A DNA stretch of 64,000 nucleotides from a virus, in the IMG/VR virus record IMGVR_UViG_3300025870_000008, positions 1 to 64,000 of that record; one strand, 5' to 3'. A program made the position numbers and the translations under genes. Below, piece by piece: positions 1 through 64,000 of the stretch. Positions within the stretch are counted from its first letter, which is position 1; the number at the start of each line of letters is the position of its first letter. Under the pieces are notes generated by a model. The model was not told where the DNA came from and made no database searches. It was given only the letters and a program-made list of their open reading frames with translations.

Positions 1-214
1 TCCATTATTATTCGGTACTTGAATTAATTCTTACAGAATGGGCAGACAATAAGGATTTAATTGATATAGCAAAGTTTCTTAAAGAAAGACTTGACACTCA
101 ATAATCGCATGATAAAAGATGCAAAATCTTTGTTTAACTATATAAACACAAACTTTTTATTAAAAAACCATCACAATGCTTGACATATCATGCAAATTAG
201 CCTAGTTTAAAAAT

Positions 215-439
215 ATGAAAAAATTTAGATTATCAATAACAGAAGAGATCGGTGGATATATCGAAGTAAATGCGCAGGATTCAACTGACGCAGAAACTCT
301 CGTTCAAGACTTATTGGATGAGTATGGTGCAGATAGATTGTTTTATCCAATACTCGAAGATAAAGAAGAATTAGGGAAATATCATACTCGCCACACTCAT
401 GGTGATAGGGGAGTTTTTAGTTGTGAGGAAATAAAATGA
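215..439 (+). CDS. hypothetical early phage protein
   Basis: 74-aa ORF directly after TTGACA-17-TAGTTT promoter. Confidence 0.7.
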   Translation: MKKFRLSITEEIGGYIEVNAQDSTDAETLVQDLLDEYGADRLFYPILEDKEELGKYHTRHTHGDRGVFSCEEIK

Positions 440-449
440 AATTACCAAC

Positions 450-632
450 ATGATTATACATAAACAAGACGTCACAAACTTAGAAGACATTCTTAAATTC
501 TTACAAGATTATATTCTTAGCGAGGATTTAGCAGAAAAATATACAGAACTTGAATTGGAATGGTTGAAATTATCCGTTTCTCAATTTGAGATGTTTAAAG
601 AAAGAGTTAGAGAGGAGTATTTAAACACATGA
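450..632 (+). CDS. hypothetical protein
   Basis: ORF in tightly packed run with ATGA overlaps. Confidence 0.65.
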   Translation: MIIHKQDVTNLEDILKFLQDYILSEDLAEKYTELELEWLKLSVSQFEMFKERVREEYLNT

Positions 633-895
633 AACAACCAATATACGATGGCGCAAACGAAGATGAGTGCGAATATTATGATAATGTAATCATGGAATTA
701 CCAACATACGAAGAGTACATAAAAGATATGTCTTTAGAGGATCAAATCAAATTCTATTATGATGTTGACATTGACAACTTTATAGGTGATCCTTGGAAGA
801 TTGTCGCAGAAATGGCAGAAGATTGCCCTAATTTTCTTAATAATTTTCGCACAGAATTTGAAGAATATTTAAGAGAAAGAGAATACATAAAATGA
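629..895 (+). CDS. hypothetical acidic protein
   Basis: ATGA overlap with neighbours; D/E-rich. Confidence 0.7.
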   Translation: MKQPIYDGANEDECEYYDNVIMELPTYEEYIKDMSLEDQIKFYYDVDIDNFIGDPWKIVAEMAEDCPNFLNNFRTEFEEYLREREYIK

Positions 896-1119
896 AAGTG
901 CAAAAAGTATGGAATATTGAGCCACAAAAAATGTTAGATTATATTCTTCAAGCAGACAAATCAAATGGTTTGCACAAAGAAGGAGATTATACTCCTGCGT
1001 TTTATGTTGGAAAAGATTTAGAGTACATTCGTGAAGTTTATGAAGACTACAATGGTCTTGATAGTCTTACCGAAGCAGAGCAAATAGAGAACGGATATTA
1101 TAGATTGGAGATAGCATGA
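892..1119 (+). CDS. hypothetical protein
   Basis: ATGA-coupled ORF. Confidence 0.7.
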   Translation: MKVQKVWNIEPQKMLDYILQADKSNGLHKEGDYTPAFYVGKDLEYIREVYEDYNGLDSLTEAEQIENGYYRLEIA

Positions 1120-1346
1120 AAGAATTGAAGGAAAAATTAAATCAAATTATTAATAAACAAATTGAGCTTGCAAATAAATATGGTTCAAATACACTATCTA
1201 CTTGTGACCATTATAATTGGGATAAAGATATTTGGAATCATAGACATTCTATCGTTGACAAGTTAATTGACTTAGGTTTTAATGTTGATAGTCAAATGAA
1301 TCATGGAGTATTAGATATAACAATAACTGCAAATTTAGAATTATGA
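1116..1346 (+). CDS. hypothetical protein
   Basis: ATGA-coupled ORF, GGAG upstream. Confidence 0.7.
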   Translation: MKELKEKLNQIINKQIELANKYGSNTLSTCDHYNWDKDIWNHRHSIVDKLIDLGFNVDSQMNHGVLDITITANLEL

Positions 1347-1549
1347 AAGTAACAAGCATAAGATATTTTGAAACTAATAAAGGTTTAGTTGGTTATCAAT
1401 GTAAAACTGATGTAAATGGCGTCGAAATATGTAACGATGGCGTAGGTGGAGCAACCTATTTAGATGGAGCATTTAAATACACAAAAAATTTCGAGCATTT
1501 ATCTGAATGGCAACTAGAAGAATTGATTGACAAATATGAAAGACTATAA
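1343..1549 (+). CDS. hypothetical phage protein
   Basis: ATGA-coupled ORF with NDGxGG motif. Confidence 0.7.
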   Translation: MKVTSIRYFETNKGLVGYQCKTDVNGVEICNDGVGGATYLDGAFKYTKNFEHLSEWQLEELIDKYERL

Positions 1550-1730
1550 TATTCAATTAGGTTTAACTCACGAAGACATAATGTTATTATTGAGTGGAGA
1601 AATTAATACATTTAACTTTGTACCAACAGAAGATACAGATTACAATGATCGTATCTCTGTATCAATTAGGGAAGTAGACGAAGATACTCCATTATCAGAA
1701 TCCATGAATTTAAGTGTTGACAATGGATAG
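1536..1730 (+). CDS. hypothetical acidic protein (paralog of next ORF)
   Basis: ATG at 1536; YNIQLGLTHEDIMLLLSGEI resembles next ORF. Confidence 0.65.
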   Translation: MKDYNIQLGLTHEDIMLLLSGEINTFNFVPTEDTDYNDRISVSIREVDEDTPLSESMNLSVDNG

Positions 1731-1923
1731 TTATCAATACAATATAGTTATTGACTTAGATAAGAATGAATTAAATGATTTATTATATGGAGAAATAGAA
1801 ATAGATAAAGAATATTTATCAATAGAAGAAGATAAATCAATTAAAATTAAAGTTAATTTAAAATACAAAGAGATTGAAGATTGGTCAGATAATAATGTTG
1901 ACAATGATAAAAAAAATGTTTAA
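1723..1923 (+). CDS. hypothetical acidic protein
   Basis: ATG at 1723; YNIVIDLDKNELNDLLYGEI. Confidence 0.6.
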   Translation: MDSYQYNIVIDLDKNELNDLLYGEIEIDKEYLSIEEDKSIKIKVNLKYKEIEDWSDNNVDNDKKNV

Positions 1924-1932
1924 GGTGCAAAT

Positions 1933-2127
1933 ATGAATGATACAGAAGAGGTAGTTTACCACAAAGATCAAATGTCTCTTGATTTTAATTGGGAAGAAAT
2001 TGATAACGAATTAATTAAACGAGAAGCAACTCTTGCAGTTGAATGTGGCGATTTTGATAATTGGGATAATGCTTATGAAACCTTATGGGATACATGGGAA
2101 GATTCATCCTTGACAGGCATGAGTTAA
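1933..2127 (+). CDS. hypothetical acidic protein
   Basis: ORF after TTGACA promoter. Confidence 0.65.
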   Translation: MNDTEEVVYHKDQMSLDFNWEEIDNELIKREATLAVECGDFDNWDNAYETLWDTWEDSSLTGMS

Positions 2128-2185
2128 TACGTTTAATATATCGACATATTAATAAAATACGTTTACAAAAGGGGGAAATATCGAC

Positions 2186-2416
2186 ATGAATTACATCACA
2201 GAAAAAATTAGTTTTAATGTTCCACAAAATGGTGGATTCCAATATAGATTTTATGAGTGCGCCGATCAAATAGCAGATTTGATAGATATGTATTTTGGTA
2301 TTCAAATAGAAGATGTGAGTGGAATAACAGATTTAATTGATGATGAAATTAAAATTGCTCAAGATAAGCAAGCACAATATAATAGATTAGATAATATAAA
2401 TGGGGGAAGCAAATAG
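2186..2416 (+). CDS. hypothetical protein
   Basis: 76-aa ORF with purine-rich RBS. Confidence 0.6.
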   Translation: MNYITEKISFNVPQNGGFQYRFYECADQIADLIDMYFGIQIEDVSGITDLIDDEIKIAQDKQAQYNRLDNINGGSK

Positions 2417-2560
2417 AAATAAAATATAATTATTTAAAATTATATAAAGAGTTAAAATAATTTTTAGAAAATTATTTCTTTCATATATAAAAAAAGTGTT
2501 GACATACGAACAACGTCTGTCATACTAGGAACATAATTCAATCACAAACAAGGAAAAAAA

Positions 2561-4876
2561 ATGATTATCGCAGAAAAAACCAAGGAACAAGTAGTACAAT
2601 CTCACGACTTTGAACAAGTCAACTGCACGATAGATGCAGAAGATATGAGATATGTTGCTAGTCTTTTAAGAAACAATTATTCCAACACACAACTTGCAGT
2701 TGTACGTGAGATAAGTGCCAATGCACTCGATGCGAATAAAGAAGCAAATTCTACTCGCCCTATCGAGATCAAGTTGCCAACCAAACTTAATCCCACATTT
2801 AGTGTGCGCGATTTCGGGGGTGGACTTAGCGAGGAAGATGTTTTTGGTCTTTACTCTAAGTATGGTAAGTCAACCAAACGTGAATCTAACAATTACATTG
2901 GCGCGTTCGGTATTGGCAAGTTTGCTCCATTATCTTATGGTGACAACTTTACTTGTGTTTCTTATCATGGTGGAATAAAGAAATCTTACAATGTATTTGT
3001 CAATGATGATGACGATACAAAGATTGCAAAGTTGTTTGAAGAACCAAGCAACGAACCAACAGGTTTATCTATTGAAGTTGCAGTTGCAGATAGTGACTTA
3101 ACTAATTTCAGAGGAATTGTAATGAAGTTCTTTCGTTTCTTTGACGATTCAGAAATGCCAAAGTTTATTGGTTTTGAGGAAAACGAGGCGGTTGTCAAGC
3201 CTAAAAATTCCCTTGAGAGCGATAAAGGTAATTGGTTTGTAACTGAAGATGATGGTGGACACAATTATTATTACAATAGTAAAGCTCATATTGTTATGGG
3301 TAGAGTTGTATATCCTCTTGATCCCGAAGCGATAAATGTAGACAATTTCATTTCAAATGAAAAATCATGTCGCATTGTTAAGGAAATGATTAAAGAAGGT
3401 AATTTCTATCTTCGTATGCCAATCGGTTCTATTAAACTTCACCACTCACGTGAAGCATTAGAATACAATAAGTCAACACAAAAAGCATTGTGTCGAGCAT
3501 TGTTTGTGGCAAGTGAAGATATTCTTGAAATTGCCAAGCTCAAACTTGCAGATAGCGCCGACTTATTTGAAGCAAAAGTAAATCATGCTAGAATTGTAAA
3601 TAGTTTGAATCGTTCTTTGCGCAATTTATTTGACAATGCTTTTGAGTGGAATGGTGTAAAAATTAATAATGCTCGATTTAATCGTGATTACGATAGGCAT
3701 GATGATCTTATTCTTACTCAAATGAGCAAAGAAAAAGATGATGATTCTCGCAATGGTTACAGAGTTAAAAGTCAAAAAGTGTCAAGCATATATTGTCAAG
3801 AAGATGGTGTTTTTATGATTCAAAACATTGCTTCTGCTCATGGCAACAATCTACGTGCTAGAACAATTTTCAACGAGAATGAGCATATCAATCAAGTTTA
3901 TGTCATTTATCCTGTTAACGATGAAGGTTGGGATTACATCAATCAAGAGTGGGATTTTAATTTGATTGCAGATGAACACAAGTTATTCTCTGATAATGTA
4001 GAGAAAGAAAAACTTGTTCGCAATAAAGTTAGCAATGGTGCTAGTCGCGCATCAATTCCATTATTCAAAATGAAGCACGATACTAGGCATCTTTATCGCA
4101 ATGCAGATTATTGGGCAAATTGCAACGATCCAATCAATTCATTGGAAGCAGGTGAGATCGAAGGTTCAGTAGAAGGTAAACTTATATATGTTCCAATCAC
4201 TCGTTTTACTATTGACCAAGATTTGGTTGAAGGTTGGGATTTAGATAGAGTTGCTTCAACTGCAAAGTTTATTCGTAAGGAAGCTGAAGAAGATTCTGAG
4301 TTAAGTAAATTTACCATCATGGGTGTTCGCAAGGGTGATGTAAAGAAACTTGGTGATAATTGGATTTCTTGGCTTGACTTTTTATTAGATCACTACAAGC
4401 AAATCATTGAGGACAATATGGCAGATATGACTGATTGCTACATCAGAAACTCTATTAGTAGTGCAGAACATGAAAAAACCACTAAAATTGTAGATATATT
4501 AAATGCTCATCATGGCATTTTAACTTGCGACCAAATTGATTGGAGTAAATTTGCAGACGATCATTTGCTTCTTACTACACGTTCGTACAAACGTGTTATG
4601 GATTCCGCTAGAATCGACAATCATTACAATAAACTCAAGTTTGTTGCTCATCACGATGCAAAATGGTTGGAAGAAAAATTCAGTTCAGTAAAAGTTGACA
4701 TTGATAGCGTTGTTTCTAATGCAGAAAAATTTGTATCAAATTACCCTCATCTTTCGATGCTTAATGATGCTTACCATAATTACAACAAACGTCAGCACCA
4801 CACACATGGTGACATGACAACCAAAATTCAAGATTATATTTCCTTGTGTGATAATCAAAAGGAAGAGGGGGAGTGA
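2561..4876 (+). CDS. rIIA: RIIA-like protein with N-terminal GHKL ATPase domain
   Basis: YSN..AVVREISANALDA, VRDFGGGLS, STKRESNNYIGAFGIG motifs; followed by rIIB-like gene. Confidence 0.9.
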   Translation: MIIAEKTKEQVVQSHDFEQVNCTIDAEDMRYVASLLRNNYSNTQLAVVREISANALDANKEANSTRPIEIKLPTKLNPTFSVRDFGGGLSEEDVFGLYSKYGKSTKRESNNYIGAFGIGKFAPLSYGDNFTCVSYHGGIKKSYNVFVNDDDDTKIAKLFEEPSNEPTGLSIEVAVADSDLTNFRGIVMKFFRFFDDSEMPKFIGFEENEAVVKPKNSLESDKGNWFVTEDDGGHNYYYNSKAHIVMGRVVYPLDPEAINVDNFISNEKSCRIVKEMIKEGNFYLRMPIGSIKLHHSREALEYNKSTQKALCRALFVASEDILEIAKLKLADSADLFEAKVNHARIVNSLNRSLRNLFDNAFEWNGVKINNARFNRDYDRHDDLILTQMSKEKDDDSRNGYRVKSQKVSSIYCQEDGVFMIQNIASAHGNNLRARTIFNENEHINQVYVIYPVNDEGWDYINQEWDFNLIADEHKLFSDNVEKEKLVRNKVSNGASRASIPLFKMKHDTRHLYRNADYWANCNDPINSLEAGEIEGSVEGKLIYVPITRFTIDQDLVEGWDLDRVASTAKFIRKEAEEDSELSKFTIMGVRKGDVKKLGDNWISWLDFLLDHYKQIIEDNMADMTDCYIRNSISSAEHEKTTKIVDILNAHHGILTCDQIDWSKFADDHLLLTTRSYKRVMDSARIDNHYNKLKFVAHHDAKWLEEKFSSVKVDIDSVVSNAEKFVSNYPHLSMLNDAYHNYNKRQHHTHGDMTTKIQDYISLCDNQKEEGE

Positions 4877-4890
4877 TTGCTCCCTCTTCC
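4861..4890 (+). terminator. hairpin at rIIA end (terminator or processing stem)
   Basis: GGAAGAGGG...CCCTCTTCC inverted repeat; weak U-tract. Confidence 0.4.
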
Positions 4891-4971
4891 TAATCTTTAA
4901 AAAAAAACATTGACAATACATAGAAAAAATTCTATACTACTATTATAATAATTAAAACAGGAGAACATAAA

Positions 4972-6174
4972 ATGAGCAACATACCATATATTCTAAGCGA
5001 AAATTCACTTACCATCTTTCTTGATGGTAAACCTCACACACTTCGTAAAGATCATGCGAACTTTCATCTTGCTAGAAAAGCGATTCTCAATGGGGAAACT
5101 GATAAACTTGGTGATCTTGTTGATATTCAACGTGCGGTTGAAGATTTCGTTCAAGGCGACATTGAAGTCAAAGATGAAGTTATTTATTACAAAGGTCATC
5201 GTTTGCATGGTGTTGTGGTAGACAAATTGCTTGAAATGCTTCGTGCAGGTTTAAAAGATTCTGCACCAATCACTAATTTTATTGCACGATTGCAAGCCAA
5301 TCCAAGTGCTAATAGTGTTGCAGAATTGTACACATTCTTGGGGTACAAAAATTTACCAACAACTGCTGAGGGTAAATGCCTTGGTTATAAAGGTGTTCGA
5401 GGTGATTATTGGAGTTCAACAGGTAATGCAGATACCATTGTTGTCCAAGGCGAAACCAATGAACATTATCAAATTCTCAATGAGGTTGATGCAACTATCG
5501 AAGTTGCACGTCGTTGTGTGGATGATAACAAAGACAATCATTGTTCTTTCGGTCTTCATGTTGGTAGTTATGATTATGCCAATGATTGGGCGGGAGAAAA
5601 TGGCAGATTACTTGTTGTAGAGTTTGATCCTGCTGATGCAGTTTCAGTTCCAACTGATTGTGGTTTTCAAAAACTTCGCGTTTCTAAGTATAAGGTGATA
5701 TCTGATATTACTGACACTAGAAAAGAGTTAAATAGACCTGTCTACGAGGCTAATAAGCCTATTTACGGATCAGATACAGATGATGAATTTGTCGATGATG
5801 AAGATTATGATGATTCTGACGATGATTTTGTCGATCAAGATGATTGGAATGACGATCCCGAAGATTCAGAATCTGAAGATAATTGGGTCAAAGTTGATGA
5901 AAATGTATTGGATGAAGACGATGAAGAATTAGATACTTATGATCTTGTAAAACTTTCTGTTGAAAAATACATAAGAAAGAAACATGATAAAGATGTGAAC
6001 CCAACAATCAAAAACATTGCGGATTTAAGAATTTGTAAAGAAAATAGTTTTGGAGTTAAAAGAGTTGTAGAGCTTGTTGGTGAAATTTATGGAGTTAGAT
6101 TGGATAATAGATATGCTTCTAATCTTCTTCCGTTAGGGGCAAAACAAGTTGTGTCTAATGACGTACCTTTTTAA
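4972..6174 (+). CDS. rIIB: RIIB-like protein
   Basis: YKGVR.DY, CSFGLHVGSYDYA, DPADAVSVPTD..QKLRV motifs; acidic linker; adjacent to rIIA. Confidence 0.9.
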   Translation: MSNIPYILSENSLTIFLDGKPHTLRKDHANFHLARKAILNGETDKLGDLVDIQRAVEDFVQGDIEVKDEVIYYKGHRLHGVVVDKLLEMLRAGLKDSAPITNFIARLQANPSANSVAELYTFLGYKNLPTTAEGKCLGYKGVRGDYWSSTGNADTIVVQGETNEHYQILNEVDATIEVARRCVDDNKDNHCSFGLHVGSYDYANDWAGENGRLLVVEFDPADAVSVPTDCGFQKLRVSKYKVISDITDTRKELNRPVYEANKPIYGSDTDDEFVDDEDYDDSDDDFVDQDDWNDDPEDSESEDNWVKVDENVLDEDDEELDTYDLVKLSVEKYIRKKHDKDVNPTIKNIADLRICKENSFGVKRVVELVGEIYGVRLDNRYASNLLPLGAKQVVSNDVPF

Positions 6175-6944
6175 TTATGTTAAAAAATAAAAATAAAAAT
6201 AAAAATATTGCAAAAGATTCAAAAGATAGCAATAATGATTATAAACAAATTTTTGCTAATCCGATGAAAACATATTCAGATAAAGAAGTAAAAGCAATAA
6301 ATGTTTACCTCAAAAATCTACAAAAGAAAAAGAGGAATTAGTTGACTTTTTCTCCTATGGGTATTGTGGCGAGGGTTTCTCATTCTTCCTTTGGTTAATT
6401 TCATCACCCGATTCGTAACCACATAAAAGCGAATCGCTCTTTATAATTTCAAGCAACCCTTGAAAATCGCGTTCCACACAACAAAACGATAGTTTCAAAT
6501 AGTTTTTACTTTATTCTTGCTTCTATTATCATTATCCATTAGTATATATAACATAATACAATATATATAGAGAGAGAATATAAGAGATAATATAACAAAT
6601 CACACAAGAAATAATAATTTATATTGAAATTTACTATAATAATAATATTATGAATGTAGAGTACGCGAATTAATTATCTCCAAATAAAATGCAAATTAAA
6701 ATATTAGAAAAAATAAAAAATATAGTTAAGCCTAAAATAAAGCAAAATAAAAAAAATAATTACAAACAAAATTTAGTTGAATATGAACGAAATAAATATG
6801 GTTTTATTTCAGTTAAAAATAAACAAAAATAAAAAATTATAATTAAAAATAAAATAAATAACAATAAAATATAATAATTTACAAAAATAAAATATTGAAT
6901 TAAATTCGGGCGAAATAATTGAAATAAAAAAAAGAGTAAATAAT

Positions 6945-7157
6945 ATGAACGCGGGAGAGCAAAGTGTTGAGTTTATCGAAAAACAAATGGACAAAAATTT
7001 TAGTCAAATAACGTCCGAAATGATTGTTGAAGATATGTATTGGATAGAAACAGAAATTGGCGCTCGTTGTGTTGCCAAAATGTATAACTTAGATAAAAAG
7101 AAAAAAAAATTAAATAATTTATTTGTTTTATTTCCGCCTTTTATCCCTATCGACTAA
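6945..7157 (+). CDS. hypothetical protein
   Basis: 70-aa ORF. Confidence 0.45.
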   Translation: MNAGEQSVEFIEKQMDKNFSQITSEMIVEDMYWIETEIGARCVAKMYNLDKKKKKLNNLFVLFPPFIPID

Positions 7158-7319
7158 CCTCTCGTAGTGCTTATATCGCTCGTCACTCATATTTGTTAAT
7201 AAGTACCAAGCATACTCTTTAATTCTTGCATACCTTTTTTCGGGGCATCCTGTTGTCCAATAAAAAGCATTGGAAGACAATAAATCTCTAATAATATAAT
7301 TATGTATTTCCCTATTCAT
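7128..7319 (-). CDS. hypothetical protein, possibly late-expressed
   Basis: 63-aa ORF with GTGTA motif 12 nt upstream, as in late-region genes. Confidence 0.55.
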   Translation of the reverse strand: MNREIHNYIIRDLLSSNAFYWTTGCPEKRYARIKEYAWYLLTNMSDERYKHYERLVDRDKRRK

Positions 7320-7464
7320 CCCAATATATTGTACACTATTAAAATAATAACGCCGAAAATAAAATGTAATAAATTTTAAATAAATATAATAAAATAATTT
7401 TAATTGACATGATTACTTGTTTCCGCTAAGATAGTGAAATAATCAAATCAACAGGAGGAAAAAT

Positions 7465-7764
7465 ATGAGTACCGCAAAGGAAATAAACAATAGACTAGAT
7501 GAGTTGCTAAATCTTCGCGCTGAAATAAAGCGCATAAACAATGATCTTGAGGATGGGCAAGTTCTAAATAATGTTGAAGATGGAACTAAGACAAATAAAG
7601 AAGGAGTTATAAAGATTGCCGAGGCAATGATAGATCAAATTAAAAATGATTTAAATAAAATAACAAATAATGGTAAGAATGTAACAGGGTTATATAATAA
7701 CGAGTATTATGTAAATGATATGATACAAGACAAAATAATTGTAGAAAATAATTTATTAAATTAA
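7465..7764 (+). CDS. hypothetical protein
   Basis: TTGACA promoter and AGGAGG RBS. Confidence 0.75.
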   Translation: MSTAKEINNRLDELLNLRAEIKRINNDLEDGQVLNNVEDGTKTNKEGVIKIAEAMIDQIKNDLNKITNNGKNVTGLYNNEYYVNDMIQDKIIVENNLLN

Positions 7765-7819
7765 TTAAATTATAATTTTATATTTGACAAATAATATTTT
7801 ATACATTAGATATATTAAC

Positions 7820-8038
7820 ATGATAGTAAAAGTAATAGAAAATCCCAATATAAAAGGTTGGTTTCAAATATTCCAACTTGATATGTTAATTGATGAAATA
7901 AGAAGTCAGTCGTTGGCAATGAGGAAAGCCCAACGTATTGCAAGAAAAAATGGTTGCAGTAATTTTTCGCTTGAAAAAGATGGACGAGAGAAATTAATTA
8001 ATGCAAATACCTTGACATCAACACTTGACTCCATATAG
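7820..8038 (+). CDS. hypothetical protein (paralog of 21184..21351)
   Basis: ATG at 7820 after TTGACA at 7785. Confidence 0.65.
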   Translation: MIVKVIENPNIKGWFQIFQLDMLIDEIRSQSLAMRKAQRIARKNGCSNFSLEKDGREKLINANTLTSTLDSI

Positions 8039-8046
8039 TAGGTAGT

Positions 8047-8304
8047 ATGAAAGAAATTAAAAATATAGCTAAACAACTCAACATCAACAATGCAGGTCTA
8101 TTCGATTCAAAAGAAGAAATGTATGATAAATTAACTTCAAAAGAAATTACTTTAATTAATTTAGTTAAAGCTGAAGAGTTTGTAGAAGATTTATATCGCT
8201 CGACCACTTCTGAAACTAACGCTAAGTTGTTTCCGCCCGAACAATCTTTCTTTAAATTGAAAGAAATTCTAAGAGAATGCAGGTTATTGCAAAAAGGGGG
8301 TTGA
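8047..8304 (+). CDS. hypothetical protein
   Basis: ORF after TTGACA promoter. Confidence 0.65.
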   Translation: MKEIKNIAKQLNINNAGLFDSKEEMYDKLTSKEITLINLVKAEEFVEDLYRSTTSETNAKLFPPEQSFFKLKEILRECRLLQKGG

Positions 8305-8368
8305 CATTACTTCTTAGCTCAACTATGGTAGTCTTATATTAATCACCAATCACAACAAAAGGAAAATT

Positions 8369-8566
8369 ATGAATATCGCAAAATGTGCTCAAGCAACCGC
8401 AATTATGAACAACGTCCGCAATGGAAACTATGTAAGGGGTATGAAGTTTGCAAACTTTGGATCAGTAACAGAAGATAGTTTAATAGCTCAACAAAAAGAA
8501 GCGGACAGAAGATTGCGCGAAATACAAGCATTGCGAGCAAAACAAAAAGTTGCTAAATTTGTATGA
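8369..8566 (+). CDS. hypothetical protein
   Basis: promoter plus AAGGA RBS. Confidence 0.65.
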   Translation: MNIAKCAQATAIMNNVRNGNYVRGMKFANFGSVTEDSLIAQQKEADRRLREIQALRAKQKVAKFV

Positions 8567-9204
8567 AATATTTTATTTTATTTTTAGCTTCGTTTGTTTC
8601 TAGTTATGGAAATAAATTTATGCAACATCTTATTAATCCTTGGTATACAACCCAAGATTTAGATGAAAAAAGAGAAATTGGTAATAAAATTATTAACTTA
8701 ATGCATAAACATAATTATGGCAAAATCGGCAGGGATGGAATTAGATATAATGATGGAGGATGGTCGAAGGCGATCACCCTCAACCTTAGACAATTCGACA
8801 AAATAAATAAACCATTTAATCTAAAACTAAAAACAATAGATGGCAGAGTATACAATACGAAAGATCATTTAGGTAAAATAGTTTTTATTGATTTTTTTGC
8901 CACTTTCTGCAGTCCATGCAAAATAAACACAAATAATCTTATTAAAATAAAAGATAAATACGAAGACGAAGTATCTGTGTTGATAATATCAACAGATAGA
9001 AATAAAAATAATATAATTCAATATCAATCTCAATTAAAACATAAATTTGCAACCCATTTCGACTCAAAAGGTAGAAATAATAAATATAGTAAAGAATGGG
9101 GGGCAACTCTTGGAACTATATATATTATAAATAAAGATGGAACATTGCATGATATACATGGACACAAAAATATTTTTCATAAAGTTGAAAAACTTATACT
9201 ATAA
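8563..9204 (+). CDS. TlpA/ResA-like thioredoxin-fold protein
   Basis: GKIVFIDFFATFCSPCK CxxC motif, IYIINKDG; hydrophobic N-terminus. Confidence 0.8.
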   Translation: MKYFILFLASFVSSYGNKFMQHLINPWYTTQDLDEKREIGNKIINLMHKHNYGKIGRDGIRYNDGGWSKAITLNLRQFDKINKPFNLKLKTIDGRVYNTKDHLGKIVFIDFFATFCSPCKINTNNLIKIKDKYEDEVSVLIISTDRNKNNIIQYQSQLKHKFATHFDSKGRNNKYSKEWGATLGTIYIINKDGTLHDIHGHKNIFHKVEKLIL

Positions 9205-9337
9205 TATATAATATATAATATATAAAATGAAATGTAAATAATACTTGACAAATAACCAAATAAATAGTATTATATATACATAATCAAAATTGAGAACCAA
9301 ACTCAAGTAAATAAAATAAATTGATCTTTTACATTTT

Positions 9338-9675
9338 AATTTGAGCCTAGTCTAATCTCGCAAGAGAAGGGAATCATCGTTTAAATGCCTAAGCTAGACT
9401 CAATTCATTTTAATTCCTACAAGTAGCTAACATTAATCTTAGCGGACAAATAAAACTATTTGTAGGAAAACTTTGGAAGGGCTTATAATCCTTCCTGTGG
9501 GTGACTGAAATAACCTGTTGTGAGCGGGTTAAGGTATACGATTCTCTGTGGTGGAGTACCGATGGGCAAATGTCTGAGGTAGGATTTTCCCAATCCAATT
9601 GTAGTACGAGTAGGCACATAATGAACTAATGTTCACACCGAAAGTTGGGAGTATGTAGTAATCTCCCCCCACATC
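9338..9675 (+). ncRNA. candidate structured non-coding RNA
   Basis: No good ORF; promoter at 9246; many stems with G-U pairs and a GCAA tetraloop; terminator downstream. Confidence 0.5.
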
Positions 9676-9697
9676 TATTTCTCCTATCCCACCCCTC

Positions 9698-9740
9698 GCC
9701 CGTTCTCAGTTACTCCTTTTGTGCTGAGAGCGGGCTTTTT
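9698..9740 (+). terminator. rho-independent terminator
   Basis: GCCCGTTCTCAG-loop-CTGAGAGCGGGC followed by TTTTT. Confidence 0.8.
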
Positions 9741-9777
9741 ATTTGACACGGTAGGGAAACTAGACTAGTATACCATC

Positions 9778-10068
9778 ATGAATACATTATTAAAGATATT
9801 ATCGAAAGACCAATTTGGTTTTGTTACTAAAAACGACCTTGATATTCTTGAGGAGGAAATGCCTAATTTACCATTACTACTTCGTTTTGGGTGCGGACGC
9901 AAAGTTATTCAGTCGTATCAAGTTCGTGCAGCTGTTGAAAGCACTGAGCGAGACGGCGATTATCTTCGTGATGTTTCTATCGCTAGCCAAACTATAGATG
10001 AGATGGCCAAGTCTCCCTTTATACCTTTTGCTGTTAAACAAGCAATTGAGAATATGAGGTCTTGGTAA
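9778..10068 (+). CDS. hypothetical protein
   Basis: TTGACA-17-TAGTAT-6-ATG. Confidence 0.75.
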   Translation: MNTLLKILSKDQFGFVTKNDLDILEEEMPNLPLLLRFGCGRKVIQSYQVRAAVESTERDGDYLRDVSIASQTIDEMAKSPFIPFAVKQAIENMRSW

Positions 10069-10172
10069 TAGAATTTTCACACACGGGATCATTATGAACC
10101 CTTAACACAATAACTATATGGAGATTATAATATGTTTATCAATATACCTAGGACTCAAATTACTTTTAGATT

Positions 10173-10364
10173 ATGATTCTAATTAAATTTATAAAAAAAA
10201 TATTTTATTATTCTTTATCTTTGTTTCTATTATTTTATGCTAGCTTATTAGCTAAAGAATGGTTAATACCATGGTATCTAAATGCATATGATAAAGAAGC
10301 CTCCTGGGAAAATATGTATGAAGATAATAATAACTTACTTCCCAACCCTGTATATAATAAATAA
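10173..10364 (+). CDS. small membrane protein
   Basis: hydrophobic N-terminal helix. Confidence 0.5.
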   Translation: MILIKFIKKIFYYSLSLFLLFYASLLAKEWLIPWYLNAYDKEASWENMYEDNNNLLPNPVYNK

Positions 10365-10490
10365 CAGTATATAGAAATATACAATAGAGTATAATACAAA
10401 TAAAAACAATTCAAATAAAATAATAAATAAACTAAATAAATTTAAAATATATTTATAATGTAGTATCATAATGTCATATACTAGGCCCCC

Positions 10491-10563
10491 TAAGTCCTTA
10501 AGTATCAAGCACTTACGGCGGGCCGCCGCCATGCTATCTAAGTGTTTGGTATTCAGGCATTTA
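10491..10563. repeat. double-palindrome module copy 1
   Basis: TAAGTCCTTAAGTATCAAGCACTTA-23bp-TAAGTGTTTGGTATTCAGGCATTTA. Confidence 0.95.
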
Positions 10564-10625
10564 GGCGATAAAAATTATTTAACTTTTTTCTTGCTATAAC
10601 TAACAAACCGCCTTATTGTAGTTAT

Positions 10626-11027
10626 ATGATTAAGAGAAACCAACACGACCCACGATACATCATCAAGAAGAATCGTCCCGTATATGTTTACAAGAATCTA
10701 CACAAAGATTGTTGGAGCATCAAGCAACATGGTTTAGTTAAGGCTCATATTCCCAGGGGAGAAAGTATTGGGCTTTGGGATTGCTATTTTCATGTTGACA
10801 TCAAGGGTAGAGAAAAGGTTCTTCGTGAGAAGCGTAAGAATGTTCATGCTTTTGTTAAGGGTTATCTTCAGGATGCTGAGAACGTTAACATAGATAAGCC
10901 CGCCACAGAGGTAACCTATAACCCATATAAGTATGAAACTTTTGTTGACAAGAACACCGAGAAGTTTGTATACTATGCAGATGAAGTTTTATTATCACAC
11001 AACCAAGTAACCGCCTATATACCATGA
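10626..11027 (+). CDS. conserved hypothetical phage protein
   Basis: VYKNLH..CWS and REKVLREKRKNVHAFV motifs resemble a common uncharacterised phage family. Confidence 0.8.
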   Translation: MIKRNQHDPRYIIKKNRPVYVYKNLHKDCWSIKQHGLVKAHIPRGESIGLWDCYFHVDIKGREKVLREKRKNVHAFVKGYLQDAENVNIDKPATEVTYNPYKYETFVDKNTEKFVYYADEVLLSHNQVTAYIP

Positions 11028-11221
11028 GAATAGAAGAAAGAATGATAGATTATGCCCAAAAGTGGTATAAAGTGAACGACTTAGAGACAGAGAAAAAGAA
11101 CGGATCCGATCTTTATCTTCGTGTCAATGACAATGTATTTACTGAAGTCTCACACTGTGACATCAGACAAAAAGCCATTTTATGGTTGCAATCAGAACTA
11201 GAAGGAGTAATGTATAGTTAA
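11024..11221 (+). CDS. hypothetical protein
   Basis: ATGA-coupled ORF. Confidence 0.65.
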   Translation: MRIEERMIDYAQKWYKVNDLETEKKNGSDLYLRVNDNVFTEVSHCDIRQKAILWLQSELEGVMYS

Positions 11222-11425
11222 ATGAAAGAAGAATTAAAAGCAATTAGATGTGCCATTGACGGAGTCGCTGACGAGATTTTAGAAGATCGTAGACATGCAA
11301 ACATGGGAGACCTCGTCAAGGCAATGGAGAATATCAGCAGTACTCTCTGCACTATCAGCTATGACTTAAAAGATTTAGTTGAAGCAAAAAAGTTTCAGAA
11401 TGAATTAACGACAGCCTTAAGATAG
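11222..11425 (+). CDS. hypothetical protein
   Basis: abuts previous stop; ends 5 nt before module 2. Confidence 0.65.
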   Translation: MKEELKAIRCAIDGVADEILEDRRHANMGDLVKAMENISSTLCTISYDLKDLVEAKKFQNELTTALR

Positions 11426-11430
11426 TTTTG

Positions 11431-11503
11431 TAAGTCGCTCACTCTTAACCACTTAGGGTGAGCGGCGGCAATTTGCCTTAAGTGCTTAGTGTACAAAGAC
11501 TTA
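11431..11503. repeat. double-palindrome module copy 2
   Basis: TAAGTCGCTCACTCTTAACCACTTA-23bp-TAAGTGCTTAGTGTACAAAGACTTA. Confidence 0.95.
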
Positions 11504-11565
11504 TGGAAGTAAAATTAATTAGCTTTTTTCTTGTGTTATTTTGGAAACGGGTTTAGTATTATATT

Positions 11566-11730
11566 ATGAATACGATTGATATAACTCCTACATGGTCAGC
11601 GCTCGTTCCTATTATGATCGAGGTGTTGAAAAACCCAAAAGCTAACAAAACAGCAAAAGCGGAAGTAACACAAGAATTACTTCGCCTCGCAAAGATCGTA
11701 GACGACCAAAACAAAAAAGTCGTCAAATGA
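11566..11730 (+). CDS. hypothetical protein (54 aa, not in ORF track)
   Basis: MNTIDITPTWSALVPIMIEVLKNP...; TTGTGT-17-TAGTAT-6-ATG. Confidence 0.7.
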   Translation: MNTIDITPTWSALVPIMIEVLKNPKANKTAKAEVTQELLRLAKIVDDQNKKVVK

Positions 11731-11766
11731 TTTGACACCAACCCGTAATTAGTATAGTTTAGTATT

Positions 11767-11991
11767 ATGACACAAGACAAGATATTACAAACCATTCGTC
11801 AAATTTGCGAAGGCAACATGAGGTATGCCGATGCCATGGATCGAGTCAATCTCGAACGCGGCAAAGAACTTGGCGTAGATGGATTCACTGTTCAATCGGC
11901 TGAAGAAGCTCTTGCGGATCTCATTTGCTCTCTACAAGACTTTGAACACGAACTATGTATCAATGGCTCAATGGAGGGGGCATCATTATGA
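11767..11991 (+). CDS. hypothetical protein
   Basis: TTGACA-17-TAGTTT-6-ATG. Confidence 0.7.
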   Translation: MTQDKILQTIRQICEGNMRYADAMDRVNLERGKELGVDGFTVQSAEEALADLICSLQDFEHELCINGSMEGASL

Positions 11992-12194
11992 TAGTATTAG
12001 ATACACCAACACAAATCGAGGCATTTAGACTTCGTACATTACTCAAAGGCTTAAAACTTGAAACCATGGGCATGAAGATGTCGAGAGGTGCAAGTTGTTA
12101 TCAAATTGTCAAAGAAGATTTTGGCTTCAAAGGTAACAAGCAAAAAGTCTACGAACAATTCAAAGAATTATTAAAAAAGGAGAAATTAGCATGA
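11988..12194 (+). CDS. hypothetical phage protein
   Basis: ATG at 11988 with GGAGG RBS and ATGA overlap. Confidence 0.7.
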   Translation: MIVLDTPTQIEAFRLRTLLKGLKLETMGMKMSRGASCYQIVKEDFGFKGNKQKVYEQFKELLKKEKLA

Positions 12195-12391
12195 CACAAG
12201 CACAAGTAGAATCACGAGTAGAATCTTGGAATTGGAACATGAACATATTTGAAATTTATGATGAACTTAGAGATAATCACACCTCACAACAACAAGAACA
12301 ATTACTCACACATGCTTACAAATTTTTTAATAAAGATTCTAACATTTTAGAGCTTGCAAACCACTTCGGAATATATAGTATAGAAGAATGA
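12191..12391 (+). CDS. hypothetical protein
   Basis: ATGA-coupled, AGGAG RBS. Confidence 0.7.
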   Translation: MTQAQVESRVESWNWNMNIFEIYDELRDNHTSQQQEQLLTHAYKFFNKDSNILELANHFGIYSIEE

Positions 12392-12645
12392 AAAACAATT
12401 ATATAGAAGCAACCTGCATCGGCAGACCACTAGACTTACCAACTTGGGACGAACCAAGCGAGCTTTGGGAACTTTTCTTTGAAGAATCTCCAACCCCTTA
12501 TCATCCTTATGAGGATAGAGATATTATTTCCGTAAGTTTTGAATCGGCACAAGAGGTGACTAATGCTTACAATTATTACAACCAAAACCCATCCAAAGGA
12601 GGTGCATATGAAGAGTCTATTGAAGAAAATTTATCATTGGTTTAA
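12388..12645 (+). CDS. hypothetical acidic protein
   Basis: ATGA-coupled ORF. Confidence 0.65.
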   Translation: MKNNYIEATCIGRPLDLPTWDEPSELWELFFEESPTPYHPYEDRDIISVSFESAQEVTNAYNYYNQNPSKGGAYEESIEENLSLV

Positions 12646-12841
12646 TCCGATATACAAAATTGTTTATAAAACAATGGACGGGCGAATAGAAATGTACACT
12701 ATAGAACAACCTCGCCACCGCCACGAATTTGGCAATATGAAAGAAGGGAAATCCGTGGTGGGTTTTCGATCATTTTGCATCAATCGTGATGCCGTACGTT
12801 CATTTCGTTACGATAGAATCGTCTCACTTAACAAAATTTAA
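12608..12841 (+). CDS. hypothetical protein, possible WYL/SH3-like C-terminus
   Basis: ATG at 12608 after GGAGGT; C-terminal RDAVRSFRYDRI resembles WYL-type motif. Confidence 0.6.
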   Translation: MKSLLKKIYHWFNPIYKIVYKTMDGRIEMYTIEQPRHRHEFGNMKEGKSVVGFRSFCINRDAVRSFRYDRIVSLNKI

Positions 12842-12842
12842 T

Positions 12843-13001
12843 ATGAAACAAAAAACGGAACAATTAACCCTTCCTGAAATAGTCCGCAGATTAGGACATA
12901 TGCTCGCTCAAAGAGAGCGACGTGGAGATAGCTCACAAGATTATCTTGAAAGAAAAAAGATGCACGATAATTTATTGAGAAAGCTTTATAAGAGCTCCTA
13001 A
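12843..13001 (+). CDS. hypothetical protein
   Basis: ATG at 12843; TAA stop is the first 3 nt of module 3. Confidence 0.6.
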   Translation: MKQKTEQLTLPEIVRRLGHMLAQRERRGDSSQDYLERKKMHDNLLRKLYKSS

Positions 13002-13071
13002 GTCATTGATGGTTAAGCACTTAGGTGCTTGGCCCGCCGCGCGCTCTAAGTGTTTGATATTCAGTGGTTTA
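12999..13071. repeat. double-palindrome module copy 3
   Basis: TAAGTCATTGATGGTTAAGCACTTA-23bp-TAAGTGTTTGATATTCAGTGGTTTA. Confidence 0.95.
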
Positions 13072-13133
13072 GGTAAGTAAAATTAATTCTTTTTTTTCTT
13101 GTGTTATTTTGTTTTTTGGATTACTATATATAT

Positions 13134-13250
13134 ATGAAAGCAAGAGAATTAAAAGTAAGAAAACCAATCCTTTTTACCAAATCGCGTCCACACAAGGTGA
13201 GCGTCAAAACAATCCACAGAAAACTCAAACACAAGGAGGCATTAGCATGA
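13134..13250 (+). CDS. small basic peptide (38 aa, not in track)
   Basis: MKARELKVRKPILFTKSRPHKVSVKTIHRKLKHKEALA; follows module-linked promoter; ATGA overlap with next gene. Confidence 0.55.
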   Translation: MKARELKVRKPILFTKSRPHKVSVKTIHRKLKHKEALA

Positions 13251-13486
13251 ACATCAATCCCGAATTTAATTCCAAAGAAACCCCGTCTGCCGTTGGAGCA
13301 ATGCAAACATCTATGCAATGGTTATGGGAGAATTTTGTCGAGCCTCGTAAGCATGAACTTGATGGCGATGATACCGATATGCTTGCAATGGTTGGTTCAG
13401 TTTTGCTAGACATCGCAAGCGATGCCGAAGCATACCATGAAGTTCAAGGGGAAAAATTTATCGAAAGTCCATATTCTCGCAATTAA
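13247..13486 (+). CDS. hypothetical protein
   Basis: ATG at 13247 with AGGAGG RBS. Confidence 0.7.
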   Translation: MNINPEFNSKETPSAVGAMQTSMQWLWENFVEPRKHELDGDDTDMLAMVGSVLLDIASDAEAYHEVQGEKFIESPYSRN

Positions 13487-13524
13487 CTCTTGACAAAAAC
13501 AATCACTACTATATTATAGACATT

Positions 13525-14394
13525 ATGAATAACGAAGAAAATACCACTATCGCTCCTCGCAAATCCGTTAACCTTAACATCTGCGGAGGTAATCACTCAC
13601 TTGTACCACTTGAAGAAATCGCTAATGTGCCAACTCCGCCCGTAGAGTATCGCCAAAAAGAAAATGCTAATGGCGAGCGCACAGTTTCTTATCAACCAAT
13701 CGCTCACCATGAATTGGTGAATCGTACCAAGGGATTCCTTGCGGGTAATGGTTTCACCATTCAAGATGAAGTTCACTCGCTCGCTCGCAACAACAACCAT
13801 TATTTTGGATTGTTCTCTGTTGAGCATCCTAATCGTGAAGCTACTGATCGTGGAACTGTTGTGGGTATTCGCAACTCTCACGACAAAACTTTTCCTGCGG
13901 GATTGTGTGCGGGTGATGCCCCATTCGTTTGCGACAATCTTATTTTTACAAACACGATCAAACTTGCGCGTCGTCACACTCGCAACATTTTGAACGATTT
14001 AGATTTTACTATCAACCGCGCTCTTGGTAAGTTGTTTGGCTTTTGGCATGGTCAAGATGCTCGCATCGAAGCATACAAAAATCGCTCTATCGGGAATGTA
14101 TATGCTAACGATTTGATTGTCAAAGCTGCGCAGGTAGGAGCGCTTCCCAAATCAAAAATCATTGATGTTGTCAATCAATGGGAATCTTCCGATCATCCCG
14201 AATTTCATTCTCGTGATGTGAACTCTCTTTATAATGCTTTCACCGAAGTATATAAAGGTAACTTAACTCAACTTCCAAATCGTTCGGAGGCTTTACATTC
14301 GGTGCTAGATGGTTATGTCGATTTTAATATCGACTCTCACGTTGACAATGTTTTAGATATGGAGGTAGTCGAAGGCGAATTGGTAGAGGTGTAA
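13525..14394 (+). CDS. DUF932-family phage/plasmid protein
   Basis: YQPIAH, IRNSHDK, FVCDNL, RRHT and SLYNAFTE motifs. Confidence 0.8.
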   Translation: MNNEENTTIAPRKSVNLNICGGNHSLVPLEEIANVPTPPVEYRQKENANGERTVSYQPIAHHELVNRTKGFLAGNGFTIQDEVHSLARNNNHYFGLFSVEHPNREATDRGTVVGIRNSHDKTFPAGLCAGDAPFVCDNLIFTNTIKLARRHTRNILNDLDFTINRALGKLFGFWHGQDARIEAYKNRSIGNVYANDLIVKAAQVGALPKSKIIDVVNQWESSDHPEFHSRDVNSLYNAFTEVYKGNLTQLPNRSEALHSVLDGYVDFNIDSHVDNVLDMEVVEGELVEV

Positions 14395-14414
14395 ATAACC
14401 TCATTTGTGTAGCT

Positions 14415-14444
14415 AACCCCACCCTTTCGGGTGGGGTTTTTTTT
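14415..14444 (+). terminator. rho-independent terminator
   Basis: AACCCCACC-TTTCG-GGTGGGGTT followed by T-tract. Confidence 0.9.
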
Positions 14445-14463
14445 GGCTTGGATTGTTGTTTCA

Positions 14464-14536
14464 CAAGTGATTGATTATCAAGCACTTAGAGGGCGCCGCC
14501 GTCACGCGACTTAACTGCTTGGCGGATAACGACTTA
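14464..14536. repeat. double-palindrome module copy 4
   Basis: CAAGTGATTGATTATCAAGCACTTA-23bp-TAACTGCTTGGCGGATAACGACTTA. Confidence 0.95.
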
Positions 14537-14643
14537 CGAAAGCGAAATTAATTCACTTTTTCCTTGTGTTTATTTAGCCTACGCCTTATTGTTTATGTAT
14601 AAAGATTATTAAACCTAAACAATCACAATCACAATCACACATT

Positions 14644-15651
14644 ATGAAAGTTAAAGCGAGTAACAAACCAAAACTCAACTCTAAATCAGCTTCTGTTATA
14701 AAATTACAAAACTTAAGGAGTAAATTTGCTCAAAAACTTACAGAGGATGAATCTCTAATTATTTCCCTACAATTCGACGCAGAGTTCAAGAGGGATAATT
14801 TCGAGCATAAAGTGGTCGCTCTTACTGCTGATGATCTACCTTTAATTAATTACATGAGGTCTGAAAAAATTAACAACAACAACAGAAGTAAAGATGTTGA
14901 TAATGTCAAAAGGTTATTTCGTTGCCTCAAGGGAGAGGCATGGCATTACGAAACGGACGATATTAAAATTTGCTCCAATGGTTACCTATTAAATGGTCAG
15001 CACACATTGGAAGCTATATCTCAATATTTTAATGATGCTAGCACGTCGGAGGGAACAGAAGTTCTTTTAGGTTTCAAGTTGGGTGTTAGCGCGGGGGCGA
15101 TGCCTTATTTCGACACCCAAAAGAAAAGAAGTCCCGAGCAAAACCTTAAAATTAAGGGTGTTGCTCTCAACCCAATACAAAAGCAAATTGTTTTAGCTGA
15201 GGGCAGATATTCTATACTTGGCAACCCCTTTCCTCAAAGAGGTCAAATTAACTACTTTGAATATGAAAATGTAATTAAAGCCAATCAAGGTATACTAGAT
15301 AGAGTTTTTGATGCGATAAGTTTATCGACAGATTTTCCATGCAAAGCTATTGGCTACGCCTTATTCTTATTAGCTAAAAAAAACGAAGAGCTTGCTCAAG
15401 AGATAATGGACGATATTAGAGAACAACACTCTGAAGCGTTAAAAGACGGATCGATAAAATCTAGGTATAAAGTAAATTTAGGTCAAGAACATAGCTTGGT
15501 AGAACTCTTTCGAGAAGAAAAGCATCTCAAAATGTCCCATATGACAAGTAAGACATCTAGAGATTGTTATCGACAAGAAGAGTTCTTTCCTATTGCGGTG
15601 AATTGGTTGCTTGAAAACTACAAAATTGACAGAAAGACGTTTTCCCTATGA
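14644..15651 (+). CDS. ParB/DGQHR-like N-terminal domain protein
   Basis: NNNR, W..TDDIKI..NGYLLNGQHTLEAI (variant of DGQHR), FD..KKRS. Confidence 0.65.
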   Translation: MKVKASNKPKLNSKSASVIKLQNLRSKFAQKLTEDESLIISLQFDAEFKRDNFEHKVVALTADDLPLINYMRSEKINNNNRSKDVDNVKRLFRCLKGEAWHYETDDIKICSNGYLLNGQHTLEAISQYFNDASTSEGTEVLLGFKLGVSAGAMPYFDTQKKRSPEQNLKIKGVALNPIQKQIVLAEGRYSILGNPFPQRGQINYFEYENVIKANQGILDRVFDAISLSTDFPCKAIGYALFLLAKKNEELAQEIMDDIREQHSEALKDGSIKSRYKVNLGQEHSLVELFREEKHLKMSHMTSKTSRDCYRQEEFFPIAVNWLLENYKIDRKTFSL

Positions 15652-15986
15652 GTTGTTACATTAAACAAGCGATCACTTATTCAAAAGCGCTAGCGTACTA
15701 CATTGGCAACACTAGGCGATGTGCGGAAATTGAGAGGGGTGACCCTAAAAACCAACTAATCTCTAATTTTGAAAAAGAACATGGTAAAATATTTTGGAAG
15801 CTTGTGTTAGTAATCTCCGAAAATGAAACTCATCCCGAATTCGGGGAGTCTTTTTTAATCAATTGTTTCAAGCAAAAATTAAATCAACTTACTTTACTCA
15901 ATAAAAACATACCAAATATTATGGCTCTTACTTATGATAAAAAATCAGAGTCTATTATTGACAAATTTTCTAGATTGATTGTTTAG
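15648..15986 (+). CDS. hypothetical protein, possibly GIY-YIG-like
   Basis: YYIGNTRR...ESFLI...LLN pattern; weak. Confidence 0.45.
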   Translation: MSCYIKQAITYSKALAYYIGNTRRCAEIERGDPKNQLISNFEKEHGKIFWKLVLVISENETHPEFGESFLINCFKQKLNQLTLLNKNIPNIMALTYDKKSESIIDKFSRLIV

Positions 15987-15998
15987 GTTTAAACTGCG

Positions 15999-16071
15999 TA
16001 AGTTGCTGGTCTTCAGTGACTTACGTCAGTCTGCCGCCGCGCCGCTTAACTGCTTGATAAGCAACAACTTA
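15999..16071. repeat. double-palindrome module copy 5
   Basis: TAAGTTGCTGGTCTTCAGTGACTTA-23bp-TAACTGCTTGATAAGCAACAACTTA. Confidence 0.95.
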
Positions 16072-16133
16072 CGAAAGTAAATTTAATTCACTTTTTTCTT
16101 GTGTTCGGTTGGGTTTGGTAGTACTTTATACTT

Positions 16134-16334
16134 ATGAAAAGAATAATTAAAATCTTAATGGAGCGTGACGGGTTTTCTCATGAAGACGCTGAATTGCAAG
16201 TAAGCGCTTTTTTCTCTGAAATGGCTCTCCACTTAAATCAAGGCGGTGACCCTTTCGAGTGGGAAACTTTATTTGTTGACGAGTTCGGTTTAGAGCCTGA
16301 CTTTTTTGAAGATTTAGTGTTTGCATTACTTTAA
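16134..16334 (+). CDS. conserved hypothetical phage protein
   Basis: ILMERDG...EFGLEPDF motif; TTGTGT-17-TACTTT-6-ATG. Confidence 0.75.
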   Translation: MKRIIKILMERDGFSHEDAELQVSAFFSEMALHLNQGGDPFEWETLFVDEFGLEPDFFEDLVFALL

Positions 16335-16355
16335 AAATTAGTTTACTTTATTATT

Positions 16356-17084
16356 ATGATTAACCTACTATCCAATCCAAGCAAGATGCCTTGCTATTCG
16401 TTCAACATTCCTGCTTTCAAGTATTGCCCTGCCGCGCAGCTATTAGCAAAGATTAAAGAAGCGGGCAAAAAGTTTATTTGTGATTCTTGCTATGCTTGCA
16501 AAGGTTTTTATATGTTTTCCAATGTAAAGGCTAGCTTGCAAGGTAAAGCGGATCTTATCACAAAATCTTTACATCAAGACAACGGGCAAACCTTTATTGA
16601 CGCAATGTGCAAGCAAATTCGCGCAAAGTATTTTGACAAGCACGGCAACAAGAAAAAGCTTAAAAAGACCAACACCGATTTATTTCGCGTTCATGATTCG
16701 GGCGACCTCTTTTCCCCTAAGTATATTGCCGCGTGGGTTAAGATTTGCGAGCAATTCCCAACTATTAAATTTTGGTTTCCAACTAGGGAATGGAAGCGTG
16801 ACTCTCAACTTCCACACTTGCAAAAGTTAGCTAGTCTCAAAAACGTTTGCATTAAGCCAAGCGCTATTTATGTTGACGAGACAGCCCCTCAAGTGGACGG
16901 ACTTGACGCGGGAACTTCAGTTTATACTAGCAAAGAGAAAGCCGAGCAAGACGGACATTTTGTTTGCCCCGCAACTTATGTAAAGGGCGAGGACGGCAAG
17001 ATTCTTGCAACTTGTCAAGCCCATAATTGCAATCTTTGTTTCATTAAGGGTTGCAAGAAAGGTATTGCATATTTAGCTCATTAA
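16356..17084 (+). CDS. GP88-like Cys-rich phage protein
   Basis: SKMP, CP, CDSCYA, FRVHDSGD, WFPTRE and C-terminal Cys cluster. Confidence 0.75.
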   Translation: MINLLSNPSKMPCYSFNIPAFKYCPAAQLLAKIKEAGKKFICDSCYACKGFYMFSNVKASLQGKADLITKSLHQDNGQTFIDAMCKQIRAKYFDKHGNKKKLKKTNTDLFRVHDSGDLFSPKYIAAWVKICEQFPTIKFWFPTREWKRDSQLPHLQKLASLKNVCIKPSAIYVDETAPQVDGLDAGTSVYTSKEKAEQDGHFVCPATYVKGEDGKILATCQAHNCNLCFIKGCKKGIAYLAH

Positions 17085-17099
17085 ACTATACTTAAAACC

Positions 17100-17309
17100 A
17101 TGAAGACAGAAAATTACCAACTATTATTCGAGAGCGGGGATACTTATTACGATTCAGCCTATGGAGTTGATATTGACCAAGACCGAGCAATTCAGGAGTT
17201 GAAAGCTCACGGGGTTGATTTAGAAAAAGAATTGCAAAATTTTTATGATGATTTAGGCGACAAAGAAGGGTACGCAGCGCAAGACGTCTTAGAGTGGTTA
17301 GGGTACTGA
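17100..17309 (+). CDS. hypothetical acidic protein
   Basis: ends 2 nt before module 6. Confidence 0.7.
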   Translation: MKTENYQLLFESGDTYYDSAYGVDIDQDRAIQELKAHGVDLEKELQNFYDDLGDKEGYAAQDVLEWLGY

Positions 17310-17311
17310 CA

Positions 17312-17384
17312 TAAGTACCTAACCACCAAGCACTTAGAGAGCGCGGCGGCGGCGGTGCCTAACTGCTTGATATTCAACGATTTA
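17312..17384. repeat. double-palindrome module copy 6
   Basis: TAAGTACCTAACCACCAAGCACTTA-23bp-TAACTGCTTGATATTCAACGATTTA. Confidence 0.95.
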
Positions 17385-17446
17385 AAGAATTAAAATTAAT
17401 TCACTTTTTTCTTGTGTTTATTTGGTGTCGGGGTTATGTTGTTAGT

Positions 17447-17653
17447 ATGAATCATTCAGAAAGCGGAACACGAAAAGTATTAAAACAACTGCGCAAATGC
17501 GCAGAAATTACCGAGATCAAACAAACCGCCAAAGGGCACATGGTTCTCGCTGATAACGGAGCGCAAATTCTTGTTCATTTAAGCGCTCGTGCTTTTCACC
17601 CATTACGTCGTTGGCTCAAAGCTAACACTTCACTAAAATCATTAAAATTCTAA
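17447..17653 (+). CDS. small basic protein, HicA-like fold possible
   Basis: ATG at 17447; helix, KQTAKGHMVL, ILVH, helix pattern. Confidence 0.5.
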   Translation: MNHSESGTRKVLKQLRKCAEITEIKQTAKGHMVLADNGAQILVHLSARAFHPLRRWLKANTSLKSLKF

Positions 17654-17655
17654 TT

Positions 17656-17838
17656 ATGACAGCAAAAGAACTAATCGAACTTATCAATTCAACCCAGGAC
17701 GGAGAGATTTGGCTCTACAGTAGTAAACTTAGAGACCATCTTGCCACAGTCGAGCAAGCATTGGAGGAGGATTTAATCCACTTCATCCGCGCTGACGTAG
17801 GGAACAGCACCACAGAATTCATTCGTGTTTCTATTTGA
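17656..17838 (+). CDS. hypothetical protein
   Basis: 60-aa ORF. Confidence 0.6.
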   Translation: MTAKELIELINSTQDGEIWLYSSKLRDHLATVEQALEEDLIHFIRADVGNSTTEFIRVSI

Positions 17839-17869
17839 CACAGAGCAAAAATTAAACTACTTTATACTT

Positions 17870-18109
17870 ATGACAATTAAAGACAACGGAAAAGAATTCT
17901 ACTTCGAGCGCTTACCTAATGGCTTGCTCAGAACTTATGACTATGAATCAAAGTGGGATATTACATTCCAACGAGTTGACGGAGTATGGGAAGGACACCA
18001 TCGAGGCGACTATATCGGCTACAAAGGCTTACTCAACAAACTCAACTTATTACAACAACAAGTAGATGCAGAAAGAGCATTAGCAAAAGATTTAGCCGAA
18101 GTAGCTTGA
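17870..18109 (+). CDS. hypothetical protein
   Basis: TTGACA-17-TACTTT-6-ATG at 17870. Confidence 0.7.
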   Translation: MTIKDNGKEFYFERLPNGLLRTYDYESKWDITFQRVDGVWEGHHRGDYIGYKGLLNKLNLLQQQVDAERALAKDLAEVA

Positions 18110-18142
18110 CAAACAAAACAAACTAATTTAGTTTATTATTAT

Positions 18143-18529
18143 ATGAAAACATTCGATGATTTAAAATTCACACACCATAAAGATATTCAAAGATGGACTG
18201 CATCGCTTGAGCTTGACAACGGATATTTATTTTCTGTTATTGCGGGCGACAAAGAAGACGATTGGTCTTTACCTTATGGTACTTATCAGAATGAAACTTT
18301 TGAAGTTGCAGTATTTGGTACTCAATTTGACGACAACGGAGACAGAAAGAAAGTTCCTCTTTCTTTACATGATGATGTGCTAGGATGGCAAAAGCCTATT
18401 GACATTTCTAAACTCATGAGGCAATTTCAACTTGACGGAAAAGCTCACGAAGATTTGCTTATAGCAATTCGAGTAGACTTCAATGAAAAACTTGTTTCGC
18501 ATCACGATGACAAACCTTTAGTCATTTAA
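18143..18529 (+). CDS. conserved hypothetical phage protein
   Basis: MKTFDDLKF, NGY..SVI, FEVAV, DDVLGW motifs; own TTGACA promoter. Confidence 0.8.
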   Translation: MKTFDDLKFTHHKDIQRWTASLELDNGYLFSVIAGDKEDDWSLPYGTYQNETFEVAVFGTQFDDNGDRKKVPLSLHDDVLGWQKPIDISKLMRQFQLDGKAHEDLLIAIRVDFNEKLVSHHDDKPLVI

Positions 18530-18565
18530 TTTGACAAACCTTAAAAACTACATTACCTTATTATT

Positions 18566-18832
18566 ATGACATTAACACAAGAACAAAGAATATCGGTTAT
18601 CAAACACGCGCACGAAAATTCTCGTAAAGTTTCTCCGACTCAATCAGTCGAGGATTTTATTGCAGACATCAAGTCAGAGCAAGTTTTGGGCGAGCATGGT
18701 TTAGTAGATGCTCAAGTCCACGACGTGGAGGATGAGATGTCTTTATTCGCTTATAATCCTTGCGCTGAAGATATTGACGAGGAAGAAGATGGCTTTGGAA
18801 TTAGCGATGAAATGAAAGGGCTTTACTCATGA
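18566..18832 (+). CDS. hypothetical acidic protein
   Basis: TTGACA-17-TACCTT-6-ATG. Confidence 0.7.
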   Translation: MTLTQEQRISVIKHAHENSRKVSPTQSVEDFIADIKSEQVLGEHGLVDAQVHDVEDEMSLFAYNPCAEDIDEEEDGFGISDEMKGLYS

Positions 18833-18971
18833 GTTTATTTGCAATCGCTATACTTGCATTAGTTTTATACTTGACAATTCAAGATTAAAACTATAAACAG
18901 CGAAATACCAAATACCCAAATATTTTGTTTGTCGAAGGTGTGATATGCAGTAGTTACTAAAACCCCCGCCC

Positions 18972-19043
18972 TAAGTCTTTGATTATCAAGCACTTAGGCG
19001 GGCGGCTGCCGAAGCACCTAAGTGCTTCAGTATCAACGACTTA
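18972..19043. repeat. double-palindrome module copy 7 (convergent junction)
   Basis: TAAGTCTTTGATTATCAAGCACTTA-22bp-TAAGTGCTTCAGTATCAACGACTTA. Confidence 0.95.
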
Positions 19044-19283
19044 TTAAAAGTCGTATTGGTCGTGATAGCCGTAGTCGATGTCCTCGTAATGGTCTTCCCA
19101 TACGGGGGAATCTTCAGCCTCGTACATTTCAGCGAGAAGAGGTTGCTCCTCAAGGTAGCGCTCTTCCGCAAGGGCTTGGTTTGCTCGAGCAATATCTCTA
19201 TTGATCTCCTGCATTTGGTGGGCTTGCTGGTTTGCAAGGGCGGCGTGATCGTTGCGGTCGAAGTGTGAGTATTTACTAATCAT
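19044..19283 (-). CDS. hypothetical acidic protein
   Basis: ATG at 19283 after TTGCTA-17-TATGTT on minus strand; stop abuts module 7. Confidence 0.7.
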   Translation of the reverse strand: MISKYSHFDRNDHAALANQQAHQMQEINRDIARANQALAEERYLEEQPLLAEMYEAEDSPVWEDHYEDIDYGYHDQYDF

Positions 19284-19347
19284 ATATAAACAACATAAAG
19301 GGAGTGGCAACGGATAGCAAGAAAAAAAGCGATTTATTTTTATTTTT

Positions 19348-19420
19348 TAAATCCTTGGTTATCAAGCACTTAGAGCTCGCGGCGGCGGGCCGATATAACT
19401 CTTTGATTATCAACATTTTA
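19348..19420. repeat. double-palindrome module copy 8 (divergent junction)
   Basis: TAAATCCTTGGTTATCAAGCACTTA-23bp-TAACTCTTTGATTATCAACATTTTA; promoters on both sides. Confidence 0.95.
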
Positions 19421-19589
19421 CACAAGATAAAAAAACTAAAGATTTTTCTTGCTTTATTATACAGAACATGGCATATTAAAGTATGAAAAGAAAAAAACTA
19501 AAAATTATTAAAATTAAACACGCTAAATCGTATAACAAATTTATGATTGTTAAAATGCCTAAATTCTCACTTCTTAAATCTGCTTAATT

Positions 19590-19814
19590 ATGAATTGCAA
19601 AAGAGTACCATACCCAGAACTAGACTGCTCCCTTAAAATGAGTAAAGTGGAGGGGCTGCTTCAATTCCTTAAAGGTCAGACTATGATGGGTTGGAGAGGA
19701 AGCGAGACAGAAAAAGAAGCAATTTGCGAAGCTCTTGACAACTTACGAGAAGCTCAAGATGAATATCAAAAAGTCTTGACATTACTTAGAAAAACCAACA
19801 AAATAGAATTATGA
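19590..19814 (+). CDS. hypothetical protein
   Basis: 74-aa ORF, ATGA overlap with next. Confidence 0.6.
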   Translation: MNCKRVPYPELDCSLKMSKVEGLLQFLKGQTMMGWRGSETEKEAICEALDNLREAQDEYQKVLTLLRKTNKIEL

Positions 19815-20041
19815 CGGATACAACATATAATGGATGGAAAAACTGGGCAACCTGGAACGTAGCGCTATGGCTAGGTAATGATGAGGGTCTTTATAAGATA
19901 GCTCGAAGATGTGTGAGGTATGCTGACCTCGTGGATAGGTTAGAAGAAGCTGAAGCATTCAGGACTCCTGACGGGGCGAGCTACAATGACCCCGACCTTG
20001 ATACCTACGCACTTGATGAGTTGTTAATGGACGAATTCTGA
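19811..20041 (+). CDS. conserved hypothetical phage protein
   Basis: YNGWKNWATWNVALWLGNDEGLY...TPDG motif of a common uncharacterised phage family. Confidence 0.8.
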   Translation: MTDTTYNGWKNWATWNVALWLGNDEGLYKIARRCVRYADLVDRLEEAEAFRTPDGASYNDPDLDTYALDELLMDEF

Positions 20042-20046
20042 TAACC

Positions 20047-20118
20047 TAACCCGCTGACTATCAAGCACTTACGAAGCGGGCTGCCGAGCCCTCTAAGTGC
20101 TTGATTATTAGTGACTTA
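20047..20118. repeat. double-palindrome module copy 9 (convergent junction)
   Basis: TAACCCGCTGACTATCAAGCACTTA-22bp-TAAGTGCTTGATTATTAGTGACTTA. Confidence 0.95.
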
Positions 20119-20126
20119 GGAGGTTG

Positions 20127-20279
20127 TTATTTATTTTTGAATTCGTTAATGATTTGGTTAAAAGTCCAAACGTTGTTTCCAACGTCCAAGAATAGTTCTG
20201 CGCCTTCGAGTGGTTCAAAGCCTAGGCGGTCAATGATGCCTAGCTCTTCCGTCATGAATTTTTCGAGTTCTTCTGTCAT
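20127..20279 (-). CDS. hypothetical protein (50 aa, not in track)
   Basis: MTEELEKFMTEELGIIDRLGFEPLEG...; AGGAG RBS. Confidence 0.6.
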   Translation of the reverse strand: MTEELEKFMTEELGIIDRLGFEPLEGAELFLDVGNNVWTFNQIINEFKNK

Positions 20280-20310
20280 GTTTTTATTCTCCTAAATTAA
20301 AGGGTTTATG

Positions 20311-20655
20311 TCAAATTAAATCGTAATATTTTGGTGAACAATTTACTGAATGAGAAACTGAATCAATTCCCTCATCCATGTTTTTTTTCAAATATGCTTT
20401 GATTTTGTTTGCAATTTCGAGGTCAATTTTTTCAAGCTTTTTTCCGTCTTCGTCAAATATGTCCATATTTTCCAAAGTGTCGAAATATGCTATCAGGTGA
20501 GTCTCTGAGACTTGGTCGCCATAGAGCGAGTCGATTTCGTCTGTCCATGTCGTGCCTTCAATTTCACAAGTTAAATTTTCAATTTCCACATAGGCAGAAA
20601 AAGTTTCTTCGTTAATTTCGTCAAAGTTTAATTCTAGTTTTTTATTTTCTGTCAT
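20311..20655 (-). CDS. highly acidic protein
   Basis: TTGACT-17-GATAGT-5-ATG on minus strand. Confidence 0.75.
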   Translation of the reverse strand: MTENKKLELNFDEINEETFSAYVEIENLTCEIEGTTWTDEIDSLYGDQVSETHLIAYFDTLENMDIFDEDGKKLEKIDLEIANKIKAYLKKNMDEGIDSVSHSVNCSPKYYDLI

Positions 20656-20769
20656 ACCTTACTATCTTCTATTTTTTAACTAAAGTCAAACATATAGCCG
20701 ATTATTTTACATAAAGTTATTCACAATTATCTTGGCTAGAGTTGGCACGATTCCTGTACAAGGCTTTCA

Positions 20770-20840
20770 TAAGTCGTTGATTATCAAGCTGTTACGAGAG
20801 CCGCAGCGCGTTCCCTAAGTGCTTGACTATAAGGAACTTA
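20770..20840. repeat. double-palindrome module copy 10
   Basis: TAAGTCGTTGATTATCAAGCTGTTA-21bp-TAAGTGCTTGACTATAAGGAACTTA. Confidence 0.95.
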
Positions 20841-20845
20841 CAACG

Positions 20846-21016
20846 CTATCTTTGAGTCATAGCCTCTAGCTCTCGGATCTTAAAGTCAAGCTGAATTTGC
20901 ATGGCTTGCAAGCGATTGACTGATTCGGTTTTATTTAGACGTTTTGCTTTTATCCTTTGGATATTGATATCCATGATTTGCTTATTTAAGAATTTGATTT
21001 GTTCTACTATATTCAT
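20846..21016 (-). CDS. small coiled-coil protein (56 aa, not in track)
   Basis: MNIVEQIKFLNKQIMDINIQRIKAKRLNK...; ATGA overlap upstream. Confidence 0.55.
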   Translation of the reverse strand: MNIVEQIKFLNKQIMDINIQRIKAKRLNKTESVNRLQAMQIQLDFKIRELEAMTQR

Positions 21017-21129
21017 TTTCTTGACACGTCTTGGAAAAGGTCGATTTGATCGCTAGTCATATCTCTATACATAAGATAGAAAACAACTAACCAATTTGAG
21101 AACATAAGTATTTCAAGTATTGTATTCAT
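21013..21129 (-). CDS. small membrane peptide (38 aa, not in track)
   Basis: MNTILEILMFSNWLVVFYLMYRD... Confidence 0.45.
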   Translation of the reverse strand: MNTILEILMFSNWLVVFYLMYRDMTSDQIDLFQDVSRK

Positions 21130-21183
21130 GATTATAGATTAAGGAAGTAGTAAACAAAAGACAAGCATATTATTGTAAGCATA

Positions 21184-21351
21184 TTATTTTTCTTTTATTT
21201 GGTTTACGATTTGCAAGTGTGGATTCTCGCGTTTGATTGCCCTTGCTTTTTCTAAGGCTTTTGCTATATTCTTTTGATTGTCTACTAGCTCGCCCCAAAG
21301 ACGAATATCTAACCAATTTGAGAAGTTTACGTTTTTTGTGATTGTTATCAT
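21184..21351 (-). CDS. hypothetical protein (55 aa, not in track), paralog of 7820..8038
   Basis: MITITKNVNFSNWLDIRLWGELVDNQKNIAKALEKARAIKREN; GGAGG RBS. Confidence 0.65.
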   Translation of the reverse strand: MITITKNVNFSNWLDIRLWGELVDNQKNIAKALEKARAIKRENPHLQIVNQIKEK

Positions 21352-21361
21352 TATTGCCTCC

Positions 21362-21556
21362 TTATCTTGTGAAGTATTCTTTTACTTGTCCATTGTTAGC
21401 TTTAACCAAGTCAGAGAGGTAAACCTCTTCTGATTCGTTGTGATGCTTTACTAAAGCTAAGCGCATTCTGTTGCTCAGTTCAGTTACTCTTACGACTTTG
21501 CCTAATGACTTCGAGAAGTACAGGCTTCCGACTTTGTATCCTTTTTCAATCTTCAT
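21362..21556 (-). CDS. hypothetical protein, SH3-like size and pattern
   Basis: TTGACG-17-GATAGT-6-ATG. Confidence 0.7.
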   Translation of the reverse strand: MKIEKGYKVGSLYFSKSLGKVVRVTELSNRMRLALVKHHNESEEVYLSDLVKANNGQVKEYFTR

Positions 21557-21628
21557 ACTATTACTATCGTATATTTTAGCCTCTACGTCAAACTTTTTAA
21601 CGATTTATTTTAGCTGTTTTTGCTTTCT

Positions 21629-21699
21629 TAAGTCGTTGATTATTAGGCACTTATGACGCGGGCGGCGCGACCCCTAAGTGCTTGAATATCAGGTGTTTA
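21629..21699. repeat. double-palindrome module copy 11
   Basis: TAAGTCGTTGATTATTAGGCACTTA-21bp-TAAGTGCTTGAATATCAGGTGTTTA. Confidence 0.95.
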
Positions 21700-21921
21700 G
21701 GAATGCCGAGCTTCTAACTTATCAAGGAACTTTTCAAACCTTTTGTGCTTGACTTTTAGTTCGGCAAGTCTCTTTTCTGCTCTCCTTAGCTCGGGCATGG
21801 CAAGCATTTCGATTGCCATTTCATCTGCCTTTGGATTTGTCGAGTTCTTACGGGTGTTATCTATTACGGATTTGATTTGCTTGATCCGTGCTTCGGTGTG
21901 GATTATATCTAATTCTGTCAT
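21697..21921 (-). CDS. hypothetical coiled-coil protein
   Basis: TTGCAA-17-GATAGT-6-ATG; stop overlaps the end of module 11. Confidence 0.7.
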   Translation of the reverse strand: MTELDIIHTEARIKQIKSVIDNTRKNSTNPKADEMAIEMLAMPELRRAEKRLAELKVKHKRFEKFLDKLEARHS

Positions 21922-21959
21922 GCTATTACTATCGTTTATTTTTTAATTAATTGCAAACT

Positions 21960-22121
21960 TTATTTGATAAAGTTTACCCAAGATTCAACTCTTTGATTCC
22001 AAGTTAGTTGGGCTTTCGCTTCTGCATCCCATATATCTATTAGAGCGTCGAGTATCCAAACTTGACGCTTTTGCAAGCGCGCTTTTCTCATCACCTTTGT
22101 TATTCTTTCTAGTCTTGTCAT
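21960..22121 (-). CDS. hypothetical protein (53 aa, not in track)
   Basis: MTRLERITKVMRKARLQKRQVWILDALIDIW...; starts 1 nt after upstream stop. Confidence 0.55.
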   Translation of the reverse strand: MTRLERITKVMRKARLQKRQVWILDALIDIWDAEAKAQLTWNQRVESWVNFIK

Positions 22122-22122
22122 A

Positions 22123-22443
22123 TTAGCTAAGTGCTTTGATTAATTCGTTTTCGTTTGTGTTACTAACAAGCGAGCGGTTAAGTACATTGTACAGAAAGCT
22201 TTCGATTATGTTTTCCAATTCTTCAACATCATAAGTTAAGGAGATTTCCTTTTCGTCTTCATCTTCGATAGATTCGACCTCGATGGAATCGACAAGCACG
22301 TTGCCATCTTCTGTCTCTAAAGTAGCGTTTACACTCATGCCACCCTCAAAGTAGTTTTTACCTGTGTTAAAGTTTAGGTATACGTTTACAACGTTGTCGT
22401 CGATGCAGTCGATGGTGTCTAGTTCTAGTTCTTTAATGTTCAT
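22123..22443 (-). CDS. highly acidic protein
   Basis: TTGACT-17-GATAGT-6-ATG. Confidence 0.75.
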   Translation of the reverse strand: MNIKELELDTIDCIDDNVVNVYLNFNTGKNYFEGGMSVNATLETEDGNVLVDSIEVESIEDEDEKEISLTYDVEELENIIESFLYNVLNRSLVSNTNENELIKALS

Positions 22444-22668
22444 ACTATTACTATCGTCTATTTACAGGTTGAAGTCAAATTTATTTACGATTATTATTCA
22501 ACTAAGTTTTTGCACGATCCCGCCCCCATTTTTTGAATTTTTTTTACAGGGTATGGTTCATTTTTAGCGGGGGGGTGGTTTTTCTCAAAAAGTCAAGACG
22601 AATTTCTCTGTGCAATTACATATGTGAAAAAAAAACCGACAAACCTTTTTTTTACTGTACTCATATGT

Positions 22669-25632
22669 ATGTCCCTAATAGATTCACTGGAAGAATTCCG
22701 CGAGCAATATTTCCCGAAAATTTCGCCGCAAGCAGAATACAAGATTATTAAAAAAAACGACTCTCCTCAAAATAATGGTATATTTAATGATGCGAGATTG
22801 CTCTCTCTAAAGGAGTCTACCCGCACTCGCACGGGAAAAGAGAAAACTTCTTTGTTCGATAAATACAACCCAAATCCTGACCAAAGCATAAGTTTAGAAG
22901 ATTATGCGTTAGCGAAAGAATCGATGGGAGAGGAGCCGTTTGCGCAACTTTACAGACAGCACGTCTTAGAAATACTTAACCCTACTTCTTATGAGTCGCA
23001 AGCTAGTTTTAGATATAAGGCTACAGCTAGTGACGATACATCCTCATGTGATAGCATGAAACCACAGCAGGTTTCAAATGACACATGGGACTTCGTTAAG
23101 TCGATCTATGATGATATTTGCGACGATGGTGGTGGCTGTGACGAGGGAGTCGTAACAGATTGCGAAGGAACTTGCGGGGGCGGAAAAACCTTCGATTGTC
23201 TTGGTGTTTGCGGCGGAACCGCCGCAACTGATTCTGTAGGACAATGTTGTGAGCCTTCAGAAATGGGATGCGATGGCAAGTGCGCAGGTGAACTTGGGAT
23301 ATCTTTTCAGAGAACGGATGCGAAAGGTGCTAGCGAATGCTGTGAAACCACTAATGTAGAATGTGTAAAGTGTACCAGAGAATCTGGAGAATCCTATACG
23401 ATGTGTCCAGAACATGAATCACCTGGAGGTAATGACGGTGGTGGTAGCGGTGGTGGTAGTAGCAACAACGCTTCTACGAAGATATGCGAATCGATGTATT
23501 TGCCACCCTCTAACATTTTCGAAAAAGAAGGAAAAGCTGTAAAAATAAATTTTGAGTCTGTGCCAGAATTAAGCGGGGTATATATTCCTAAAAGCAATCT
23601 AGCAGACTCTTGGATTCTAAATAGTAACGGGATTAATATAGCCAAAATTGAAACTTTGAAAAGTTTCGAAGGAACTTGTTTGATTCATTGGGAACTTTCT
23701 TTTAAAACTCAAAACGGAGAATTGGTAGATGTCGACAGCTCAGAAGAGGAGTGGGACCGCAAAATTTCAGTTTTATCAAAAAAATTCAGTGTATCTTACC
23801 CTAATAAGATTTTACAAAAATTTGTTTCTACAGCGGAATCTTTAATAAAAACCAACCCATCAGAGGTAGAAATACGCGCGGCTGTCAACGAATTAAGAGA
23901 ATACTTTGATTTTTGGCCTGACAAAAAAAATATTTTAGATTTCACTACTTCAAATATAAGTGCACGTGATTCGCTTGCCAACGCTTTAGATTTTGTTACT
24001 AATACATTAAGTGGTGCATATGAAACCCAAGCATCAAAAATCCGAGCAGAGGTCATTGACTACGACTATAATGTGCCTAGTGATGATACAAGTTCAGAAT
24101 TTTGTGCAACTTCTTTATCTGGAGGGAAAACGGCTTTCCACTGGAAAGCTCCATTAAGAACCAACCAAACTGGATGGAGAATTGCCATCAAGATTGTTGA
24201 TGGCATTGTTGATATTAATCATGATGTAAGTGCAGACAGATGTGGTCACACAGTAACCAGAAATGATTCGTGGGAGCAAATTGAGCTCATGAGGCGTTAT
24301 AGTAATGGCAATACTGATACTGCAAAAACTTTACTGGTGAATCAAATGGATTCTTGCTTAGAGTCTACTATATGCCCTTCATCGGACACTAAGTTAATTC
24401 AGAAAAAACTATCTTTTCGATGGGGCTGTAATTCAGTTTTCAGTTCTGAAGTTGTTACGGTTGATTTCTCAATAGAAAAAGATGCTATAGAAAATTATAT
24501 AGATGTAAAAGTTTTAAGCTCATCAACTGAGTATTGCGACGGAGCAGATAATATTTATTTTGATAATGTAAAAATATTAGACGATAATTCAAATATTGAG
24601 GTTGACTATACTAGTCAAGTAGAAAAATATAAATATATTAAAAATGACGAACAATCTTCTACTTTTGAAGTATGGCTACGTATCAAGCATCCAACTATCA
24701 CAAATGGAGCATTTGAGGATTTCATAGTTATTCAGCCAGCTCCAACCCCAACCGAAACTCAAACTCAAACTCAAACTCAAACTAACTTTCAATCTTCCTC
24801 CTTAGGTAATTTTAAGTTTTACGCAATGAAAGAAGACTTGGGGTATTTAGAAACTTGTTCGGCTGGATATTTTGTTTTATCTCTGAAGAAGTATAATGAA
24901 AATAATTTCGTACAACAAGGAACAAATAAAGTTTTTTCCAGCGGCTCTTCGGGGTCAAATATGTACAATGTTCCATTTTTAACTCTTGGAGACGAAGGTT
25001 CAGAGATTGCAATTGACGCTGGAGACACTATTAAATTAAGGTATAGAGCTATGCCTCTGTCAGGCAGTCCTTACCTGGGTACAGGATGTTATTCTTTTTA
25101 TCAAAAACCCAATAAGATTTCTATTGAACATGGAAATGTTGAAGATACTGGTGCTACGTCCAATCCAGTTATTACTGGATGGTTAAAAAATGCTGAATTA
25201 GCTAATTCTAGCAGTGAGGCATTTACTGATTTTGAATATACATTCTCGGAATCCGACGGGGACAAATTGACCTGGTGTGCAGTAATGAAAAGTGCCCCAA
25301 TTACTGACTTTAAGGTTTCTGGAGGGGGCCTCGGGTCACCTTTCTATAATTTTATATTCCAGCATCCATATGGTAATGAAATTACCACATCTAGCTTACG
25401 GCTAGTCCCTGGGCTTACCTATACTTTCACTGCAGATGGAATAAGTGCATCTCACCCGTTCTCGATTGGGCCTAGCTATGGTAATACTTCTCTAGGGTGG
25501 GTCAGCGGCTCTGCTTTAACAGGTAGTTCGGGGACTATAACGGTTGATGTTCCTTCTGATTACAGTGGTGATCTTTATTATTTTTGCAAACATCACACTA
25601 GCATGATGTCTGAAATACAAATTTTAAATTAA
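22669..25632 (+). CDS. large Cys-rich putative virion protein with C-terminal cupredoxin-like domain
   Basis: likely ATG at 22669; DCxGxCGG repeats; PTPTETQTQT linker; HPF...LYYFCKHHTSM. Confidence 0.65.
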   Translation: MSLIDSLEEFREQYFPKISPQAEYKIIKKNDSPQNNGIFNDARLLSLKESTRTRTGKEKTSLFDKYNPNPDQSISLEDYALAKESMGEEPFAQLYRQHVLEILNPTSYESQASFRYKATASDDTSSCDSMKPQQVSNDTWDFVKSIYDDICDDGGGCDEGVVTDCEGTCGGGKTFDCLGVCGGTAATDSVGQCCEPSEMGCDGKCAGELGISFQRTDAKGASECCETTNVECVKCTRESGESYTMCPEHESPGGNDGGGSGGGSSNNASTKICESMYLPPSNIFEKEGKAVKINFESVPELSGVYIPKSNLADSWILNSNGINIAKIETLKSFEGTCLIHWELSFKTQNGELVDVDSSEEEWDRKISVLSKKFSVSYPNKILQKFVSTAESLIKTNPSEVEIRAAVNELREYFDFWPDKKNILDFTTSNISARDSLANALDFVTNTLSGAYETQASKIRAEVIDYDYNVPSDDTSSEFCATSLSGGKTAFHWKAPLRTNQTGWRIAIKIVDGIVDINHDVSADRCGHTVTRNDSWEQIELMRRYSNGNTDTAKTLLVNQMDSCLESTICPSSDTKLIQKKLSFRWGCNSVFSSEVVTVDFSIEKDAIENYIDVKVLSSSTEYCDGADNIYFDNVKILDDNSNIEVDYTSQVEKYKYIKNDEQSSTFEVWLRIKHPTITNGAFEDFIVIQPAPTPTETQTQTQTQTNFQSSSLGNFKFYAMKEDLGYLETCSAGYFVLSLKKYNENNFVQQGTNKVFSSGSSGSNMYNVPFLTLGDEGSEIAIDAGDTIKLRYRAMPLSGSPYLGTGCYSFYQKPNKISIEHGNVEDTGATSNPVITGWLKNAELANSSSEAFTDFEYTFSESDGDKLTWCAVMKSAPITDFKVSGGGLGSPFYNFIFQHPYGNEITTSSLRLVPGLTYTFTADGISASHPFSIGPSYGNTSLGWVSGSALTGSSGTITVDVPSDYSGDLYYFCKHHTSMMSEIQILN

Positions 25633-25686
25633 TAAAAATCATTTGTATTGAAAAATAGTGTAAATAGAATTATACTATAATTAAAT

Positions 25687-26415
25687 ATGCCAAGAAAGAA
25701 AAAACCTGAAATTGATAATGATCAGGATATAGATAGAATAGTTGGTTCAATCAGAAAAACAAAAATTAAAACACATAAATTTGAGTTTTCTGAAAAGCAA
25801 AGCGAGCTATTAAAAATTATTTTTGACAAAGATACAAAAGTAGTATTTATATCTGGCCCAGCGGGAACAAGTAAAACGTTTATGACGATTTATGCAGCGA
25901 TTCACTTGTTTAACATGAACAATGATTACTCCATCGGATACGTGAGATCAATCATTGAGAGTGCTGACAGAGGAATGGGAGCACTTCCTGGAACTGTAGA
26001 TGAAAAGTTTTGTCCATTCATGATGCCTTTAAACGATAAGCTGCATGAGCTCACAAGCTCTTCTGAAGCTAAAACGATGGTAGACAAAGGTATTGTATCC
26101 GCAATGCCAATAAACTACCTCAGGGGGGCTAGTTTTAAAGATCAGATAATTATCGCCGACGAATCTCAAAACTTCACATCGAAAGAACTCATAACTCTAT
26201 TAACAAGAATTGGAGAAAACACAAAAATGTTAATTTGCGGTGATCCAATGCAAAGTGATATCAATGGAAAAAGCGGTTACCAGCCCATTATGAATATTTT
26301 TGATGATGAGCATAGTAAAAAACTAGGTATACATAATTTTCATTTTGACCATAGAGATATTAAGCGTAGTGAAATATTAAAATTTATTGTTAAAAAGTTA
26401 GAAAAACTAAAATAA
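25687..26415 (+). CDS. phoH: PhoH-family ATPase
   Basis: GPAGTSKT Walker A, YLRGASF, IIADESQN, LTRIG, GDPMQSD. Confidence 0.92.
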   Translation: MPRKKKPEIDNDQDIDRIVGSIRKTKIKTHKFEFSEKQSELLKIIFDKDTKVVFISGPAGTSKTFMTIYAAIHLFNMNNDYSIGYVRSIIESADRGMGALPGTVDEKFCPFMMPLNDKLHELTSSSEAKTMVDKGIVSAMPINYLRGASFKDQIIIADESQNFTSKELITLLTRIGENTKMLICGDPMQSDINGKSGYQPIMNIFDDEHSKKLGIHNFHFDHRDIKRSEILKFIVKKLEKLK

Positions 26416-26556
26416 AGTTGTAATTTAATAATAAATTAACTTCTTTAAAAGGGTATTTTTATTGAAATAGAGGGTTTTAAGCTTCTGTGTGGACTATATT
26501 TTTTTACACAATGAAGGTTTATTTTTTGGTCTAAAAGTGTATAATTTAATACTGGC

Positions 26557-27738
26557 ATGATTGACCAAATGCAAATTATAAAACATATAAAAACTAACTT
26601 ACCTATAGTTTGTTTAGATCAAATAATAAAATACGAGGATAGCCAAATAGTGGACTGGGGCTTAGTACAAAATAAAATTCCAGAAACCTGGAAGGTTACA
26701 AAGGGCGAGGGCGTAAAAGTTATGGTGATTGATACTGGCCACCCAGTCCACTCAGATATAGGCGGCAATGTGATTATAGGAGATAACTTTGTAGAAGATG
26801 AGCCTCATGAAGATCTTAATGGGCATCAAACTCATTGCACTGGAATTATATGCGCTAAAAACAATAAATTTGGCATGGTTGGGGTTGCTCCAGAGGTTCA
26901 ATGTATATCAGTTAAAGCATTAAATAAAAACGGCTCTGGTAGCTTTAATGGTTTAGCTAAAGCTTTAGACTATGCGGTAAAAATAAAACCAGATATAGTT
27001 TCCATGAGTTTAGGGTCTCCAACTTACAGTGCATTAATCCATAAAAAAATAAAAACTTTATATAATTTAAATATTCCTGTAGTATGTGCAGCGGGAAACT
27101 CTGGTAATGGCGGTGTTAATTATCCAGCGGCGTTTGAGGAAACGATAGCGGTAGCTTCCTACAATAAGCGGGGTGGAATATCTTTTTTTTCATCAAAGGG
27201 CGAAGAGGTTGATTGGGCAGCTCCAGGGGAAAAAATATATAGTACATATTTAGGCAATAAGTATTCTGTGCTAAGCGGAACTTCTATGGCTTGCCCATTT
27301 TTGGTTGGAATTATAGCTTTAATGTTGTCGAAACACAGGTTGGAAGAGTCTCAGACTGGATACAATGACTGTAAAACAATTTCCCAAATCAAAGAGCATT
27401 TATTGAAGTATACACAAGATAAGGGGGCTAAGGGAAAAGATAATCAATGGGGATATGGAGTAATAAATACAAAGGAAATGATCCTAGATAAAAATCCCGA
27501 TGATGAATTTCCCGAGCCCCCTTTGGCACCCAAACCCAAGCCTGAACCTAAGCCTGAACCCGCCCCAAGCTTCTTAAAAAAGCATTTAGCATGGGTTGTA
27601 CTCGGATTTTTCTTGTTAACAGTTGTGGCGTTTTATATTGCATCGACTATTCAAGATGATAGCAATATAGATATTCCATACATTGATGAACAAGGAAATG
27701 TAGACTGGGACAAAAAATTTAAACTAGAAACACAATGA
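26557..27738 (+). CDS. subtilisin-like S8 serine protease with Pro-rich linker and C-terminal TM helix
   Basis: VIDTG, NGHQTHCTG, AAGN, SGTSMACP catalytic motifs. Confidence 0.92.
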   Translation: MIDQMQIIKHIKTNLPIVCLDQIIKYEDSQIVDWGLVQNKIPETWKVTKGEGVKVMVIDTGHPVHSDIGGNVIIGDNFVEDEPHEDLNGHQTHCTGIICAKNNKFGMVGVAPEVQCISVKALNKNGSGSFNGLAKALDYAVKIKPDIVSMSLGSPTYSALIHKKIKTLYNLNIPVVCAAGNSGNGGVNYPAAFEETIAVASYNKRGGISFFSSKGEEVDWAAPGEKIYSTYLGNKYSVLSGTSMACPFLVGIIALMLSKHRLEESQTGYNDCKTISQIKEHLLKYTQDKGAKGKDNQWGYGVINTKEMILDKNPDDEFPEPPLAPKPKPEPKPEPAPSFLKKHLAWVVLGFFLLTVVAFYIASTIQDDSNIDIPYIDEQGNVDWDKKFKLETQ

Positions 27739-27926
27739 AAGAAGGTAAAACAATTCATTTTCATTATAATAACGAGGTTAAAACAGGGTTGATTTTAAAA
27801 ATTTATACCCAAATAGGTGGGGAAAACCATCGGGAAGTAATGGTGGTAATTAGAATAAATGAGGAAAGCGGTCTTTTCGAGCAGGGTACGATAAATATAA
27901 AACATTCCGACTTACACTTAATTTAA
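27735..27926 (+). CDS. hypothetical protein
   Basis: ATGA-coupled ORF. Confidence 0.6.
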   Translation: MKEGKTIHFHYNNEVKTGLILKIYTQIGGENHREVMVVIRINEESGLFEQGTINIKHSDLHLI

Positions 27927-27968
27927 TTAAAATAGAAAAAAACCAAAATTATCCGTATAATATGTTAT

Positions 27969-28211
27969 ATGGACATGGTAATATCTTCTTTAGTTGGCGC
28001 TGTTTCAGCTATTATTGTGGCATTTATACATTTAAAAAATGCTAAGAAACAAAAAGACAAAACTTGCGAAAAAATAATCAATAGTTTAAATGTTGATCGG
28101 GGTAATATAATTATTATTGATTCTGATAGCCGAAAGGGTTTTGATTTTAAAGGTAAAATCAAACATTTCTCAAAAGGGAGTGAAAGTAAGGTGTACATTC
28201 TAATAAGATGA
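27969..28211 (+). CDS. small membrane protein
   Basis: N-terminal TM helix followed by basic residues. Confidence 0.55.
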   Translation: MDMVISSLVGAVSAIIVAFIHLKNAKKQKDKTCEKIINSLNVDRGNIIIIDSDSRKGFDFKGKIKHFSKGSESKVYILIR

Positions 28212-28501
28212 GTGTTAAATATTGCCCCCACTGCGGAGAAAAAAATACTTTCGTTGGGAAAGCTCCTAATTTTTGTAACTATTGCGGTTCCAGCTTTAGC
28301 TCTAAAAGTATTAGTTTAAATAATCGATCTAACTCCACAACCAATACTGAACAAATTGAAACTTTTGATGCTGATTATACGGATGCAAATTACGTGCCTA
28401 ATATAACTAAATTAAGTTATGAAACAGAAGGTTTTCAAAAGAAAACTTTTAAATTTGACGAGTTAATCAGTGAAGAACAACGAAAAACCCAAGAAACCTA
28501 G
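28208..28501 (+). CDS. zinc-ribbon protein
   Basis: YCPHCG...FCNYCG. Confidence 0.8.
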   Translation: MSVKYCPHCGEKNTFVGKAPNFCNYCGSSFSSKSISLNNRSNSTTNTEQIETFDADYTDANYVPNITKLSYETEGFQKKTFKFDELISEEQRKTQET

Positions 28502-29210
28502 AGGCAGGCCTAGGAAAAAAACTTTTGAGGATAATCAAGATTTTATATTTGAAAAAATAAATCTTAGAAAAAACTCTTGGTTTTTAAGTTCCGTAAGTTG
28601 GATATCGTGGGAGGATGTCAGCCAGATTGTTGCTCAACACATTTATACAAAATGGCACCTTTGGGACCAAAAGAGACCTTTAACACCTTGGGTAAACAGA
28701 ATTATAACCAATCAAATCAAAAATTTATTAAGAAATTACTATGGTAATTTTTTAAGACCCTGTTCTCAGTGCCCTTTCAATAACACGGGGTCTATAGACT
28801 ACTTAAACGAAAAAGAAAATGGGTGCTCTTGGACTAAATCTGGTAAGCAAGACTGCACATGCCCTTTGTTTAAAAAATGGAATAATACAAAAAAACATTC
28901 TTTTCATATAAATACTGCTAGTAGTATAGAAAGTTTAACCACGGAGCAATCCTCTAGGGATAAAAATTTCAATATTGATCGTTCAACTGAAAAACTGCAC
29001 GTTTATATGAAATCCCATTTAAACCCAAAGCAATACAAAATATACAAAATGCTTTACATAGAACATAAAAGCCCTCAGGAGACAGCTCAATCTTTAGGCT
29101 ACAAGAGTAGTGAAAAGGGTAGGCATGCTGGATATAAACAAATTAAAAATTTTGAAAAACAGTTTAAAGAACAAGCTAAAAAAATAATTAAAAAATATGA
29201 CATTATCTAA
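28470..29210 (+). CDS. phage sigma70/ECF-like sigma factor with Cys-rich insertion
   Basis: region 2-like WEDVSQ...PWVNRIITNQIKNLLR; region 4-like LNPKQYKIYKMLYIEHKSPQETAQSLG. Confidence 0.75.
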   Translation: MKNNEKPKKPRGRPRKKTFEDNQDFIFEKINLRKNSWFLSSVSWISWEDVSQIVAQHIYTKWHLWDQKRPLTPWVNRIITNQIKNLLRNYYGNFLRPCSQCPFNNTGSIDYLNEKENGCSWTKSGKQDCTCPLFKKWNNTKKHSFHINTASSIESLTTEQSSRDKNFNIDRSTEKLHVYMKSHLNPKQYKIYKMLYIEHKSPQETAQSLGYKSSEKGRHAGYKQIKNFEKQFKEQAKKIIKKYDII

Positions 29211-30246
29211 GGAGCAAAAACAATTTATTATTGATAATTTTAATAAAACACCCGATTTGATTGAACTTACTAGGCAAGTATTTGATAACGAAGAGTTGGA
29301 CGGTAGGACAAAAGAAGGTCGAGCGGTTCGTAAGTTTTTGGTTGAAAGAGGTTTGAAATTCAATACAACACAAAAACAAAAGAAAGAGGAGATTGAGTTC
29401 TCTCAGGAACAAAAAGAATTTATGATTCAGTATGCCAAAGAAGGTATGACGGCATATGAAATTTCAAAAATATTATTTCCTGAAGTTAATGTTACAAACT
29501 TAAGCAAGGAAGTTACAGAAGTTGCTAAGTTTATAGAAGATGTTGATTTTAGGCTTATGCATCCATCTGAAAACGCATTAAATGCTCAATATTTCCCTCC
29601 AAAATCAAATTCTAGAGTCATTAAAAAGATTAACGAATACTGCCAAGAAGAAATCGATGAAAAGCAGGTGAGTCGCGGGGAAATGGACAATATAGAGAGC
29701 ACGATGAAGTTTTTGGCGGCACCTCGGTTTATTCAGGTTATTAACACTTATACATCTGTAGATGATAGAAAACTCTTTGAAGCTGAATATACAAGATCTG
29801 TATGGGATAAACCAGACTTAACAAGTGATGAATTAAATTTATATATCAATGTTTGTATGGATTATATACATTTAAAAAATATAAGTAAAGCTATTAATAA
29901 ATTAAATAGAATGTTTGAAGATTGTGAAGATCAACAAGATATGACTGTTAGATTAGCAGAACTATTAAAAACAAAGAGTGAAGAATATAATCAATGTGAA
30001 AAGAGACAAGAAACATTGATAGCTAGATTAAATGGAGATAGAAAAGAAAGAATAAAGAATAAACATAAAGATAATGCATCTATATTATCGTTAGTAAGAT
30101 TGTTTCAAAATGAAGCTGATAGAAACAGGATGATAGACATGGCTGAGAAGCAAAAAATGCTAATCGCCCAAGAAGTTGATAATATAGAGAGGATGGATGT
30201 CTGGAAGGCTAGAGTACTCGGAATCGCTAAAGATGATGTTTTATAG
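29197..30246 (+). CDS. conserved protein with HTH-like N-terminus and coiled coil (terminase small subunit candidate)
   Basis: FSQEQKEFMIQYAKEGMTAYEISKIL; position near terminase; function inferred only. Confidence 0.4.
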   Translation: MTLSKEQKQFIIDNFNKTPDLIELTRQVFDNEELDGRTKEGRAVRKFLVERGLKFNTTQKQKKEEIEFSQEQKEFMIQYAKEGMTAYEISKILFPEVNVTNLSKEVTEVAKFIEDVDFRLMHPSENALNAQYFPPKSNSRVIKKINEYCQEEIDEKQVSRGEMDNIESTMKFLAAPRFIQVINTYTSVDDRKLFEAEYTRSVWDKPDLTSDELNLYINVCMDYIHLKNISKAINKLNRMFEDCEDQQDMTVRLAELLKTKSEEYNQCEKRQETLIARLNGDRKERIKNKHKDNASILSLVRLFQNEADRNRMIDMAEKQKMLIAQEVDNIERMDVWKARVLGIAKDDVL

Positions 30247-30331
30247 CCTAGACGGGGGTTTTCGCGGTACTTCTATCTCTTGTTGCCATTTAAGGCAATT
30301 GGAGAGAAAGGAACAATTTCTTTTTTAAAAA

Positions 30332-31261
30332 ATGAGCATACAATGTAAAATATGTGATTCTACTTTTAAATCAGAAAGATCTTTGCATACCCATATCAAA
30401 GCTCATGGAATTTATTTATCAGATTATTATATAACATACTATCCTAGATATAATTTATATACAAATGAATTAATTCCTTTTAAAAATAAAGGGCAATATT
30501 TTAATACGTTTTTTTCAAATAATGTTGAATTGGAAAAGTGGTTGGCGACAGCCGACTACGAACATGCACAACAAATTTTATTATTAATGCTTAAAAATAG
30601 AATAATTAGTAAAAATTTACAATATGCTCCTAATCATTTAGAATTAAAACTGCTTGACTTACCAGAAATAAAAATATATAAAGAATTTTTTGGGTCATAT
30701 AATGAAGCCTGTCGAAGGCTTCAGGTTGAGCCTTTATTCAACCAAAGCATAAAAAGTAAATTTTTAGAAAAAAATAAAAATTTAAAAATTTTAGAGATAT
30801 TAATTGATACTAGAGAGCAGCAACCTTTAAAATTCGAAAAAAGTCGTTCTATGAAATTAGATTTCGGGGACTATACTGTTGCAGGTCAAGATTACACAGC
30901 TACATACATAGACAGAAAATCAGAAACAGATTTTAAATCAACAATGACTGTAGGATTCGAAAGATTCAATAGGGAAATGCAAAGATGTATGGATATTAAT
31001 GCTTTTATGTATATAGTAATAGAAAGCTCTATAGATAAAATAAAAAGAAATAACAATTCTGGGATCCATAAATCAAATTTAAAATTTATATGGCACCAAA
31101 TGAGAGTTATGTCTCATAATTATGCCAGGAGATGCCAATTTGTTTTTTCTGGAGGGAGAAAAAGATCTCAAAACTTAATTGAACTTCTCTTAAGAGGCGG
31201 GGAAGACTTATGGAATGTTGACTTGCAATACTATATCGACAATAGAATATTAAAATTATGA
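30332..31261 (+). CDS. C2H2 zinc finger plus ERCC4/XPF-type nuclease
   Basis: CKICDSTFKSERSLHTHIKAH; IDTREQ, GDY, DRKS..DF motifs. Confidence 0.82.
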   Translation: MSIQCKICDSTFKSERSLHTHIKAHGIYLSDYYITYYPRYNLYTNELIPFKNKGQYFNTFFSNNVELEKWLATADYEHAQQILLLMLKNRIISKNLQYAPNHLELKLLDLPEIKIYKEFFGSYNEACRRLQVEPLFNQSIKSKFLEKNKNLKILEILIDTREQQPLKFEKSRSMKLDFGDYTVAGQDYTATYIDRKSETDFKSTMTVGFERFNREMQRCMDINAFMYIVIESSIDKIKRNNNSGIHKSNLKFIWHQMRVMSHNYARRCQFVFSGGRKRSQNLIELLLRGGEDLWNVDLQYYIDNRILKL

Positions 31262-33117
31262 GCTGGGAAAAAGGCAATCAAAAAAGAAACGAAAAAATCG
31301 ACATTAATTCTTTAATTAGGTCGAAAGAAGGGTTTTTACCTGAGAAGGAGGCTAAACTTCTTTTGTATCAATTCTTGCGAGAAAATGTCACATTTACCAC
31401 TAACCTTTTAGCTGGAGTGGATTTATTTCCTTTTCAGCACATGGCGGTTAAATCGATGTTTGAATCTGATTATTTCTTGGGCATATGGTCTAGAGGTATG
31501 TCCAAGTCTTGGACAACGGGGATTTTTGCATTTATGGATGCTATTATGAATCAAGGTGTTGACATAGGAATATTATCAAAATCCTTTAGGCAAGCCAAAA
31601 TGATTTTTAAAAAAATTGAAGATATAGCTGCAAAACCTGAAGCTAAATATTTATCCAACTGCATTACAAGAGTATCAAAACAAAACGATGAGTGGGTAAT
31701 GGAAATTGGTGAAAGTTCAATACGGGCACTGCCCTTGGGGGACGGATCGAAATTAAGAGGTTTTAGGTTTCACAGGATTATCATTGACGAAATGCTATTG
31801 ATGCCAGAAAGAGTTTATAATGAAGTTATCGTACCGTTTCTGTCTGTAGTGCAAAACCCAAAAGAAAGAGAGGATATGCACAATTTAGAAACAAAACTTA
31901 TCTCAGAAGGAAAAATGAAAGAAGAAGATAGGTATAAATGGCCGAACAATAAACTAATAATGCTATCTTCTGCCAGTTACAAGTTTGAATACCTCTACAA
32001 ACTATACGAAAATTTTGAAAATCTTATCGTTAAAGAGGGGCAAACTGGAGGAGCGTCTCGATCTATAATGCACTTTTCATACGATTGTGCTCCCAAGCAG
32101 TTATACGATCAAAATCTAGTTGAACAAGCTAGATCCACAATGAGTCAGAGTCAATATGATAGAGAATTTGGTGCGGTATTCACAGATGACAGTTCTGGAT
32201 ATTTCAAGATATCGACGATGGAGAGGTGCACGGTAAAAGAGGGCGATAGCCCTCATGTAGAAGTAAAGGGTAGCGAAAATGATTCGTATATAATTTCTTT
32301 CGATCCAAGTTGGGCGGAATCAGAAAGCTCTGATGATTTTGCTATACAAGTGTTTAAAATACATAAAAAATCGAACCAAGCTACTTTGGTTCATGTATAT
32401 GCAATGGCTGGAGAAAATTTAAAAAATCATATTAATTATTTTCATTATTTACTAACTAGTTTTAATGTGGTTGCTATGGTGGGAGATTACAATGGCGGTG
32501 TCCAATTTATCAATGCTGTAAAAGAAAGCTCTTTATTTAAATCTTCAAATATAAAATTAAATATAATCGAGACAGAGTTTGATGATCTAGAAAATTATCA
32601 AAAATCTTTAATGTCCGCTAAGAGGGAATTTTCCAAAGATGGCATTCCGTGTTGCCTTAGGAAACCTACTTCCGAATGGATTAGAAGGGCAAACGAATTA
32701 CTACAAGCTAATTTTGATCATCGAAGAGTATGGTTTGCATCGCAAGCGGTCGATGATAGTTTTCAATCTCAAAGAAGAAAGAAAGTACCGATCAAAAATT
32801 TGCGATTCATGAATTTTACAGATGTTGACGAGAATCAATCTGAAGGAGCTAGAATGATTGACTTCATAGAGCATCAACAAGAAATGATAATATATACAAA
32901 ATCTCAATGCGCTCTAATAGAAGTTAGATCCTCACCCCAAGGAACACAAACTTTTGATTTACCTTTAACACTGAAAAAAACCACTGGGCCTAGTAAGGTA
33001 AGAAAAGACTGCTACTCGGCTCTGATTCTAGGATCTTGGATGGTTAAAATTTACAACGATATTAATAATTCAAAAGAAGAAGCTTTTAATAGCTTTGTTC
33101 CAATGTTTATAAAGTAA
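31258..33117 (+). CDS. terL: terminase large subunit
   Basis: FQ adenine-binding motif, SRGMSKS Walker A variant, LRGFR, IIIDE Walker B, SFDPS..DDFA and KDCYSA nuclease motifs. Confidence 0.9.
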   Translation: MSWEKGNQKRNEKIDINSLIRSKEGFLPEKEAKLLLYQFLRENVTFTTNLLAGVDLFPFQHMAVKSMFESDYFLGIWSRGMSKSWTTGIFAFMDAIMNQGVDIGILSKSFRQAKMIFKKIEDIAAKPEAKYLSNCITRVSKQNDEWVMEIGESSIRALPLGDGSKLRGFRFHRIIIDEMLLMPERVYNEVIVPFLSVVQNPKEREDMHNLETKLISEGKMKEEDRYKWPNNKLIMLSSASYKFEYLYKLYENFENLIVKEGQTGGASRSIMHFSYDCAPKQLYDQNLVEQARSTMSQSQYDREFGAVFTDDSSGYFKISTMERCTVKEGDSPHVEVKGSENDSYIISFDPSWAESESSDDFAIQVFKIHKKSNQATLVHVYAMAGENLKNHINYFHYLLTSFNVVAMVGDYNGGVQFINAVKESSLFKSSNIKLNIIETEFDDLENYQKSLMSAKREFSKDGIPCCLRKPTSEWIRRANELLQANFDHRRVWFASQAVDDSFQSQRRKKVPIKNLRFMNFTDVDENQSEGARMIDFIEHQQEMIIYTKSQCALIEVRSSPQGTQTFDLPLTLKKTTGPSKVRKDCYSALILGSWMVKIYNDINNSKEEAFNSFVPMFIK

Positions 33118-33166
33118 CTTTAATTTTACTTTTTAACTTTTATGTGTACTATTAATATACACAGCT

Positions 33167-35242
33167 ATGAGCGAAAAAACAAAACGAAAGTACATTAAGA
33201 AGTCCCAATACTGGAACAATATTAAAAAAGAAAACCCTCAATCAGGCGGCGGGGGAAAACATATAGAGCCTGTTAGCTGCGGGGATAACTACTATATTAG
33301 TAATGCTAGTTATAGTAATAGTTTGAAGCCAGAATTTACTTCGACCACCTCCGCTAGCAATGTAGTCAGCGATGCTTTAAGAAATGTTGACTCTTCCACT
33401 ACGAGAACTAGAGGCAGAGCTGGAATCAAGAATTTAGCTCATAAATATAAAAATATTTCTGATGGAGTACTACCTTATAATGTAAGCTCTGACGGTGTAG
33501 ATGTTCGGGAGAGTATTGAGTTATGCCAAAAAGCATATGCCAATATACCTATATTTAGAAACGCTATAGATGTTATGTCTGAGTTTTCAAATTCTGAAAT
33601 ATATCTTGAAGGCGGCAGTGAAAGTGCTAGAAATTTTATATACAAATGGTTTGAGAAAATAAACTTATGGAAATTAAAAGATCAGTATTTTAGAGAATAT
33701 TATAGATCTGGAAATATATTTTTATATAGAATTGATGGGACTTTTAATAAAAATGATATTATTAATTTAAATAAAGTTTATGGAGCTGAATATAATAAAT
33801 ATCTAAACCCTGGTAAAATACCAGTAAGATATATACTACTCAATCCTTACGATATATCTTCAAATAGAGCAACTTCGTTTGAATCAGGAGCGTATAAAAA
33901 AGTTTTATCAGAATACGAGTTAGAAAGGTTAAAAAACCCTACAACTCAAGAAGACCAGGATATATTCGATTCGCTAGACGATAAAACAAAAAAATTGATA
34001 AAAAAAGGTGGGTTTCATAGAACTGGAGTGTTAATGCCTCTAGATCCAGAAAAGTTAATATACTCGTTTTACAAAAAACAAGATTACGAACCTTTTGCTG
34101 TACCATTTGGGTTTCCAGTTTTAGATGACTTGAATTGGAAAATAGAGCTTAAAAAAATTGATCAAGCAATTAGCAGAACTATTGAAAATGTAGTACTATT
34201 AATTACTATGGGAGCTGAACCTGACAAAGGAGGGGTCAACCCGCATAGTTTAACTGCTATGCAATGTTTGTTTCAAAACGAAAGTGTTGGTAGGGTGTTA
34301 GTCAGCGACTATACAACAAAAGCAGACTTCGTAATGCCAGATGTTAATAAAATTTTAGGCCCTCAAAAATACGAAATAGTCAATCAAGATATTCGAGAGG
34401 GCTTGCAAAATATTATAGTAGGTAAAGAAAATTATTCTAGCACTCAAATAAAAGCTCAAATATTTTTAGAAAGATTAAAAGAAGCTAGAAATGCATTTAT
34501 AAATGATTTCATCATGCCGCAGGTAAAAATATTATGCAAAAGCATGGGTTTTAGAAAATACCCAACGGTTAAATTTCAAGAAATAGATATCAAAGATGAA
34601 GTTCAATTCCAAAGAGTGATAACTAGATTGCTAGAGATTGGAATTATTACACCTGAGCAGGGTATGAATGCAATTCGAACAGGGTTGTTTCCTCATGCAG
34701 ACGATTTAGAACAAGCTCAAGAAAAATATATAGAAGATAGAGAAAAGGGGATGTATAATCCTTTAGTTGGCGGAGTACCTTTGGTTGAAGCTGCAGGGGC
34801 TGAAGAGGATCGGGGATTACAAAAACAACAAATAAAAGAATCAACCAAACAGCAGAAAATAAACCAAAACAAGCCAGAGCAACAAGCTGTGAAAAAAGAG
34901 CCTGGCAGACCTACGGGAGCTACAGCAAGTAAAAATTATTCAAGAAAAAATATTCAAAATATTATTTATGAAATAGAAAAATTACGATCATTAGCTTCTG
35001 ATAAGATTAAAAAAACTCATAAAGTTAAAAGGCTAAACAAAGAACAAAATAAAATTATAGATACTCTTACGGAATCTATAGTTATATCAACTCAAAAAAC
35101 AGAATGGGGTAAACAATTAGATAGTTGTATAAAAAAACCAGAAACCTTAGAAAAGCTAAACAGCTTAAGAGAGGTTGCAGAAGTTGGTAGCAAGCACGGC
35201 CTTCCCGAGTATCCAGCTGCAATATTATATCACAGCCAATAA
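33167..35242 (+). CDS. portal protein
   Basis: follows terL; IFRNAIDVMSEF, EYYRSGNIF, KQDYEPFAVP. Confidence 0.82.
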   Translation: MSEKTKRKYIKKSQYWNNIKKENPQSGGGGKHIEPVSCGDNYYISNASYSNSLKPEFTSTTSASNVVSDALRNVDSSTTRTRGRAGIKNLAHKYKNISDGVLPYNVSSDGVDVRESIELCQKAYANIPIFRNAIDVMSEFSNSEIYLEGGSESARNFIYKWFEKINLWKLKDQYFREYYRSGNIFLYRIDGTFNKNDIINLNKVYGAEYNKYLNPGKIPVRYILLNPYDISSNRATSFESGAYKKVLSEYELERLKNPTTQEDQDIFDSLDDKTKKLIKKGGFHRTGVLMPLDPEKLIYSFYKKQDYEPFAVPFGFPVLDDLNWKIELKKIDQAISRTIENVVLLITMGAEPDKGGVNPHSLTAMQCLFQNESVGRVLVSDYTTKADFVMPDVNKILGPQKYEIVNQDIREGLQNIIVGKENYSSTQIKAQIFLERLKEARNAFINDFIMPQVKILCKSMGFRKYPTVKFQEIDIKDEVQFQRVITRLLEIGIITPEQGMNAIRTGLFPHADDLEQAQEKYIEDREKGMYNPLVGGVPLVEAAGAEEDRGLQKQQIKESTKQQKINQNKPEQQAVKKEPGRPTGATASKNYSRKNIQNIIYEIEKLRSLASDKIKKTHKVKRLNKEQNKIIDTLTESIVISTQKTEWGKQLDSCIKKPETLEKLNSLREVAEVGSKHGLPEYPAAILYHSQ

Positions 35243-35264
35243 TTTATTGTGTACAAGTTGAATA

Positions 35265-35849
35265 ATGAAGAATTTTATTACTATTGACTTATCAAACTTA
35301 ATAAACGAAAAAGATTTATTCTGCAAAGACTGTGGAAACTCTGAAGAAATATCCATGGAGTCATGGGCAGAAGAAAAAAATAAAGGTAAAACATTAAACA
35401 AGCCCTTTAGAACCCCAAAGGGTCCAAAAAAGTTTTCAGTATATGTGAAAAACGAAAAGGGTAACATTGTTAAGGTTAACTTTGGAGATCCCAATATGTC
35501 AATAAAGCGAGATAGTCCAGAAAGAAGAAAGTCTTTCAGGGCTCGGCATAACTGCGCTAATCCTGGACCAAAAACAAAAGCTAGGTATTGGTCTTGCAGG
35601 CAGTGGAGAGCTGGCTCAAAAGTCGAAGGTTCGGATAAAAGTTTTTCAGAAGAAGATCTTGAGAAGCTATTATTAGAAGAGCTAGACGAGTCAGAAGCTA
35701 AAGACAGTAAACCAGGATTGTGGGAAAATATTAGAAAAAAGAAAAAAAGGGAGGGAAAAAATTACCAACCAGCAAAACCTGGAGATAAAGATAGGCCGTC
35801 AAAAGATGCTTACAAAAAAGCTCAAAAATCTAAAAAGGATAAAAAATAA
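35265..35849 (+). CDS. conserved basic phage protein (DUF6321-like)
   Basis: KKFSVYV..KVNFGDPNM...RRKSFRARHNC...ARYWSC. Confidence 0.7.
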   Translation: MKNFITIDLSNLINEKDLFCKDCGNSEEISMESWAEEKNKGKTLNKPFRTPKGPKKFSVYVKNEKGNIVKVNFGDPNMSIKRDSPERRKSFRARHNCANPGPKTKARYWSCRQWRAGSKVEGSDKSFSEEDLEKLLLEELDESEAKDSKPGLWENIRKKKKREGKNYQPAKPGDKDRPSKDAYKKAQKSKKDKK

Positions 35850-36902
35850 ATGAGTGTTAAAAAAGTTTTCATAAGTGGAATTACTGGTCAAGATGGAAGT
35901 AATATGTGCGATTATTTATTGCAAAATCATGATTTAGAAATCTTTGGCGGTATACGAAGGATAAGTGTTAAAAACTATAAAAATATTAAACACTTAAAAG
36001 ATAACCCCAAAATAGAACTTGTAAATTTTGATTTAAGTGATCCTTATAGTATTAGAAATGCTATAGAAAATATTAAACCAGATTACTTTATAAATTTTGC
36101 GGCTCAATCTTTCGTGCAGTCTAGTTGGGATTTCCCAATTCAAACTATGACTGATAATGCGGTCAGTATTACTCATATGTTAGAGTCGATAAGGTTGTTC
36201 GCTCCTAAGTGTAGATTTTATAATGCAGGATCTTCCGAAGAGTTTGGCGATGTAATTTCAGAGATGCAAGACGAAGAGCATCCATTAAGACCGCAATCTC
36301 CTTATGGAGCTTCTAAATGTGCCGCGAGGCATATTGTTAGAGTGTACAGAGAATCTTATGACCTTTATGCTATACAAGGTTGGCTATTCAACCACGAGGG
36401 AAGCCGAAGAGGAACAGAGTTTGTAACAAGAAAAATCAGTAAAAATATAGCTAAATTTGTTTTTGACTTAGAGAATGGAGAAGATCCCAAACACCTAGAA
36501 CTAGGCAATCTTGACGCGTTAAGAGATTGGACTGATTCTATTGACTTCATGTCGGGAGTATGGTTAATGCTAAACCAGAAAGCAGACCCTAAGGAGTATG
36601 TCCTAGCAAGTGGAAAAACATATTCCATAAGAACTTTTCTAGAAGAAACTTTAAAACATGCAAAAATAAACTTTAAAACAGAAGGGGAAGGTTTAGAAGA
36701 AAAATATTACACTTCAGACGGAAAATTAATTGTATCTATTAATCCAGTATTTTATAGACATGCTGAAGTTAAACTTTTATGCGGAAACCCTAAAAAGGCT
36801 GAAAAAGAATTGGGTTGGAGAAGAAAAATTAAATTTAAACAGTTAGTTCGAAAGATGTTTGATAGTGATTATAACTTTTTTAAAAATAGGTGTATATATT
36901 AA
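35850..36902 (+). CDS. gmd: GDP-mannose 4,6-dehydratase
   Basis: GITGQDGS, AAQSFV, SSEEFG, PQSPYGASK, FNHE, FVTRKI, GNLDA.RDW. Confidence 0.95.
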   Translation: MSVKKVFISGITGQDGSNMCDYLLQNHDLEIFGGIRRISVKNYKNIKHLKDNPKIELVNFDLSDPYSIRNAIENIKPDYFINFAAQSFVQSSWDFPIQTMTDNAVSITHMLESIRLFAPKCRFYNAGSSEEFGDVISEMQDEEHPLRPQSPYGASKCAARHIVRVYRESYDLYAIQGWLFNHEGSRRGTEFVTRKISKNIAKFVFDLENGEDPKHLELGNLDALRDWTDSIDFMSGVWLMLNQKADPKEYVLASGKTYSIRTFLEETLKHAKINFKTEGEGLEEKYYTSDGKLIVSINPVFYRHAEVKLLCGNPKKAEKELGWRRKIKFKQLVRKMFDSDYNFFKNRCIY

Positions 36903-36905
36903 TAT

Positions 36906-38471
36906 ATGAATTTTAAATACAAAACATCATTTTCCGATCATTTAAAAATAAATAATTTTTTTTCGTCAAACTCTTCTTTTACAAGTCAAGCTTCTATTGA
37001 TAATCTACAATCTTTGATTCCTGAAGAGATAGATTTTGAAAAAAATATAGATTTAATTGGAACTGCATTTAACGCTGCAGTTATAAATTCTTTTAATAAA
37101 AATGGAGATGGTATCAATACTTCCACAGCAAAACAAATAAAAGATTTTTTTATTCATAAGCCTACTAATATAGAACACAATAAAAGAAAAGTAGTTGGAC
37201 ATATTATTTCTAGTGGGTATTCAGAATATAACTCCGACAAGATACTGGAAGATGTTCCAGATGATTTTTCTGAAAAATTTAACATTGCATTAGGAGCATT
37301 GGTTTATTCAAATTCTTTTCCTGAGTTCGCCGATCTTTTACTTAAATCTAATGATCAAGCTAATACATTATATCACAGTATTTCTGCGAGTTGGGAGCTT
37401 GGTTTTAATGAATATCATATTGCTGTTGGCAGTCAAGATTTAAAAGATGCAGAAATTGTAACCGATTCAAAACAGATTGAAGAGCTAAGTGAATACCTAT
37501 CGTCTTTTGATGGCGATGGAACTTTAGAAGATGGAACCCCTGTATTTAGGTTAGTAGTTGGTGAGGTTTATCCTCTTGGAATTGGGTTTACTTCTAATCC
37601 CGCTGCAGATGTAAAAGGTTTAATTATTAAAAAAAATAACTCTGAAAATACAGAGGAGATAGAAGCTGAAAATGAAACTTATAAAAAAAAAGAAATAAAA
37701 AAAATTTCCCAAAACGAAAAAATTGATGTAAATAACAATATTAACCAAATTTCAAATATGCAAAATCAAGAACTCATTGAACAATTTAAGTCTCTCTTAG
37801 AGGAAAAAATGCCAGAGCATAATTTCTCTCAAGAGGCAGTTGCTAATATCGGACGCGTGATTGGAGATGCTATCAAATCCAAAAGCGAACAGTACGAAAA
37901 AGAACTTTCCGATATCAACTCCCAAAAAGAGGAGCTTGCTGCTGTTGAGGCAAAAATGAAAGAAGACATCGAGTCTTTAAAAAGTCAGCTGACAGCTTCC
38001 GAAGAAAAAGTGCAAGAGTTAGCCCAACAAATCGAAGCGAAACAAAAAGAAGAAGCTTTTAATTCAAGAATGGAACTTATTGAATCAATATACGAATTAT
38101 CTGCGGATGACAAAACAATGTTAGCTAAAGAAGTTCAAGGTCTTTCTACTGAAGGTTCTGGTTTTGACGAATATCAAGACAAATTAAAGGTCATGTGGGC
38201 TCATAAGAATAAAGAGCATATCACTGAACAAGAAAAACTTTTCAATGAAAAAGTTGAAGCTGAAATCGCAAAACGCGCTCAAGAAAAAACAAGCTCTAAG
38301 GAAGAGGTTGTTGAGAACACTTCGGTAGTTGAAGAAGCTCTTGCTAATACCGAAGAAGAGCAAAGCGAAGTTTCAACAAACAACAATTTAGAATCTGCAG
38401 TTGAAGAACTATCCTTTAGGGAAAAGTTTGCAAACGCATTTGCTAAAGAAACTGTAACAATTAAATTTTAA
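36906..38471 (+). CDS. prohead protease / scaffold fusion
   Basis: NKNGD, NIEH, SASWE, NPAA motifs then a long acidic coiled coil; upstream of capsid genes. Confidence 0.72.
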   Translation: MNFKYKTSFSDHLKINNFFSSNSSFTSQASIDNLQSLIPEEIDFEKNIDLIGTAFNAAVINSFNKNGDGINTSTAKQIKDFFIHKPTNIEHNKRKVVGHIISSGYSEYNSDKILEDVPDDFSEKFNIALGALVYSNSFPEFADLLLKSNDQANTLYHSISASWELGFNEYHIAVGSQDLKDAEIVTDSKQIEELSEYLSSFDGDGTLEDGTPVFRLVVGEVYPLGIGFTSNPAADVKGLIIKKNNSENTEEIEAENETYKKKEIKKISQNEKIDVNNNINQISNMQNQELIEQFKSLLEEKMPEHNFSQEAVANIGRVIGDAIKSKSEQYEKELSDINSQKEELAAVEAKMKEDIESLKSQLTASEEKVQELAQQIEAKQKEEAFNSRMELIESIYELSADDKTMLAKEVQGLSTEGSGFDEYQDKLKVMWAHKNKEHITEQEKLFNEKVEAEIAKRAQEKTSSKEEVVENTSVVEEALANTEEEQSEVSTNNNLESAVEELSFREKFANAFAKETVTIKF

Positions 38472-38483
38472 CAAAAACGAAAA

Positions 38484-39158
38484 ATGCATAAACTATTACC
38501 ATTTAGACAATATGATGAAAAAGATGTTATTAATCTTTTCTCCCTTGAGATTACTAGTGCCGAGAAAGCACTTAAGTATATAAACCTAGTTCCTGGCGGG
38601 GAAACCTATTCAACTGGAGCTAACTGGTCTGGTACTGCTGTATCAGTTAGATCAACCGACATTGGAAAATTCGGAGGTGACCAACCAGGTAGAGTAAACG
38701 ATCCTTATTTAGGAGCCATTGGTTCAGGAAACCAAGGCGATTATGCATTACAGCAAGGAAGTTTTTACCCAGAAACCCAAGGTAAAATAGCTCTAGCAGC
38801 TGACAACGCAGCAGCTCTAGGTATCACTATCAGGCCAACTCTCGCATGGGACGAAAATGCAACCAAGTTGTTGGATTACCCAGTAAAGAAAGACGAGCTT
38901 CAATGTGTGCTTCCTGGAGAAGCAGTGCCTGTAGCCACTAAAGGATTCTTTACACTTACAGTGGGAACAGCAGCAACTGATTCTGTTGGTATTTGGCATG
39001 GTTCAGGAATTGCAGCTGGAGGAATTGTTCCAGGCTCTAAATTAAAAGTCTCAAGCAATGGAAAGCTTACTTTGGATGATAGCAAGGTTGTTGTAGCAAC
39101 AGTTGTTGCCACAGGAAAAAATGCTGGCAAAGATGTTGCCTTAGTACAAATTGGATAA
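38484..39158 (+). CDS. capsid decoration/cement protein (putative)
   Basis: Gly/Ala-rich, between scaffold and major capsid genes. Confidence 0.55.
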   Translation: MHKLLPFRQYDEKDVINLFSLEITSAEKALKYINLVPGGETYSTGANWSGTAVSVRSTDIGKFGGDQPGRVNDPYLGAIGSGNQGDYALQQGSFYPETQGKIALAADNAAALGITIRPTLAWDENATKLLDYPVKKDELQCVLPGEAVPVATKGFFTLTVGTAATDSVGIWHGSGIAAGGIVPGSKLKVSSNGKLTLDDSKVVVATVVATGKNAGKDVALVQIG

Positions 39159-39175
39159 GAAAGGAATTTAAAATT

Positions 39176-40375
39176 ATGAACATTACCTTAAAACGAACAC
39201 AAGAACAAGTCGAGCTCATTAAGGCTATGGCTTCGAAGAATCGCAATGTTGCGCATGAAGCCCAAGCTGCCGCCGCAGAGTTTATTGCTCCAGTACTCGC
39301 TGAAGTAATAAATAATGCTCCCACGCTGAGCAATATGTTCACAAGCTTTACTTTTAATGAAGATGATAACCCTTCTATTCCATTAGATCTTTATCATGAT
39401 ATCACTGATGAAGACTACTTGAATGTATATGTGCAAAATGTAGCAGGAGGTCTTCCTTCCAACACTGTGATTCCAACGCATAGTGAACTTAAGTTTACTA
39501 CTTACCGACTGGAAACAGCTCTGGATTTTGATCGTCGATATGCTGCTCGCTCACGACTTGATGTTGTGAGTAAAACATTCTCCAGGTTAGCTCAAGAGCT
39601 CATGCTTAAACAAGAGACAACTTCTGCTAATCTTTTACTCGGAGTACTTGCAGCTGCACAGACTAATGGTAAGGACCATGTTATTAAATCTGGTGTTGAG
39701 AATCGATTTCTTATTGATGATGTTAATCGCTTGATTACACATGCTAAGCGTATTAATACAGCTTGGAACAGAGGAACTCCTGTTACCGCTAACCGTGGTG
39801 TGACCGACCTCTTGATCTCTCCTGAAATCATGGGTGAAATTCGCGCAATGGCTTACAACCCAATCAATACTCGTGGTATCGCTGGAAACAATCTTACTGG
39901 TACGATTGACGGAACTAGTGCAGCGGCAGGTGATGCAACTAAAGGCGATCCTGTTACTGTAAGTAACGATTCTGCTGGAGGTGTTATCCCCGCAACCGAG
40001 CAAATGCGTAATGCATTGTATCAAAACGCAGGAGCCTCCGAGCTTTATGGAATCAATTTCACTGAGATTCATGAACTTGGTAAGGGTCAGAGATTCAATG
40101 ATGTATTCGAATCTTACGATAGCTCAAGTAAGTTTGGACACAACGGAAAGTTTAGTAACCATGAGACTACTGGAGACGAGATCATTATTGGTATCGACAG
40201 GTCCAGAGAGTCTCTAATGAGAGCTGTATCGACAGACTCAGAGACAGGAGCAGAATTAAGATTGGCGGCTGATGATCAATATACAGTTCGTCAACAAAAG
40301 ATTGGTTATTATGGCTCGATTGAAGAAGGAAGAATGGTTCTTGATTCGCGTGCTATCACTGGTATTGTGGTGTAA
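39176..40375 (+). CDS. major capsid protein
   Basis: 399 aa, position, TDLLISPE motif, QQKIGYYG C-terminus, followed by terminator. Confidence 0.8.
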   Translation: MNITLKRTQEQVELIKAMASKNRNVAHEAQAAAAEFIAPVLAEVINNAPTLSNMFTSFTFNEDDNPSIPLDLYHDITDEDYLNVYVQNVAGGLPSNTVIPTHSELKFTTYRLETALDFDRRYAARSRLDVVSKTFSRLAQELMLKQETTSANLLLGVLAAAQTNGKDHVIKSGVENRFLIDDVNRLITHAKRINTAWNRGTPVTANRGVTDLLISPEIMGEIRAMAYNPINTRGIAGNNLTGTIDGTSAAAGDATKGDPVTVSNDSAGGVIPATEQMRNALYQNAGASELYGINFTEIHELGKGQRFNDVFESYDSSSKFGHNGKFSNHETTGDEIIIGIDRSRESLMRAVSTDSETGAELRLAADDQYTVRQQKIGYYGSIEEGRMVLDSRAITGIVV

Positions 40376-40405
40376 TAATTTTACAAAACAAACCGTAACC
40401 AAATT

Positions 40406-40435
40406 AAAAAATCCACCTACTCGGTGGATTTTTTT
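40406..40435 (+). terminator. rho-independent terminator
   Basis: AAAAATCCACC-TACTC-GGTGGATTTTTTT. Confidence 0.9.
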
Positions 40436-40477
40436 GTTCCCAGAATTAATATAAAAGTGTAACCATACAATATATCT

Positions 40478-40861
40478 ATGAGCCCAAAAACAAAAAAGAA
40501 AACAACAAAAAAAATTGAAAATTTCGCAGATGGTAAAATTCAAGAAAGAAATCATATCGAAAAAGTAAGAGACCTAGAAGATCTTATGAGGGGATCTTTA
40601 CATAGTCCATTTAAAATCAAAACCCAGGAAGAATTTGAAAGAACAATGGCTTCCATGAATCTTATAGACATGCAAGGCATGGCGGTGGCCGCAGGCATCT
40701 TCCCCTCTGGAAACAAAACTACATTAAGAAAAAAATTAAAAAAAGAATTTGAAAGATACCAAAAGGGTGGTAAGGGTCGAGTGTTTTCGACTACCCAACC
40801 AATTGTTGATTACGATAGTTTAAGCGAAGATCAAAAAAAACTTTTTAATATAAACGGTTAA
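40478..40861 (+). CDS. hypothetical structural-region protein
   Basis: 127-aa ORF with GTGTA motif upstream. Confidence 0.7.
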   Translation: MSPKTKKKTTKKIENFADGKIQERNHIEKVRDLEDLMRGSLHSPFKIKTQEEFERTMASMNLIDMQGMAVAAGIFPSGNKTTLRKKLKKEFERYQKGGKGRVFSTTQPIVDYDSLSEDQKKLFNING

Positions 40862-40887
40862 ATCTGACTATACCATGCGGATAAGAT

Positions 40888-42774
40888 ATGTCAGGGTGCA
40901 ATAATAGTCAAATACCCGTAATTGCAAAAAAAATATTTGATTCTGAATTTTACGATCAATTTGACGAAACAGATAGCAATTACGAAAAATCCGTAGCCAA
41001 TTTTCTGTTAAGAATTGAAGCTTGGTTAGAAACGAATATTGGACAGCTTAATATACTTATTCATTCTGGATATAGAGTAACTCATAGCGAGCATATTTGC
41101 CCACAGATAAACCCAGAAGAGATAGCTATTTTCATACAGCTATACTTAAAGGAGTACTATAAGAGACAAGCCCACAATTCTTTAAAGAATGTGAGCTCAA
41201 GTTCTACGAAAACTACATCTGGAGAATCTACTGTCTTTATGACGGATTGGGTGGAATTACGCGAAGGAGATTCTTCAATAAAAAGACAATCTTTAATATC
41301 TACGCCGCAGCAAAAAATACAAGCTGCTCAAGCATTTAAAGGTATTTCTCAAGATGCTAACATAAAGCTTCAGGAGATGGTTCAGTATTATAATTTGCAT
41401 AAAGCTTTACCCAGGCAAGTTGTTGCTAGGTATACAGGAGATTCTGATTGTAGTCAAAAACCAAACGGTTGTGATGAGCAAATAAACTCGTGCCCCCCAG
41501 AGGTAACCCCGACGATAACTTATACAATCATATCAACGCCTACAACAACTAAAACCGCTACAGTTACCGAAACGGCTACAATCACACCAACTGATACAGT
41601 CACAAAAACGGCTACGATCACTAAAACTGCTACAATTACCCCAACAACTACAGCTACCGAAACGGCTACAGTTACCGAAACAGCTACGGCTACCGAAACA
41701 GCTACGGCTACCGAAACAGCTACGGCTACCGAAACAGCTACGGCTACCGAAACAGCTACGGCTACCGAAACAGCTACAGCTACTGAAACCATTACAGCAA
41801 CGGAGACAACTACGACTACCGAAACCATTACAGCAACGGAGACAACTACGACTACCGAAACCATTACAGCAACGGAGACAACTACGACTACCGAAACAGC
41901 TACAGCGACCGAAACGGCTACGATCACACCAACTGCTACAGTCACGCCGACACTTACAATAACTAAAACAACAACCCATACTTCAACTTTTGATGAATGC
42001 TGTGGTGAGGTAAACAATTTAATAGACATCGTTAACACTAGTGATATAGTAGAAAGCGATAGAAGAACTGGAGAAGAAATATTAATTCAAGATATATCAA
42101 ATCTAATGCGAGATTCCTCTGTTTGTATTGGTAGAGTATCAGAATCAGTAGACCTTAAAACGGTAAATATTAAAGTAGGAAATGTAGATCCAACAAAAGA
42201 ATTTTCCTTGGCTACAGTAAAATTCGAAGGAGATCTTAATAATCAAACAATTTTTATTAAAAAGAGGTATGGAGATGTAAACTCTGGCGTAGACCCAGTA
42301 GATCAATTTTTTAGTACAGAGTCCACCCCTACAGAAACCAATAATCCATGTGGCTATGGATATTGTGTAGAGTATACCCCTTGTCAAGAAGGAGATGTTG
42401 ACCCGTCAAAATGTATTGACAGATTAGTTTGTAGTAGAGCTCTAGACATTGCAAATGTGCATATTGCTTTCAGACCTGGGCAAATCCCTCCTGAAGTTTT
42501 CGTAGATGTGGGAAGATGTTATCGCAAAGTAGGAGAGTCTCAAGCTAAAGATTGTAGTTTCTTTATTGATGACAATACAGACTGCGGAGGAACTGGAGAT
42601 AAATTTTTAAATGAAACAGAATTTAATAAAAATTTTGTTAAAAAACTAAATGATACCGTAGCTATCGCAGATGATTGCAATCAATGTTGTGCGTGCTCTC
42701 AGGATACGACATGTTTTAGTTGCGATATACAGTGGTCTGGAAACTCTGGAGATTGTGACGTCTCGAACTCTTGA
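40888..42774 (+). CDS. putative head-tail adaptor fused to Thr-rich stalk and Cys-rich domain
   Basis: position after capsid; ~160-aa Thr/Ala/Glu tract; Cys-rich C-terminus. Confidence 0.6.
   Translation: MSGCNNSQIPVIAKKIFDSEFYDQFDETDSNYEKSVANFLLRIEAWLETNIGQLNILIHSGYRVTHSEHICPQINPEEIAIFIQLYLKEYYKRQAHNSLKNVSSSSTKTTSGESTVFMTDWVELREGDSSIKRQSLISTPQQKIQAAQAFKGISQDANIKLQEMVQYYNLHKALPRQVVARYTGDSDCSQKPNGCDEQINSCPPEVTPTITYTIISTPTTTKTATVTETATITPTDTVTKTATITKTATITPTTTATETATVTETATATETATATETATATETATATETATATETATATETITATETTTTTETITATETTTTTETITATETTTTTETATATETATITPTATVTPTLTITKTTTHTSTFDECCGEVNNLIDIVNTSDIVESDRRTGEEILIQDISNLMRDSSVCIGRVSESVDLKTVNIKVGNVDPTKEFSLATVKFEGDLNNQTIFIKKRYGDVNSGVDPVDQFFSTESTPTETNNPCGYGYCVEYTPCQEGDVDPSKCIDRLVCSRALDIANVHIAFRPGQIPPEVFVDVGRCYRKVGESQAKDCSFFIDDNTDCGGTGDKFLNETEFNKNFVKKLNDTVAIADDCNQCCACSQDTTCFSCDIQWSGNSGDCDVSNS
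41500..41990 (+). repeat. coding tandem repeats (18-bp TETATA and 36-bp TETITATETTTT units)
   Basis: ACCGAAACAGCTACGGCT x5; GAAACCATTACAGCAACGGAGACAACTACGACTACC x3. Confidence 0.95.
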
Positions 42775-42780
42775 TAGAAA

Positions 42781-43227
42781 ATGTCAGATTTAATACCCAG
42801 CAATGATAAAATTAAATATGATAAAATATTTGATGATATCCATGATACTTTTGCTAGAGAGATAACCATTTTCAAAAAAGAGAAAAAAATTTTTATAGCA
42901 ACTGACTCTACATATAACGCCTTATACTCAAGGATAAAAAATCAGGCGGGGTCAGATAAAGTAGTAGAAGTAATCAAGATGAAAGCTAGAGTAGCATATG
43001 CAGGAAATTTCGAATTCTTGAGGCAAAATACAGAAAATGAAATATTAGGAATAGATATACCTTCAGATCATATAAGGATAAAATTAAACGAAGAGGGATA
43101 TAATATTATTAGGCAAGCTAGTGATATAGAAGTTGATGGAGAATTATTTAATGTTAATTCCGATGCTGCTAAATCTGGAATGTTTAGTGTGAAATACTAT
43201 AATTTATTACTAAAAAGAAGAGGGTAA
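42781..43227 (+). CDS. putative head closure protein
   Basis: size and synteny. Confidence 0.5.
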   Translation: MSDLIPSNDKIKYDKIFDDIHDTFAREITIFKKEKKIFIATDSTYNALYSRIKNQAGSDKVVEVIKMKARVAYAGNFEFLRQNTENEILGIDIPSDHIRIKLNEEGYNIIRQASDIEVDGELFNVNSDAAKSGMFSVKYYNLLLKRRG

Positions 43228-43228
43228 A

Positions 43229-43825
43229 ATGAATGTAAAAATTAACAATAACGCTTTGAATAAGATTACTAATCAACAAGTCGGACCTATAGTTGGAAAA
43301 AAAATTGAGAAATCTTTAATTCAAAATGTTCAAAAAGCCCAAAGAGAAATGATACAGGAGCTTGAAAGCCATCCTGTGACCAAAGAAATAGAATCAGGGC
43401 CAAATGGAACAAACCAAAGTGGAACATTGGGTGGTTATGGTAATTTGTTTTCTTTTATAGGTTTTGAACGTGGAATGAGCCCAATCAACCCAATTAGAAA
43501 AATAATTAAAAAAACCCTAGCGATTAGATCTGTACCAGCAAGCCAGAAATCTTTAACGCTAAAGTTTGAAGTTGAGGTCCCAGATAAAGAGGAGTTGTTT
43601 CAAAATTCTCCCATGCCATGGCAAGAAGGTCGAAGCTGGGCAGAAGGAATTGAAAGAGGTATTTCTGGTTTAGGTAATTATATAAACAAATCAAGCTCTA
43701 GCAGTAGATCTTCACAAGGCGTGCAAGTTAAAAATCGAATAAGAGGTGGGCAATTTAGAAATACAAAGTATTTATCATCAATAATAAACAACTTTAAGAA
43801 AAATGTTTTAAATTTTATAAAATGA
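43229..43825 (+). CDS. putative neck/tail completion protein
   Basis: basic protein, synteny. Confidence 0.5.
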   Translation: MNVKINNNALNKITNQQVGPIVGKKIEKSLIQNVQKAQREMIQELESHPVTKEIESGPNGTNQSGTLGGYGNLFSFIGFERGMSPINPIRKIIKKTLAIRSVPASQKSLTLKFEVEVPDKEELFQNSPMPWQEGRSWAEGIERGISGLGNYINKSSSSSRSSQGVQVKNRIRGGQFRNTKYLSSIINNFKKNVLNFIK

Positions 43826-44703
43826 AAACTTCTTTTGATCATGAATTATTGTCTAGTTTTTATCTTTGGTGTGAAGATAGATTGGTTTATTTTGCAGAAG
43901 CTTATGAACCTGCCGTAAATCATACATTTGAATATATAGACTCACTAGATGTCCCTGCTGATTACAATGGTTATTACAGTCCTTATAGACAATTTGTTTC
44001 TTCTTCCGATAAGTTTAATGTCAATGATTTTATTAATGTGGAAGGAACGAATATCAACGATAAAGATGGGATATATATTGACTATAACAGCGGTAGGGTT
44101 CTGGTAGACACCAACGATGTAAGGTTCGGAACTAGTACTGCATTGAATATTACAGGTGAATTTGCATATAAAACAGTAAATTTATATATAACAGACGAAA
44201 CTGAAGAAAGCGTGATTTTAAATAGCGATTTTATTATCAGCCCTACAAATCAAACATATCTACAAACGAACGGAGGTTTTTCTGAAAAGATTTATACCGT
44301 ACCAGCTATGTTTATAACATTAGAGAATTCAGAAAATGTACCTTTTGCTATGGGAGGCATGGATTGTACGAAATTTTACATGAGGGCGGTTGTTGTGGCT
44401 GATTCAAATTATACGTTAGATGGTGTACTCTCTATATTTAGAGACTCTGCGAGAACTAGTTTTCCTTTAATTGATTATGAAGATTTTCCTTATGGAGAGT
44501 TTTCTCATATAAAACTTCACCCCTATAAATATATGGATTTGGCAAGCGCTAGCTCAAAGTCTATATTTATAGATGATTCGAAGTCTTCAAAGTTAACAGA
44601 TAGATCTAGGGAGAAAATCACCTCGTCAAAAGACTATAAAATCGGGTTTTTAGACTTTACATTATCAATACCAAGAATTCCAAGGGCTATTTTCAGTAGG
44701 TAA
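43822..44703 (+). CDS. putative tail terminator protein
   Basis: immediately upstream of tail tube gene. Confidence 0.5.
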   Translation: MKTSFDHELLSSFYLWCEDRLVYFAEAYEPAVNHTFEYIDSLDVPADYNGYYSPYRQFVSSSDKFNVNDFINVEGTNINDKDGIYIDYNSGRVLVDTNDVRFGTSTALNITGEFAYKTVNLYITDETEESVILNSDFIISPTNQTYLQTNGGFSEKIYTVPAMFITLENSENVPFAMGGMDCTKFYMRAVVVADSNYTLDGVLSIFRDSARTSFPLIDYEDFPYGEFSHIKLHPYKYMDLASASSKSIFIDDSKSSKLTDRSREKITSSKDYKIGFLDFTLSIPRIPRAIFSR

Positions 44704-44765
44704 AAATAATTTCACATTCATTGGTTTTTACTGTATATAGGTTTATAACTTAAATTTTATAAATT

Positions 44766-46043
44766 ATGGCAACAGACAGAGTATTATATCAAAGTGAATC
44801 GTTATACGTCAGTAAACTAGAAGGAACAGGCCCTGTTAGCGGGAATGGCAAACTTATTGACTCAGACGACATAGAAGAAATTAACAGAGTGCAAGATATG
44901 AGTTACAATTTAGAAGTAACTCGTACCGATGTAAATGAATTTGGACAGCTAGCTGCATTATCTAGAGAAGTTACAGAGCCGCCCACGGTTTCTTTAGATT
45001 TTTCTTACTATTTAACAGATGGCACTCAAGAGGGGCAGTTAGGTTTTAACCGTAACGAGGCTGGGCAATTTACTCTGTCCAACGCCACACCAATGACTAA
45101 AGACTTATTGACTGGGGACGATAACAAGGACGAATTAAATTACTACATTGTTACCGTGCCAGAAGGAGAAGATGTACATGGACAAAAATCAGCGTTACCT
45201 GGTGGGGGAGAAACAGTAGCAAAATCAACTAATGGGGTAATTGCAGTTGGCAATGGTTTTATGACGAGTTATGGAATTTCAGCCGCTGTTGGAGAATTAG
45301 CTACAGCAAGTGTCTCTGTAGAGGCATCTAACATTGTTTTCAAGAATGACCTCAGTGGCAAGTTTACAAACCCCTCCATTGACGTAGAGTCAGCTACAGG
45401 AGGTAGGCTAGACAATCAAGTTGATTTTGCAAGTGTGGGTTCTTCAGATGGAGATATTAAGGTTGACGGAAACGAAGTTTTTGCTATCAGGCCTGGAGAT
45501 ATTTCTATAGATTTTGACGCTAAAGGATATTTAGACTCCACCGAAGCAGGAAAACTACAGACTGGAGGAGCCATACTTCCAGGTGTGAATGACACAAGCT
45601 TAAAAACCTCTATTCACGTACAAAATATTTCCTTGGATATACCAGTGTCTCGAAGCCCATTAAATAGACTTGGTAGTTTGTATCCATTTTCGAGAAAGGT
45701 TGATTTTCCTTTGAATATGACCTTGAGTGTTTCCGCATTGATGACCGAGTTTTCAGACGGAAGTTTGGATGAATTGTTATGTGGTGAAGAAAAAGGTAGA
45801 GATATTGCAATCGTACTCAACACAAGATGTGGAGCAGCTAACGCAATGGTATTCATTATGAGAAATGCTATTCTTGACACCCAGGCTTTTTCAGCATCTA
45901 TTGGGGACAATAAAACTGTAGATCTTACTTTCTCCTCTCAAGTTGGAGGAGCTAACGATAGTGACAACGGAATTTTCTTAATTACAGAAGCTAAGAATAA
46001 AGTTGGCTCTAACGACGGAGCTCCTACAACTCCAACCCCTTAA
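44766..46043 (+). CDS. major tail tube protein
   Basis: RVQ..SY..EV.RTDVNEFG, PPTVSLDFSY; followed by terminator, chaperones and TMP. Confidence 0.72.
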   Translation: MATDRVLYQSESLYVSKLEGTGPVSGNGKLIDSDDIEEINRVQDMSYNLEVTRTDVNEFGQLAALSREVTEPPTVSLDFSYYLTDGTQEGQLGFNRNEAGQFTLSNATPMTKDLLTGDDNKDELNYYIVTVPEGEDVHGQKSALPGGGETVAKSTNGVIAVGNGFMTSYGISAAVGELATASVSVEASNIVFKNDLSGKFTNPSIDVESATGGRLDNQVDFASVGSSDGDIKVDGNEVFAIRPGDISIDFDAKGYLDSTEAGKLQTGGAILPGVNDTSLKTSIHVQNISLDIPVSRSPLNRLGSLYPFSRKVDFPLNMTLSVSALMTEFSDGSLDELLCGEEKGRDIAIVLNTRCGAANAMVFIMRNAILDTQAFSASIGDNKTVDLTFSSQVGGANDSDNGIFLITEAKNKVGSNDGAPTTPTP

Positions 46044-46063
46044 TATAAAAATTATATTAAAAC

Positions 46064-46096
46064 AAAAACCTCAGGTTTCACACCTGGGGTTTTTTT
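46064..46096 (+). terminator. rho-independent terminator
   Basis: AAAAACCTCAGG...CCTGGGGTTTTTTT. Confidence 0.85.
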
Positions 46097-46131
46097 GTGT
46101 AAATACACGAAAAGGTAAAAGGTAAATACAC

Positions 46132-46416
46132 ATGAATAAAGATAAAGAACTCTTAGAGTTTCAAGTGGTCAGATCAATAACGATGGTTTATAAGAATTGT
46201 TTAAATCTTATAGAGGGTTTACAACAAGAACATGACATACAATTCGGCAAACTTAAAAAGTCTATGCCAGAAAAAAAAGAACTATTAAGTCAAGCAGAAT
46301 ACTTAGATCGCGCTCAATTTAACTTCTTGAGAAAAAAGATATTAGATTCTGGTAACGATGTAAAAAGAGAGTTAATTTCCTATATGGAAAATTTTGATAT
46401 AAAAACGAAAGAATAA
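46132..46416 (+). CDS. hypothetical protein
   Basis: 94-aa ORF with GTGTA and AGGTAAAAGG upstream. Confidence 0.7.
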   Translation: MNKDKELLEFQVVRSITMVYKNCLNLIEGLQQEHDIQFGKLKKSMPEKKELLSQAEYLDRAQFNFLRKKILDSGNDVKRELISYMENFDIKTKE

Positions 46417-46431
46417 CTTTATAATAAAGTT

Positions 46432-47154
46432 ATGGCTAAAATTTGTTTTAAAAGTAAATCAATTTTTTTTCATGTTCCTAAAAATGCGGGAACATCACTG
46501 ACTGTATTTTTCGGTCGGTGTGGGTGGAATACATTTCGGTATTCTCCGATAGATGGACCTTCTGACACAATAAGTCCTGATTATAAATACTCGAAAGGTT
46601 GCTGTATTAGAGTTCGGGAAAACATGAAACAAATTGCAGCTCATAATGATTTAGAGAGAGAGCAGGGTAAAACTATCCCATACTTTGTAAAAAATATGAA
46701 TTCATCAGAACTTCAAATGGTAAAAAAAATCGACCATAATACTTGGGGTGATTTTTATAAATTTGCTTTTGTAAGAAACCCTTGGGATAGATTAATTTCG
46801 GCTTGGAAAAATAGAGTAACAAGCATACCCACTTTTGAAAAGTTTCTTGACTGTTTACCATTTGATAAAAGATTAACAGATATTTATTGGCATACTATGC
46901 CCCAGTATGATCATTTGTACGACGAACAAGGAAAACGATTGGTGCAAGATATATTTAAGTATGAAGAACTTGATGTGTATATGGACCACATTAAGTTAAA
47001 ATTAGCATTGCCAGATTTTTCTATTGATAAAAAATGGAATTCAAGCGGAGCAAGAAAGCGTTACTCAGAATATTATACTAAAACTGAACAAATTGAAAAA
47101 GTAGCAAAAATTTACGAAAAGGATATAAATCAATTTAATTATAAATACAGGTAA
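46432..47154 (+). CDS. carbohydrate sulfotransferase (Sulfotransfer_2-like)
   Basis: HVPKNAGTS 5-prime PSB loop; FVRNPWDRLISAW 3-prime PB motif; H..PQ; YEKD..F.Y. Confidence 0.88.
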   Translation: MAKICFKSKSIFFHVPKNAGTSLTVFFGRCGWNTFRYSPIDGPSDTISPDYKYSKGCCIRVRENMKQIAAHNDLEREQGKTIPYFVKNMNSSELQMVKKIDHNTWGDFYKFAFVRNPWDRLISAWKNRVTSIPTFEKFLDCLPFDKRLTDIYWHTMPQYDHLYDEQGKRLVQDIFKYEELDVYMDHIKLKLALPDFSIDKKWNSSGARKRYSEYYTKTEQIEKVAKIYEKDINQFNYKYR

Positions 47155-47160
47155 AAGGTT

Positions 47161-48021
47161 ATGAAAATAAATGAAAAAAATATACTCTACTCGTTCTCTT
47201 TAAACTTAAATAAAGAAGTTGAAGAAGAAGTAGAAAAGAAAACTAAACGAAAAAATAAAGAAACTGGAAAAATGGAAGTGGTAACTTCTATCGAGAAGGT
47301 TAAAGTGGATAAGGAAATTCCTTATAGAATGGTAATCAAGAAGCCAAATAGAACGGAACTTGAAGAAGGGGATATGTTTTATAGTTTGGAGCTGAATAAG
47401 TTTATTAAAATGGGATTGCTTACGAAAGCGATGCTAGCTAAACAATACGGAAATCAAGGAGGAATATGGTCTGAAAAGGAGCAAAAGATATATGCTGAAT
47501 TATTATACAAAATGCATCAAAAGCAGTTAGAAGTTCAACAGTTTTCCATACTTGGAGAAAATAATAGTTTATCTAATAGACAAAAAGAAAAATTAAACGA
47601 GTCAATAAGAGATTTATCTTTCTTGAAAAGAGAGTTAACTGAATACGAAATGCTTCAAAACTCTTTGTTTGATCATACTGCGGATGTAAAAGCCAGAAAC
47701 CGAGCTATAATGTGGTATGTTTTAAATTTAAGTTACTTCCAAGAAGGCGAAGGCAAGGATAGGCCTTTTGAAAAAATGTTTGATGGGGATAATTTTGAAT
47801 CAAAATATGAATCCTATCAAGACAAGGAAGACTCAGAAAACGAATTGTACCAAAAGAGTATTGATAAAATTTCATCTATAGTTACAATATGGTATGTTAG
47901 TGGAAACCAAGATGCTGAAAGTATAGAGGCGATATTTGAAGAAATGAAAAACAACCTCAAGGAAGACGAATCTTCAGAGGAAAATTTAGAAGAGAATTTG
48001 GAAGAAGAAGCAAGTGGATAA
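47161..48021 (+). CDS. putative tail assembly chaperone
   Basis: helical protein between tail tube and TMP. Confidence 0.55.
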   Translation: MKINEKNILYSFSLNLNKEVEEEVEKKTKRKNKETGKMEVVTSIEKVKVDKEIPYRMVIKKPNRTELEEGDMFYSLELNKFIKMGLLTKAMLAKQYGNQGGIWSEKEQKIYAELLYKMHQKQLEVQQFSILGENNSLSNRQKEKLNESIRDLSFLKRELTEYEMLQNSLFDHTADVKARNRAIMWYVLNLSYFQEGEGKDRPFEKMFDGDNFESKYESYQDKEDSENELYQKSIDKISSIVTIWYVSGNQDAESIEAIFEEMKNNLKEDESSEENLEENLEEEASG

Positions 48022-49003
48022 TAGAGAAGCATCTTTGTTGTTTCAAGAAATATGCGAAGGCTTCTCTGTTTCAAAAATAAATTCGAAAAAAATTTATGTA
48101 AAACATTTAACATTAAAAGAATTTAATATTGTTAACAGTATTTATGAAGATTATTATTCTAATGCTATAAAAAAAAACATTCCTAATAGTAAAGATTTGT
48201 TTGAAAGCTTAAAGGAAACAGGTCAATGGACAGAAAAAGACGAAGAGAATTTATCTAACCAAGAGTTGGAGATAAAAAATCTAAAGCAGACTTTAAAAAA
48301 AGTATTCAGAGGGTTTGAAAAAGAGTCTATATCAAAAAGATTAAAAGAACTTGAACCTGAATTTAAAGAATCTTTAAAGTTAAAGAAATCTTTTTTACGC
48401 GTTACGGCTGAACACTACGCTGAAAAAAAAAGCAACGAAGAGGTGTTAAGACTGTGCACATTTAAAGATGCAAAATTAGAAGAAAAATTATGGACAGAAG
48501 AAGAGTTTCAAGATTTAGATTATTTTGAATTAAATAGTTTTTTTAATTTGTACTCGCAAGCTATAGAAAAGTTTTCGGACAAAAATATAATGCAAACTTC
48601 TCTTTTTAGTTCTTTTAAAAATTTAACATCCATTTTTGATAAAGATTTGTCTAGTTTTTTTAATAAACCAGTATTGCAACTAAGTTTTTACCAAACTAAT
48701 TTACTGAATTACTCTAAAATGTTTCAGGCTATTTTTGAGAATAGAGAAATCCCTAAAGATATACAAGGAGATGCGGAAAAAATCATTAATTTCATAGAGG
48801 AAGCGGATGCCAAAAAAGATAAAGCCGAAAAGATAATTAAAAAATCTCAAGAATCAGATGGGTTTTCATTTGCAAAATTGTCAAACGAAGAGATGAAGGA
48901 ACTTGGTGTTGAAAAACCTAAAGGTAAAGATATTCACAAGTTAGCCCAAGAAAAAGGGGGGGAGTTAACCATGGAGGACTTCATGAAAATGCATAAAAAA
49001 TAG
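48014..49003 (+). CDS. putative second tail assembly chaperone
   Basis: directly upstream of TMP; GTG start. Confidence 0.5.
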   Translation: MDNREASLLFQEICEGFSVSKINSKKIYVKHLTLKEFNIVNSIYEDYYSNAIKKNIPNSKDLFESLKETGQWTEKDEENLSNQELEIKNLKQTLKKVFRGFEKESISKRLKELEPEFKESLKLKKSFLRVTAEHYAEKKSNEEVLRLCTFKDAKLEEKLWTEEEFQDLDYFELNSFFNLYSQAIEKFSDKNIMQTSLFSSFKNLTSIFDKDLSSFFNKPVLQLSFYQTNLLNYSKMFQAIFENREIPKDIQGDAEKIINFIEEADAKKDKAEKIIKKSQESDGFSFAKLSNEEMKELGVEKPKGKDIHKLAQEKGGELTMEDFMKMHKK

Positions 49004-49030
49004 TGTACTTAAAGTTAAGGTAAAAGGAAA

Positions 49031-52000
49031 ATGAGCGTCATACAAATACCAACCAGTTCGACTGGGTTTAAAGAAAGCATTGTTAGAGATGCTAGAGCGG
49101 CTCAAGCTGCTGTAAATAGGATGCAAATGACACCTCAGTTGAACCCTAAAGGAATGGTTCAACCATTAGGTAAAATAACAAATGCTGCAAGCGAGTTTCA
49201 GAAATCAATGGATGCATCTGCAGCTCGTGTTTTTGCTTTCGGAGCGGCTGTTGGAGTAATTAATGGAATATCTGATGCTTTCAAGGGTATGGTGTTGGCT
49301 ACCGCTCAAGTTGAAAAATCCCTAAAGGATATTCAAGTTGTAATGGAAGTTTCTGACCAAGCAATGAGAAAGTTTGGAGACGGATTGTTTGATGTAGCTA
49401 GAAACACAGCAACATCTTTAAAAGATGTTGCGGAGTCGGCCACAGAATTAGCTAGGCAAGGTTTAAGTGCTGAAGAAACTTTAGCAAGGGTAAACTCAGC
49501 GTTAGTGTTAAGTAGGTTGTCGGGATTAGACGCCGTAAAGTCAACAGAAACTTTAACAGCAGCAATAAACTCGTTTAACAAAGAGGGTATCACTCACGAG
49601 CAAATTGTTAATAGAATGGCAAATGTTGATGCTGCTTTTGCTGTGTCATCAGCTGATTTAGCTGAGGCAATATCTAGAGCAGGAGCCGTTGCTCAGTCAT
49701 CTGGGGTTTCATTTAATGAATTGTCAGCGGTAATAACCGCTGTTCAACAAAGAACAGCTAGAGGAGGATCCGTAATAGGAAATGGATTCAAGAGTATATT
49801 TACTAGGATTAAAAGGAGCGGTGTTAGAGAATCTTTAGAAGAAATTGGGGTAGCAACAAAAAATTTAGACGGGTCTTTTCGTAGTGGAATGGATGTAATA
49901 TTAGATTATGCAGATGTATACAAGACTTTGTCAGATAGTCAGAAAGCTTATACATCTGAGCAATTAGCGGGAGTTTACCAAATTCAAAATCTACAAGCAT
50001 TGTTGCAAGATTTAAACAGTGGGTTCTCTATATATAATAAAGCTCTTGGAGTTGCGAATAATACAACAAATGAGGCCGTGCAAAGAAACGAACAATTAAA
50101 TACAACTTTAGACGCTTTATTTAAACAAACGACTTTAAGCTCTCAAGAGCTAGCAGCCTCAATTGGGGACTTAGCCCTATCTGGAAACTTTAAAGAAATT
50201 CTAAAATTCCTAGACAGTTTAGCTCAAAAACTAAATTCTCTTTTTTCAGACGAAGGAGGGTCTGATATAGCTAAAAATCTCATCAGGGGCATTGGTAGCT
50301 TTTTAACTGGGCCAGGAATGGTTATTTTAGGAGCTGCTTTTATAAAAATATTCGGGCTAGTAACAAAGTTCGCAAAAGAAGCCTTTGCGGATATACTAGG
50401 GTTAAATTCGGAAACTAAAAGACAACAATCTTTACAAGCCGCAATTGGGCAAATATTAAGTTCAAACGCTGGGATCTATCAAAAAATACTTGCGGCGGGA
50501 AGTAATACAGCGAAACAAGAGCAGATAATTTTAAACATTATAAAACAAGAAACAGCGGAACGTTTAAAACAAGAAGCTTTAATTAAGAGAATTTCGGCTG
50601 GATCAAGGCTAGCGGGGATTGGAGCTTCTGATGCTGGTTTTGTGCCTATGGGAAAAAGACCCTCTAGGAATCAAGGGAAGCGAGCACTAGGAATGGCTAG
50701 CGGTTTCTTGCCAGCTTTCGCTAGAGAATCCAGAGATATATACAAGGGAGTAGGGGGAGCTAGGAAAACCGACTCGCCAGTTTCAACAAAAATAAAAACG
50801 ACCCCTGGGAAGACCGAAGATGTTGTGGTAAATACTGGAGAATGGATAGTTAGAAACTATGAAGGGTCGGGGGCTGATGCTGTTTTTAATCGAAATATGG
50901 CAAAAGCATATGGGTTGCCAAATGGCTCTCAAAAAGTAAATGCAGCCTCTGGAATAATACCAAACTTTTCAAAAGGGGGATTTGGGTCTGGTAAAACAAT
51001 TAGCTATACCGCCAGACAACTTGGGGGGAGTGGCAATATGGGTGCAATATCAAAAATAAGTAAATACGCAGACTTAAGCGATAAGTTTACTGGAAAAGTA
51101 AAAATAGAAAGAATGCCGCAAAATAATTCGTATTTTGAAAAAAAGGCGGCCTTACTAAAAGATAAATTAATTCAGAGAGACTCAGGTCAAAAAGATGGAA
51201 GAGTAAAATATGCGGTCAATCAAGATTATAAAAAATTTTTAGAGCGAAGGTATAAAGGTTTGATAGACAACGGGGTTTACCGAGGAATTTTTACAAGTGC
51301 GGAAAATATAGCTAAACAGCCAGCGTATTCTGGTAAGCAGCCAGCGAAAACGAGGAACCTGTTTGCAAGTTTAGTGGCTAAATCAAAAGGGCTAGTCGGA
51401 GAAAGTAAGGGTAGGTTCTATTTAGCTGGTAAACCTGGTAGTCAGAAAGCGTCATACATAAAAGGAAACGATCCTTTTGATATAACTGTTGAGTCTATGA
51501 CATCAAAGGGTCAAAGAAGATTTAAAAAATACGAGCAAAAAACTAAAAACGAACAAAATATTACCGCAGTCCTTAAAAAGGGAGCTTCGTCGTTTTTAGA
51601 TAATTTAATAAATCGTCAACAAAAGTCTGGACGTCAAGCGATTGGGATAAAAGATGGTAATTTTCAGAATATTAACTTAACCCAAGGTTCGGCAGCTATG
51701 TTTAGAGGTGGGCTAAACATGCTAGTACCAAAAGATACAAAAATTAAGAATTCTCCATTAAAAAAAGACAAAGGATACACCATTCAAAAAAATCAAGACC
51801 CTGGGCAAGGGCAATTTGGTTTCTTGAATGCTTCGAGTGGTTATGTTCCTAATTTTGTTGACCGCAGAAATAAATATCAAAAAATAAAAGATGTTTTAGC
51901 TGACCCAGCTAATAAAAATATTAAATTTAATTCGCCAACTTTTAAAAAATTAAGCATTGAAACGGTTAAAAAAGGCATGGGTGGAGAATTTCAGAAGATG

Positions 52001-55000
52001 TGGTTGGAAAACTATTTCAAAAAAGGTCTATCGGGGGATTATAAAATGCTAATGAGAATGGGTTATGATCAAGACCAGCTTTTAAAACTAAGGAAGCATT
52101 ACACAAGAGGTGGAAAAATAAATATAAAAACTTTGTCCAAAGGTTTTATTCCAAACTTTGGTAAGACATTGGCAACAAGTCGTGGTGCTATAACCGCCCA
52201 GCAAATAAATAGATTAAAAGAGGGAAAGCTTATTAATAATAAAAAAACTGGAGAAAAACTTTATTTAAATCAATTTACTCCAGATGAGCAAACCGCAATT
52301 AAAACGTTTAAAGCTGCTAATAGTAAAGAAGCAATAGCTCAAAAAGAACAACGAGCAAAAAAGGCAAAAAATCAATTGAAAACGATTGACGCTTCAAGGC
52401 AAGCAACAATGCTTGTTGCTACAAAAAATTTCAGACAAAAAGTAGATACAACAACTCAGTCTGGAGAAAATAAAGTCCGACTAAAATATAGAGTAGAAGG
52501 AATCAAGGGTCAGAAAATAGGCGATCAAGAAACTGCATTAAGGAATAAAGCTGAAAAGTTTATGTTGAACCAAGCTCATTTAACCGCAATGAAAATGGCT
52601 GGAACTGGACAATTTGCGGCAAACACACCTATGCCTACTAAGGTTGCGAATGCTGGCAGTATAGGCTCTGCAGCTGGATCAATTTTTGAAACAGCTGTGC
52701 AATCAATTGGTAAGAACTCACTGTTTACTAAAAATAATGCAACATTTGACATTCAGGGATTTCCAGATAATTCATTAAAGAATTTATTTGGATATTATAG
52801 TCCTTTTGCGGACGCAAAAATCGGACTAACCCCAGGAACTAAAGCTGATTTTAATAAAAAACTGCTAAGTTTACCAGAGATTAAACAGAAAATCACAGGA
52901 AAACAAAGGAGAGAGCAGGGAGGAGTGGCTTTAAAATCTAGGAAGAATTTATCGAAAGGGTACATACCTAACTTTTCAAAATTTGCAGACTTCAGAGGTA
53001 CGAGCGGACTAGTGGGAGGTACGGCTTTAGCTGGTTTGTTTGCCGCAAACACCTATGAAGGAATGGGGGACGACCCTGGAACAGCAGCGTTAATGTCCTC
53101 GCTTATGTTTGGGGCGGGATCTTTTGGAGGTATTAAATCTGGAGATAAATTAAAAAGCATGTACGAAAATGATTATAAAAGATACAGCTCAACAATAGGC
53201 AATGTAACATATGATTTTTATAAAAAAGATCATTTAGAATACAATAAATTATCAAAAGATGTTAATCAGAGAATTAGAGCGGCAAACGAAAACTTGATAT
53301 CTGTTTTATCTGGAAGAACAGAAGGGGGAAATCTAGATGTATCAAATATAGAAAAAGAAATACAAGAGCTTAAAAAAGAAAAACAGGCTATAGATAAGAA
53401 ATATATTAAAAAAAGCGCTGGAGTTAAATCCGCTAGATTTAACCCAAGAATGATGTCGTTAATGAAAAAAAATGGAAGTAGGGGAAGACGTGGAAATATG
53501 TCTAAGGGTTATTTGCCAAACTATTCAAGTAAACCTTGGATGAGCAGCAAGCAGTTTGCGAGATTCAGCGGAAGTGTCGGTGGTTTTAACAAGCATGTAG
53601 TTCAATCAAAAGTGGGGTCTATAACAAGCTCACCATTGAGATCTCCTGGTAGAGATAAATTGTTTTCATTTTCTAGAAGAAGACAAAAAGAATCACTAGG
53701 AAATATAAAACAATATATAAACTCAGATTTTTTTAGATCTTTAGACCCAGATATACAATCAAGAGTTGTGAAGTTTTACAACAAAAGAATGTCTAGTTTT
53801 AAGACAAATCAGCAGCCTGAATACTTAAAGGACAATGCTAGATCTAATGCTAGAACAATGAACTTTGGAAGGGGGTATGTACCAAATTATGCAAACCCTT
53901 TAATGGATGCTCTATCTAGGGAAAAAGGAGCTTTAAGCGCTAGAGGTATTTCTTCTAGTGCTATTAGGGTAGAGCAGAGCTCTAAACTAAAAAGCTCGAT
54001 GAATCCAGAAGGTTTGGCTGTCACAAATAAAATAGATGAACCCTTGGGTGTTGACCAAGGCATATCAAGAGCGAAGAGAATAGGGGTAGACCCTAAAACT
54101 CATGGGGTGACACCAAATTTCGCCGTTTTCCCCGCGCTTATCCCGCTTTTAAAGCCGTTGGTAAGCGGTTTAAGTACTGCAGTTATGCTTGGAGTTGGGC
54201 CGCTACTAAAAGCTCTTAAAGGTACAGGTAAATTTGTTAAAAACCAAGGATCAAAAACTATAGGGGGGATGGGCGAAATGGGTGCAATGGAAATGGGTTT
54301 AATGTTTGGGGGTCCGATGATGGCGGAAATGTTGAAGAATGGTAGGGGTGAAGGACAATTGCCTGGATCTACAGGTGTAGCAACAGATACTCTAGAATAT
54401 GCATCAATGGGAGCCTTACTGGGCAAACGAGGAATGATTGCGGGTGCTGCTGGTGGTGCATTAGCAGGACTATCAAGAATGTCAGAAAGAGATCTTCAAG
54501 TAGAAGCATTTGAAAAAATAATAAAACAAAAAGAAAAATTAGATAAATCATTGCAAAATTCTCAAGCTATTCAAAATTATGCAACTGGAGTAGTTGGGTT
54601 AAACGAAGCTTTGAAAAAAGGAGATTTCGAGGGAGTTGCCAAGGCTCAAAATATGATTTATGAGGCTATGAGTAATGCAAGTGATCCAGAATTAATAAAG
54701 AAGTTTGGGGATTTACAAAATTCGTCAAAAACTGCTGAAGAAAAATTACAAGCTCTAAGTAAAGAAATGGATAATCTAGGAAAAAGAGCGAACAACTTAA
54801 AGGGTCTAATCGGAATTACTGAAGATTTGCCAACACAAAAAAGTTCTGGAGATGATTTAAGCCTAGGGGATAGAGCTCAGGAAGTCGCAACTCAGGTTGG
54901 AGCTAGGCTTTGGTCCGCGACTAAAGATGTAGTTGATTTAGAATTTGGTGGTATATTTGATAGAGCAAATAAAGCGGGAAATGAGGTCGCGGCGAGTAAT

Positions 55001-57427
55001 ACCGATAGGGACGCTTTCGTCGGAGAGGGTGGGGAAGAGAAGCGCACAAGTATTACAAATAAATTATTAGATTCCTTAAAAAATAGAATTAAAACAGAAG
55101 AAGGAGAAAGAACCGCATCTAGATTGAGTGGAAAGAATACCACCAGTAAATTAACAAGCGATTTAGGCACTACAGAAAAGCTTAGAAATTTGCTACTCAA
55201 AAGAGTTGAAAATGAGTCGAAAGGAGTTAGCGACCCAGATTCCTTAAAGAGAGAAATAAGGAACATGCAAGATTCAGATTTTGAATTTGGTGCTATTGGG
55301 GATAAAATTAAAGATATCGCAGATTGGGATATAGATGTTACTGATAAAGTAAATTTATTAAACCAAGAAATTAAACATTTAAGTGACACGATAAAGGTTA
55401 CAAGCGGATTAATTGGAAAGTCTCAAAAAGAGATTAAAGATGGGATGAGCACGGACATGGCAGTTAAAGCAGCTTCAGAAGTTGTAAAAAACTTAAATAT
55501 AGCCGAAGAGACCAGAAAAGAGATTGAACATCTAACAAGTGGAAAAATTTCAGATCCGACAGCAGAATTTAAAAACCAAGAAGATGTAAGATCGATTCAA
55601 AGATCTAAGACTATAAAAGAGTTAGGTAAAGAAGACAAAAAAAGTGCGAACAATTTAATGAACGAACTAGCTAACTCAAAAACATTACGAGCGCTCTTCA
55701 AAAAACGAGGTGGAGAAGAATCTGATAGAGCTAATACGCTTGCTCAAACTTCACTTTCATCTGTAGGTCAACAATCAGAGCTTGAAAAAAAATCTAATAA
55801 TGCATACGAAAAAGTAAAGTCTCAATTTGAACAAATGAAGAGTTCTCAAAGGCTTTTCGATGAAATGCAAGCTAACTATAAACAAGGGTCTTCGTTAAGA
55901 GATTTTGAAAACGATACAAGAAATCAAGCGAAAGTAAGCGCGAACGATTTTATGACTTCAAGAGGTTATCTTTCTGAGCGTAAATATGTAGATAGATCAA
56001 GTAAAATTCAAAAAGATTCAGTACTTCAAAACCAATCGAACAAACTAAACGATCAGCTATTAAATTTGGCATCTTCATTTACAAATATGTCATCATTGTT
56101 TGACCCCTCAAACTCACAAAGAACAGAGTTAGGGCTAGGGAAGGAACCTGGTAGAAAAGGTCTTGGTAAATTTGAAGACGAAGAGCAAAAAAGACTCAAA
56201 GGTGAAAGCCAGGAAATAGCAGTAATTATGCGGCAATTTGCTCAAGATAATCAAGATGGGAATATAACTTTATCAGAAACCAAAGGGGTAATTGAAAAAT
56301 TAAAAATGATCGGAGAAAAAGGAAACTTGATAGCTCAAACATCCTATAATCTAGAAAAAGCAAATGGAAGAGAAACGATAGCTCAATTAAATAGAATTGC
56401 GTTGGAATCTTTAGTGGCTCAGGCTAGAGCAGCTAGCAGTAGATTAGAACGTCAAGGCGGCGAAATACTTGGACCACAAGCTCGAAAAGCGAACACTGAA
56501 TTCAGTATGAAAGGAACTAAGAATATGCCAGAGATGGAAGCGACTGCTAGGTCTATAACATGGGATGTAAGAAATAATCAACGTCCATCTATGAATAATG
56601 ATGTATTTGATAATAAAGACCCTGGTGCAGAAACTACAGGGTCGATGGGGGCAGAGGCTATTAATGCATTTAGAAAATTAGCGGCTACACTTGGCGTGAA
56701 CGAAACAATGTTCACAGGGATGAATGAAGATATGGCTAATTATATAATATCCTTAGAAAATGCAAATAATTGGTTTAGTGACTTGCAGAAATTTGACCCA
56801 GAGTCAGCTGAAAAATTAAGACCAATATTTGAAAAACTAAAACAAAATTTAGATGAAGATTTGAAAACCACACAAAATTTTGCTGCAAATTTAAAAGAAA
56901 TAGCTGATAAAACAGGTAATATAAACCCTGAAGACTTGAAAGACCCAATGGACAAATTAGGTCAAACGATATCAAATAAATTAGACGCTGGTATTAATAT
57001 AGTGAATATGGAGGCCAATATAACAACCCCTTTGACCTCAATAAAAGAAGCGATAATAACTCAAACAGAAGAGATTATTAAACTGCAAGAAGGAAAGAGT
57101 AAAGGTGATGAAGGTGGTGAAGGTGGTGAAGGTGGTGAAGGGGTAGATTTTAAAGCGCTAGCCGCATCAGTAACTACTTTTTCTGAATCCATAAATCAAT
57201 TATCGGATTTCCCAAAAACATTAGTGGACACATTAAGTGGGTTGGCAATCAAACACGAGGTGACTGGTGGTATAAAATTTGATTTTAATTCTGATGTGGT
57301 AAGAGGGCAGTTAACTCCAGTAATGATGGAAACATTAAAAAATCTACTTCAAGATGGAGTAATTTTAGATTACTTGGCAAACGCCTTAGCCCCAAGAATA
57401 CAATTAAGAACTCAAGTCGAACCTTAA
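49031..57427 (+). CDS. tail tape measure protein (TP901-type N-terminal domain) with internal modules
   Basis: 2798 aa; ELARQG, LAEAISRAG, GSVIGNGFKSIFTRI; position. Confidence 0.9.
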   Translation: MSVIQIPTSSTGFKESIVRDARAAQAAVNRMQMTPQLNPKGMVQPLGKITNAASEFQKSMDASAARVFAFGAAVGVINGISDAFKGMVLATAQVEKSLKDIQVVMEVSDQAMRKFGDGLFDVARNTATSLKDVAESATELARQGLSAEETLARVNSALVLSRLSGLDAVKSTETLTAAINSFNKEGITHEQIVNRMANVDAAFAVSSADLAEAISRAGAVAQSSGVSFNELSAVITAVQQRTARGGSVIGNGFKSIFTRIKRSGVRESLEEIGVATKNLDGSFRSGMDVILDYADVYKTLSDSQKAYTSEQLAGVYQIQNLQALLQDLNSGFSIYNKALGVANNTTNEAVQRNEQLNTTLDALFKQTTLSSQELAASIGDLALSGNFKEILKFLDSLAQKLNSLFSDEGGSDIAKNLIRGIGSFLTGPGMVILGAAFIKIFGLVTKFAKEAFADILGLNSETKRQQSLQAAIGQILSSNAGIYQKILAAGSNTAKQEQIILNIIKQETAERLKQEALIKRISAGSRLAGIGASDAGFVPMGKRPSRNQGKRALGMASGFLPAFARESRDIYKGVGGARKTDSPVSTKIKTTPGKTEDVVVNTGEWIVRNYEGSGADAVFNRNMAKAYGLPNGSQKVNAASGIIPNFSKGGFGSGKTISYTARQLGGSGNMGAISKISKYADLSDKFTGKVKIERMPQNNSYFEKKAALLKDKLIQRDSGQKDGRVKYAVNQDYKKFLERRYKGLIDNGVYRGIFTSAENIAKQPAYSGKQPAKTRNLFASLVAKSKGLVGESKGRFYLAGKPGSQKASYIKGNDPFDITVESMTSKGQRRFKKYEQKTKNEQNITAVLKKGASSFLDNLINRQQKSGRQAIGIKDGNFQNINLTQGSAAMFRGGLNMLVPKDTKIKNSPLKKDKGYTIQKNQDPGQGQFGFLNASSGYVPNFVDRRNKYQKIKDVLADPANKNIKFNSPTFKKLSIETVKKGMGGEFQKMWLENYFKKGLSGDYKMLMRMGYDQDQLLKLRKHYTRGGKINIKTLSKGFIPNFGKTLATSRGAITAQQINRLKEGKLINNKKTGEKLYLNQFTPDEQTAIKTFKAANSKEAIAQKEQRAKKAKNQLKTIDASRQATMLVATKNFRQKVDTTTQSGENKVRLKYRVEGIKGQKIGDQETALRNKAEKFMLNQAHLTAMKMAGTGQFAANTPMPTKVANAGSIGSAAGSIFETAVQSIGKNSLFTKNNATFDIQGFPDNSLKNLFGYYSPFADAKIGLTPGTKADFNKKLLSLPEIKQKITGKQRREQGGVALKSRKNLSKGYIPNFSKFADFRGTSGLVGGTALAGLFAANTYEGMGDDPGTAALMSSLMFGAGSFGGIKSGDKLKSMYENDYKRYSSTIGNVTYDFYKKDHLEYNKLSKDVNQRIRAANENLISVLSGRTEGGNLDVSNIEKEIQELKKEKQAIDKKYIKKSAGVKSARFNPRMMSLMKKNGSRGRRGNMSKGYLPNYSSKPWMSSKQFARFSGSVGGFNKHVVQSKVGSITSSPLRSPGRDKLFSFSRRRQKESLGNIKQYINSDFFRSLDPDIQSRVVKFYNKRMSSFKTNQQPEYLKDNARSNARTMNFGRGYVPNYANPLMDALSREKGALSARGISSSAIRVEQSSKLKSSMNPEGLAVTNKIDEPLGVDQGISRAKRIGVDPKTHGVTPNFAVFPALIPLLKPLVSGLSTAVMLGVGPLLKALKGTGKFVKNQGSKTIGGMGEMGAMEMGLMFGGPMMAEMLKNGRGEGQLPGSTGVATDTLEYASMGALLGKRGMIAGAAGGALAGLSRMSERDLQVEAFEKIIKQKEKLDKSLQNSQAIQNYATGVVGLNEALKKGDFEGVAKAQNMIYEAMSNASDPELIKKFGDLQNSSKTAEEKLQALSKEMDNLGKRANNLKGLIGITEDLPTQKSSGDDLSLGDRAQEVATQVGARLWSATKDVVDLEFGGIFDRANKAGNEVAASNTDRDAFVGEGGEEKRTSITNKLLDSLKNRIKTEEGERTASRLSGKNTTSKLTSDLGTTEKLRNLLLKRVENESKGVSDPDSLKREIRNMQDSDFEFGAIGDKIKDIADWDIDVTDKVNLLNQEIKHLSDTIKVTSGLIGKSQKEIKDGMSTDMAVKAASEVVKNLNIAEETRKEIEHLTSGKISDPTAEFKNQEDVRSIQRSKTIKELGKEDKKSANNLMNELANSKTLRALFKKRGGEESDRANTLAQTSLSSVGQQSELEKKSNNAYEKVKSQFEQMKSSQRLFDEMQANYKQGSSLRDFENDTRNQAKVSANDFMTSRGYLSERKYVDRSSKIQKDSVLQNQSNKLNDQLLNLASSFTNMSSLFDPSNSQRTELGLGKEPGRKGLGKFEDEEQKRLKGESQEIAVIMRQFAQDNQDGNITLSETKGVIEKLKMIGEKGNLIAQTSYNLEKANGRETIAQLNRIALESLVAQARAASSRLERQGGEILGPQARKANTEFSMKGTKNMPEMEATARSITWDVRNNQRPSMNNDVFDNKDPGAETTGSMGAEAINAFRKLAATLGVNETMFTGMNEDMANYIISLENANNWFSDLQKFDPESAEKLRPIFEKLKQNLDEDLKTTQNFAANLKEIADKTGNINPEDLKDPMDKLGQTISNKLDAGINIVNMEANITTPLTSIKEAIITQTEEIIKLQEGKSKGDEGGEGGEGGEGVDFKALAASVTTFSESINQLSDFPKTLVDTLSGLAIKHEVTGGIKFDFNSDVVRGQLTPVMMETLKNLLQDGVILDYLANALAPRIQLRTQVEP

Positions 57428-57439
57428 TAATAAATTCAT

Positions 57440-60400
57440 ATGAATTTTAATAATGTAAATATACTAGGAATATCATATCAAAAAATTGATTTCGATTCTA
57501 ATTATGTATTTCAAAAAAAGAAAGCTATTACTTTAAGTGGAAATTTTTTAGATTTAGGAAACGATAGTGGAGTAAAAAATATTATTGAAGCTTATAGCGA
57601 TTTAATCGAAATTGAAAACGCCTTAAATTTAACAGACTCATCCATAACCCATAACCTTCAGGAAATTTTTATTAATAGTGTTTCTTATGGAGAAGGTACT
57701 GTAGAAAGCATTGCTATATCTGGGGAACACATACAAACAGCGGAGTTTCAAGCAAGTTTGATTTTTGTTGAAGAGGGAGATTTAAGTAAAATATTAATAT
57801 CTAAAAATTCTTCTAGTAGTGAAAGTTTTAACTCGTCAGGTTTAACAAACGAGGATTTGAAATATTTAGATTCTTTTGATGAAAATTTTAGTTTTGGAAT
57901 TTCTGGATCTCAACGATCCGTAGGTCATGAAATAAGCTGCTCGTTTAAAAAAAGAAAATCTTTAATACCTTATAGAAAAAACGTATGGAGCAACTCTTCA
58001 ATACAAAACTCTAAGTTAAAAAATTTAAATAATAAAGGCAAGGGTTCCATTAAGGTTTTAAACGGAGAAACCGCTAGTCATCAAATTTTTCTGGAATCTG
58101 GGGATTACATATTGGAGCTAGAATACCTTGGGCAGGATTCAGACGTATGGGGCCAAGCAAGTGTGCAATGCGAAAGTAAGACAGAAAATTTACCAGATAT
58201 ATACTCTCATAGAGAAATACAATTTAATGTAGATGTAGACAAGAATGTAAATATAAATTTAATCGCGAATACTACTAGCGATACTTTTTTTGATAATATT
58301 AAACTATTCAAAAAAAGCGAAATGCCTTTAGAAAAGGCGAGGCAATTTGTAAATTTTATTTTCTCAGAATCTCCAGAATACCCAATAATAAGTGATCAAT
58401 TTGGAGAAAACTATTCAGATGTAAGTTTATACGAAAGGTTAAATTCAGAGGAGTCGTTTGATAGTATAAATAACTCGTACTCTGTTGCTAAAAGCCTGCA
58501 GTATAACGAAACAGACTCTACAAAACAATACTCAAGGAGACTTTCTTCTTCTATTAATTTTGAAGGCAATGGTGTTGCTACTATTAAGGAATCTATAGAA
58601 ATTAAAATCTTAAAAGAGAAAACCGACACAAAATTAAAAAATTTTTTACAGCTAGAATTATCTGGTTCCAGGGCAAGAGGTCAAGCTTTACTCGATGAAT
58701 ACGGGCAGTTAAATGTGGTAACATGCCCAACTCCAACAATCACTGAGTTAATAGAAGGTCTGTTTGGTTTTTCGGAATCTTTGAGCGTACAATACGATTT
58801 TGATTCAGGTTTAGCAAGTGCAGAAATTTCTTATTCTAATAATCAAGAAAATGAAATCTACTCAGGCTCAGCATTTAAGGTTACACAATCTAGGATGATT
58901 GAGTTTAATGGAGGGTTTGAGATTGTTAGGTTGTCTGGTAATATTGTTGGTAAAGGCGACGATATTATAACTAGAAATAACCACGCTAAGAAAGGATTAC
59001 AGTTTATTGTAGAGGGCACCAACTCGACACTGAGAGAGATAGAAGGTAGATATAAATTAGACTATTATTCAACCCCAACGAAAACTTCCACGGAAATACA
59101 AACCAAGTTGTTGGAGACAAATAAAACTCTATCATTTGATGACGTAAGTGGGGTCATATCTTATTCTTACTCTTTTAGTAATGAGAGGGGTGTTGTTGAT
59201 TTACCTGAAGACCAAAAAGACAGAGTAAAAAAATATGAAATTAAAATAAGTCATCAAAATAGAATTAATTTATTTAACGAGTTTTCAATAAATTGCTTGA
59301 GGATAGCTCAGGTTATGGGAGACTTGTTTTCTCCAAAAGTTACAACGGTAGAAATATTAGTAAATGGTAGGGCTGGCACCACGTTACAAATGCTAAAACA
59401 AAGCGCTGTAAGTATATTGGGGCACAAGAATTTGTTGTTTGGAGAAATATCAAAAGGCGTAAAAGATGATGTTATAAATAGTAATGAAAATAAATTTTTA
59501 GTAGACGAAAGTTATTCTTATGACCCGACAGAAAATAGATTAAGTTACAGCAGATCGATATTAGATGTATCAGATTGCCCAACTTCAAACATAGGTGATG
59601 GATACCCGTGGACATACGAAGCAGATTTCGAAGAACCGACGGAGCCAACCAGAACCAGCTTTGAATATCAGCCTATAGAATATAATTTTAAAGAAACTCC
59701 GAGTGAAAGCGGGTTTGTGTTAGATCCAGATGACTACGAAATAGAATATCCAGAACCAACTTTGACGGATTTCTACTCTGAAGAAGTGCCACCGCCTACA
59801 TTTTTAACATCTCCAGCTGTTACTCGAACTAGTTTCCCTGAAACCACGCAAACACCAACAATCAGCGAAAGTCCAGAAGCTAACGATTCAGAAGATAGGT
59901 TGGTTGAAGTTTTTGTGCCAGAAGATTGGAATAAGACTATTAGTGAACTAGTTCCAGGGGGCACAATAATATCAGGAAGAAGATGTTTTGACGAAAGCGG
60001 AGGGCCGAATAATTTAATTCAAAATATTATTTCCACCTCTTATGCTTTTTCAACGGTAGTTAGAGATTGCATAAGAGGTGGAAGTGGTCAACCTTGGTAC
60101 AGTTTTACATTTTCTATACCAAGAGATCAAGGTTTCACTCCGCCGTACAGTGATAACTGTCAGTTTTTTAATGTGACAGTTCCAGATTTTTATGATGAAA
60201 ATTTAAACTGTTTATTAAAGGAGAATGGTGTTTGTATAGGAGATAGTAGTAACTTAATTGGATATCACATCGCTCCTGGAACTTTTATATATAGTGATTT
60301 ATATACTAGTGAAACATTTATTATAGCCGCTCAAACATATAATAATAACCACCCTTATTTTAATAAAGGGGAGGTTGTTAATGGAGAGGTAAGTTTTCAA

Positions 60401-61069
60401 ATATGTAAAGATGATAAAAGTGGAATAGTTAAAACCGAACAGGTTATACAAACAGTTTCGATACCATTTAACTCTGGTAAGACAGTAGTTCAAGAAATTA
60501 TAGATGGAGTACAGGGTTGGCAGGCGGGTAAGTGTTACGAAATGATAGGTTTAAAAGATTGCAGTTCAGGAGTGAGATTTAATTTAAACGACAGAAGGTA
60601 CTATAAGGGAGATGTTTTAGATAGATGCGGAGAGTTATCTTTTAATGATTTAGTTACAGATGTTTATGTTAGAGAATTTTCATGCTCTTCAACAGTGTTA
60701 GATGAAAGTGTAATATATGATTACGAATCTCCAGTTACACCAACGAGCACAGTCACTGAAACAGCTACGGTTACACCAACAGTCACTATAACTACAACAG
60801 CAACCCCAACAGTTACAATAACCACAACGATTACAGAAACAGAAACAATAGATTGTAGTGGTTGCTTTGCTTATTATGATTCTGATTGGGAAGATTATAG
60901 TAATACCAATTGCTTTGATGGAGTTCCAACTTGTTCAGACCCATGTGCGTGTTCAGTTGTGTTAAATGATAATGGTAACCCAGACGGATTTTTTGGGGGT
61001 GGAACAGGGCCTACTTTATCATGTTGTGACGACGAGGTGAGAGGAGATAATGATTGCAACACATGTTAG
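57440..61069 (+). CDS. tail/baseplate protein with Thr-rich and Cys-rich C-terminus
   Basis: follows TMP; beta-rich body; TPTSTVTETATVTPT tract. Confidence 0.65.
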   Translation: MNFNNVNILGISYQKIDFDSNYVFQKKKAITLSGNFLDLGNDSGVKNIIEAYSDLIEIENALNLTDSSITHNLQEIFINSVSYGEGTVESIAISGEHIQTAEFQASLIFVEEGDLSKILISKNSSSSESFNSSGLTNEDLKYLDSFDENFSFGISGSQRSVGHEISCSFKKRKSLIPYRKNVWSNSSIQNSKLKNLNNKGKGSIKVLNGETASHQIFLESGDYILELEYLGQDSDVWGQASVQCESKTENLPDIYSHREIQFNVDVDKNVNINLIANTTSDTFFDNIKLFKKSEMPLEKARQFVNFIFSESPEYPIISDQFGENYSDVSLYERLNSEESFDSINNSYSVAKSLQYNETDSTKQYSRRLSSSINFEGNGVATIKESIEIKILKEKTDTKLKNFLQLELSGSRARGQALLDEYGQLNVVTCPTPTITELIEGLFGFSESLSVQYDFDSGLASAEISYSNNQENEIYSGSAFKVTQSRMIEFNGGFEIVRLSGNIVGKGDDIITRNNHAKKGLQFIVEGTNSTLREIEGRYKLDYYSTPTKTSTEIQTKLLETNKTLSFDDVSGVISYSYSFSNERGVVDLPEDQKDRVKKYEIKISHQNRINLFNEFSINCLRIAQVMGDLFSPKVTTVEILVNGRAGTTLQMLKQSAVSILGHKNLLFGEISKGVKDDVINSNENKFLVDESYSYDPTENRLSYSRSILDVSDCPTSNIGDGYPWTYEADFEEPTEPTRTSFEYQPIEYNFKETPSESGFVLDPDDYEIEYPEPTLTDFYSEEVPPPTFLTSPAVTRTSFPETTQTPTISESPEANDSEDRLVEVFVPEDWNKTISELVPGGTIISGRRCFDESGGPNNLIQNIISTSYAFSTVVRDCIRGGSGQPWYSFTFSIPRDQGFTPPYSDNCQFFNVTVPDFYDENLNCLLKENGVCIGDSSNLIGYHIAPGTFIYSDLYTSETFIIAAQTYNNNHPYFNKGEVVNGEVSFQICKDDKSGIVKTEQVIQTVSIPFNSGKTVVQEIIDGVQGWQAGKCYEMIGLKDCSSGVRFNLNDRRYYKGDVLDRCGELSFNDLVTDVYVREFSCSSTVLDESVIYDYESPVTPTSTVTETATVTPTVTITTTATPTVTITTTITETETIDCSGCFAYYDSDWEDYSNTNCFDGVPTCSDPCACSVVLNDNGNPDGFFGGGTGPTLSCCDDEVRGDNDCNTC

Positions 61070-61078
61070 AATAAAAAA

Positions 61079-62740
61079 ATGAGTGCCGTTAAAATAGAAT
61101 ATAATAATACTGATGTATTTACCCAGCAAAACATTGGCTCCCCTAATGTTTCTAGAAGTACCCAACCTATTATAATGGGAGATATCAAGGGTGTAAAGGA
61201 GGTTGTTGACCTAGAAGGTATTATACATGTAGAGGGGGATATTGCTGGTTGTGATTATTTGGGAGTTTTAAAAGATAAGCAACAGGCAATAATTAATGGG
61301 TTCTCCGAGGATTACAAAAAACTAACAATAAAAGAAGATGGTTTAGATATATTAGAAAGAGATTTTTGCAAAGTATTAAACATTGATTTTCCAGATCAGA
61401 ATTATAATAAAATTTTATATTATAAAATAACTTTAGAGTGCTACGACGAGCTACTTCATAATGAATTTTACGGAATATCATCCCCTGTATACAATACAAC
61501 TATTGTAAAAAACGAAGATGAGACATATTCTATAACTAGAAGTATATCAGCTAAGGGAGAGAACACACAAGACGGAAACGCTGAGGGGAAAAACTCTAAC
61601 TCGTTAAGTAATTCGTTGGATAATGCCATTAGCTTTGTTAATTCAATAAAAATTAAAAATGTAATTATACCAGAAGGTCTAGATGATTCAAATTTAATAT
61701 TGATAGAAAGTTCTGAACAAATTGATAGGTTTAAAAATAATTTTTCAATAAATGAAACGTATATAATAGATTCAAAAAATAGAGCAAATCAAGATGCGAT
61801 ATATAGGTATACAATGTCTAGAAATAAAAGTTTTGGAGGGATATCTAGGGTAGATTTTTCAGGAACAATAAAGTATGGAAAAAATTCGAACATAACAAAT
61901 GTAAGAAATATAATAAATAAACAAGAGGCTTTCGAGAAAATAAAAGAAGCATTTGGCGAGTCAAATTATAATAGCCACCCGAAGGCAATGGTTATAAATG
62001 AAGACCAAAATGAAAGGGCGATTTCTTTTACATTTAATTTTGATAACGATGATTCTTATGACGAATGTGGGGTGGGGGAAATAATAAAAACATCTATAGA
62101 GGAGGGTGAGAATAGTATAGTTACAGTTTCTGTAGAAGGGACAATAACTAAACTTGGACACTCGACTCAAAAATGGGAAGATGTTGAAAGCTATTTCTTG
62201 AATAAAGATTATGATAATTCAAGTTATAGTAGCTGGATACAAGAAATTGCACAAGAAAAAGTTAATAATATTTTTATTGGAATAACATTAGCATCAGAAC
62301 CAGACACAAAAAATATAACAGAAAATAAAAAAGAGGGGGAGATTTCTTTTAACTATGTTTTTACAAATAAAGAAAAAGAAGATTTTAAAAATTTAAAGAA
62401 AAATGTTTCAATAAAAGATAGAGCTCCAAAATATGAAATTGGAATGAATTATGGAGGAACAATGGATGGGTATATAGTTACCAGGTCTGGGTTCCAAAAG
62501 GGGGTTGTTTCAGTGTCATTAGAGGGGGAGTATGTAAAATCGTCAAACAATGAAGAGTTGGATAGGTCTAACGCTCTTAACGCGCTAGGAAGCGAAGCTG
62601 ATTCAATTTTCACAGAGGTAGAGGGTCTGTTTTTTGGGGGACTAAGCGTTATAACAACCGAAAATTCAGAAAGATATAATATACATAATAATGTTACATC
62701 TATATCAATCACCAGAGAATATTTTGATGATATTGTGTAA
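61079..62740 (+). CDS. tail protein
   Basis: beta-rich pattern similar to the preceding ORF; synteny. Confidence 0.6.
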   Translation: MSAVKIEYNNTDVFTQQNIGSPNVSRSTQPIIMGDIKGVKEVVDLEGIIHVEGDIAGCDYLGVLKDKQQAIINGFSEDYKKLTIKEDGLDILERDFCKVLNIDFPDQNYNKILYYKITLECYDELLHNEFYGISSPVYNTTIVKNEDETYSITRSISAKGENTQDGNAEGKNSNSLSNSLDNAISFVNSIKIKNVIIPEGLDDSNLILIESSEQIDRFKNNFSINETYIIDSKNRANQDAIYRYTMSRNKSFGGISRVDFSGTIKYGKNSNITNVRNIINKQEAFEKIKEAFGESNYNSHPKAMVINEDQNERAISFTFNFDNDDSYDECGVGEIIKTSIEEGENSIVTVSVEGTITKLGHSTQKWEDVESYFLNKDYDNSSYSSWIQEIAQEKVNNIFIGITLASEPDTKNITENKKEGEISFNYVFTNKEKEDFKNLKKNVSIKDRAPKYEIGMNYGGTMDGYIVTRSGFQKGVVSVSLEGEYVKSSNNEELDRSNALNALGSEADSIFTEVEGLFFGGLSVITTENSERYNIHNNVTSISITREYFDDIV

Positions 62741-62758
62741 TATTGTATAATATAAAGT

Positions 62759-64000
62759 ATGAGCTGCACTTCAAAATACATAGAACGTTTCTGCACAAAA
62801 TATCTAGGTTTAGGTTTAGATTTTTCTGGTGGATCATCTCCAACTATAGAGGTTACCTTAATAGGTCATCAGAATCCAACAGCAGCACAAATTGCGTATG
62901 ATCTGAAAAAAATACATCTTCCAATTACTAGGGTTACAGATTGGGATATAGCTTCAATTGAGCATAGTAAGTCTTCATCAGGAGCTATAACCAAAGTTAA
63001 ATTAATTGATGCTATTTGGGTTGGTTATAATTCTATTTATGTTTCAGCTGGACAATTTAATGGATATGGAGACCACGGTTATATTTTAGGTAAAGAATTT
63101 TTCAATGTAACTGGGATTGCAATAGGAAAATATGATAACACACAAAGGAGTGTGATGATGGCTGCAAATGATTTAAGAAAACATTATCATAATCTAAACA
63201 GCGGAACATGGTATATTAATGCAGATGGACATATAGTGAAAAGACCAGCAAATATGTCTGTTGATGATTTTATTACAAATCATGCTCCAGGACTACCAAA
63301 CCCTTTTGTTGAATTTGGAGAGTGGAATTATTATAGCAATGAGCTTTTCGGGTTATTCCCAGTGAAAAACAGCTATGGAATAACTGGAATTCATAATGAT
63401 AGCGGAACCGCTTTTGATGTTCTTTCTTCTATAGGGTCTAAATTTGGTAAAATTTTTCATGCTAATAGTATATGGGGAGTTGGTTATGAAGATAATTTTA
63501 GTGACTATGGCAAACTTAGTGTTTTATCATCGGCTGGTATTGCTGTGCCAGATATAGCTGTTCAGTCATCTACAGCTAAAGACTATGCGGCTGGTTATTC
63601 AGCATCATTTATGAATGTAACGAAAGCTCCAGGGAGATATGTTAGAGACCTTAATAAAGCTGATACAACCATCGTTAATAATAATATTAATAATAATTAC
63701 TCAGCTGAGCCTAAAGGTCAATATGAAAATGGCAAGGTAATGTTAGGGAACAAATTAAATCTATCAGGATTTTACGAAGAAGATGCTTTAGCGTGGACTT
63801 TAGTTAAAGATCATCCTATAATGGAAGCATACGGAACAGCAGAATTAATCGCAGCTAATGCAACAAAGATAAAGGGCGATATATCAGATTTATATGGAGG
63901 AATAGGCGCGGGAAGAGTTTGGTATCAAGGGGTGGAGGACGTCATAAGAACTGGAGATTCAATAGCAGCCGCGAAATCACAACTGGATATATCAGATAGT
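62759..64000 (+). CDS. tail-region protein, truncated by window end
   Basis: ATG at 62759 (MSCTSKYIERFCTKYLG...) after GTGTA motif; appears open to the window end. Confidence 0.65.
   Translation, partial: MSCTSKYIERFCTKYLGLGLDFSGGSSPTIEVTLIGHQNPTAAQIAYDLKKIHLPITRVTDWDIASIEHSKSSSGAITKVKLIDAIWVGYNSIYVSAGQFNGYGDHGYILGKEFFNVTGIAIGKYDNTQRSVMMAANDLRKHYHNLNSGTWYINADGHIVKRPANMSVDDFITNHAPGLPNPFVEFGEWNYYSNELFGLFPVKNSYGITGIHNDSGTAFDVLSSIGSKFGKIFHANSIWGVGYEDNFSDYGKLSVLSSAGIAVPDIAVQSSTAKDYAAGYSASFMNVTKAPGRYVRDLNKADTTIVNNNINNNYSAEPKGQYENGKVMLGNKLNLSGFYEEDALAWTLVKDHPIMEAYGTAELIAANATKIKGDISDLYGGIGAGRVWYQGVEDVIRTGDSIAAAKSQLDISDS

Follow-up and report, generated by a model that had tools for sequence, protein, structure and literature searches.

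The closest known counterparts of the elements described here are the terminator–promoter cassettes of T4-type phages, the promoter-early stem-loops or PeSLs (Arbiol et al. 2010, PMC2839356; Comeau et al. 2014, PMC4122927). According to the cited passages of those papers, PeSLs are composite cassettes that recur in the gaps between small orphan early genes. Behind a G+C-rich dyad come an A/T-rich tract and an early promoter of sigma-70 type, and the breakpoints of insertions, deletions and replacements between relatives fall in the cassettes. These features recur in an uncultured marine phage (G000) that carries 11 paired-palindrome modules of 71–73 bp each. The modules differ from PeSLs in being built of two 25-bp palindromes with four half-sites rather than a simple stem-loop, and in having half-sites that are conserved position by position across distant genomes without covariation. 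Convergent junctions, moreover, have modules with no promoter, and divergent promoters can have a module between them. The phage is not T4-like: it encodes a tape-measure protein of 2,798 aa, and its large terminase shares at best 24–28% identity with those of cultured Bacillus and Clostridium phages. A Shine–Dalgarno sequence and start codon end the PeSL motif as those passages define it, whereas most module-linked genes are without a Shine–Dalgarno leader.

The BIME-1/RIB repeats of enterobacteria consist of an IHF-binding linker with a REP on either side, the two in opposite orientation (PMC2817692, citing Boccard and Prentki 1993; PMC3333891). According to the sections cited, they share with the modules two opposed palindromic units, a short linker and a location outside genes at the ends of transcription units, and they are docking places for DNA-architectural proteins, a role that is putative for the modules. 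The layout is reversed, however: the module linker is without IHF-like letters, which are carried instead by the palindromes. The phage has 11 copies, as against the hundreds per chromosome given in those sections, and the module sequence is unrelated to REPs. A RAYT-type transposase was not found here, and a phage-encoded REP/REPIN system with RAYT was rejected after a search for PF01797 (Y1, the IS200/IS605-type transposase) gave no match in five records.

Cluster O mycobacteriophages carry 17-bp dyad repeats genome-wide, each a single 7+3+7 palindrome (PMC4351075). These too are a phage-specific palindromic motif in many copies, largely intergenic and without a known binding protein, and the motif has been noted at a gene insertion. 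The dyad repeats are unpaired, lack a G+C spacer, have no tie to a promoter class and are of another sequence. The stoperators of Cluster A mycobacteriophages, many dispersed sites for one protein, are said to stop transcription elongation throughout a phage genome (PMC9283540), and as presented in the cited part of that paper they provide a precedent for protein-dependent transcription boundaries. Stoperators are asymmetric sites for a monomeric immunity repressor of temperate phages, whereas the modules are palindromic and paired.

The first-pass annotation could assign the modules to no named element. That statement holds for the databases: no Rfam family matches any module, nothing resembling one was found among 50,697 GenBank phage records, and a literature search did not find the arm sequences in a phage context. 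It is qualified by the parallels with published PeSL cassettes. The modules are real and widespread, and they represent a variant of a kind already known, with a mechanism that we infer.

Anatomy of the modules

Each position was checked, and all 11 modules start where the first-pass annotation placed them (Table 1), with the form that it described: a 25-bp palindrome, a G+C-rich spacer of 21–23 nt and a second 25-bp palindrome. A module can be viewed as four half-sites, TAAGTSSTTG, arranged in-out-in-out around the spacer. The spacers are 65–87% G+C, versus 37.5% G+C for the surrounding region, and contain one to three GCNGC motifs each. The reported 9-bp arms and 7-bp centres are seen, the centres varying from module to module, but the consensus palindrome is better read as 12+1+12 because its common centre, GATTATC, is itself symmetric. 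The module at 19348 is present, although its right palindrome occupies 19396–19420, one base to the right of the register first implied. Inner and outer arms do differ as noted: at position 6, 9 of the 11 a2 arms and 10 of the 11 a3 arms have G, while 7 of the 11 a1 arms have C.

Within the window, the whole 64-kb stretch of DNA that was analysed, the pattern TAAGTGCTT-N7-AAGCACTTA with at most three mismatches has 14 matches versus 0.08 expected from 100 shuffles. All 14 matches of the 80,842-bp phage record fall within 10491–21653. A looser palindrome score picked up 10 of the 11 modules with both of their palindromes, and no similar site in the rest of the phage genome; the second palindrome of the 19348 module lay below its cut. 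The absence of copies from the rest of the window, as first claimed, extends to the rest of the record.

Table 1. Positions of the modules (M1–M11) and adjoining features in the window
Feature	Position	Strand	Remarks
M1 (palindrome, 23-nt G+C-rich spacer, palindrome)	10491..10563	.	Tandem junction
M1-linked promoter-like tract	10564..10625	+	A/T-rich; -35 TTGCTA 27 bp past M1, -10 TATTGT; consensus match only
Gene after M1 tract	10626-11027	+	ATG 6 nt past -10
M2	11431..11503	.	Tandem junction
M2-linked promoter-like tract	11504..11565	+	-35 TTGTGT 27 bp past M2; ATG 11566
M3	12999..13071	.	First TAA is stop codon of gene 12786-13001
M3-linked promoter-like tract	13072..13133	+	Precedes 38-aa ORF from 13134; homologue in G001
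Canonical intrinsic terminator	14415..14446	+	10-bp stem and T-run; between gene 13525-14394 and M4
M4	14464..14536	.	Tandem junction
M5	15999..16071	.	Tandem junction
M5-linked promoter-like tract	16072..16133	+	-35 TTGTGT 27 bp past M5; ATG 16134
M6	17312..17384	.	Tandem junction
M6-linked promoter-like tract	17385..17446	+	-35 TTGTGT 27 bp past M6; ATG 17447
M7	18972..19043	.	Between convergent genes 18566-18832 (+) and 19282-19044 (-); without adjoining promoter
Leftward M8-linked promoter-like tract	19283..19347	-	-35 TTGCTA 27 bp from M8; ATG 19282
M8	19348..19420	.	Between two divergent module-linked promoters
Rightward M8-linked promoter-like tract	19421..19482	+	ATG 19483, 34-aa ORF, then gene 19590
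M9	20047..20118	.	Between convergent genes
M10	20770..20840	.	Tandem junction on minus strand; promoter-like site of gene 20655-20311 lies 80 bp downstream
M11	21629..21699	.	Tandem junction on minus strand; promoter-like site of gene 21556-21362 lies 37 bp downstream

Relatives and conservation

At least 118 viral contigs, 5 to 244 kb long, carry the paired pattern. Its spacing is constant in any one genome but varies from one genome to another (46–48, 42, 51, 53). Among 117 newly fetched loci, 63 carry at least three modules each with one lineage-specific spacing, the modal value being 53 in 34 loci, 50 in 8 and 52 in 7. Loss of the 25/21-23/25 geometry in relatives, named beforehand as evidence against the proposal, was not seen; the 25–spacer–25 design is kept. 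A mini-CRISPR array or solitary repeat unit was also considered and rejected. No Rfam CRISPR family matches the modules, and the spacers, all of them G+C-rich and nearly identical in the 12 modules of one relative (G002), are not acquired CRISPR spacers.

In a set of six genomes (52 modules, 208 arms), half-site position 2 is A in 207 arms, position 3 is A in all 208 and position 9 is T in 206; positions 6 and 7 vary freely. Watson–Crick pairing in the 52 modules, 0.66–0.72, is no different from that obtained when partners are shuffled inside each genome. The two local hairpins and the long hairpin give z values from -1.3 to 0.0, or from -1.4 to +1.4 when G–U pairs are allowed. A larger set of 338 distinct modules, drawn from the 63 loci above, likewise gave no positive covariation (z -3.4 to -5.4); these modules were picked by similarity to the consensus, which inflates conservation at the scored positions 1–9. 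The lack of covariation and the three near-invariant positions fit a protein reading double-stranded DNA rather than an RNA hairpin. Thus the earlier suggestion of selection for protein binding stands insofar as the comparative data support protein-type recognition; the binding itself we infer. A module looks like a candidate docking site for a DNA-binding protein.

When folded as RNA, six of the 11 modules form stable long hairpins (z -3.5 to -7.3), and in five of the six none of 200 shuffles folded equally well. Given these folds, the modules may have a structural role. They could be plain PeSL-type stem-loops, RNA hairpins or DNA cruciforms that terminate or attenuate transcription from either side; the similarity of the copies would then reflect duplication and gene conversion, and a dedicated protein would not be needed. 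The short G+C hairpin that spacers often make at the tip is in keeping with that idea. For the other five modules, however, many shuffled versions fold at least as well (z -0.8 to -1.9), and the predicted folds vary between modules and between genomes. Covariation is absent under every pairing scheme, with only 62–72% of arm positions pairing. Moreover, the same half-site positions are invariant even though the shared proteins of module-bearing genomes are only ~24–42% identical.

Junctions, promoters and terminators

All 11 modules lie at transcription-unit junctions, as the first-pass annotation stated: those at 18972 and 20047 are convergent, that at 19348, flanked by promoters on both sides, is divergent, and all others are tandem. 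The converse does not hold. Among 21 promoter-like sites with an immediate ATG between 6 and 23 kb, 14 have no module within 150 bp, and there is none at the divergent junction near 22.5 kb. In five of the 21 a module lies upstream at a distance of exactly 27 bp, and each of these sites has a weak -35 box; a TTGACA -35 box is present in 8 of the 14 sites that lack a module. With three more module-linked promoters identified by eye, eight promoter-like tracts with a weak -35 box 27 bp from a module, all of them consensus matches only, adjoin 7 of the 11 modules. This class consists of an A/T-rich tract, a weak -35 (TTGTGT or TTGCTA), a -10 and then, some 6 nt on, ATG. In the five found by the scan the ATG lies 6–8 nt past the -10 box, so that a Shine–Dalgarno sequence cannot fit. 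The distance from module to promoter is constant in this phage and in G001. In G004 and G005 it varies (19, 21, 30 and 61 bp, by manual count), which speaks against strict phasing of an activator throughout the family. Genes of G003 begin 16 nt from the module, leaving no space for a separate promoter.

Modules follow the 3′ ends of units, and two lie where genes converge and no promoter adjoins, as a stem-loop terminator might; PeSL stem-loops with G/C tracts are published, in the passage cited, as effective terminators (PMC2839356). A scan of 9–23 kb called 12 terminator-like sites, of which the best is that beside M4, and none of the modules was among them. A plain intrinsic (Rho-independent) terminator was rejected: the modules all lack a T-run, and a canonical terminator is present immediately ahead of M4. 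At M8, which lies between divergent promoters, there is nothing to terminate. Contigs from RNA libraries cross M3, M4, M6, and M7 together with M8; modules are therefore not absolute stops, unless these contigs represent library DNA. A stem-loop acting without a dedicated protein seems unlikely.

Candidate binding proteins

Four half-sites of ~10 bp, in two 25-bp palindromes with a stiff G+C-rich spacer between them, suit a dimeric sequence-specific protein, and perhaps two dimers would bind each module. Pfam searches found no DNA-binding family among 33 proteins encoded in or beside the early region, 29 of which had no match over threshold, and PHROGs found none among ten of the 33. No protein family is common to all module-bearing contigs.

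A host factor would explain why no phage-encoded binder was detected, and it is conceivable that the half-sites are host IHF sites, the module being a phage counterpart of the BIME-1/RIB repeats, in which two opposed REPs flank an IHF-binding linker according to the section cited (PMC2817692). Bending by IHF would then stimulate the adjoining promoters and aid recombination. From its centre outwards, the phage's consensus palindrome reads TATCAAGCACTTA, a full match to the 13-bp IHF consensus WATCARNNNNTTR (PMC9820253). Exact WATCAANNNNTTR occurs in 17 of 44 half-sites of this phage and 16 of 48 of G002, genomes of which modules make up 1%, and the invariant half-site positions coincide with the CAA and TT of the IHF consensus. 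The lambda pL and Mu Pe promoters are activated by upstream IHF sites. By sequence match, however, the resemblance is limited to some lineages: exact WATCAANNNNTTR is found in only 4 of 36 half-sites of G001, 0 of 28 of G003, 2 of 24 of G004 and 4 of 28 of G005. In the 338 modules positions 11–13 (the WAT part) are unconstrained and position 10 is G in only 153–217 of 338 arms, and positions 4 and 5, free in the IHF consensus, are conserved. IHF sites are asymmetric, whereas in the modules a stretch of 25 bp contains two overlapping consensus copies in inverted orientation. The host itself may lack IHF; MAG bins of related contigs cover several phyla, and an HU/IHF-family gene was found in just 1 of 15 other palindrome-bearing viral records. 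We regard IHF recognition as improbable.

Cassette rearrangements

The gene order of relatives and of marine metagenome variants breaks at modules or their promoters. Shared blocks are reordered between this phage and G001, with most block ends at modules, and the reordered blocks seen in comparison with G002 likewise end at modules. In public metagenome runs, contigs join 19027 to 19395 with 573 other letters between, and 10594 and 17414 to 13125; M9 and the cassette to 20765 are missing from one contig of run X16, which skips 20034–20765. Several of the variant joints fall in the promoter tract, outside the palindromes. The lone inverted gene between M7 and M8 has its promoter adjoining M8, as an inversion between two modules would leave it.

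Cassettes moved and inverted at modules bring to mind sites of site-specific recombination. In its 9-7-9 geometry, and in pairing "simple sites" on either side of a variable centre, the module is similar to recombinase core sites and attC; the palindromes could be tyrosine recombinase core sites, the pair an attC-like site and the array an integron-like cassette system. Tyrosine recombinases (PF00589) are nevertheless absent from 5 and from 46 module-bearing records searched, and from the complete genome of this phage, in which no integrase was found; seven of the 46 records are at least 90% complete, and controls matched in 14 of 14 reference genomes. The Y1 search described above was equally negative in its five records. 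The differing 7-bp centres would block strand exchange between modules, and several variant joints fall in the promoter tract rather than in a palindrome. Most cassettes also have promoters of their own, and they do not all point the same way. A recombinase-driven array is therefore very improbable. The early region has no long repeats other than the modules and their promoters, and every module is an inverted repeat of itself. Homologous recombination between them can thus delete, replace, move or invert the cassettes in between, and would be the process behind the rearrangements.

Proposed function

From the observed anatomy, conservation pattern, positions and breakpoints at modules or their promoters, we propose, with slightly better than even confidence, that the modules are boundary elements, read as double-stranded DNA, that tune promoters, hinder read-through and recombine cassettes. 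They would end one early transcription unit and start the next. A bound protein would tune the promoters spaced 27 bp away, by activation or by joint shut-off, and protein and G+C clamp together would hinder read-through between adjacent units. If one protein reads all modules, an undescribed means of both fencing off and co-regulating early genes is common to a large group of uncultured aquatic phages. The modules mark points where related phages swapped, moved or flipped gene cassettes, and would serve as a practical marker of cassette boundaries in metagenomic phage genomes. Cassettes marked in this way may hold exchangeable accessory genes, for example for host takeover or anti-defence. 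The PeSL idea of mobile regulatory cassettes would be extended beyond T4-type phages, with the addition of a sequence-specific component.

A quite improbable variant makes the modules working sites of recombinase-free cassette exchange, a conserved phage nuclease cutting or nicking the palindromes. Loss, gain, relocation and inversion of cassettes would then be targeted to module boundaries rather than left to chance homologous recombination, and such a system would be a phage analogue of the integron in phages of 80 to 230 kb. The candidate nuclease would be the product of 30332–31261, a gene beside that for the terminase; this protein combines a C2H2 zinc finger with an ERCC4-type nuclease domain.

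Architecture and Placement of the Modules

All eleven modules reported in the first-pass annotation were found at their positions (see table). With up to three mismatches allowed, the palindrome pattern occurs 14 times, against 0.08 occurrences expected, and every match lies between 10.5 and 21.7 kb; the confinement to this interval that had been claimed thus extends across the whole genome. Modules are 71–73 bp long and consist of two 25-bp palindromes with a spacer between them; the spacers of 21–23 nt have a G+C content of 65–87% in a region of 37.5% G+C. The consensus palindrome has the form 12+1+12, since the common centre, GATTATC, is itself symmetric. Inner and outer arms do differ: the inner arms retain TAAGTGCTT, and the outer arms have C at position 6 and are less constant.

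After seven modules the plus strand carries a conserved tract, in which an A/T-rich stretch leads to a weak −35 box (TTGTGT, TTGCTA, or TTGCTT) and then to a −10 box. The ATG follows about 6 nt past the −10 box in six of these tracts; the seventh, after the 14464 module, has a leader of about 50 nt. A scan of 6–23 kb for promoter-like sites directly preceding an ATG gave 21 sites. Five of them, all with weak −35 boxes, have a module exactly 27 bp upstream; 14 have no module within 150 bp, and TTGACA is present in eight of those 14. The modules thus mark one promoter class. The proposal that they occupy transcription-unit junctions holds for the modules themselves, but the module-free sites show that not every junction has one. 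A textbook terminator (10-bp stem and T-run) lies between the gene at 13525–14394 and the 14464 module, so that ordinary terminators are used in the region and the module is not simply one of them. An effect of the modules on transcription is suggested by their position. The RNA evidence consists of runs kept as contigs, in which transcript ends and strand are not visible; the low cover of 14604–16004 in two such runs (X15 and X16) is contig data that allow no reading.

Coordinates of the modules and of other features discussed in the text
Feature	Position (strand)	Remarks
Module M1	10491 (start)	
Module M2	11431 (start)	
Module M3	12999 (start)	
Module M4	14464 (start)	
Module M5	15999 (start)	
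Module M6	17312 (start)	
Module M7	18972 (start)	Between convergent genes; no adjoining promoter
Module M8	19348 (start)	Promoter-like tract on each side; leftward tract precedes the 79-aa gene, its predicted target
Module M9	20047 (start)	Between convergent genes; no adjoining promoter
Module M10	20770 (start)	80 bp upstream of second promoter type, serving minus-strand genes
Module M11	21629 (start)	37 bp upstream of second promoter type, serving minus-strand genes
79-aa gene	19282 to 19044	Stop codon abuts M7
DUF932-like protein	13525–14394	Grouped with DUF932 clusters in the Atlas
66-aa acidic protein	16134–16334 (+)	
246-aa protein	28470–29210 (+)	Basic N-terminus; weak Sigma70_r2 match (E 3e-4, below Pfam cut-off)
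ERCC4-like protein	30332–31261 (+)	N-terminal C2H2 zinc finger (weak Pfam matches), C-terminal ERCC4-type nuclease domain (PHROG 3490, E 3e-12); gene just upstream of large terminase gene
Cassette	13101–14394	In G001: module on each side, placed ahead of 10626 cassette
Cassette	14644–15986	In G001: inside another cassette, no modules of its own
Unit	17414–18832	In G001: genes split by a module and reordered
manA RNA motif (Rfam RF01745)	9475–9677 (+)	Full-length match; 77.8 bits, gathering score 55.2, E 1e-18
Candidate structured ncRNA	9338–9740	Accounted for by manA motif match
Late genes preceded by GTGTA (examples)	33167, 35265, 36906, 62759	
Single palindromes, L020	43–67, 396–420, 778–802	Directly upstream of ribosome-binding sites of three consecutive genes
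Tandem motif, L034 (in G004)	~14885–14960, 15711–15790	Likewise in L036 (in G005)

Protein Site or Hairpin

RNA folding predicts a long hairpin in six of the eleven modules (z −3.5 to −7.3) and none in the other five (z −0.8 to −1.9), and across six genomes the predicted folds range from one long hairpin to three short ones. Covariation was assessed in 52 modules from six records (this phage and the related G001–G005), Watson–Crick pairs in two local hairpins and in the long hairpin being compared with partner-arm shuffles within each genome. Under each scheme the pairing observed (0.66–0.72) is that of the null (z −1.3 to 0.0, or −1.4 to +1.4 when G-U pairs are counted). Each of the 208 arms from the six genomes instead fits one half-site independently of its partner: A stands at position 2 in 207 arms and at position 3 in all 208, T stands at position 9 in 206, positions 1, 4, 5, 8, and 10 are strongly kept, and positions 6 and 7 are free, mostly C or G. 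Another 338 distinct modules, drawn from 63 additional viral loci, agree with this in their logo (T A A G T C S T T G/A), with conservation at the scored positions 1–9 inflated by the choice of modules for similarity to the consensus; positive covariation is again absent (z −3.4 to −5.4). A pattern in which four inverted half-sites are conserved position by position, with no compensatory change, is the expected trace of a dimeric DNA-binding protein and not that of a selected hairpin. Selection for protein binding, as first proposed, is supported by this comparative pattern, and the binding itself is predicted from it. In a comparison of 9000–23000 with Rfam, even at E values up to 1, none of the families coincided with a module.

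Integration host factor (IHF) might be thought to supply this protein, with its sites in the module arms. Read from the centre outwards, the arm of the phage consensus agrees at every position with the IHF consensus WATCARNNNNTTR, which is confirmed in PMC9820253, and exact matches to that consensus occur in 17 of 44 half-sites here and in 16 of 48 in G002. They are rare, however, in the other four genomes (0–4 each). Moreover, the WAT positions are unconstrained in the 338-module set, and positions that IHF leaves free are conserved in the half-sites. That the arms are IHF sites therefore seems unlikely.

The search for a binder considered both shared families and neighbouring genes. BLAST clustering of ORFs from the module-bearing genomes and loci gave no family present in all; one is common to the record G003 and the loci L010, L011, and L014, and is no obvious DNA binder by sequence. 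The early proteins gave no match to a DNA-binding family. Modules are most often accompanied, among 120 sources, by sigma-factor-like (34), DUF932-like (27), ERCC4-type nuclease (22), and large terminase (21) proteins; the first of these is the family of the 246-aa protein, whose count refers to other contigs. Among nine large module-bearing records, eight have an ERCC4-like match and seven a sigma-like match. One such viral record, G020, has neither at E up to 0.001, so neither protein is shown to be universal. The 66-aa acidic protein was considered as an HU-like binder and given no weight: its match is weak and sub-threshold (E 0.008) and covers only the first 38 residues, which weakly resemble the N-terminal helices of the HU/IHF family. 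Its homologue in G001 has no match.

Rearrangement of Cassettes at Modules

The related record G001 carries the same cassettes in another order (see table), and the nucleotide blocks that this phage (G000) shares with G001 and G002 mostly have a start or an end at modules or module promoters. Similar joints are seen in contigs from marine runs. In one, everything between the right palindrome of the 18972 module and that of the 19348 module is replaced by 573 other letters; 20035–20764, comprising the 20047 module and the cassette up to the next module, is missing from another; and in others the promoter tract that follows the 10491 module, or the one that follows the 17312 module, leads into the cassette starting at 13125. 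These variant joints come from assembled contigs, in which chimeras at repeats are possible, but the shared exact stretches are shorter than the assembler's 31-letter words and the joints have letters of their own, which speaks against chimeras. The role of modules as recombination joints is well supported.

Such joints might reflect an attC-like or dif-like system of site-specific recombination, and here the evidence speaks against it. A tyrosine recombinase was found in none of 5 and none of 46 module-bearing records (seven of the 46 at least 90% complete), a Y1 transposase was found in none of 5 records, and the 7-bp centres differ from module to module. Because each module forms an inverted repeat by itself, exchange between two of them can invert the intervening DNA. 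The expected products are a bare module where genes converge and a module with a promoter on each side where they diverge, and the one-gene cassette between the 18972 and 19348 modules is in exactly the state that an inversion would leave.

Comparison with Known Elements

In function and behaviour, the closest known match to the modules is the promoter-early stem-loop (PeSL) cassette of T4-type phages. In a PeSL, a stem-loop rich in G/C, for which termination has been demonstrated, is combined with an A/T-rich tract, an early promoter of the sigma-70 type, a Shine-Dalgarno sequence, and a start codon (PMC2839356); PeSLs lie on either side of orphan genes, which are shuffled through them (PMC2839356; PMC4122927). 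Modules resemble PeSLs in place, promoter, and shuffling. They differ in that the Shine-Dalgarno feature has no counterpart and in that the module dyad consists of four conserved half-sites, whereas the PeSL stem is free in sequence. Looser parallels are found in two groups of mycobacteriophages, Cluster O with its 17-bp dyad repeats and Cluster A with its stoperators, and in BIME-1/RIB repeats.

A literature search by the four arm 9-mers showed no such element among the matches listed, and one for phage intergenic inverted repeats with early promoters gave the PeSL paper as the only relevant match. No comparable element was found in 50,697 GenBank phage records, and no GenBank phage has DNA near-identical to 10000–22000. 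A distant search with one module returned only chance matches of 18–25 nt inside genes.

The Phage and Its Relatives

The virus record totals 80,842 bp, the window being its first 64 kb, and is rated complete by CheckV. Among its products are rIIA/rIIB-like proteins and a tape-measure protein of 2,798 aa. The large terminase is at best 24–28% identical to those of cultured phages, which indicates an uncultured tailed phage. The runs that hold it are labelled marine metagenome; runs with a share below 0.2 (X17–X20) were left out of this habitat assignment. A scan of a genome collection for the host gave 81 stretches, 11 of them true modules by inspection. All 11 are on MAG contigs of at most 17.7 kb in bins of different phyla, so no host can be named. 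WhiB, a marker of actinobacterial phages, was found in none of five records. Many early genes seem to be leaderless, the −10 box lying 5–8 nt from the ATG at the 21 promoter-like sites (6000–23000, both strands), and large genes elsewhere have little Shine-Dalgarno signal; this may be a hint about the host. Upstream of many late genes, by 15–25 nt, a GTGTA motif recurs shortly before the start codons of structural genes, where it may be a promoter for a phage-encoded sigma factor.

The single-palindrome pattern is found in 19 viral contigs, with arrays of paired palindromes in six, and the paired pattern in at least 118 viral stretches, whose contigs range from 5 to 244 kb in length. Among 117 new loci, 63 carry at least three modules and a single modal spacing, which is 53 bp in 34 of them, 50 in 8, 52 in 7, 48 in 4, and 42 in 3. 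The spacers average 0.76 G+C and the loci 0.40. The first-pass annotation had named loss of the geometry in relatives as what would refute the finding; the opposite was found, spacing being rigid inside a lineage and different between lineages. The observation thus extends to a large family of uncultured phages. Proteins of the terminase, portal, and capsid regions are common to G000, G001, G002, G004, and G005.

Isolated single palindromes occur in 13 other viral loci and may in part be chance hairpins, for which reason no conclusion is drawn from them. Single copies on L020, a 168-kb viral contig (see table), are a different use of the same sequence. Some modules of the lineage with 53-bp spacing are followed, before the next gene, by three tandem copies of a 12–13-nt motif (GTAGCAAAATGC and variants; see table). 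Finally, a Planctomycetota MAG of 65–70% G+C has, on at least eight contigs (L060, L061, L064, L072, L074, L085, L093, and L109), a MITE-like unit (about 150 bp) that is bounded by long terminal inverted repeats, contains a module-like core, and is probably unrelated to the modules.

Follow-up and report, generated by a model that had tools for sequence, protein, structure and literature searches.

In the early region of an uncultured marine siphophage with an 80.8-kb genome, gene orientation changes three times at copies of a repeated element, raising the question of what this element does and whether, as an earlier note on this DNA proposed, it is the site at which a recombinase exchanges gene cassettes. 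In the window (the whole stretch of DNA analysed, 64,000 nucleotides), plus-strand genes run up to copy 7 of the repeat, the last of them ending at 18832; copy 7 is followed by a minus-strand gene (19044-19283), copy 8 by plus-strand genes (about 19483 to 20041), and copy 9 by minus-strand genes (from 20127), so that the ORF list bears out the three switches. The repeat, called the module here, is a dyad-symmetric element of about 73 bp. Its 11 copies, found with a profile of copies and each matched on both strands, split the early genes into small cassettes of one to seven ORFs each, on both strands, and most ORFs flanking the modules have no family or belong only to DUFs.

Copies, architecture, and surroundings of the module

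An 18-mer of the module, with up to three mismatches allowed, matched the window 17 times against 0.16 expected and at most once in each of 100 shuffled controls; all of the matches lie within 10,498-21,692, and there are none in the 16.8 kb of genome beyond the window. The profile search of the complete genome likewise confines all 11 modules to one 11-kb region (10.5-21.7 kb). At least three other viral contigs carry 9-10 copies in their early regions (9, 10, and 9 in the three counted), and beyond these the module was found at nine further loci (near-duplicates counted separately). The architecture is one of four quarter-sites of type TAAGTnnTTGAT, forming two 25-bp palindromes that flank GGCNGCC; the halves are separated by 23 nt, and the centre of each half is 1 nt. 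The alignment of 39 copies has 11 invariant columns and TA at both ends; within the GGCNGCC centre, C43 and G45 are present in 39/39 copies and G42 and C46 in 38/39, leaving column 44 as the sole free base. This sequence is kept across phages though the flanking DNA is just 65-78% identical.

Copies 1 (10491..10563, with two 25-bp palindromic halves and a GC-rich spacer) and 2 (11431..11503) were delimited by profile and alignment, and copies 4 (14464..14536), 5 (15999..16071), and 6 (17312..17384) by the profile; no copy is assigned a strand. The first TAA of copy 3 (12999..13071) serves as stop codon to the ORF before it. Copies 7 (18972..19043) and 9 (20047..20118) are flanked by convergent genes and copy 8 (19348..19420) by divergent genes; copies 10 (20770..20840) and 11 (21629..21699) lie within a minus-strand cluster, copy 11 overlapping the stop of ORF 21697-21921. 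The ORF and module coordinates confirm that ORF ends at 13001, 19044, and 21697 abut or overlap modules (copies 3, 7, and 11) and that stops lie within 2-12 nt of modules at copies 2, 5, 6, 9, and 10, both as previously described. A sigma-54-like -24/-12 motif (20743..20757, plus strand) lies about 10 nt before copy 10, and such motifs before modules are conserved in six other contigs.

A -35 TTG begins 26-28 nt past the module in 21/39 copies. In this genome 7/11 modules have such a phased promoter, with weak -35 and -10 elements, about 27 nt from the module and before an almost leaderless first gene. Copy 1 is followed on the plus strand by an A/T-rich spacer and a weak -35/-10 promoter (10564..10625; -35 TTG 27 nt after the module), with an ATG (10626) a few nt past the -10, and its transcript would be leaderless. 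Comparable weak plus-strand units follow copies 2 (11504..11565, ATG 11566), 3 (13072..13133, ATG 13134), 4 (14537..14643, with a leader of about 45 nt and ATG 14644), 5 (16072..16133, ATG 16134), and 6 (17385..17446, ATG 17447). Both sides of copy 8 are used: a minus-strand unit 27 nt off its left end (19284..19347) is placed to drive ORF 19283-19044, and a plus-strand unit 28 nt off its right end (19421..19482) precedes a short ORF (ATG about 19483) and then ORF 19590-20041. Copies 7 and 9 have no phased promoter, in agreement with the earlier note, and neither do copies 10 and 11. Since modules without a phased promoter exist, both here (4/11) and in distant relatives (L034, L059, and L093), promoter help cannot be the whole function of the module. 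The separate terminator before copy 4 is also real, a canonical intrinsic terminator (14415..14445, plus strand) with a 10-bp stem (14415-14438) and a T run, the only canonical one in 9-23 kb.

Recognition of the module as sequence or as fold

Modules come immediately behind stop codons and lie between convergent genes, as would suit an element that acts in RNA. The transcribed module would then fold, as one long hairpin or three, and terminate transcription in both directions, be processed by RNase III, or stabilise mRNA 3' ends between cassettes. On both strands the copies are predicted to form stable RNA folds, with energies of -16 to -41 kcal/mol, and the stem-loops of promoter-early stem-loop (PeSL) cassettes have been described as terminating transcription in the account of PMC2839356. 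Against this possibility, the arms show no covariation: over the 39 copies, 69.2% of cells pair in the one-long-hairpin model versus 70.5 +/- 0.7 in shuffles (485/500 of which reached or exceeded the observed pairing), the three-hairpin model gives 70.4% versus 70.5%, and RNAalifold predicted 0 pairs. About 30% of arm positions are unpaired, and specific bases are invariant beside stem positions that drift without compensation. Mismatches in the arms are G:T (82) and A:C (68) in roughly equal number, and therefore indicate no strand preference. The copies are able to fold, and a hairpin would persist without any covariation if purifying selection acted toward a consensus that is palindromic; by the alignment, the module is conserved as sequence, not as structure.

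Nor does the module resemble an intrinsic (Rho-independent) terminator: none of the copies has a T run behind it, and a scan that gave 12 terminator-like sites had no module among them. The canonical terminator sits immediately ahead of copy 4, and one occupies the same place ahead of the counterpart of that module in another contig (G001), an arrangement that speaks against the module itself terminating transcription. RNA-library contigs bridge copies 3, 4, and 6, a weak argument, as DNA can be present in libraries of this kind. We regard a role at the RNA level as unlikely, though it retains an appreciable chance.

Cassette rearrangement and its mechanism

Among relatives, the cassettes between modules have been translocated, replaced, and deleted, and in one contig inverted. 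Their order is not colinear but differs across four related contigs (REARRANGEMENTS: C1-C2-C3-C4-C5 here, C3-C1-C2(+C4 genes)-C5 in G001, and C2-C3-C5-C1 in G004). Homology may run from module to module (12999-14543 matches L200 5570-7104), and 14/37 ends of long homology blocks lie within 40 nt of a module versus 15% expected (p = 6e-4, the ends not being independent of one another); 23/37 lie away from modules, and genes inside cassettes are also replaced at plain gene boundaries. In L093, one cassette is inverted between two modules. In contigs of other marine samples, 19027 is connected to 19395 through 573 different letters, the cassette of copies 7-8 having been replaced, and 20034 to 20765 with 730 skipped, copy 9 and its cassette having been deleted. 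The reference arrangement recurs identically in an independent sample over 11268-16218 and 18548-20138, and no strand-changing joints were listed in four runs. Relatives have module copies in common at orthologous cassette borders, and the unit of gain or loss is one cassette with one module. Because cassettes of relatives are rearranged and homology blocks often end at modules, the earlier proposal finds support in so far as it has these sites as the places where cassettes are swapped, dropped, or turned around, and such reshuffling has occurred repeatedly in the phage lineage; the colinear order in relatives that the note named as grounds for rejecting it is not observed. As to breakpoints in the cores, three mapped junctions with few informative sites differ from one another: the sequence changes from that of the upstream partner to that of the downstream partner within the core at one (G1 module 12663), in the right half at another, and beyond the right half at the third, so that two of the three lie outside the core.

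The enzymatic mechanism that had been proposed is not supported. On the model of integrons and shufflons, a dedicated recombinase, whether host XerCD or a phage enzyme that escaped recognition, would cut in the conserved centre of the module to invert, excise, or insert cassettes. Such site-specific recombination would be consistent with the dyad symmetry, the nearly invariant GGCNGCC, the retention of the module sequence between diverged flanks, the in-place inversion, and the switch point in the core, and it too would be expected to give one cassette with one module as the unit of gain and loss. However, the absence of a recombinase from the window, correctly reported before, extends to the complete genome: PF00589, PF00239, PF01797, PF03837, PF04404, and PF09588 (tyrosine and serine recombinases, Y1 transposase, RecT, ERF, and YqaJ) had no match in 80.8 kb, and the search for PF00589 (E<=1; its control matched 14/14 genomes) thus did not find the tyrosine recombinase suggested for the rest of the genome. 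A tyrosine-recombinase core site has inverted arms of about 11 bp around a centre of 6-8 bp; with 23 nt between the halves and a 1-nt centre in each, the layout of the module is not of this type, and in place of the variable 6-8-bp core once suggested stands a conserved centre with one free column. The foldable layout likened to attC is likewise contradicted by arms that conserve sequence without covariation. The spread of switch points, the lack of strand-changing joints in four runs, the reference order reproduced in an independent sample, and a strict 27-nt promoter phasing that suggests a transcriptional role also argue against site-specific recombination, which we consider improbable. Similarly doubtful is a dedicated phage exchange system without a known recombinase, in which whole promoter-bearing cassettes would be actively cut out as circles, turned around, and traded among phages that infect the same cell. 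In one version, a structure-specific nuclease would cut the cruciform-prone double palindromes (the phage encodes an ERCC4-type nuclease); in another, a conserved early protein of the phage, such as its DUF932 protein, would process the modules. Lytic marine phages would then, if this is true, possess a generator of diversity comparable to the integron.

Being palindromic, intergenic, and multi-copy, with TA at both ends, the module could also be a selfish element of MITE or REP type that was mobilised by a host transposase and spread in the early region, with incidental regulatory effects; REP/BIME elements, in the accounts drawn on here, are also paired palindromes that bind host proteins. 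This origin is very improbable, given that the phage has no match to a Y1 transposase, that 0/120 bacterial genome loci matching the two-arm pattern hold a full module, that modules sit at set positions with respect to stops and at a constant 27 nt from promoters, that they are restricted to one 11-kb region, and that relatives share copies at orthologous borders.

The explanation that we favour, and think probably correct, is that a protein binds the module, which acts in regulation and as a boundary, and that its repetition has turned it into a hotspot where homologous recombination takes place; the system would resemble PeSL with a repeat of a new sequence type. The module would be a conserved recognition element in double-stranded DNA, as opposed to a folded RNA or a single-stranded-DNA site, that marks the borders of small early-gene cassettes and is presumably bound by a protein of the host or of the phage itself. 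The lead candidate is a DNA-bending protein like IHF, because each quarter-site fits WATCAANNNNTTR, which we take to be the IHF binding-site consensus. Exact matches to this degenerate consensus number 34 in the window versus 9.6 +/- 3.2 expected; 17 are inside modules (10/11), and these count as a single observation, since the consensus of the repeat itself contains the motif. Pfam assigned no DNA-binding domain above threshold to any of 20 proteins of the region; the only HU/IHF-like signal comes from a 66-aa ORF that matches the N-terminal helices of HU/IHF below threshold (14.9-16.8 bits). The bound complex may insulate neighbouring cassettes in both directions and help the adjacent promoter. 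Module and promoter together form a repeat of about 100 bp, present 9-11 times per genome and almost its own reverse complement, and for this reason general homologous recombination between copies can reshuffle cassettes and may be what deletes, inserts, translocates, and inverts them whole. The repeat family, its conservation as a sequence type, the phasing of promoters, and the rearrangements at modules are observed directly; what we infer is that a protein binds the module, that it insulates or activates, and that the recombination is homologous.

The module would thereby be a candidate protein-based insulator that acts bidirectionally and as a promoter helper, and its sequence can serve as a concrete tag by which to find, in metagenomes, the plastic regions of phages like this one. 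The lineage also supplies natural cases in which cassettes were translocated, deleted, replaced, or inverted, and these can be traced in public marine data.

Comparison with known systems

The array resembles the attC arrays of integrons in its small cassettes, each with one imperfect-palindrome site and gained or lost together with it. Unlike an integron, it has no integrase (no match to PF00589 that would indicate an adjacent IntI), attI, or common promoter; instead of promoterless, co-oriented, single-gene cassettes under Pc, its cassettes carry their own promoters and one to several genes in either orientation. In attC sites the fold is conserved rather than the sequence, whereas the module, with its invariant columns and uncompensated arms, conserves sequence. 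REP/BIME elements of enterobacteria, including an IHF-binding subclass, are paired palindromes in intergenic 3' regions for which roles in binding architectural proteins, as boundaries, and as recombination substrates have been proposed. The module is alike in all of these respects, its protein-bound boundary role being likewise a proposal, but differs in being carried by a phage, limited to one region, and devoid of both the GTAG/CGTC tag (absent from the alignment) and a RAYT (PF01797 without match in the phage); its IHF-like motifs form the palindromes themselves around the GC-rich centre, whereas those of REP/BIME lie between two REPs.

The stoperators of cluster A mycobacteriophages are described in PMC9283540 and PMC6550527 as 13-bp, asymmetric, orientation-dependent sites bound by the phage immunity repressor, which halt transcription elongation as a protein roadblock. 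The module similarly occurs as many copies of one putative protein-binding site, intergenic and near stop or start codons, but it is 73 bp long and symmetric, and 20 proteins of its region gave no candidate repressor, with no Pfam DNA-binding domain over threshold.

The closest likeness is to the PeSL cassettes of T4-type myophages, which combine a promoter with a stem-loop and, according to PMC2839356 (Arbiol et al. 2010) and PMC4122927 (Comeau et al. 2014), mediate modular shuffling; terminator activity and mini-circles are attributed to PeSLs in the same sources. Like PeSLs, the modules recur between genes as scattered repeats some 70-100 bp long, concentrated in a plastic early/ORFan region (11/11 copies at 10.5-21.7 kb). 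They place a stop codon, a palindromic element, an A/T-rich tract, and a sigma-70-type promoter (26-28 nt, 21/39) before the next gene, and related phages differ by insertion, deletion, replacement, and shuffling of the genes between copies, with ends in the repeats, differences attributed to homologous recombination. Unlike PeSLs, the palindrome here belongs to a siphophage and is of 73 bp and fixed sequence, 27 nt from the -35, whereas that of PeSLs is a variable G/C stem-loop, variably placed; the promoters have weak -35 elements and near-leaderless starts, whereas PeSLs have consensus promoters with Shine-Dalgarno sites; and the module is used in both orientations, with one cassette seen inverted. 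The repeat is unrelated to that of PeSLs and more elaborate in its four conserved quarter-sites, conserved centre, strict promoter phasing, and use in both orientations, and the idea that repeated regulatory cassettes are joints for the shuffling of accessory genes would reach beyond T4-type myophages to an abundant, uncultured lineage of marine siphophages.

The phage genome and its repeated module

The full record is an 80,842-bp IMG/VR virus genome, rated complete by CheckV, which encodes rIIA and rIIB, a large terminase, PhoH, a ribonucleotide reductase and a tape-measure protein of 2798 aa; this gene content makes the phage a siphophage with a long tail. Cultured phages are all distant: their large terminases are at most 28% identical, and the bacterial genome collection searched contains no relative of this terminase. 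The sole match in a DNA search of cultured phages is 75 nt inside gene 19811-20041, to records of Synechococcus phage ACG-2014d. By word index, 14 runs of marine metagenomes contain the phage DNA with a share of at least 0.55 (three of them possibly the source), and in two independent runs its identity is at least 99%. Inside the 628-aa ORF 40888-42774, about 26 units of 18 nt are repeated in tandem at 41504-41987 (+); these units, and similar ones at 60729-60842, look like Thr-rich repeats of structural proteins.

Eleven copies of a dyad-symmetric module of ~73 bp, numbered from left to right, lie between 10491 and 21699. With up to three mismatches, an 18-mer of the module occurs 17 times (0.16 expected), always at 10.5-21.7 kb, and has zero matches in the remainder of the 80,842-bp genome; a profile search finds exactly 11 modules, every one of which matches on both strands. 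Each module consists of a 25-bp palindrome, TAAGTnnTTGAT-N-ATCAAnnACTTA, followed by 23 G+C-rich bases and a second palindrome of the same type. The earlier note had placed a variable core of 6-8 bp at the centre, which is wrong: the centre is a conserved GGCNGCC, the C and G of which are invariant in 39 of 39 copies, and it is the flanking G+C-rich bases that vary. The strand switches reported at copies 7, 8 and 9 are present in the ORF list, and stop codons do overlap or abut modules when ORF ends are set against module coordinates; both the repeat and its link to strand switches are real. An ORF-free stretch shortly before the module region contains a full-length Rfam match to manA RNA (RF01745) at 9475-9677 (+), scoring 77.8 bits where the gathering score is 55.2 (E = 1e-18).

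The same two-palindrome architecture was found elsewhere among viral contigs by a two-arm pattern scan, and whole-record searches identified five viral records with 11-15 half-site matches clustered in ~10 kb. By profile search, the viral contigs G001, G002 and G004 have 9, 10 and 9 modules, respectively (G003 and G005, near-duplicates of G004, were left out of the count of separate relatives), and modules are also found at nine further loci. A 14-mer searched for in viral contigs had at least 117 single matches, of which nearly all were due to chance and few were real loci. Bacterial genome loci with the two-arm pattern number at least 120, and none of those listed has a complete module. No Rfam family matches the modules, and the literature searched yielded no published description of them, which may still exist in print.

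Cassette rearrangement and the mode of exchange

The gene groups between modules were labelled C1 to C11 REARRANGEMENTS. Their order is C1, C2, C3, C4, C5, C6 in this genome; C3, C1, C2 (with C4 genes inside), C5, then the second half of C6 and its first half joined to the last C8 gene in G001; and C2, C3, C5, C1, then C6 split and ordered as in G001, in G004. Nucleotide homology can run from module to module, as in 12999-14543 versus 5570-7104 of L200 (the G001 locus) and 16033-17422 versus L200 11413-12772, and a single module can close one homology block and open another. Among blocks of at least 200 bp, 14 of 37 ends are at most 40 nt away from a module versus 15% expected (binomial p = 6e-4, the ends being non-independent); the remaining 23 are mostly plain gene boundaries within cassettes. 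At the viral locus L093, homologues of genes 17447 and 19811 occupy the opposite strand between two modules, the strand of the 18566 homologue being unchanged; this is an in-place inversion compared with five other arrangements (this genome, G001, G002, G004 and L156).

Population variants, read from the covered parts of the window in contigs from other marine samples that are 90-95% identical, include one with 573 other letters in place of the cassette between copies 7 and 8, one without copy 9 or its cassette (20034 joined to 20765), one lacking the first gene past copy 6, and one with a 2.2-kb deletion between two minus-strand promoter repeats of the GATAGT type (20275 joined to 22440). An independent sample has the reference order without differences across copies 2-5 and copies 7-9, and no strand-changing joint is listed among the metagenome contigs compared with the window; runs of low word share were left out of this comparison. 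The three strand switches at copies 7-9 are best explained by cassette-level events.

The earlier note proposed that promoter-bearing cassettes may be inverted, excised or exchanged at the modules, possibly by a recombinase. Exchange of cassettes at modules is supported by the comparison among relatives and by the population data. The note saw no recombinase gene in the window, and a tyrosine recombinase search of the whole genome likewise gave no match. Serine recombinase, Y1 transposase, RecT, ERF and YqaJ, the other five of six families searched, also have no match in the whole genome, and these results together with variable crossover points leave a dedicated recombinase unsupported. Crossovers were mapped for G001 and G004, the closer pair, in three-way alignments, as the switch from likeness to the upstream partner to likeness to the downstream partner; mapping by which relative best matches the core and the two halves of each copy was dropped as too noisy. 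The switch point lies in the core of one module, in the right half of another and beyond the right half of a third. Such variable crossover points in ~100 bp of shared sequence accord better with homologous recombination than with cutting at one fixed position, on few data from three modules. As a module is near its own reverse complement, pairing would be possible in either orientation, and thus inversions would be allowed. An active, dedicated exchange system at the modules is in our judgement highly improbable; we consider it rather probable, as a whole, that the module is a protein-bound boundary or regulatory element, the repetition of which makes a hotspot for homologous recombination, similar to the promoter-early stem-loop (PeSL) cassettes of T4-type phages.

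At 8047-8566 (+), two adjacent small genes are in swapped order versus L200 4086-4537 (G001) and L202 16776-17224 (G004), without a module between them or a change of strand; thus, rearrangement in this phage is not confined to modules. A DUF932-like gene, of 289 aa here (13525-14394), is split into ORFs of 62 and 128 aa in G001 (L200 6083-6956), where it is probably disrupted.

Promoters, conservation and a candidate binding factor

A motif of the type TTTTCTTG(C/T) stands after 21 of 39 module copies, its TTG starting 26-28 nt past the last box, and is phased in this way at 7 of the 11 copies in this genome. A -10-like hexamer is found ~17 nt further on, and an ATG 5-8 nt beyond the hexamer, so that the first genes after modules would be nearly leaderless; copy 4 has a leader of ~45 nt, and the canonical terminator reported ahead of it is present. 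Copy 8 has predicted promoters on both sides, 27 and 28 nt away, facing divergent genes. The spacer between module and promoter varies in sequence and is constant in length. This argues for selection on distance, and so for RNA polymerase touching, or standing in a set geometry to, something located at the module. Phased promoters are absent from copies 7, 9, 10 and 11 (for copies 7 and 9, as previously noted) and from the modules of more distant relatives, and therefore the module must also be able to function by itself; its position past stop codons and between convergent genes fits a role as boundary or roadblock.

Other promoter-like sequences were observed in the same region. A second class without modules (TTGACA, 17 nt, TAGTTT-type; repeat family D6) lies a few bases before plus-strand ATGs at 17835-18567 (+), and a third, also without modules (TTGAC(T/G), 17 nt, GATAGT), precedes minus-strand genes, with sites at 22478, 21591 and 20689. 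A conserved sigma-54-like -24/-12 motif (TGGCAYG, four bases, YTGT), with GT instead of the usual GC in the -12 element, is located ~10 nt before a subset of modules: at 20743-20757 (+) in the window, at L201 9947 and 11023, L079 687 and 1362, L093 5726, L156 2873 and L199 1238, and in G004 at position 14726, counted on L202 after reverse complementing. Its strand is in every case opposite that of the minus-strand genes nearby, so that it would fire into the module, antisense to their cluster.

Eleven columns do not vary in the alignment of 39 module copies: they hold AA and TT in the outer boxes, a single T or A within each TTGAT/ATCAA, and the central C and G. RNAalifold predicts zero pairs on this alignment. 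In a model of one long hairpin, 69.2% of cells pair versus 70.5 +/- 0.7% when 3' partners are shuffled among copies (485 of 500 shuffles pair at least as well as the real alignment), and in a three-hairpin model 70.4% pair versus 70.5% shuffled; G:T and A:C mismatches in the arms are similarly frequent (82 and 68). Thus, the pairing potential comes solely from the likeness of the arms to a palindromic consensus, with departures uncompensated and no strand favoured, a pattern that is the hallmark of double-stranded DNA being recognised in a base-specific way. Single copies are foldable (-16 to -41 kcal/mol, predicted), and selection toward the consensus alone could maintain the hairpin. No copy is followed by a T run. 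RNA-library data consist of contigs that are silent on transcript ends, strand and level, and no conclusion on termination rests on them.

The IHF consensus fits every quarter-site (one of four such parts per module). Exact matches to it number 34 in the window versus 9.6 expected, 17 of them within 10 of the 11 modules, and the invariant module columns coincide with its specified CAA and TT positions. IHF is a candidate for the binding factor, the consensus being degenerate and the four bases between specified positions being conserved as well at the inner sites. The phage has no HU/IHF gene above threshold, and Pfam and PHROGs scans of the module region gave no DNA-binding or recombination protein. 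A 66-aa ORF at 16134-16334 (+), conserved in all four relatives, weakly matches positions 4-40 of PF00216 (14.9-16.8 bits, below the cut-off); the resemblance is to the N-terminal helices only, the DNA-binding arms being absent, and interference of its product with a host HU/IHF dimer is speculative.

Comparison with known systems

Judged by the features that define each class, the module is not a tyrosine recombinase core site, a REP/BIME element, an intrinsic terminator (for want of a T run) or an integron attC site, the fold being uncompensated and the sequence conserved; conserved sequence without compensated pairing is the opposite of the attC-like site that had been suggested. The likeness to stoperators is a functional analogy only. 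Unrelated phage contigs of ~60 kb (from sample 3300045988 and others; examples are L139, L145, L163 and L168) carry multiple copies of a short perfect hairpin with a consensus TTGACA promoter directly behind it, which is another PeSL-like repeat family; it was rejected as a relative of the module, having matched solely through 9-mers common to its stem and the search pattern.

The closest known system is the PeSL. PeSLs of T4-type phages are cassettes of a promoter and a stem-loop in hyperplastic regions where recombination shuffles ORFans, and their terminator activity, promoter activity and mini-circles were shown by experiment (PMC2839356, PMC4122927). The module shares their logic and genomic location, whereas it belongs to a siphophage rather than a T4-type phage, its double palindrome has a fixed sequence of 73 bp, it is in strict phase with weak predicted promoters that would be nearly leaderless, and it is in use in both orientations. 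We place the module among the PeSL-type systems, as a variant of them.

What the first reader, a model, noticed from the sequence alone, without database searches (positions are those of the whole stretch)
50693..54121. Tape measure protein is segmented by eight GxxPN(F/Y)-type motifs: possible polyprotein
Seen: MASGFLPAF (50693), AASGIIPNF (50942), ASSGYVPNF (51830), LSKGFIPNF (52133), LSKGYIPNF (52949), MSKGYLPNY (53498), FGRGYVPNY (53864) and HGVTPNF (54101). They delimit unrelated, mostly Lys/Arg-rich segments of about 80-300 aa that do not look like helical TMP repeats. The motif is conserved in protein but not DNA sequence. Inference: protease cleavage or assembly signals that let the tail carry exchangeable cargo domains for injection with the DNA.
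Basis: partly seen in the sequence, partly recalled or inferred. Interest (0 to 1): 0.75.

Follow-up and report, generated by a model that had tools for sequence, protein, structure and literature searches.

The report
Tail ruler protein with peptide-fenced modules
The tail "ruler" protein of this uncultured marine phage carries seven unrelated, separately folding modules, each fenced by the same ten-residue peptide; related phages add, drop and reorder modules at that peptide, but what reads the peptide is still unknown.

Summary
The 2798-aa ORF at 49031-57427 is a TP901-type tape measure protein (TMP). All eight motifs sit at the stated coordinates. Chance predicts 0.06 copies, and the motif occurs in no other long ORF of the 80.8-kb genome. 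The consensus is [AFM][AS]xG[FY][IV]PN[FY][AS]. It recurs 3-14 times in all 52 first-found relatives. The family has 510 representative clusters and at least 495 viral contigs, none from cultured phages. The motifs lie in low-confidence linkers between foldable modules. Module D folds at pLDDT 89. The modules are mutually unrelated and basic (net +105). Relatives gain or lose them motif-to-motif. A core of modules A, D and G is widespread. Two relatives without modules D and G have decayed motifs but keep the tail genes. Cutting and delivery are not shown, and no protease was recognised. My best reading (about 0.4) is that the motifs are processing sites that separate modules, extending the single TMP cleavages of T5 and lambda. 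A rival reading is docking of a periplasmic chaperone: the motif core YIPN equals the core of the SurA-binding peptide WEYIPNV. This scan has found the same architecture before on other DNA (35 notes, at least 29 genomes).

The parts
49031..57427 (+). Tape measure protein gene, 2798 aa, one uninterrupted ORF
   Evidence: ORF; PF10145, 108.7 bits against a cut-off of 33.2; 11 PHROG TMP families, all matching within aa 17-1210
49031..50692 (+). N-terminal TP901-type TMP domain (aa 1-554). PF10145 lies at aa 123-314. Hydrophobic stretches lie at aa 62-80 and 420-449.
   Evidence: conserved in 175 of 190 family proteins (cluster 0)
50693..50722 (+). Motif 1, MASGFLPAFA (Ala in place of Asn, as at this site in many relatives)
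50723..50941 (+). Module A (aa 565-637), widespread. It is a small beta-rich domain in the model of a relative.
50942..50971 (+). Motif 2, AASGIIPNFS
50972..51829 (+). Module B (aa 648-933), an accessory module found in 30 of 190 family proteins. Conserved residues are kG..GE / fD / E.K / lKK.
51830..51859 (+). Motif 3, ASSGYVPNFV
51860..52132 (+). Module C (aa 944-1034), an accessory module found in 25 of 190 proteins. It is related to two other small module families.
52133..52162 (+). Motif 4, LSKGFIPNFG
52163..52948 (+). Module D (aa 1045-1306), a core module found in 125 of 190 proteins. It gives a confident alpha/beta model. Invariant residues are G1216, F1219, E1220, D1240 and K1263.
52949..52978 (+). 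Motif 5, LSKGYIPNFS
   Evidence: the population SNP at 52954 is synonymous
52979..53497 (+). Module E (aa 1317-1489), an accessory module found in 9 of 190 proteins
53498..53527 (+). Motif 6, MSKGYLPNYS
   Evidence: in relative P0002 the Gly is lost but YLPNY is kept
53528..53863 (+). Module F (aa 1500-1611), an accessory module found in 17 of 190 proteins and duplicated in P0012
53864..53893 (+). Motif 7, FGRGYVPNYA
   Evidence: population SNPs here are synonymous or V1617I
53894..54094 (+). Module G (aa 1622-1688), the most widespread module, in 149 of 190 proteins. Invariant residues are R-E, N-P-x-G and N-x-x-D-E.
54095..54124 (+). Motif 8, KTHGVTPNFA, which runs straight into a hydrophobic segment
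54107..54217 (+). Hydrophobic, Gly/Pro-rich membrane-type segment (aa 1693-1729)
   Evidence: Kyte-Doolittle 19-aa windows of 1.4 or more
54218..57424 (+). C-terminal roughly 1070 aa with no motif, slightly acidic. Large indels between relatives here are not at motifs.
47161..49003 (+). Two overlapping upstream ORFs (286 and 329 aa) in the position of tail assembly chaperones. The first ends in an acidic tail. They are candidate but untested motif readers.
   Evidence: homologues in 93 and 96 of 99 loci; no Pfam or PHROG family

Best explanation
This is a tape measure protein that carries a cassette array.

SHOWN. An N-terminal TP901-type ruler domain (aa 1-554) is followed by seven mutually unrelated, basic modules (aa 565-1688). 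Module D (tested) folds confidently on its own. Next come a membrane-type hydrophobic segment and a roughly 1070-aa C-terminal part. Every junction carries one copy of a ten-residue linear motif, [AFM][AS]xG[FY][IV]PN[FY][AS]. In the modelled relative, all four motifs lie in low-confidence linkers. The motif is under protein-level selection. Related phages gain, lose and reorder modules in units of one module plus one motif.

INFERRED, as the mechanism I commit to. The motif is a recognition site for a protease that is not yet identified; it could be a host enzyme or a phage enzyme too divergent to recognise. During tail maturation or on ejection, the TMP is cut at the junctions, so the modules leave the tail tube as separate proteins ahead of the DNA. 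This extends the known single cleavages of the T5 and lambda TMPs into a polyprotein-like design. The stated confidence applies to this cleavage step. The architecture itself I hold at above 0.9.
For: Motif reality and specificity: 8 copies against 0.06 expected, and none in another long ORF of the genome. All 52 first relatives have 3-14 copies. Of the 189 collected proteins, 187 have at least one strict copy. The logo from 309 unique instances shows G, P, N and F nearly fixed, with small residues at -2 and +6, which is the length and shape of a viral polyprotein site.

One motif stands at every junction, including N-domain|first module and last module|C-part.

The motifs fall in low-pLDDT linkers (residues 1-23, 98-109, 303-323, 375-409) between modelled domains of a minimal relative. 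Module D of the window folds at pLDDT 89.1 and pTM 0.75.

Module turnover occurs at motifs: 8 of 17 large indels span motif-to-motif and 4 more have one end at a motif.

Motif constraint goes with the core modules. L076 and P0118 lack modules D and G and have decayed motifs at the two remaining sites, yet L076 keeps homologues of all conserved tail genes.

Population SNPs within motifs are synonymous or V-to-I.

Precedent, from passages read in bioRxiv 10.1101/2022.09.20.507954: T5 pb2 and the lambda TMP are cleaved during tail morphogenesis. The T5 cut separates an enzymatic domain that stays in the tail. Its reference list cites host involvement in the T5 tail-protein cleavage.
Against: No cleavage product has been seen, and no cultured relative exists in which to look.

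No protease family was recognised in any ORF of 120 aa or more from 29197 to the end of the contig. This is weak evidence, because the prohead protease was not recognised either.

The motif is absent from head and other virion proteins, so the prohead protease is an unlikely reader.

Modules D and G cannot be a universal built-in protease: L054 (3712 aa, 10 motifs) lacks their signatures. L051 lacks them too, but is cut by a contig end.

Motif 1 carries Ala or Ser in place of Asn in many relatives.

In all 84 viral loci scanned the motif-bearing TMP frame is single and uninterrupted, some cut by a contig end. This is neutral for a polyprotein but gives no positive support.

The junction rule could also arise if modules simply travel with one motif during recombination.
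Confidence: 0.4

Rival explanations
1. The motif is a docking peptide for a host periplasmic chaperone or prolyl isomerase, SurA-like. The TMP leaves the tail tube as an unfolded chain into the periplasm of a diderm host. Repeated motifs in the linkers capture the chaperone. This would stop back-sliding (a ratchet), prevent aggregation and let each module refold. No cut would be needed.
For: The motif core [FY][IV]PN includes YIPN, which is present literally at motif 5. YIPN is the centre of WEYIPNV, a phage-display peptide that binds the SurA P1 domain with Kd 1-14 uM and opens SurA. SurA is reported to prefer Ar-X-Ar-X-Pro (passages read in PMC7195389 and PMC11401910).

Full clients bind SurA by avidity over several weak sites, which fits 3-14 copies per chain.

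There is precedent for a periplasmic chaperone in siphophage entry: HK97 genome injection needs PtsG and FkpA (passage in PMC5099701). That the requirement maps to the TMP is recalled from the title of the cited paper, which I did not read.

14 of the 15 genome bins holding relatives are labelled as diderm lineages. Two Bacillus-phage giant TMPs with the same N-domain have 0 motifs. The motif decays where modules D and G are absent.
Against: The first aromatic of Ar-X-Ar-X-Pro is not matched: the position two before the [FY] (-1) is mostly S, G or K. A four-residue identity with one selected peptide can be coincidence. The peptide was selected on E. coli SurA and the hosts here are unknown. 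Binning of phage contigs is unreliable. This reading does not by itself explain one motif at every junction.
Confidence: 0.17
2. The motif is a docking peptide for a phage assembly partner. The partner would be the tail assembly chaperones encoded just upstream, or the lumen of the tail tube. Docking would hold the bulky modules extended or staggered while the tube polymerises around the TMP.
For: The two chaperone-position ORFs and the 425-aa, 293-aa and 198-aa tail ORFs are conserved in 84-96 of 99 related loci. The first chaperone-position ORF ends in an acidic tail and the module region is strongly basic. The motifs lie in low-confidence linkers. A 262-aa globular domain in three copies is hard to house in a tube lumen without some ordering device (inference from general knowledge of siphophage tails).
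Against: L076 keeps homologues of all these tail genes while its TMP has lost recognisable motifs. So the motif is not needed for tail assembly as such in this lineage. The partners have diverged to 29-41% identity while G, P, N and F of the motif stay nearly fixed. No interaction was tested.
Confidence: 0.15
3. The motif is a passive joint. It would be a short turn or spacer that any module needs at its edge, kept at every junction because modules are exchanged between co-infecting phages by recombination there. It would have no dedicated reader.
For: Indels run motif-to-motif, and modules are reordered and duplicated.
Against: The DNA of the motifs is only 61% identical within this gene and uses different synonymous codons, which is a poor substrate for homologous recombination. 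A mere spacer would not keep four residues nearly invariant across 309 instances. The motif decays when modules D and G are lost.
Confidence: 0.12
4. The motif is self-cleaving at the conserved Asn through an Asn-lyase type succinimide. The reaction would be triggered by assembly inside the tail tube, as in maturation cleavages of some animal-virus capsids and autotransporters. That comparison is recalled, not checked here.
For: Asn is present in 88% of 309 instances and is followed by an aromatic residue. No protease was recognised.
Against: The flanks are not conserved, and in the modelled relative the motifs lie in low-confidence linkers, whereas such reactions need a folded catalytic environment. 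Motif 1 lacks Asn in many relatives. No test was possible.
Confidence: 0.05

Closest known systems
T5 pb2 and lambda gpH tape measure proteins, which are cleaved during tail morphogenesis (passages read in bioRxiv 10.1101/2022.09.20.507954)
   Same: They are TMPs of long non-contractile tails. A proteolytic cut lies next to a hydrophobic stretch and separates a functional domain that stays in the tail and is ejected. In the window, motif 8 likewise abuts the hydrophobic segment.
   Different: Those TMPs have one cut and no repeated consensus peptide. Here there are 8 copies (3-14 in relatives) fencing seven unrelated modules, and cutting is not shown. Only the N-terminal PF10145 region of the window's TMP matches TMPs of cultured phages.
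Thermus phage P23-45 gp96, a 5,002-residue TMP whose N-terminal part is a virion RNA polymerase (abstract and passages)
   Same: It is a giant TMP that carries a folded, non-ruler protein into the host together with the DNA.
   Different: It has one fused enzyme of known function at the N-terminus, and no motif-fenced array is described. Here the modules are central, have no recognised family and are swapped between relatives.
Polyvalent proteins of phages and conjugative elements (Iyer et al. 2017, PMC5512222; abstract and passages)
   Same: They are long proteins with 2-15 unrelated domains, thought to enter with the DNA. Release of domains by proteolysis is proposed, and the authors draw an analogy to RNA-virus polyproteins.
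   Different: That class is defined by recognisable conflict domains with embedded peptidases (zincin-like MPTase, assemblin-like and others). None is detected here. The paper's main text has 0 occurrences of 'tape measure'. No shared junction peptide is described there, as far as the passages I read show.
SurA client peptides (WEYIPNV; Ar-X-Ar-X-Pro) (PMC7195389 and PMC11401910; passages)
   Same: They share an aromatic-aliphatic-Pro-Asn core. They act as linear peptides in unfolded chains in the periplasm and bind by multivalent avidity.
   Different: That peptide is artificial and was selected on E. coli SurA. The upstream aromatic is missing from the TMP motif. Binding has not been shown.

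Membership tests
TP901-family phage tail tape measure protein (Pfam PF10145) | PF10145 domain scoring above the curated cut-off | tested here: met
   108.7 bits against 33.2, at aa 123-314; 11 PHROG TMP families match
TP901-family phage tail tape measure protein (Pfam PF10145) | Position in a tail gene module, after chaperone-position genes and before distal tail genes | tested here: met
   It is the largest ORF of a co-oriented late block. The upstream tail ORFs are conserved with the TMP in 84-96 of 99 loci.
TP901-family phage tail tape measure protein (Pfam PF10145) | Determines tail length and sits in the tube lumen | not testable with these tools
   No virion or cultured relative is available
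Proteolytically processed viral polyprotein | Conserved recognition peptide at each junction between functional units | tested here: met
Proteolytically processed viral polyprotein | A cognate protease, in cis or in trans | tested here: inconclusive
   No protease family was recognised in the TMP or the other ORFs. Most virion genes of this phage match no family at all, so the test is weak.
Proteolytically processed viral polyprotein | Separate mature products | not testable with these tools
   Needs proteomics of virions or viral metaproteomes
Polyvalent proteins (Iyer et al. 2017) | Several unrelated domains in one polypeptide of a phage or plasmid | tested here: met
Polyvalent proteins (Iyer et al. 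2017) | Recognisable conflict or enzymatic domains with embedded peptidase (for example zincin-like MPTase) | tested here: not met
   Pfam finds only PF10145 in the window's TMP and in two relatives of up to 4493 aa, plus a lysozyme outside the motif region in one further relative
D ... (D/E)xK, conserved across relatives | tested here: met
   Module D: G172, F175, E176, D196 and K219 are invariant and K233 is nearly so in 49 sequences. Module B: kG..GE / fD / E.K in 30 sequences.
   In the module D model (pLDDT 89.1) E176 lies in a helix and K219 at the end of a lone strand. Searches of solved structures are reported under Tried and rejected. Module B was not folded.
SurA P1-domain binding peptides | Ar-X-Ar-X-Pro pattern (PMC11401910) | tested here: inconclusive
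   Ar-aliphatic-Pro is fixed, but the upstream aromatic is replaced by S, G or K at -1. An aromatic occurs at -3 in 27% of instances.
SurA P1-domain binding peptides | Measured binding to SurA | not testable with these tools
   Needs ITC or NMR with a host's chaperone

The most novel reading that the evidence does not exclude
The repeated peptide mimics the signature by which periplasmic chaperones recognise unfolded outer-membrane proteins. The phage would thread its ruler protein out of the tail as an unfolded chain. Host SurA-type chaperones would then grab each linker in turn. This would pull the chain out like a ratchet and refold a changeable set of phage proteins inside the host envelope before the DNA follows.
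Probability: 0.13. Interest if true: 0.85.

Novelty: new variant of a known kind. Interest (0 to 1): 0.6.

Why it matters
Tape measure proteins are usually treated as helical rulers with, at most, one embedded wall-degrading domain. Here a very large, purely metagenomic phage lineage uses the ruler as a rack for folded, fast-evolving modules. The lineage has 510 clusters at 50% identity and at least 495 viral contigs. This particular phage was found in 20 marine runs from 13 studies. The modules are joined by one invariant peptide.

If the peptide is a cleavage or hand-over signal, it defines a general way for long-tailed phages to deliver pre-made proteins, and a simple sequence handle for finding such cargo in metagenomes. 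It also sharpens an open question: how do folded domains travel inside, and leave, a 4-nm tail tube?

The core modules A, D and G have no recognised family. Module D gives a confident model with a conserved E/D/K cluster, so it is a good target for structure and function work.

Tried and rejected
Cultured relatives: tblastn of the whole TMP against 50,697 phage records matched only aa 11-447. Module A and module G with their flanking motifs gave no match at E up to 1.

Family searches: Pfam on the whole TMP, on six separate modules and on three relatives gave only PF10145, plus a lysozyme outside the motif region in P0027. Profile searches of solved-structure sequences found nothing below E 0.2 for module D (A6) and nothing for module G (A7). 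The ESM Atlas gave no usable hit for module D.

Fold searches of the 409-residue core model: Foldseek against the PDB gave 0 matches at E of 0.001 or better. VIA-align wide gave a best Z of 4.5 over 46 aligned residues.

Fold searches of the module D model: Foldseek PDB gave 0 matches at E of 0.001 or better. BFVD gave 0. VIA-align wide gave a best Z of 4.8, rmsd 6.4, 71 aligned, with no nuclease among the 50 rows. These values are below the tool's stated chance level, so they show neither a new fold nor exclusion of a nuclease fold.

Alignments: A2, A3 and A5 mixed several modules. MAFFT anchored the rows on the wrong motif copies. I discarded them and used the colinear A4 and the single-module A6 and A7.

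Complex prediction with the E. coli SurA P1 region (residues 165-290) and a 35-aa window linker around motif 5 gave the verdict 'no answer', score 0.02. This is not evidence either way.

Built-in protease idea: modules D and G as a cis-protease. Rejected as universal because L054 has 10 motifs and neither signature; L051 (11 motifs) also lacks both but is cut by a contig end.

Retropepsin idea (Asn-aromatic at P2-P1, recalled): no hh-D-[TS]-G-[AS] signature in any ORF of 80 codons or more of the genome.

Prohead protease as reader: disfavoured because no other ORF carries the motif.

Population variants: contigs of four marine runs laid on 50600-54200 showed no joints or indels, only 22-25 SNPs (13 synonymous and 12 non-synonymous in all). 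So there is no within-population module polymorphism for this phage in those contigs. Contigs drop rare variants.

Host: 15 genome-bin hits span six or more phyla, 6 of them Flavobacteria-labelled. This is too scattered and too prone to mis-binning to name a host.

Literature: 'tape measure protein' plus 'IPNF' gave 0 papers. Six motif strings gave 18 papers, none about phages. Supplementary files were not consulted. Those of the T5 paper (cleavage-site figure) and of Iyer et al. (architecture lists) could bear on the comparison.

Full report
WHAT IS THERE

The finding lies inside a single 2798-codon ORF (49031..57427, + strand). The ORF sits in a co-oriented late-gene block of an 80,842-base, low-G+C (about 35%) contig. 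Its first 470 residues match PF10145 (108.7 bits, cut-off 33.2) and eleven PHROG tape-measure families. In cultured phages, only that part has relatives, at 25-29% identity to giant TMPs of Bacillus, Lactococcus and Staphylococcus phages. So it is a TP901-type tape measure protein (TMP).

THE OBSERVATION

All eight motifs are at the stated places, with the glycines at aa 558, 641, 937, 1038, 1310, 1493, 1615 and 1692.
- Eight of the nine GxxP[NA][FY] matches in all six frames of the window are these.
- In the whole contig, no other ORF of 80 codons or more has the core.
- A protein of this size and composition should hold 0.06 copies. In 2000 shuffles the mean was 0.05 and the maximum 2.
- The coding DNA of the eight copies is only 61% identical and uses different synonymous codons. 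So selection acts on the peptide.
- The seven segments between motifs show no similarity to each other. They carry 15-24% Lys+Arg and a summed net charge of +105.

THE FAMILY

A word-indexed search with aa 540-1720 found 52 proteins of 1542-4493 aa, all with 3-14 copies of the motif. A full HMMER scan of 1.84 billion representatives found 510 clusters at E of 0.001 or better, 362 at 1e-10 or better and 56 at 1e-30 or better; most are TMPs of 2000-3700 aa. Of the 189 proteins collected, 187 have at least one strict copy, and the modal number is three. In IMG/VR at least 495 stretches encode a relative.

In the 84 viral loci I inspected, the frame holding most motifs is a single uninterrupted frame of 1.7-5.7 thousand codons where it is complete; several are cut by a contig end. 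No second motif-bearing frame lies beside it. Only five other long frames have one chance copy each.

A logo from 309 unique instances gives [AFM][AS]xG[FY][IV]PN[FY][AS]. G and P are fixed by the search pattern; N is present in 88% and F in 87%. The flanks are unconserved but basic and Gly-rich.

None of the family is in the cultured-phage collection. Two Bacillus-phage giant TMPs with the same N-domain have no copy.

MODULES

I cut all proteins at the motifs and clustered the pieces. This gave discrete module families. In this report's letters the window reads N | A | B | C | D | E | F | G | C-part.
- Widespread modules: G in 149 of 190 proteins, D in 125 of 190, and A.
- Minimal TMPs of about 2000 aa read N | A | D | G | C-part.
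- Accessory modules: B (30 proteins), C (25), F (17) and E (9).

Profile-profile comparison of 20 module families found only two related groups.

Relatives differ by whole modules. P0004 has one extra 65-aa module between C and D. P0006 has a 209-aa one at the same place. P0005 replaces C. P0012 duplicates F. P0013, P0016 and P0023 hold the same modules in other orders. Among 17 indels of 40 aa or more in 11 close pairs, 8 run motif-to-motif within 12 residues at both ends, 4 have one end at a motif, and 5 lie elsewhere, 3 of them in the motif-free C-part.

STRUCTURE

An AlphaFold2 model was made of the minimal core of a relative (L067, 409 aa, 29-row colinear alignment A4). Mean pLDDT was 63. 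All four motifs fall in stretches below pLDDT 50 (residues 1-23, 98-109, 303-323, 375-409). Module A is a beta-rich domain (pLDDT 66-73), module D an alpha/beta domain (75-89) and module G a small domain (57-72).

The window's own module D, with 49 rows (A6), folds at pLDDT 89.1 and pTM 0.75. It has a four-strand meander and long helices. So at least this segment is a real globular domain and not a helical ruler repeat, and in the modelled relative the motifs occupy low-confidence inter-domain linkers.

I could not assign any module to a known family or fold; details are under Tried and rejected.

NUCLEASE NOTE

An earlier first-reader note proposed PD-(D/E)xK signatures in modules B and D. 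At sequence level this is true. Module D keeps G..FE, FD and DxK invariant, plus a later K (Q residues E1220, D1240, K1263). Module B keeps kG..GE, fD and E.K. In the confident model, however, the Glu sits in a long helix and the Lys at the end of a lone strand. That is not the classical core. I leave membership inconclusive. A conserved acidic/basic cluster suggests an active or binding site of some kind.

WHAT THE MOTIF DEPENDS ON

Two relatives, L076 (2101 aa) and P0118 (2550 aa), keep module A but lack D and G. At the two remaining motif positions the peptide has decayed, for example to SLPSGAG and VPFAASG, or GFLPQAF and GFTPNL. L076 still has homologues of every conserved tail gene, including both chaperone-position ORFs. 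So the motif is not needed for tail assembly as such; its constraint goes with the core modules.

Conversely, L054 (3712 aa) has 10 motifs but no D or G signature, so D and G are not a universal built-in reader. L051 (11 motifs) also lacks both signatures, but it is cut by a contig end.

In four marine runs from four studies the region is colinear, with 13 synonymous and 12 non-synonymous SNPs. Those inside motifs are synonymous or V1617I.

MECHANISM

The motif behaves as a short linear recognition peptide placed at every junction.

I commit, at about 0.4, to proteolytic processing. The arguments are one site per junction including both outer ones, a 10-residue consensus with small residues after the aromatic, position in low-confidence linkers, and precedent. 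The T5 and lambda TMPs are cleaved during tail morphogenesis. The T5 cut lies between a hydrophobic stretch and an enzymatic domain that stays in the tail, with host involvement reported. In the window, motif 8 also abuts the hydrophobic segment.

Against this reading: no product has been seen, no protease was recognised, and no other phage protein carries the site.

The main rival (about 0.17) is chaperone docking. The core YIPN equals the centre of WEYIPNV, the SurA P1-binding peptide (Kd 1-14 uM), and SurA prefers Ar-X-Ar-X-Pro. HK97 injection needs the periplasmic chaperone FkpA. 14 of the 15 genome bins holding relatives are labelled as diderm lineages. The upstream aromatic is not matched, however.

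The remaining rivals are docking to phage chaperones or the tube (0.15), a passive joint (0.12) and Asn self-cleavage (0.05).

COMPARISON AND NOVELTY

The closest known cases are the following.
- Cleaved TMPs (T5 pb2, lambda gpH).
- The P23-45 TMP-fused virion RNA polymerase.
- The polyvalent proteins of Iyer et al. 2017. These are defined by recognisable conflict domains and embedded peptidases that are absent here. The main text of that paper never mentions tape measure proteins.

I found no paper describing the motif. I class the finding as a new variant of a known kind.

The same architecture has already been noted by this scan on other DNA: 35 notes in at least 29 genomes, whose follow-ups reached the same 'confirmed, cutting not shown' verdict.
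- the A-D-G core architecture;
- the decay of motifs in relatives that lack modules D and G;
- a confident model of module D;
- the negative population-variant check;
- the SurA-peptide resemblance.

Noticed in passing
L067:11603-12829 and other minimal relatives (alignment A4); window 50723-50941: In many relatives, module A itself contains two further (I/V)PNF pentapeptides without the leading Gly (for example TIPNF and MVPNF). In the model these lie inside beta-strands (E42-51, E65-70). The window's module A has lost them (IVRNY). The free motif may therefore have beta-strand propensity, or module A may derive from captured motif copies.
   Followed up: partly
window 47161-49003: Two overlapping ORFs sit in the tail-assembly-chaperone position (286 and 329 aa, 8-nt overlap). 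The second is in the +1 frame relative to the first, and the first ends in an EENLEENLEEE acidic tail. This is a possible G/GT-type frameshift pair, much larger than usual. It matches no Pfam or PHROG family but is conserved in 93-96 of 99 related loci.
   Followed up: partly
L017 (IMG/VR contig), TMP frame from 9968 to the locus end: One relative's TMP frame is at least 5713 codons long with 12 motifs and is still open at the end of the locus. L009, L016 and L036 exceed 4400 codons.
   Followed up: no
window 52163-52948: Module D gives a high-confidence model (pLDDT 89) with an invariant Glu/Asp/Lys cluster, but no search found a convincing match among solved or viral predicted structures. 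It is a good candidate for experimental structure and function work.
   Followed up: yes
window 46432-47154 and 35850-36902; G000:C1 about 77816-79673: Sugar-modifying genes lie among virion genes: a sulfotransferase-like ORF between the tube and chaperone genes (present in only 5 of 99 related loci), a nucleotide-sugar epimerase/dehydratase after the portal region, and two more epimerase/dehydratase genes downstream.
   Followed up: no
window 57440-61069: The 1209-aa ORF just after the TMP ends in Thr-rich TVTxT repeats and a Cys-rich tail. It is poorly conserved, with homologues in 11 of 99 loci, as expected of a host-recognition protein.
   Followed up: no
window 50600-54200 in public runs: This phage or near-identical strains occur in 20 marine metagenome runs from 13 studies dated 2014-2025, 14 of them with half or more of the sampled words. 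One of these runs may be the source sample.
   Followed up: partly
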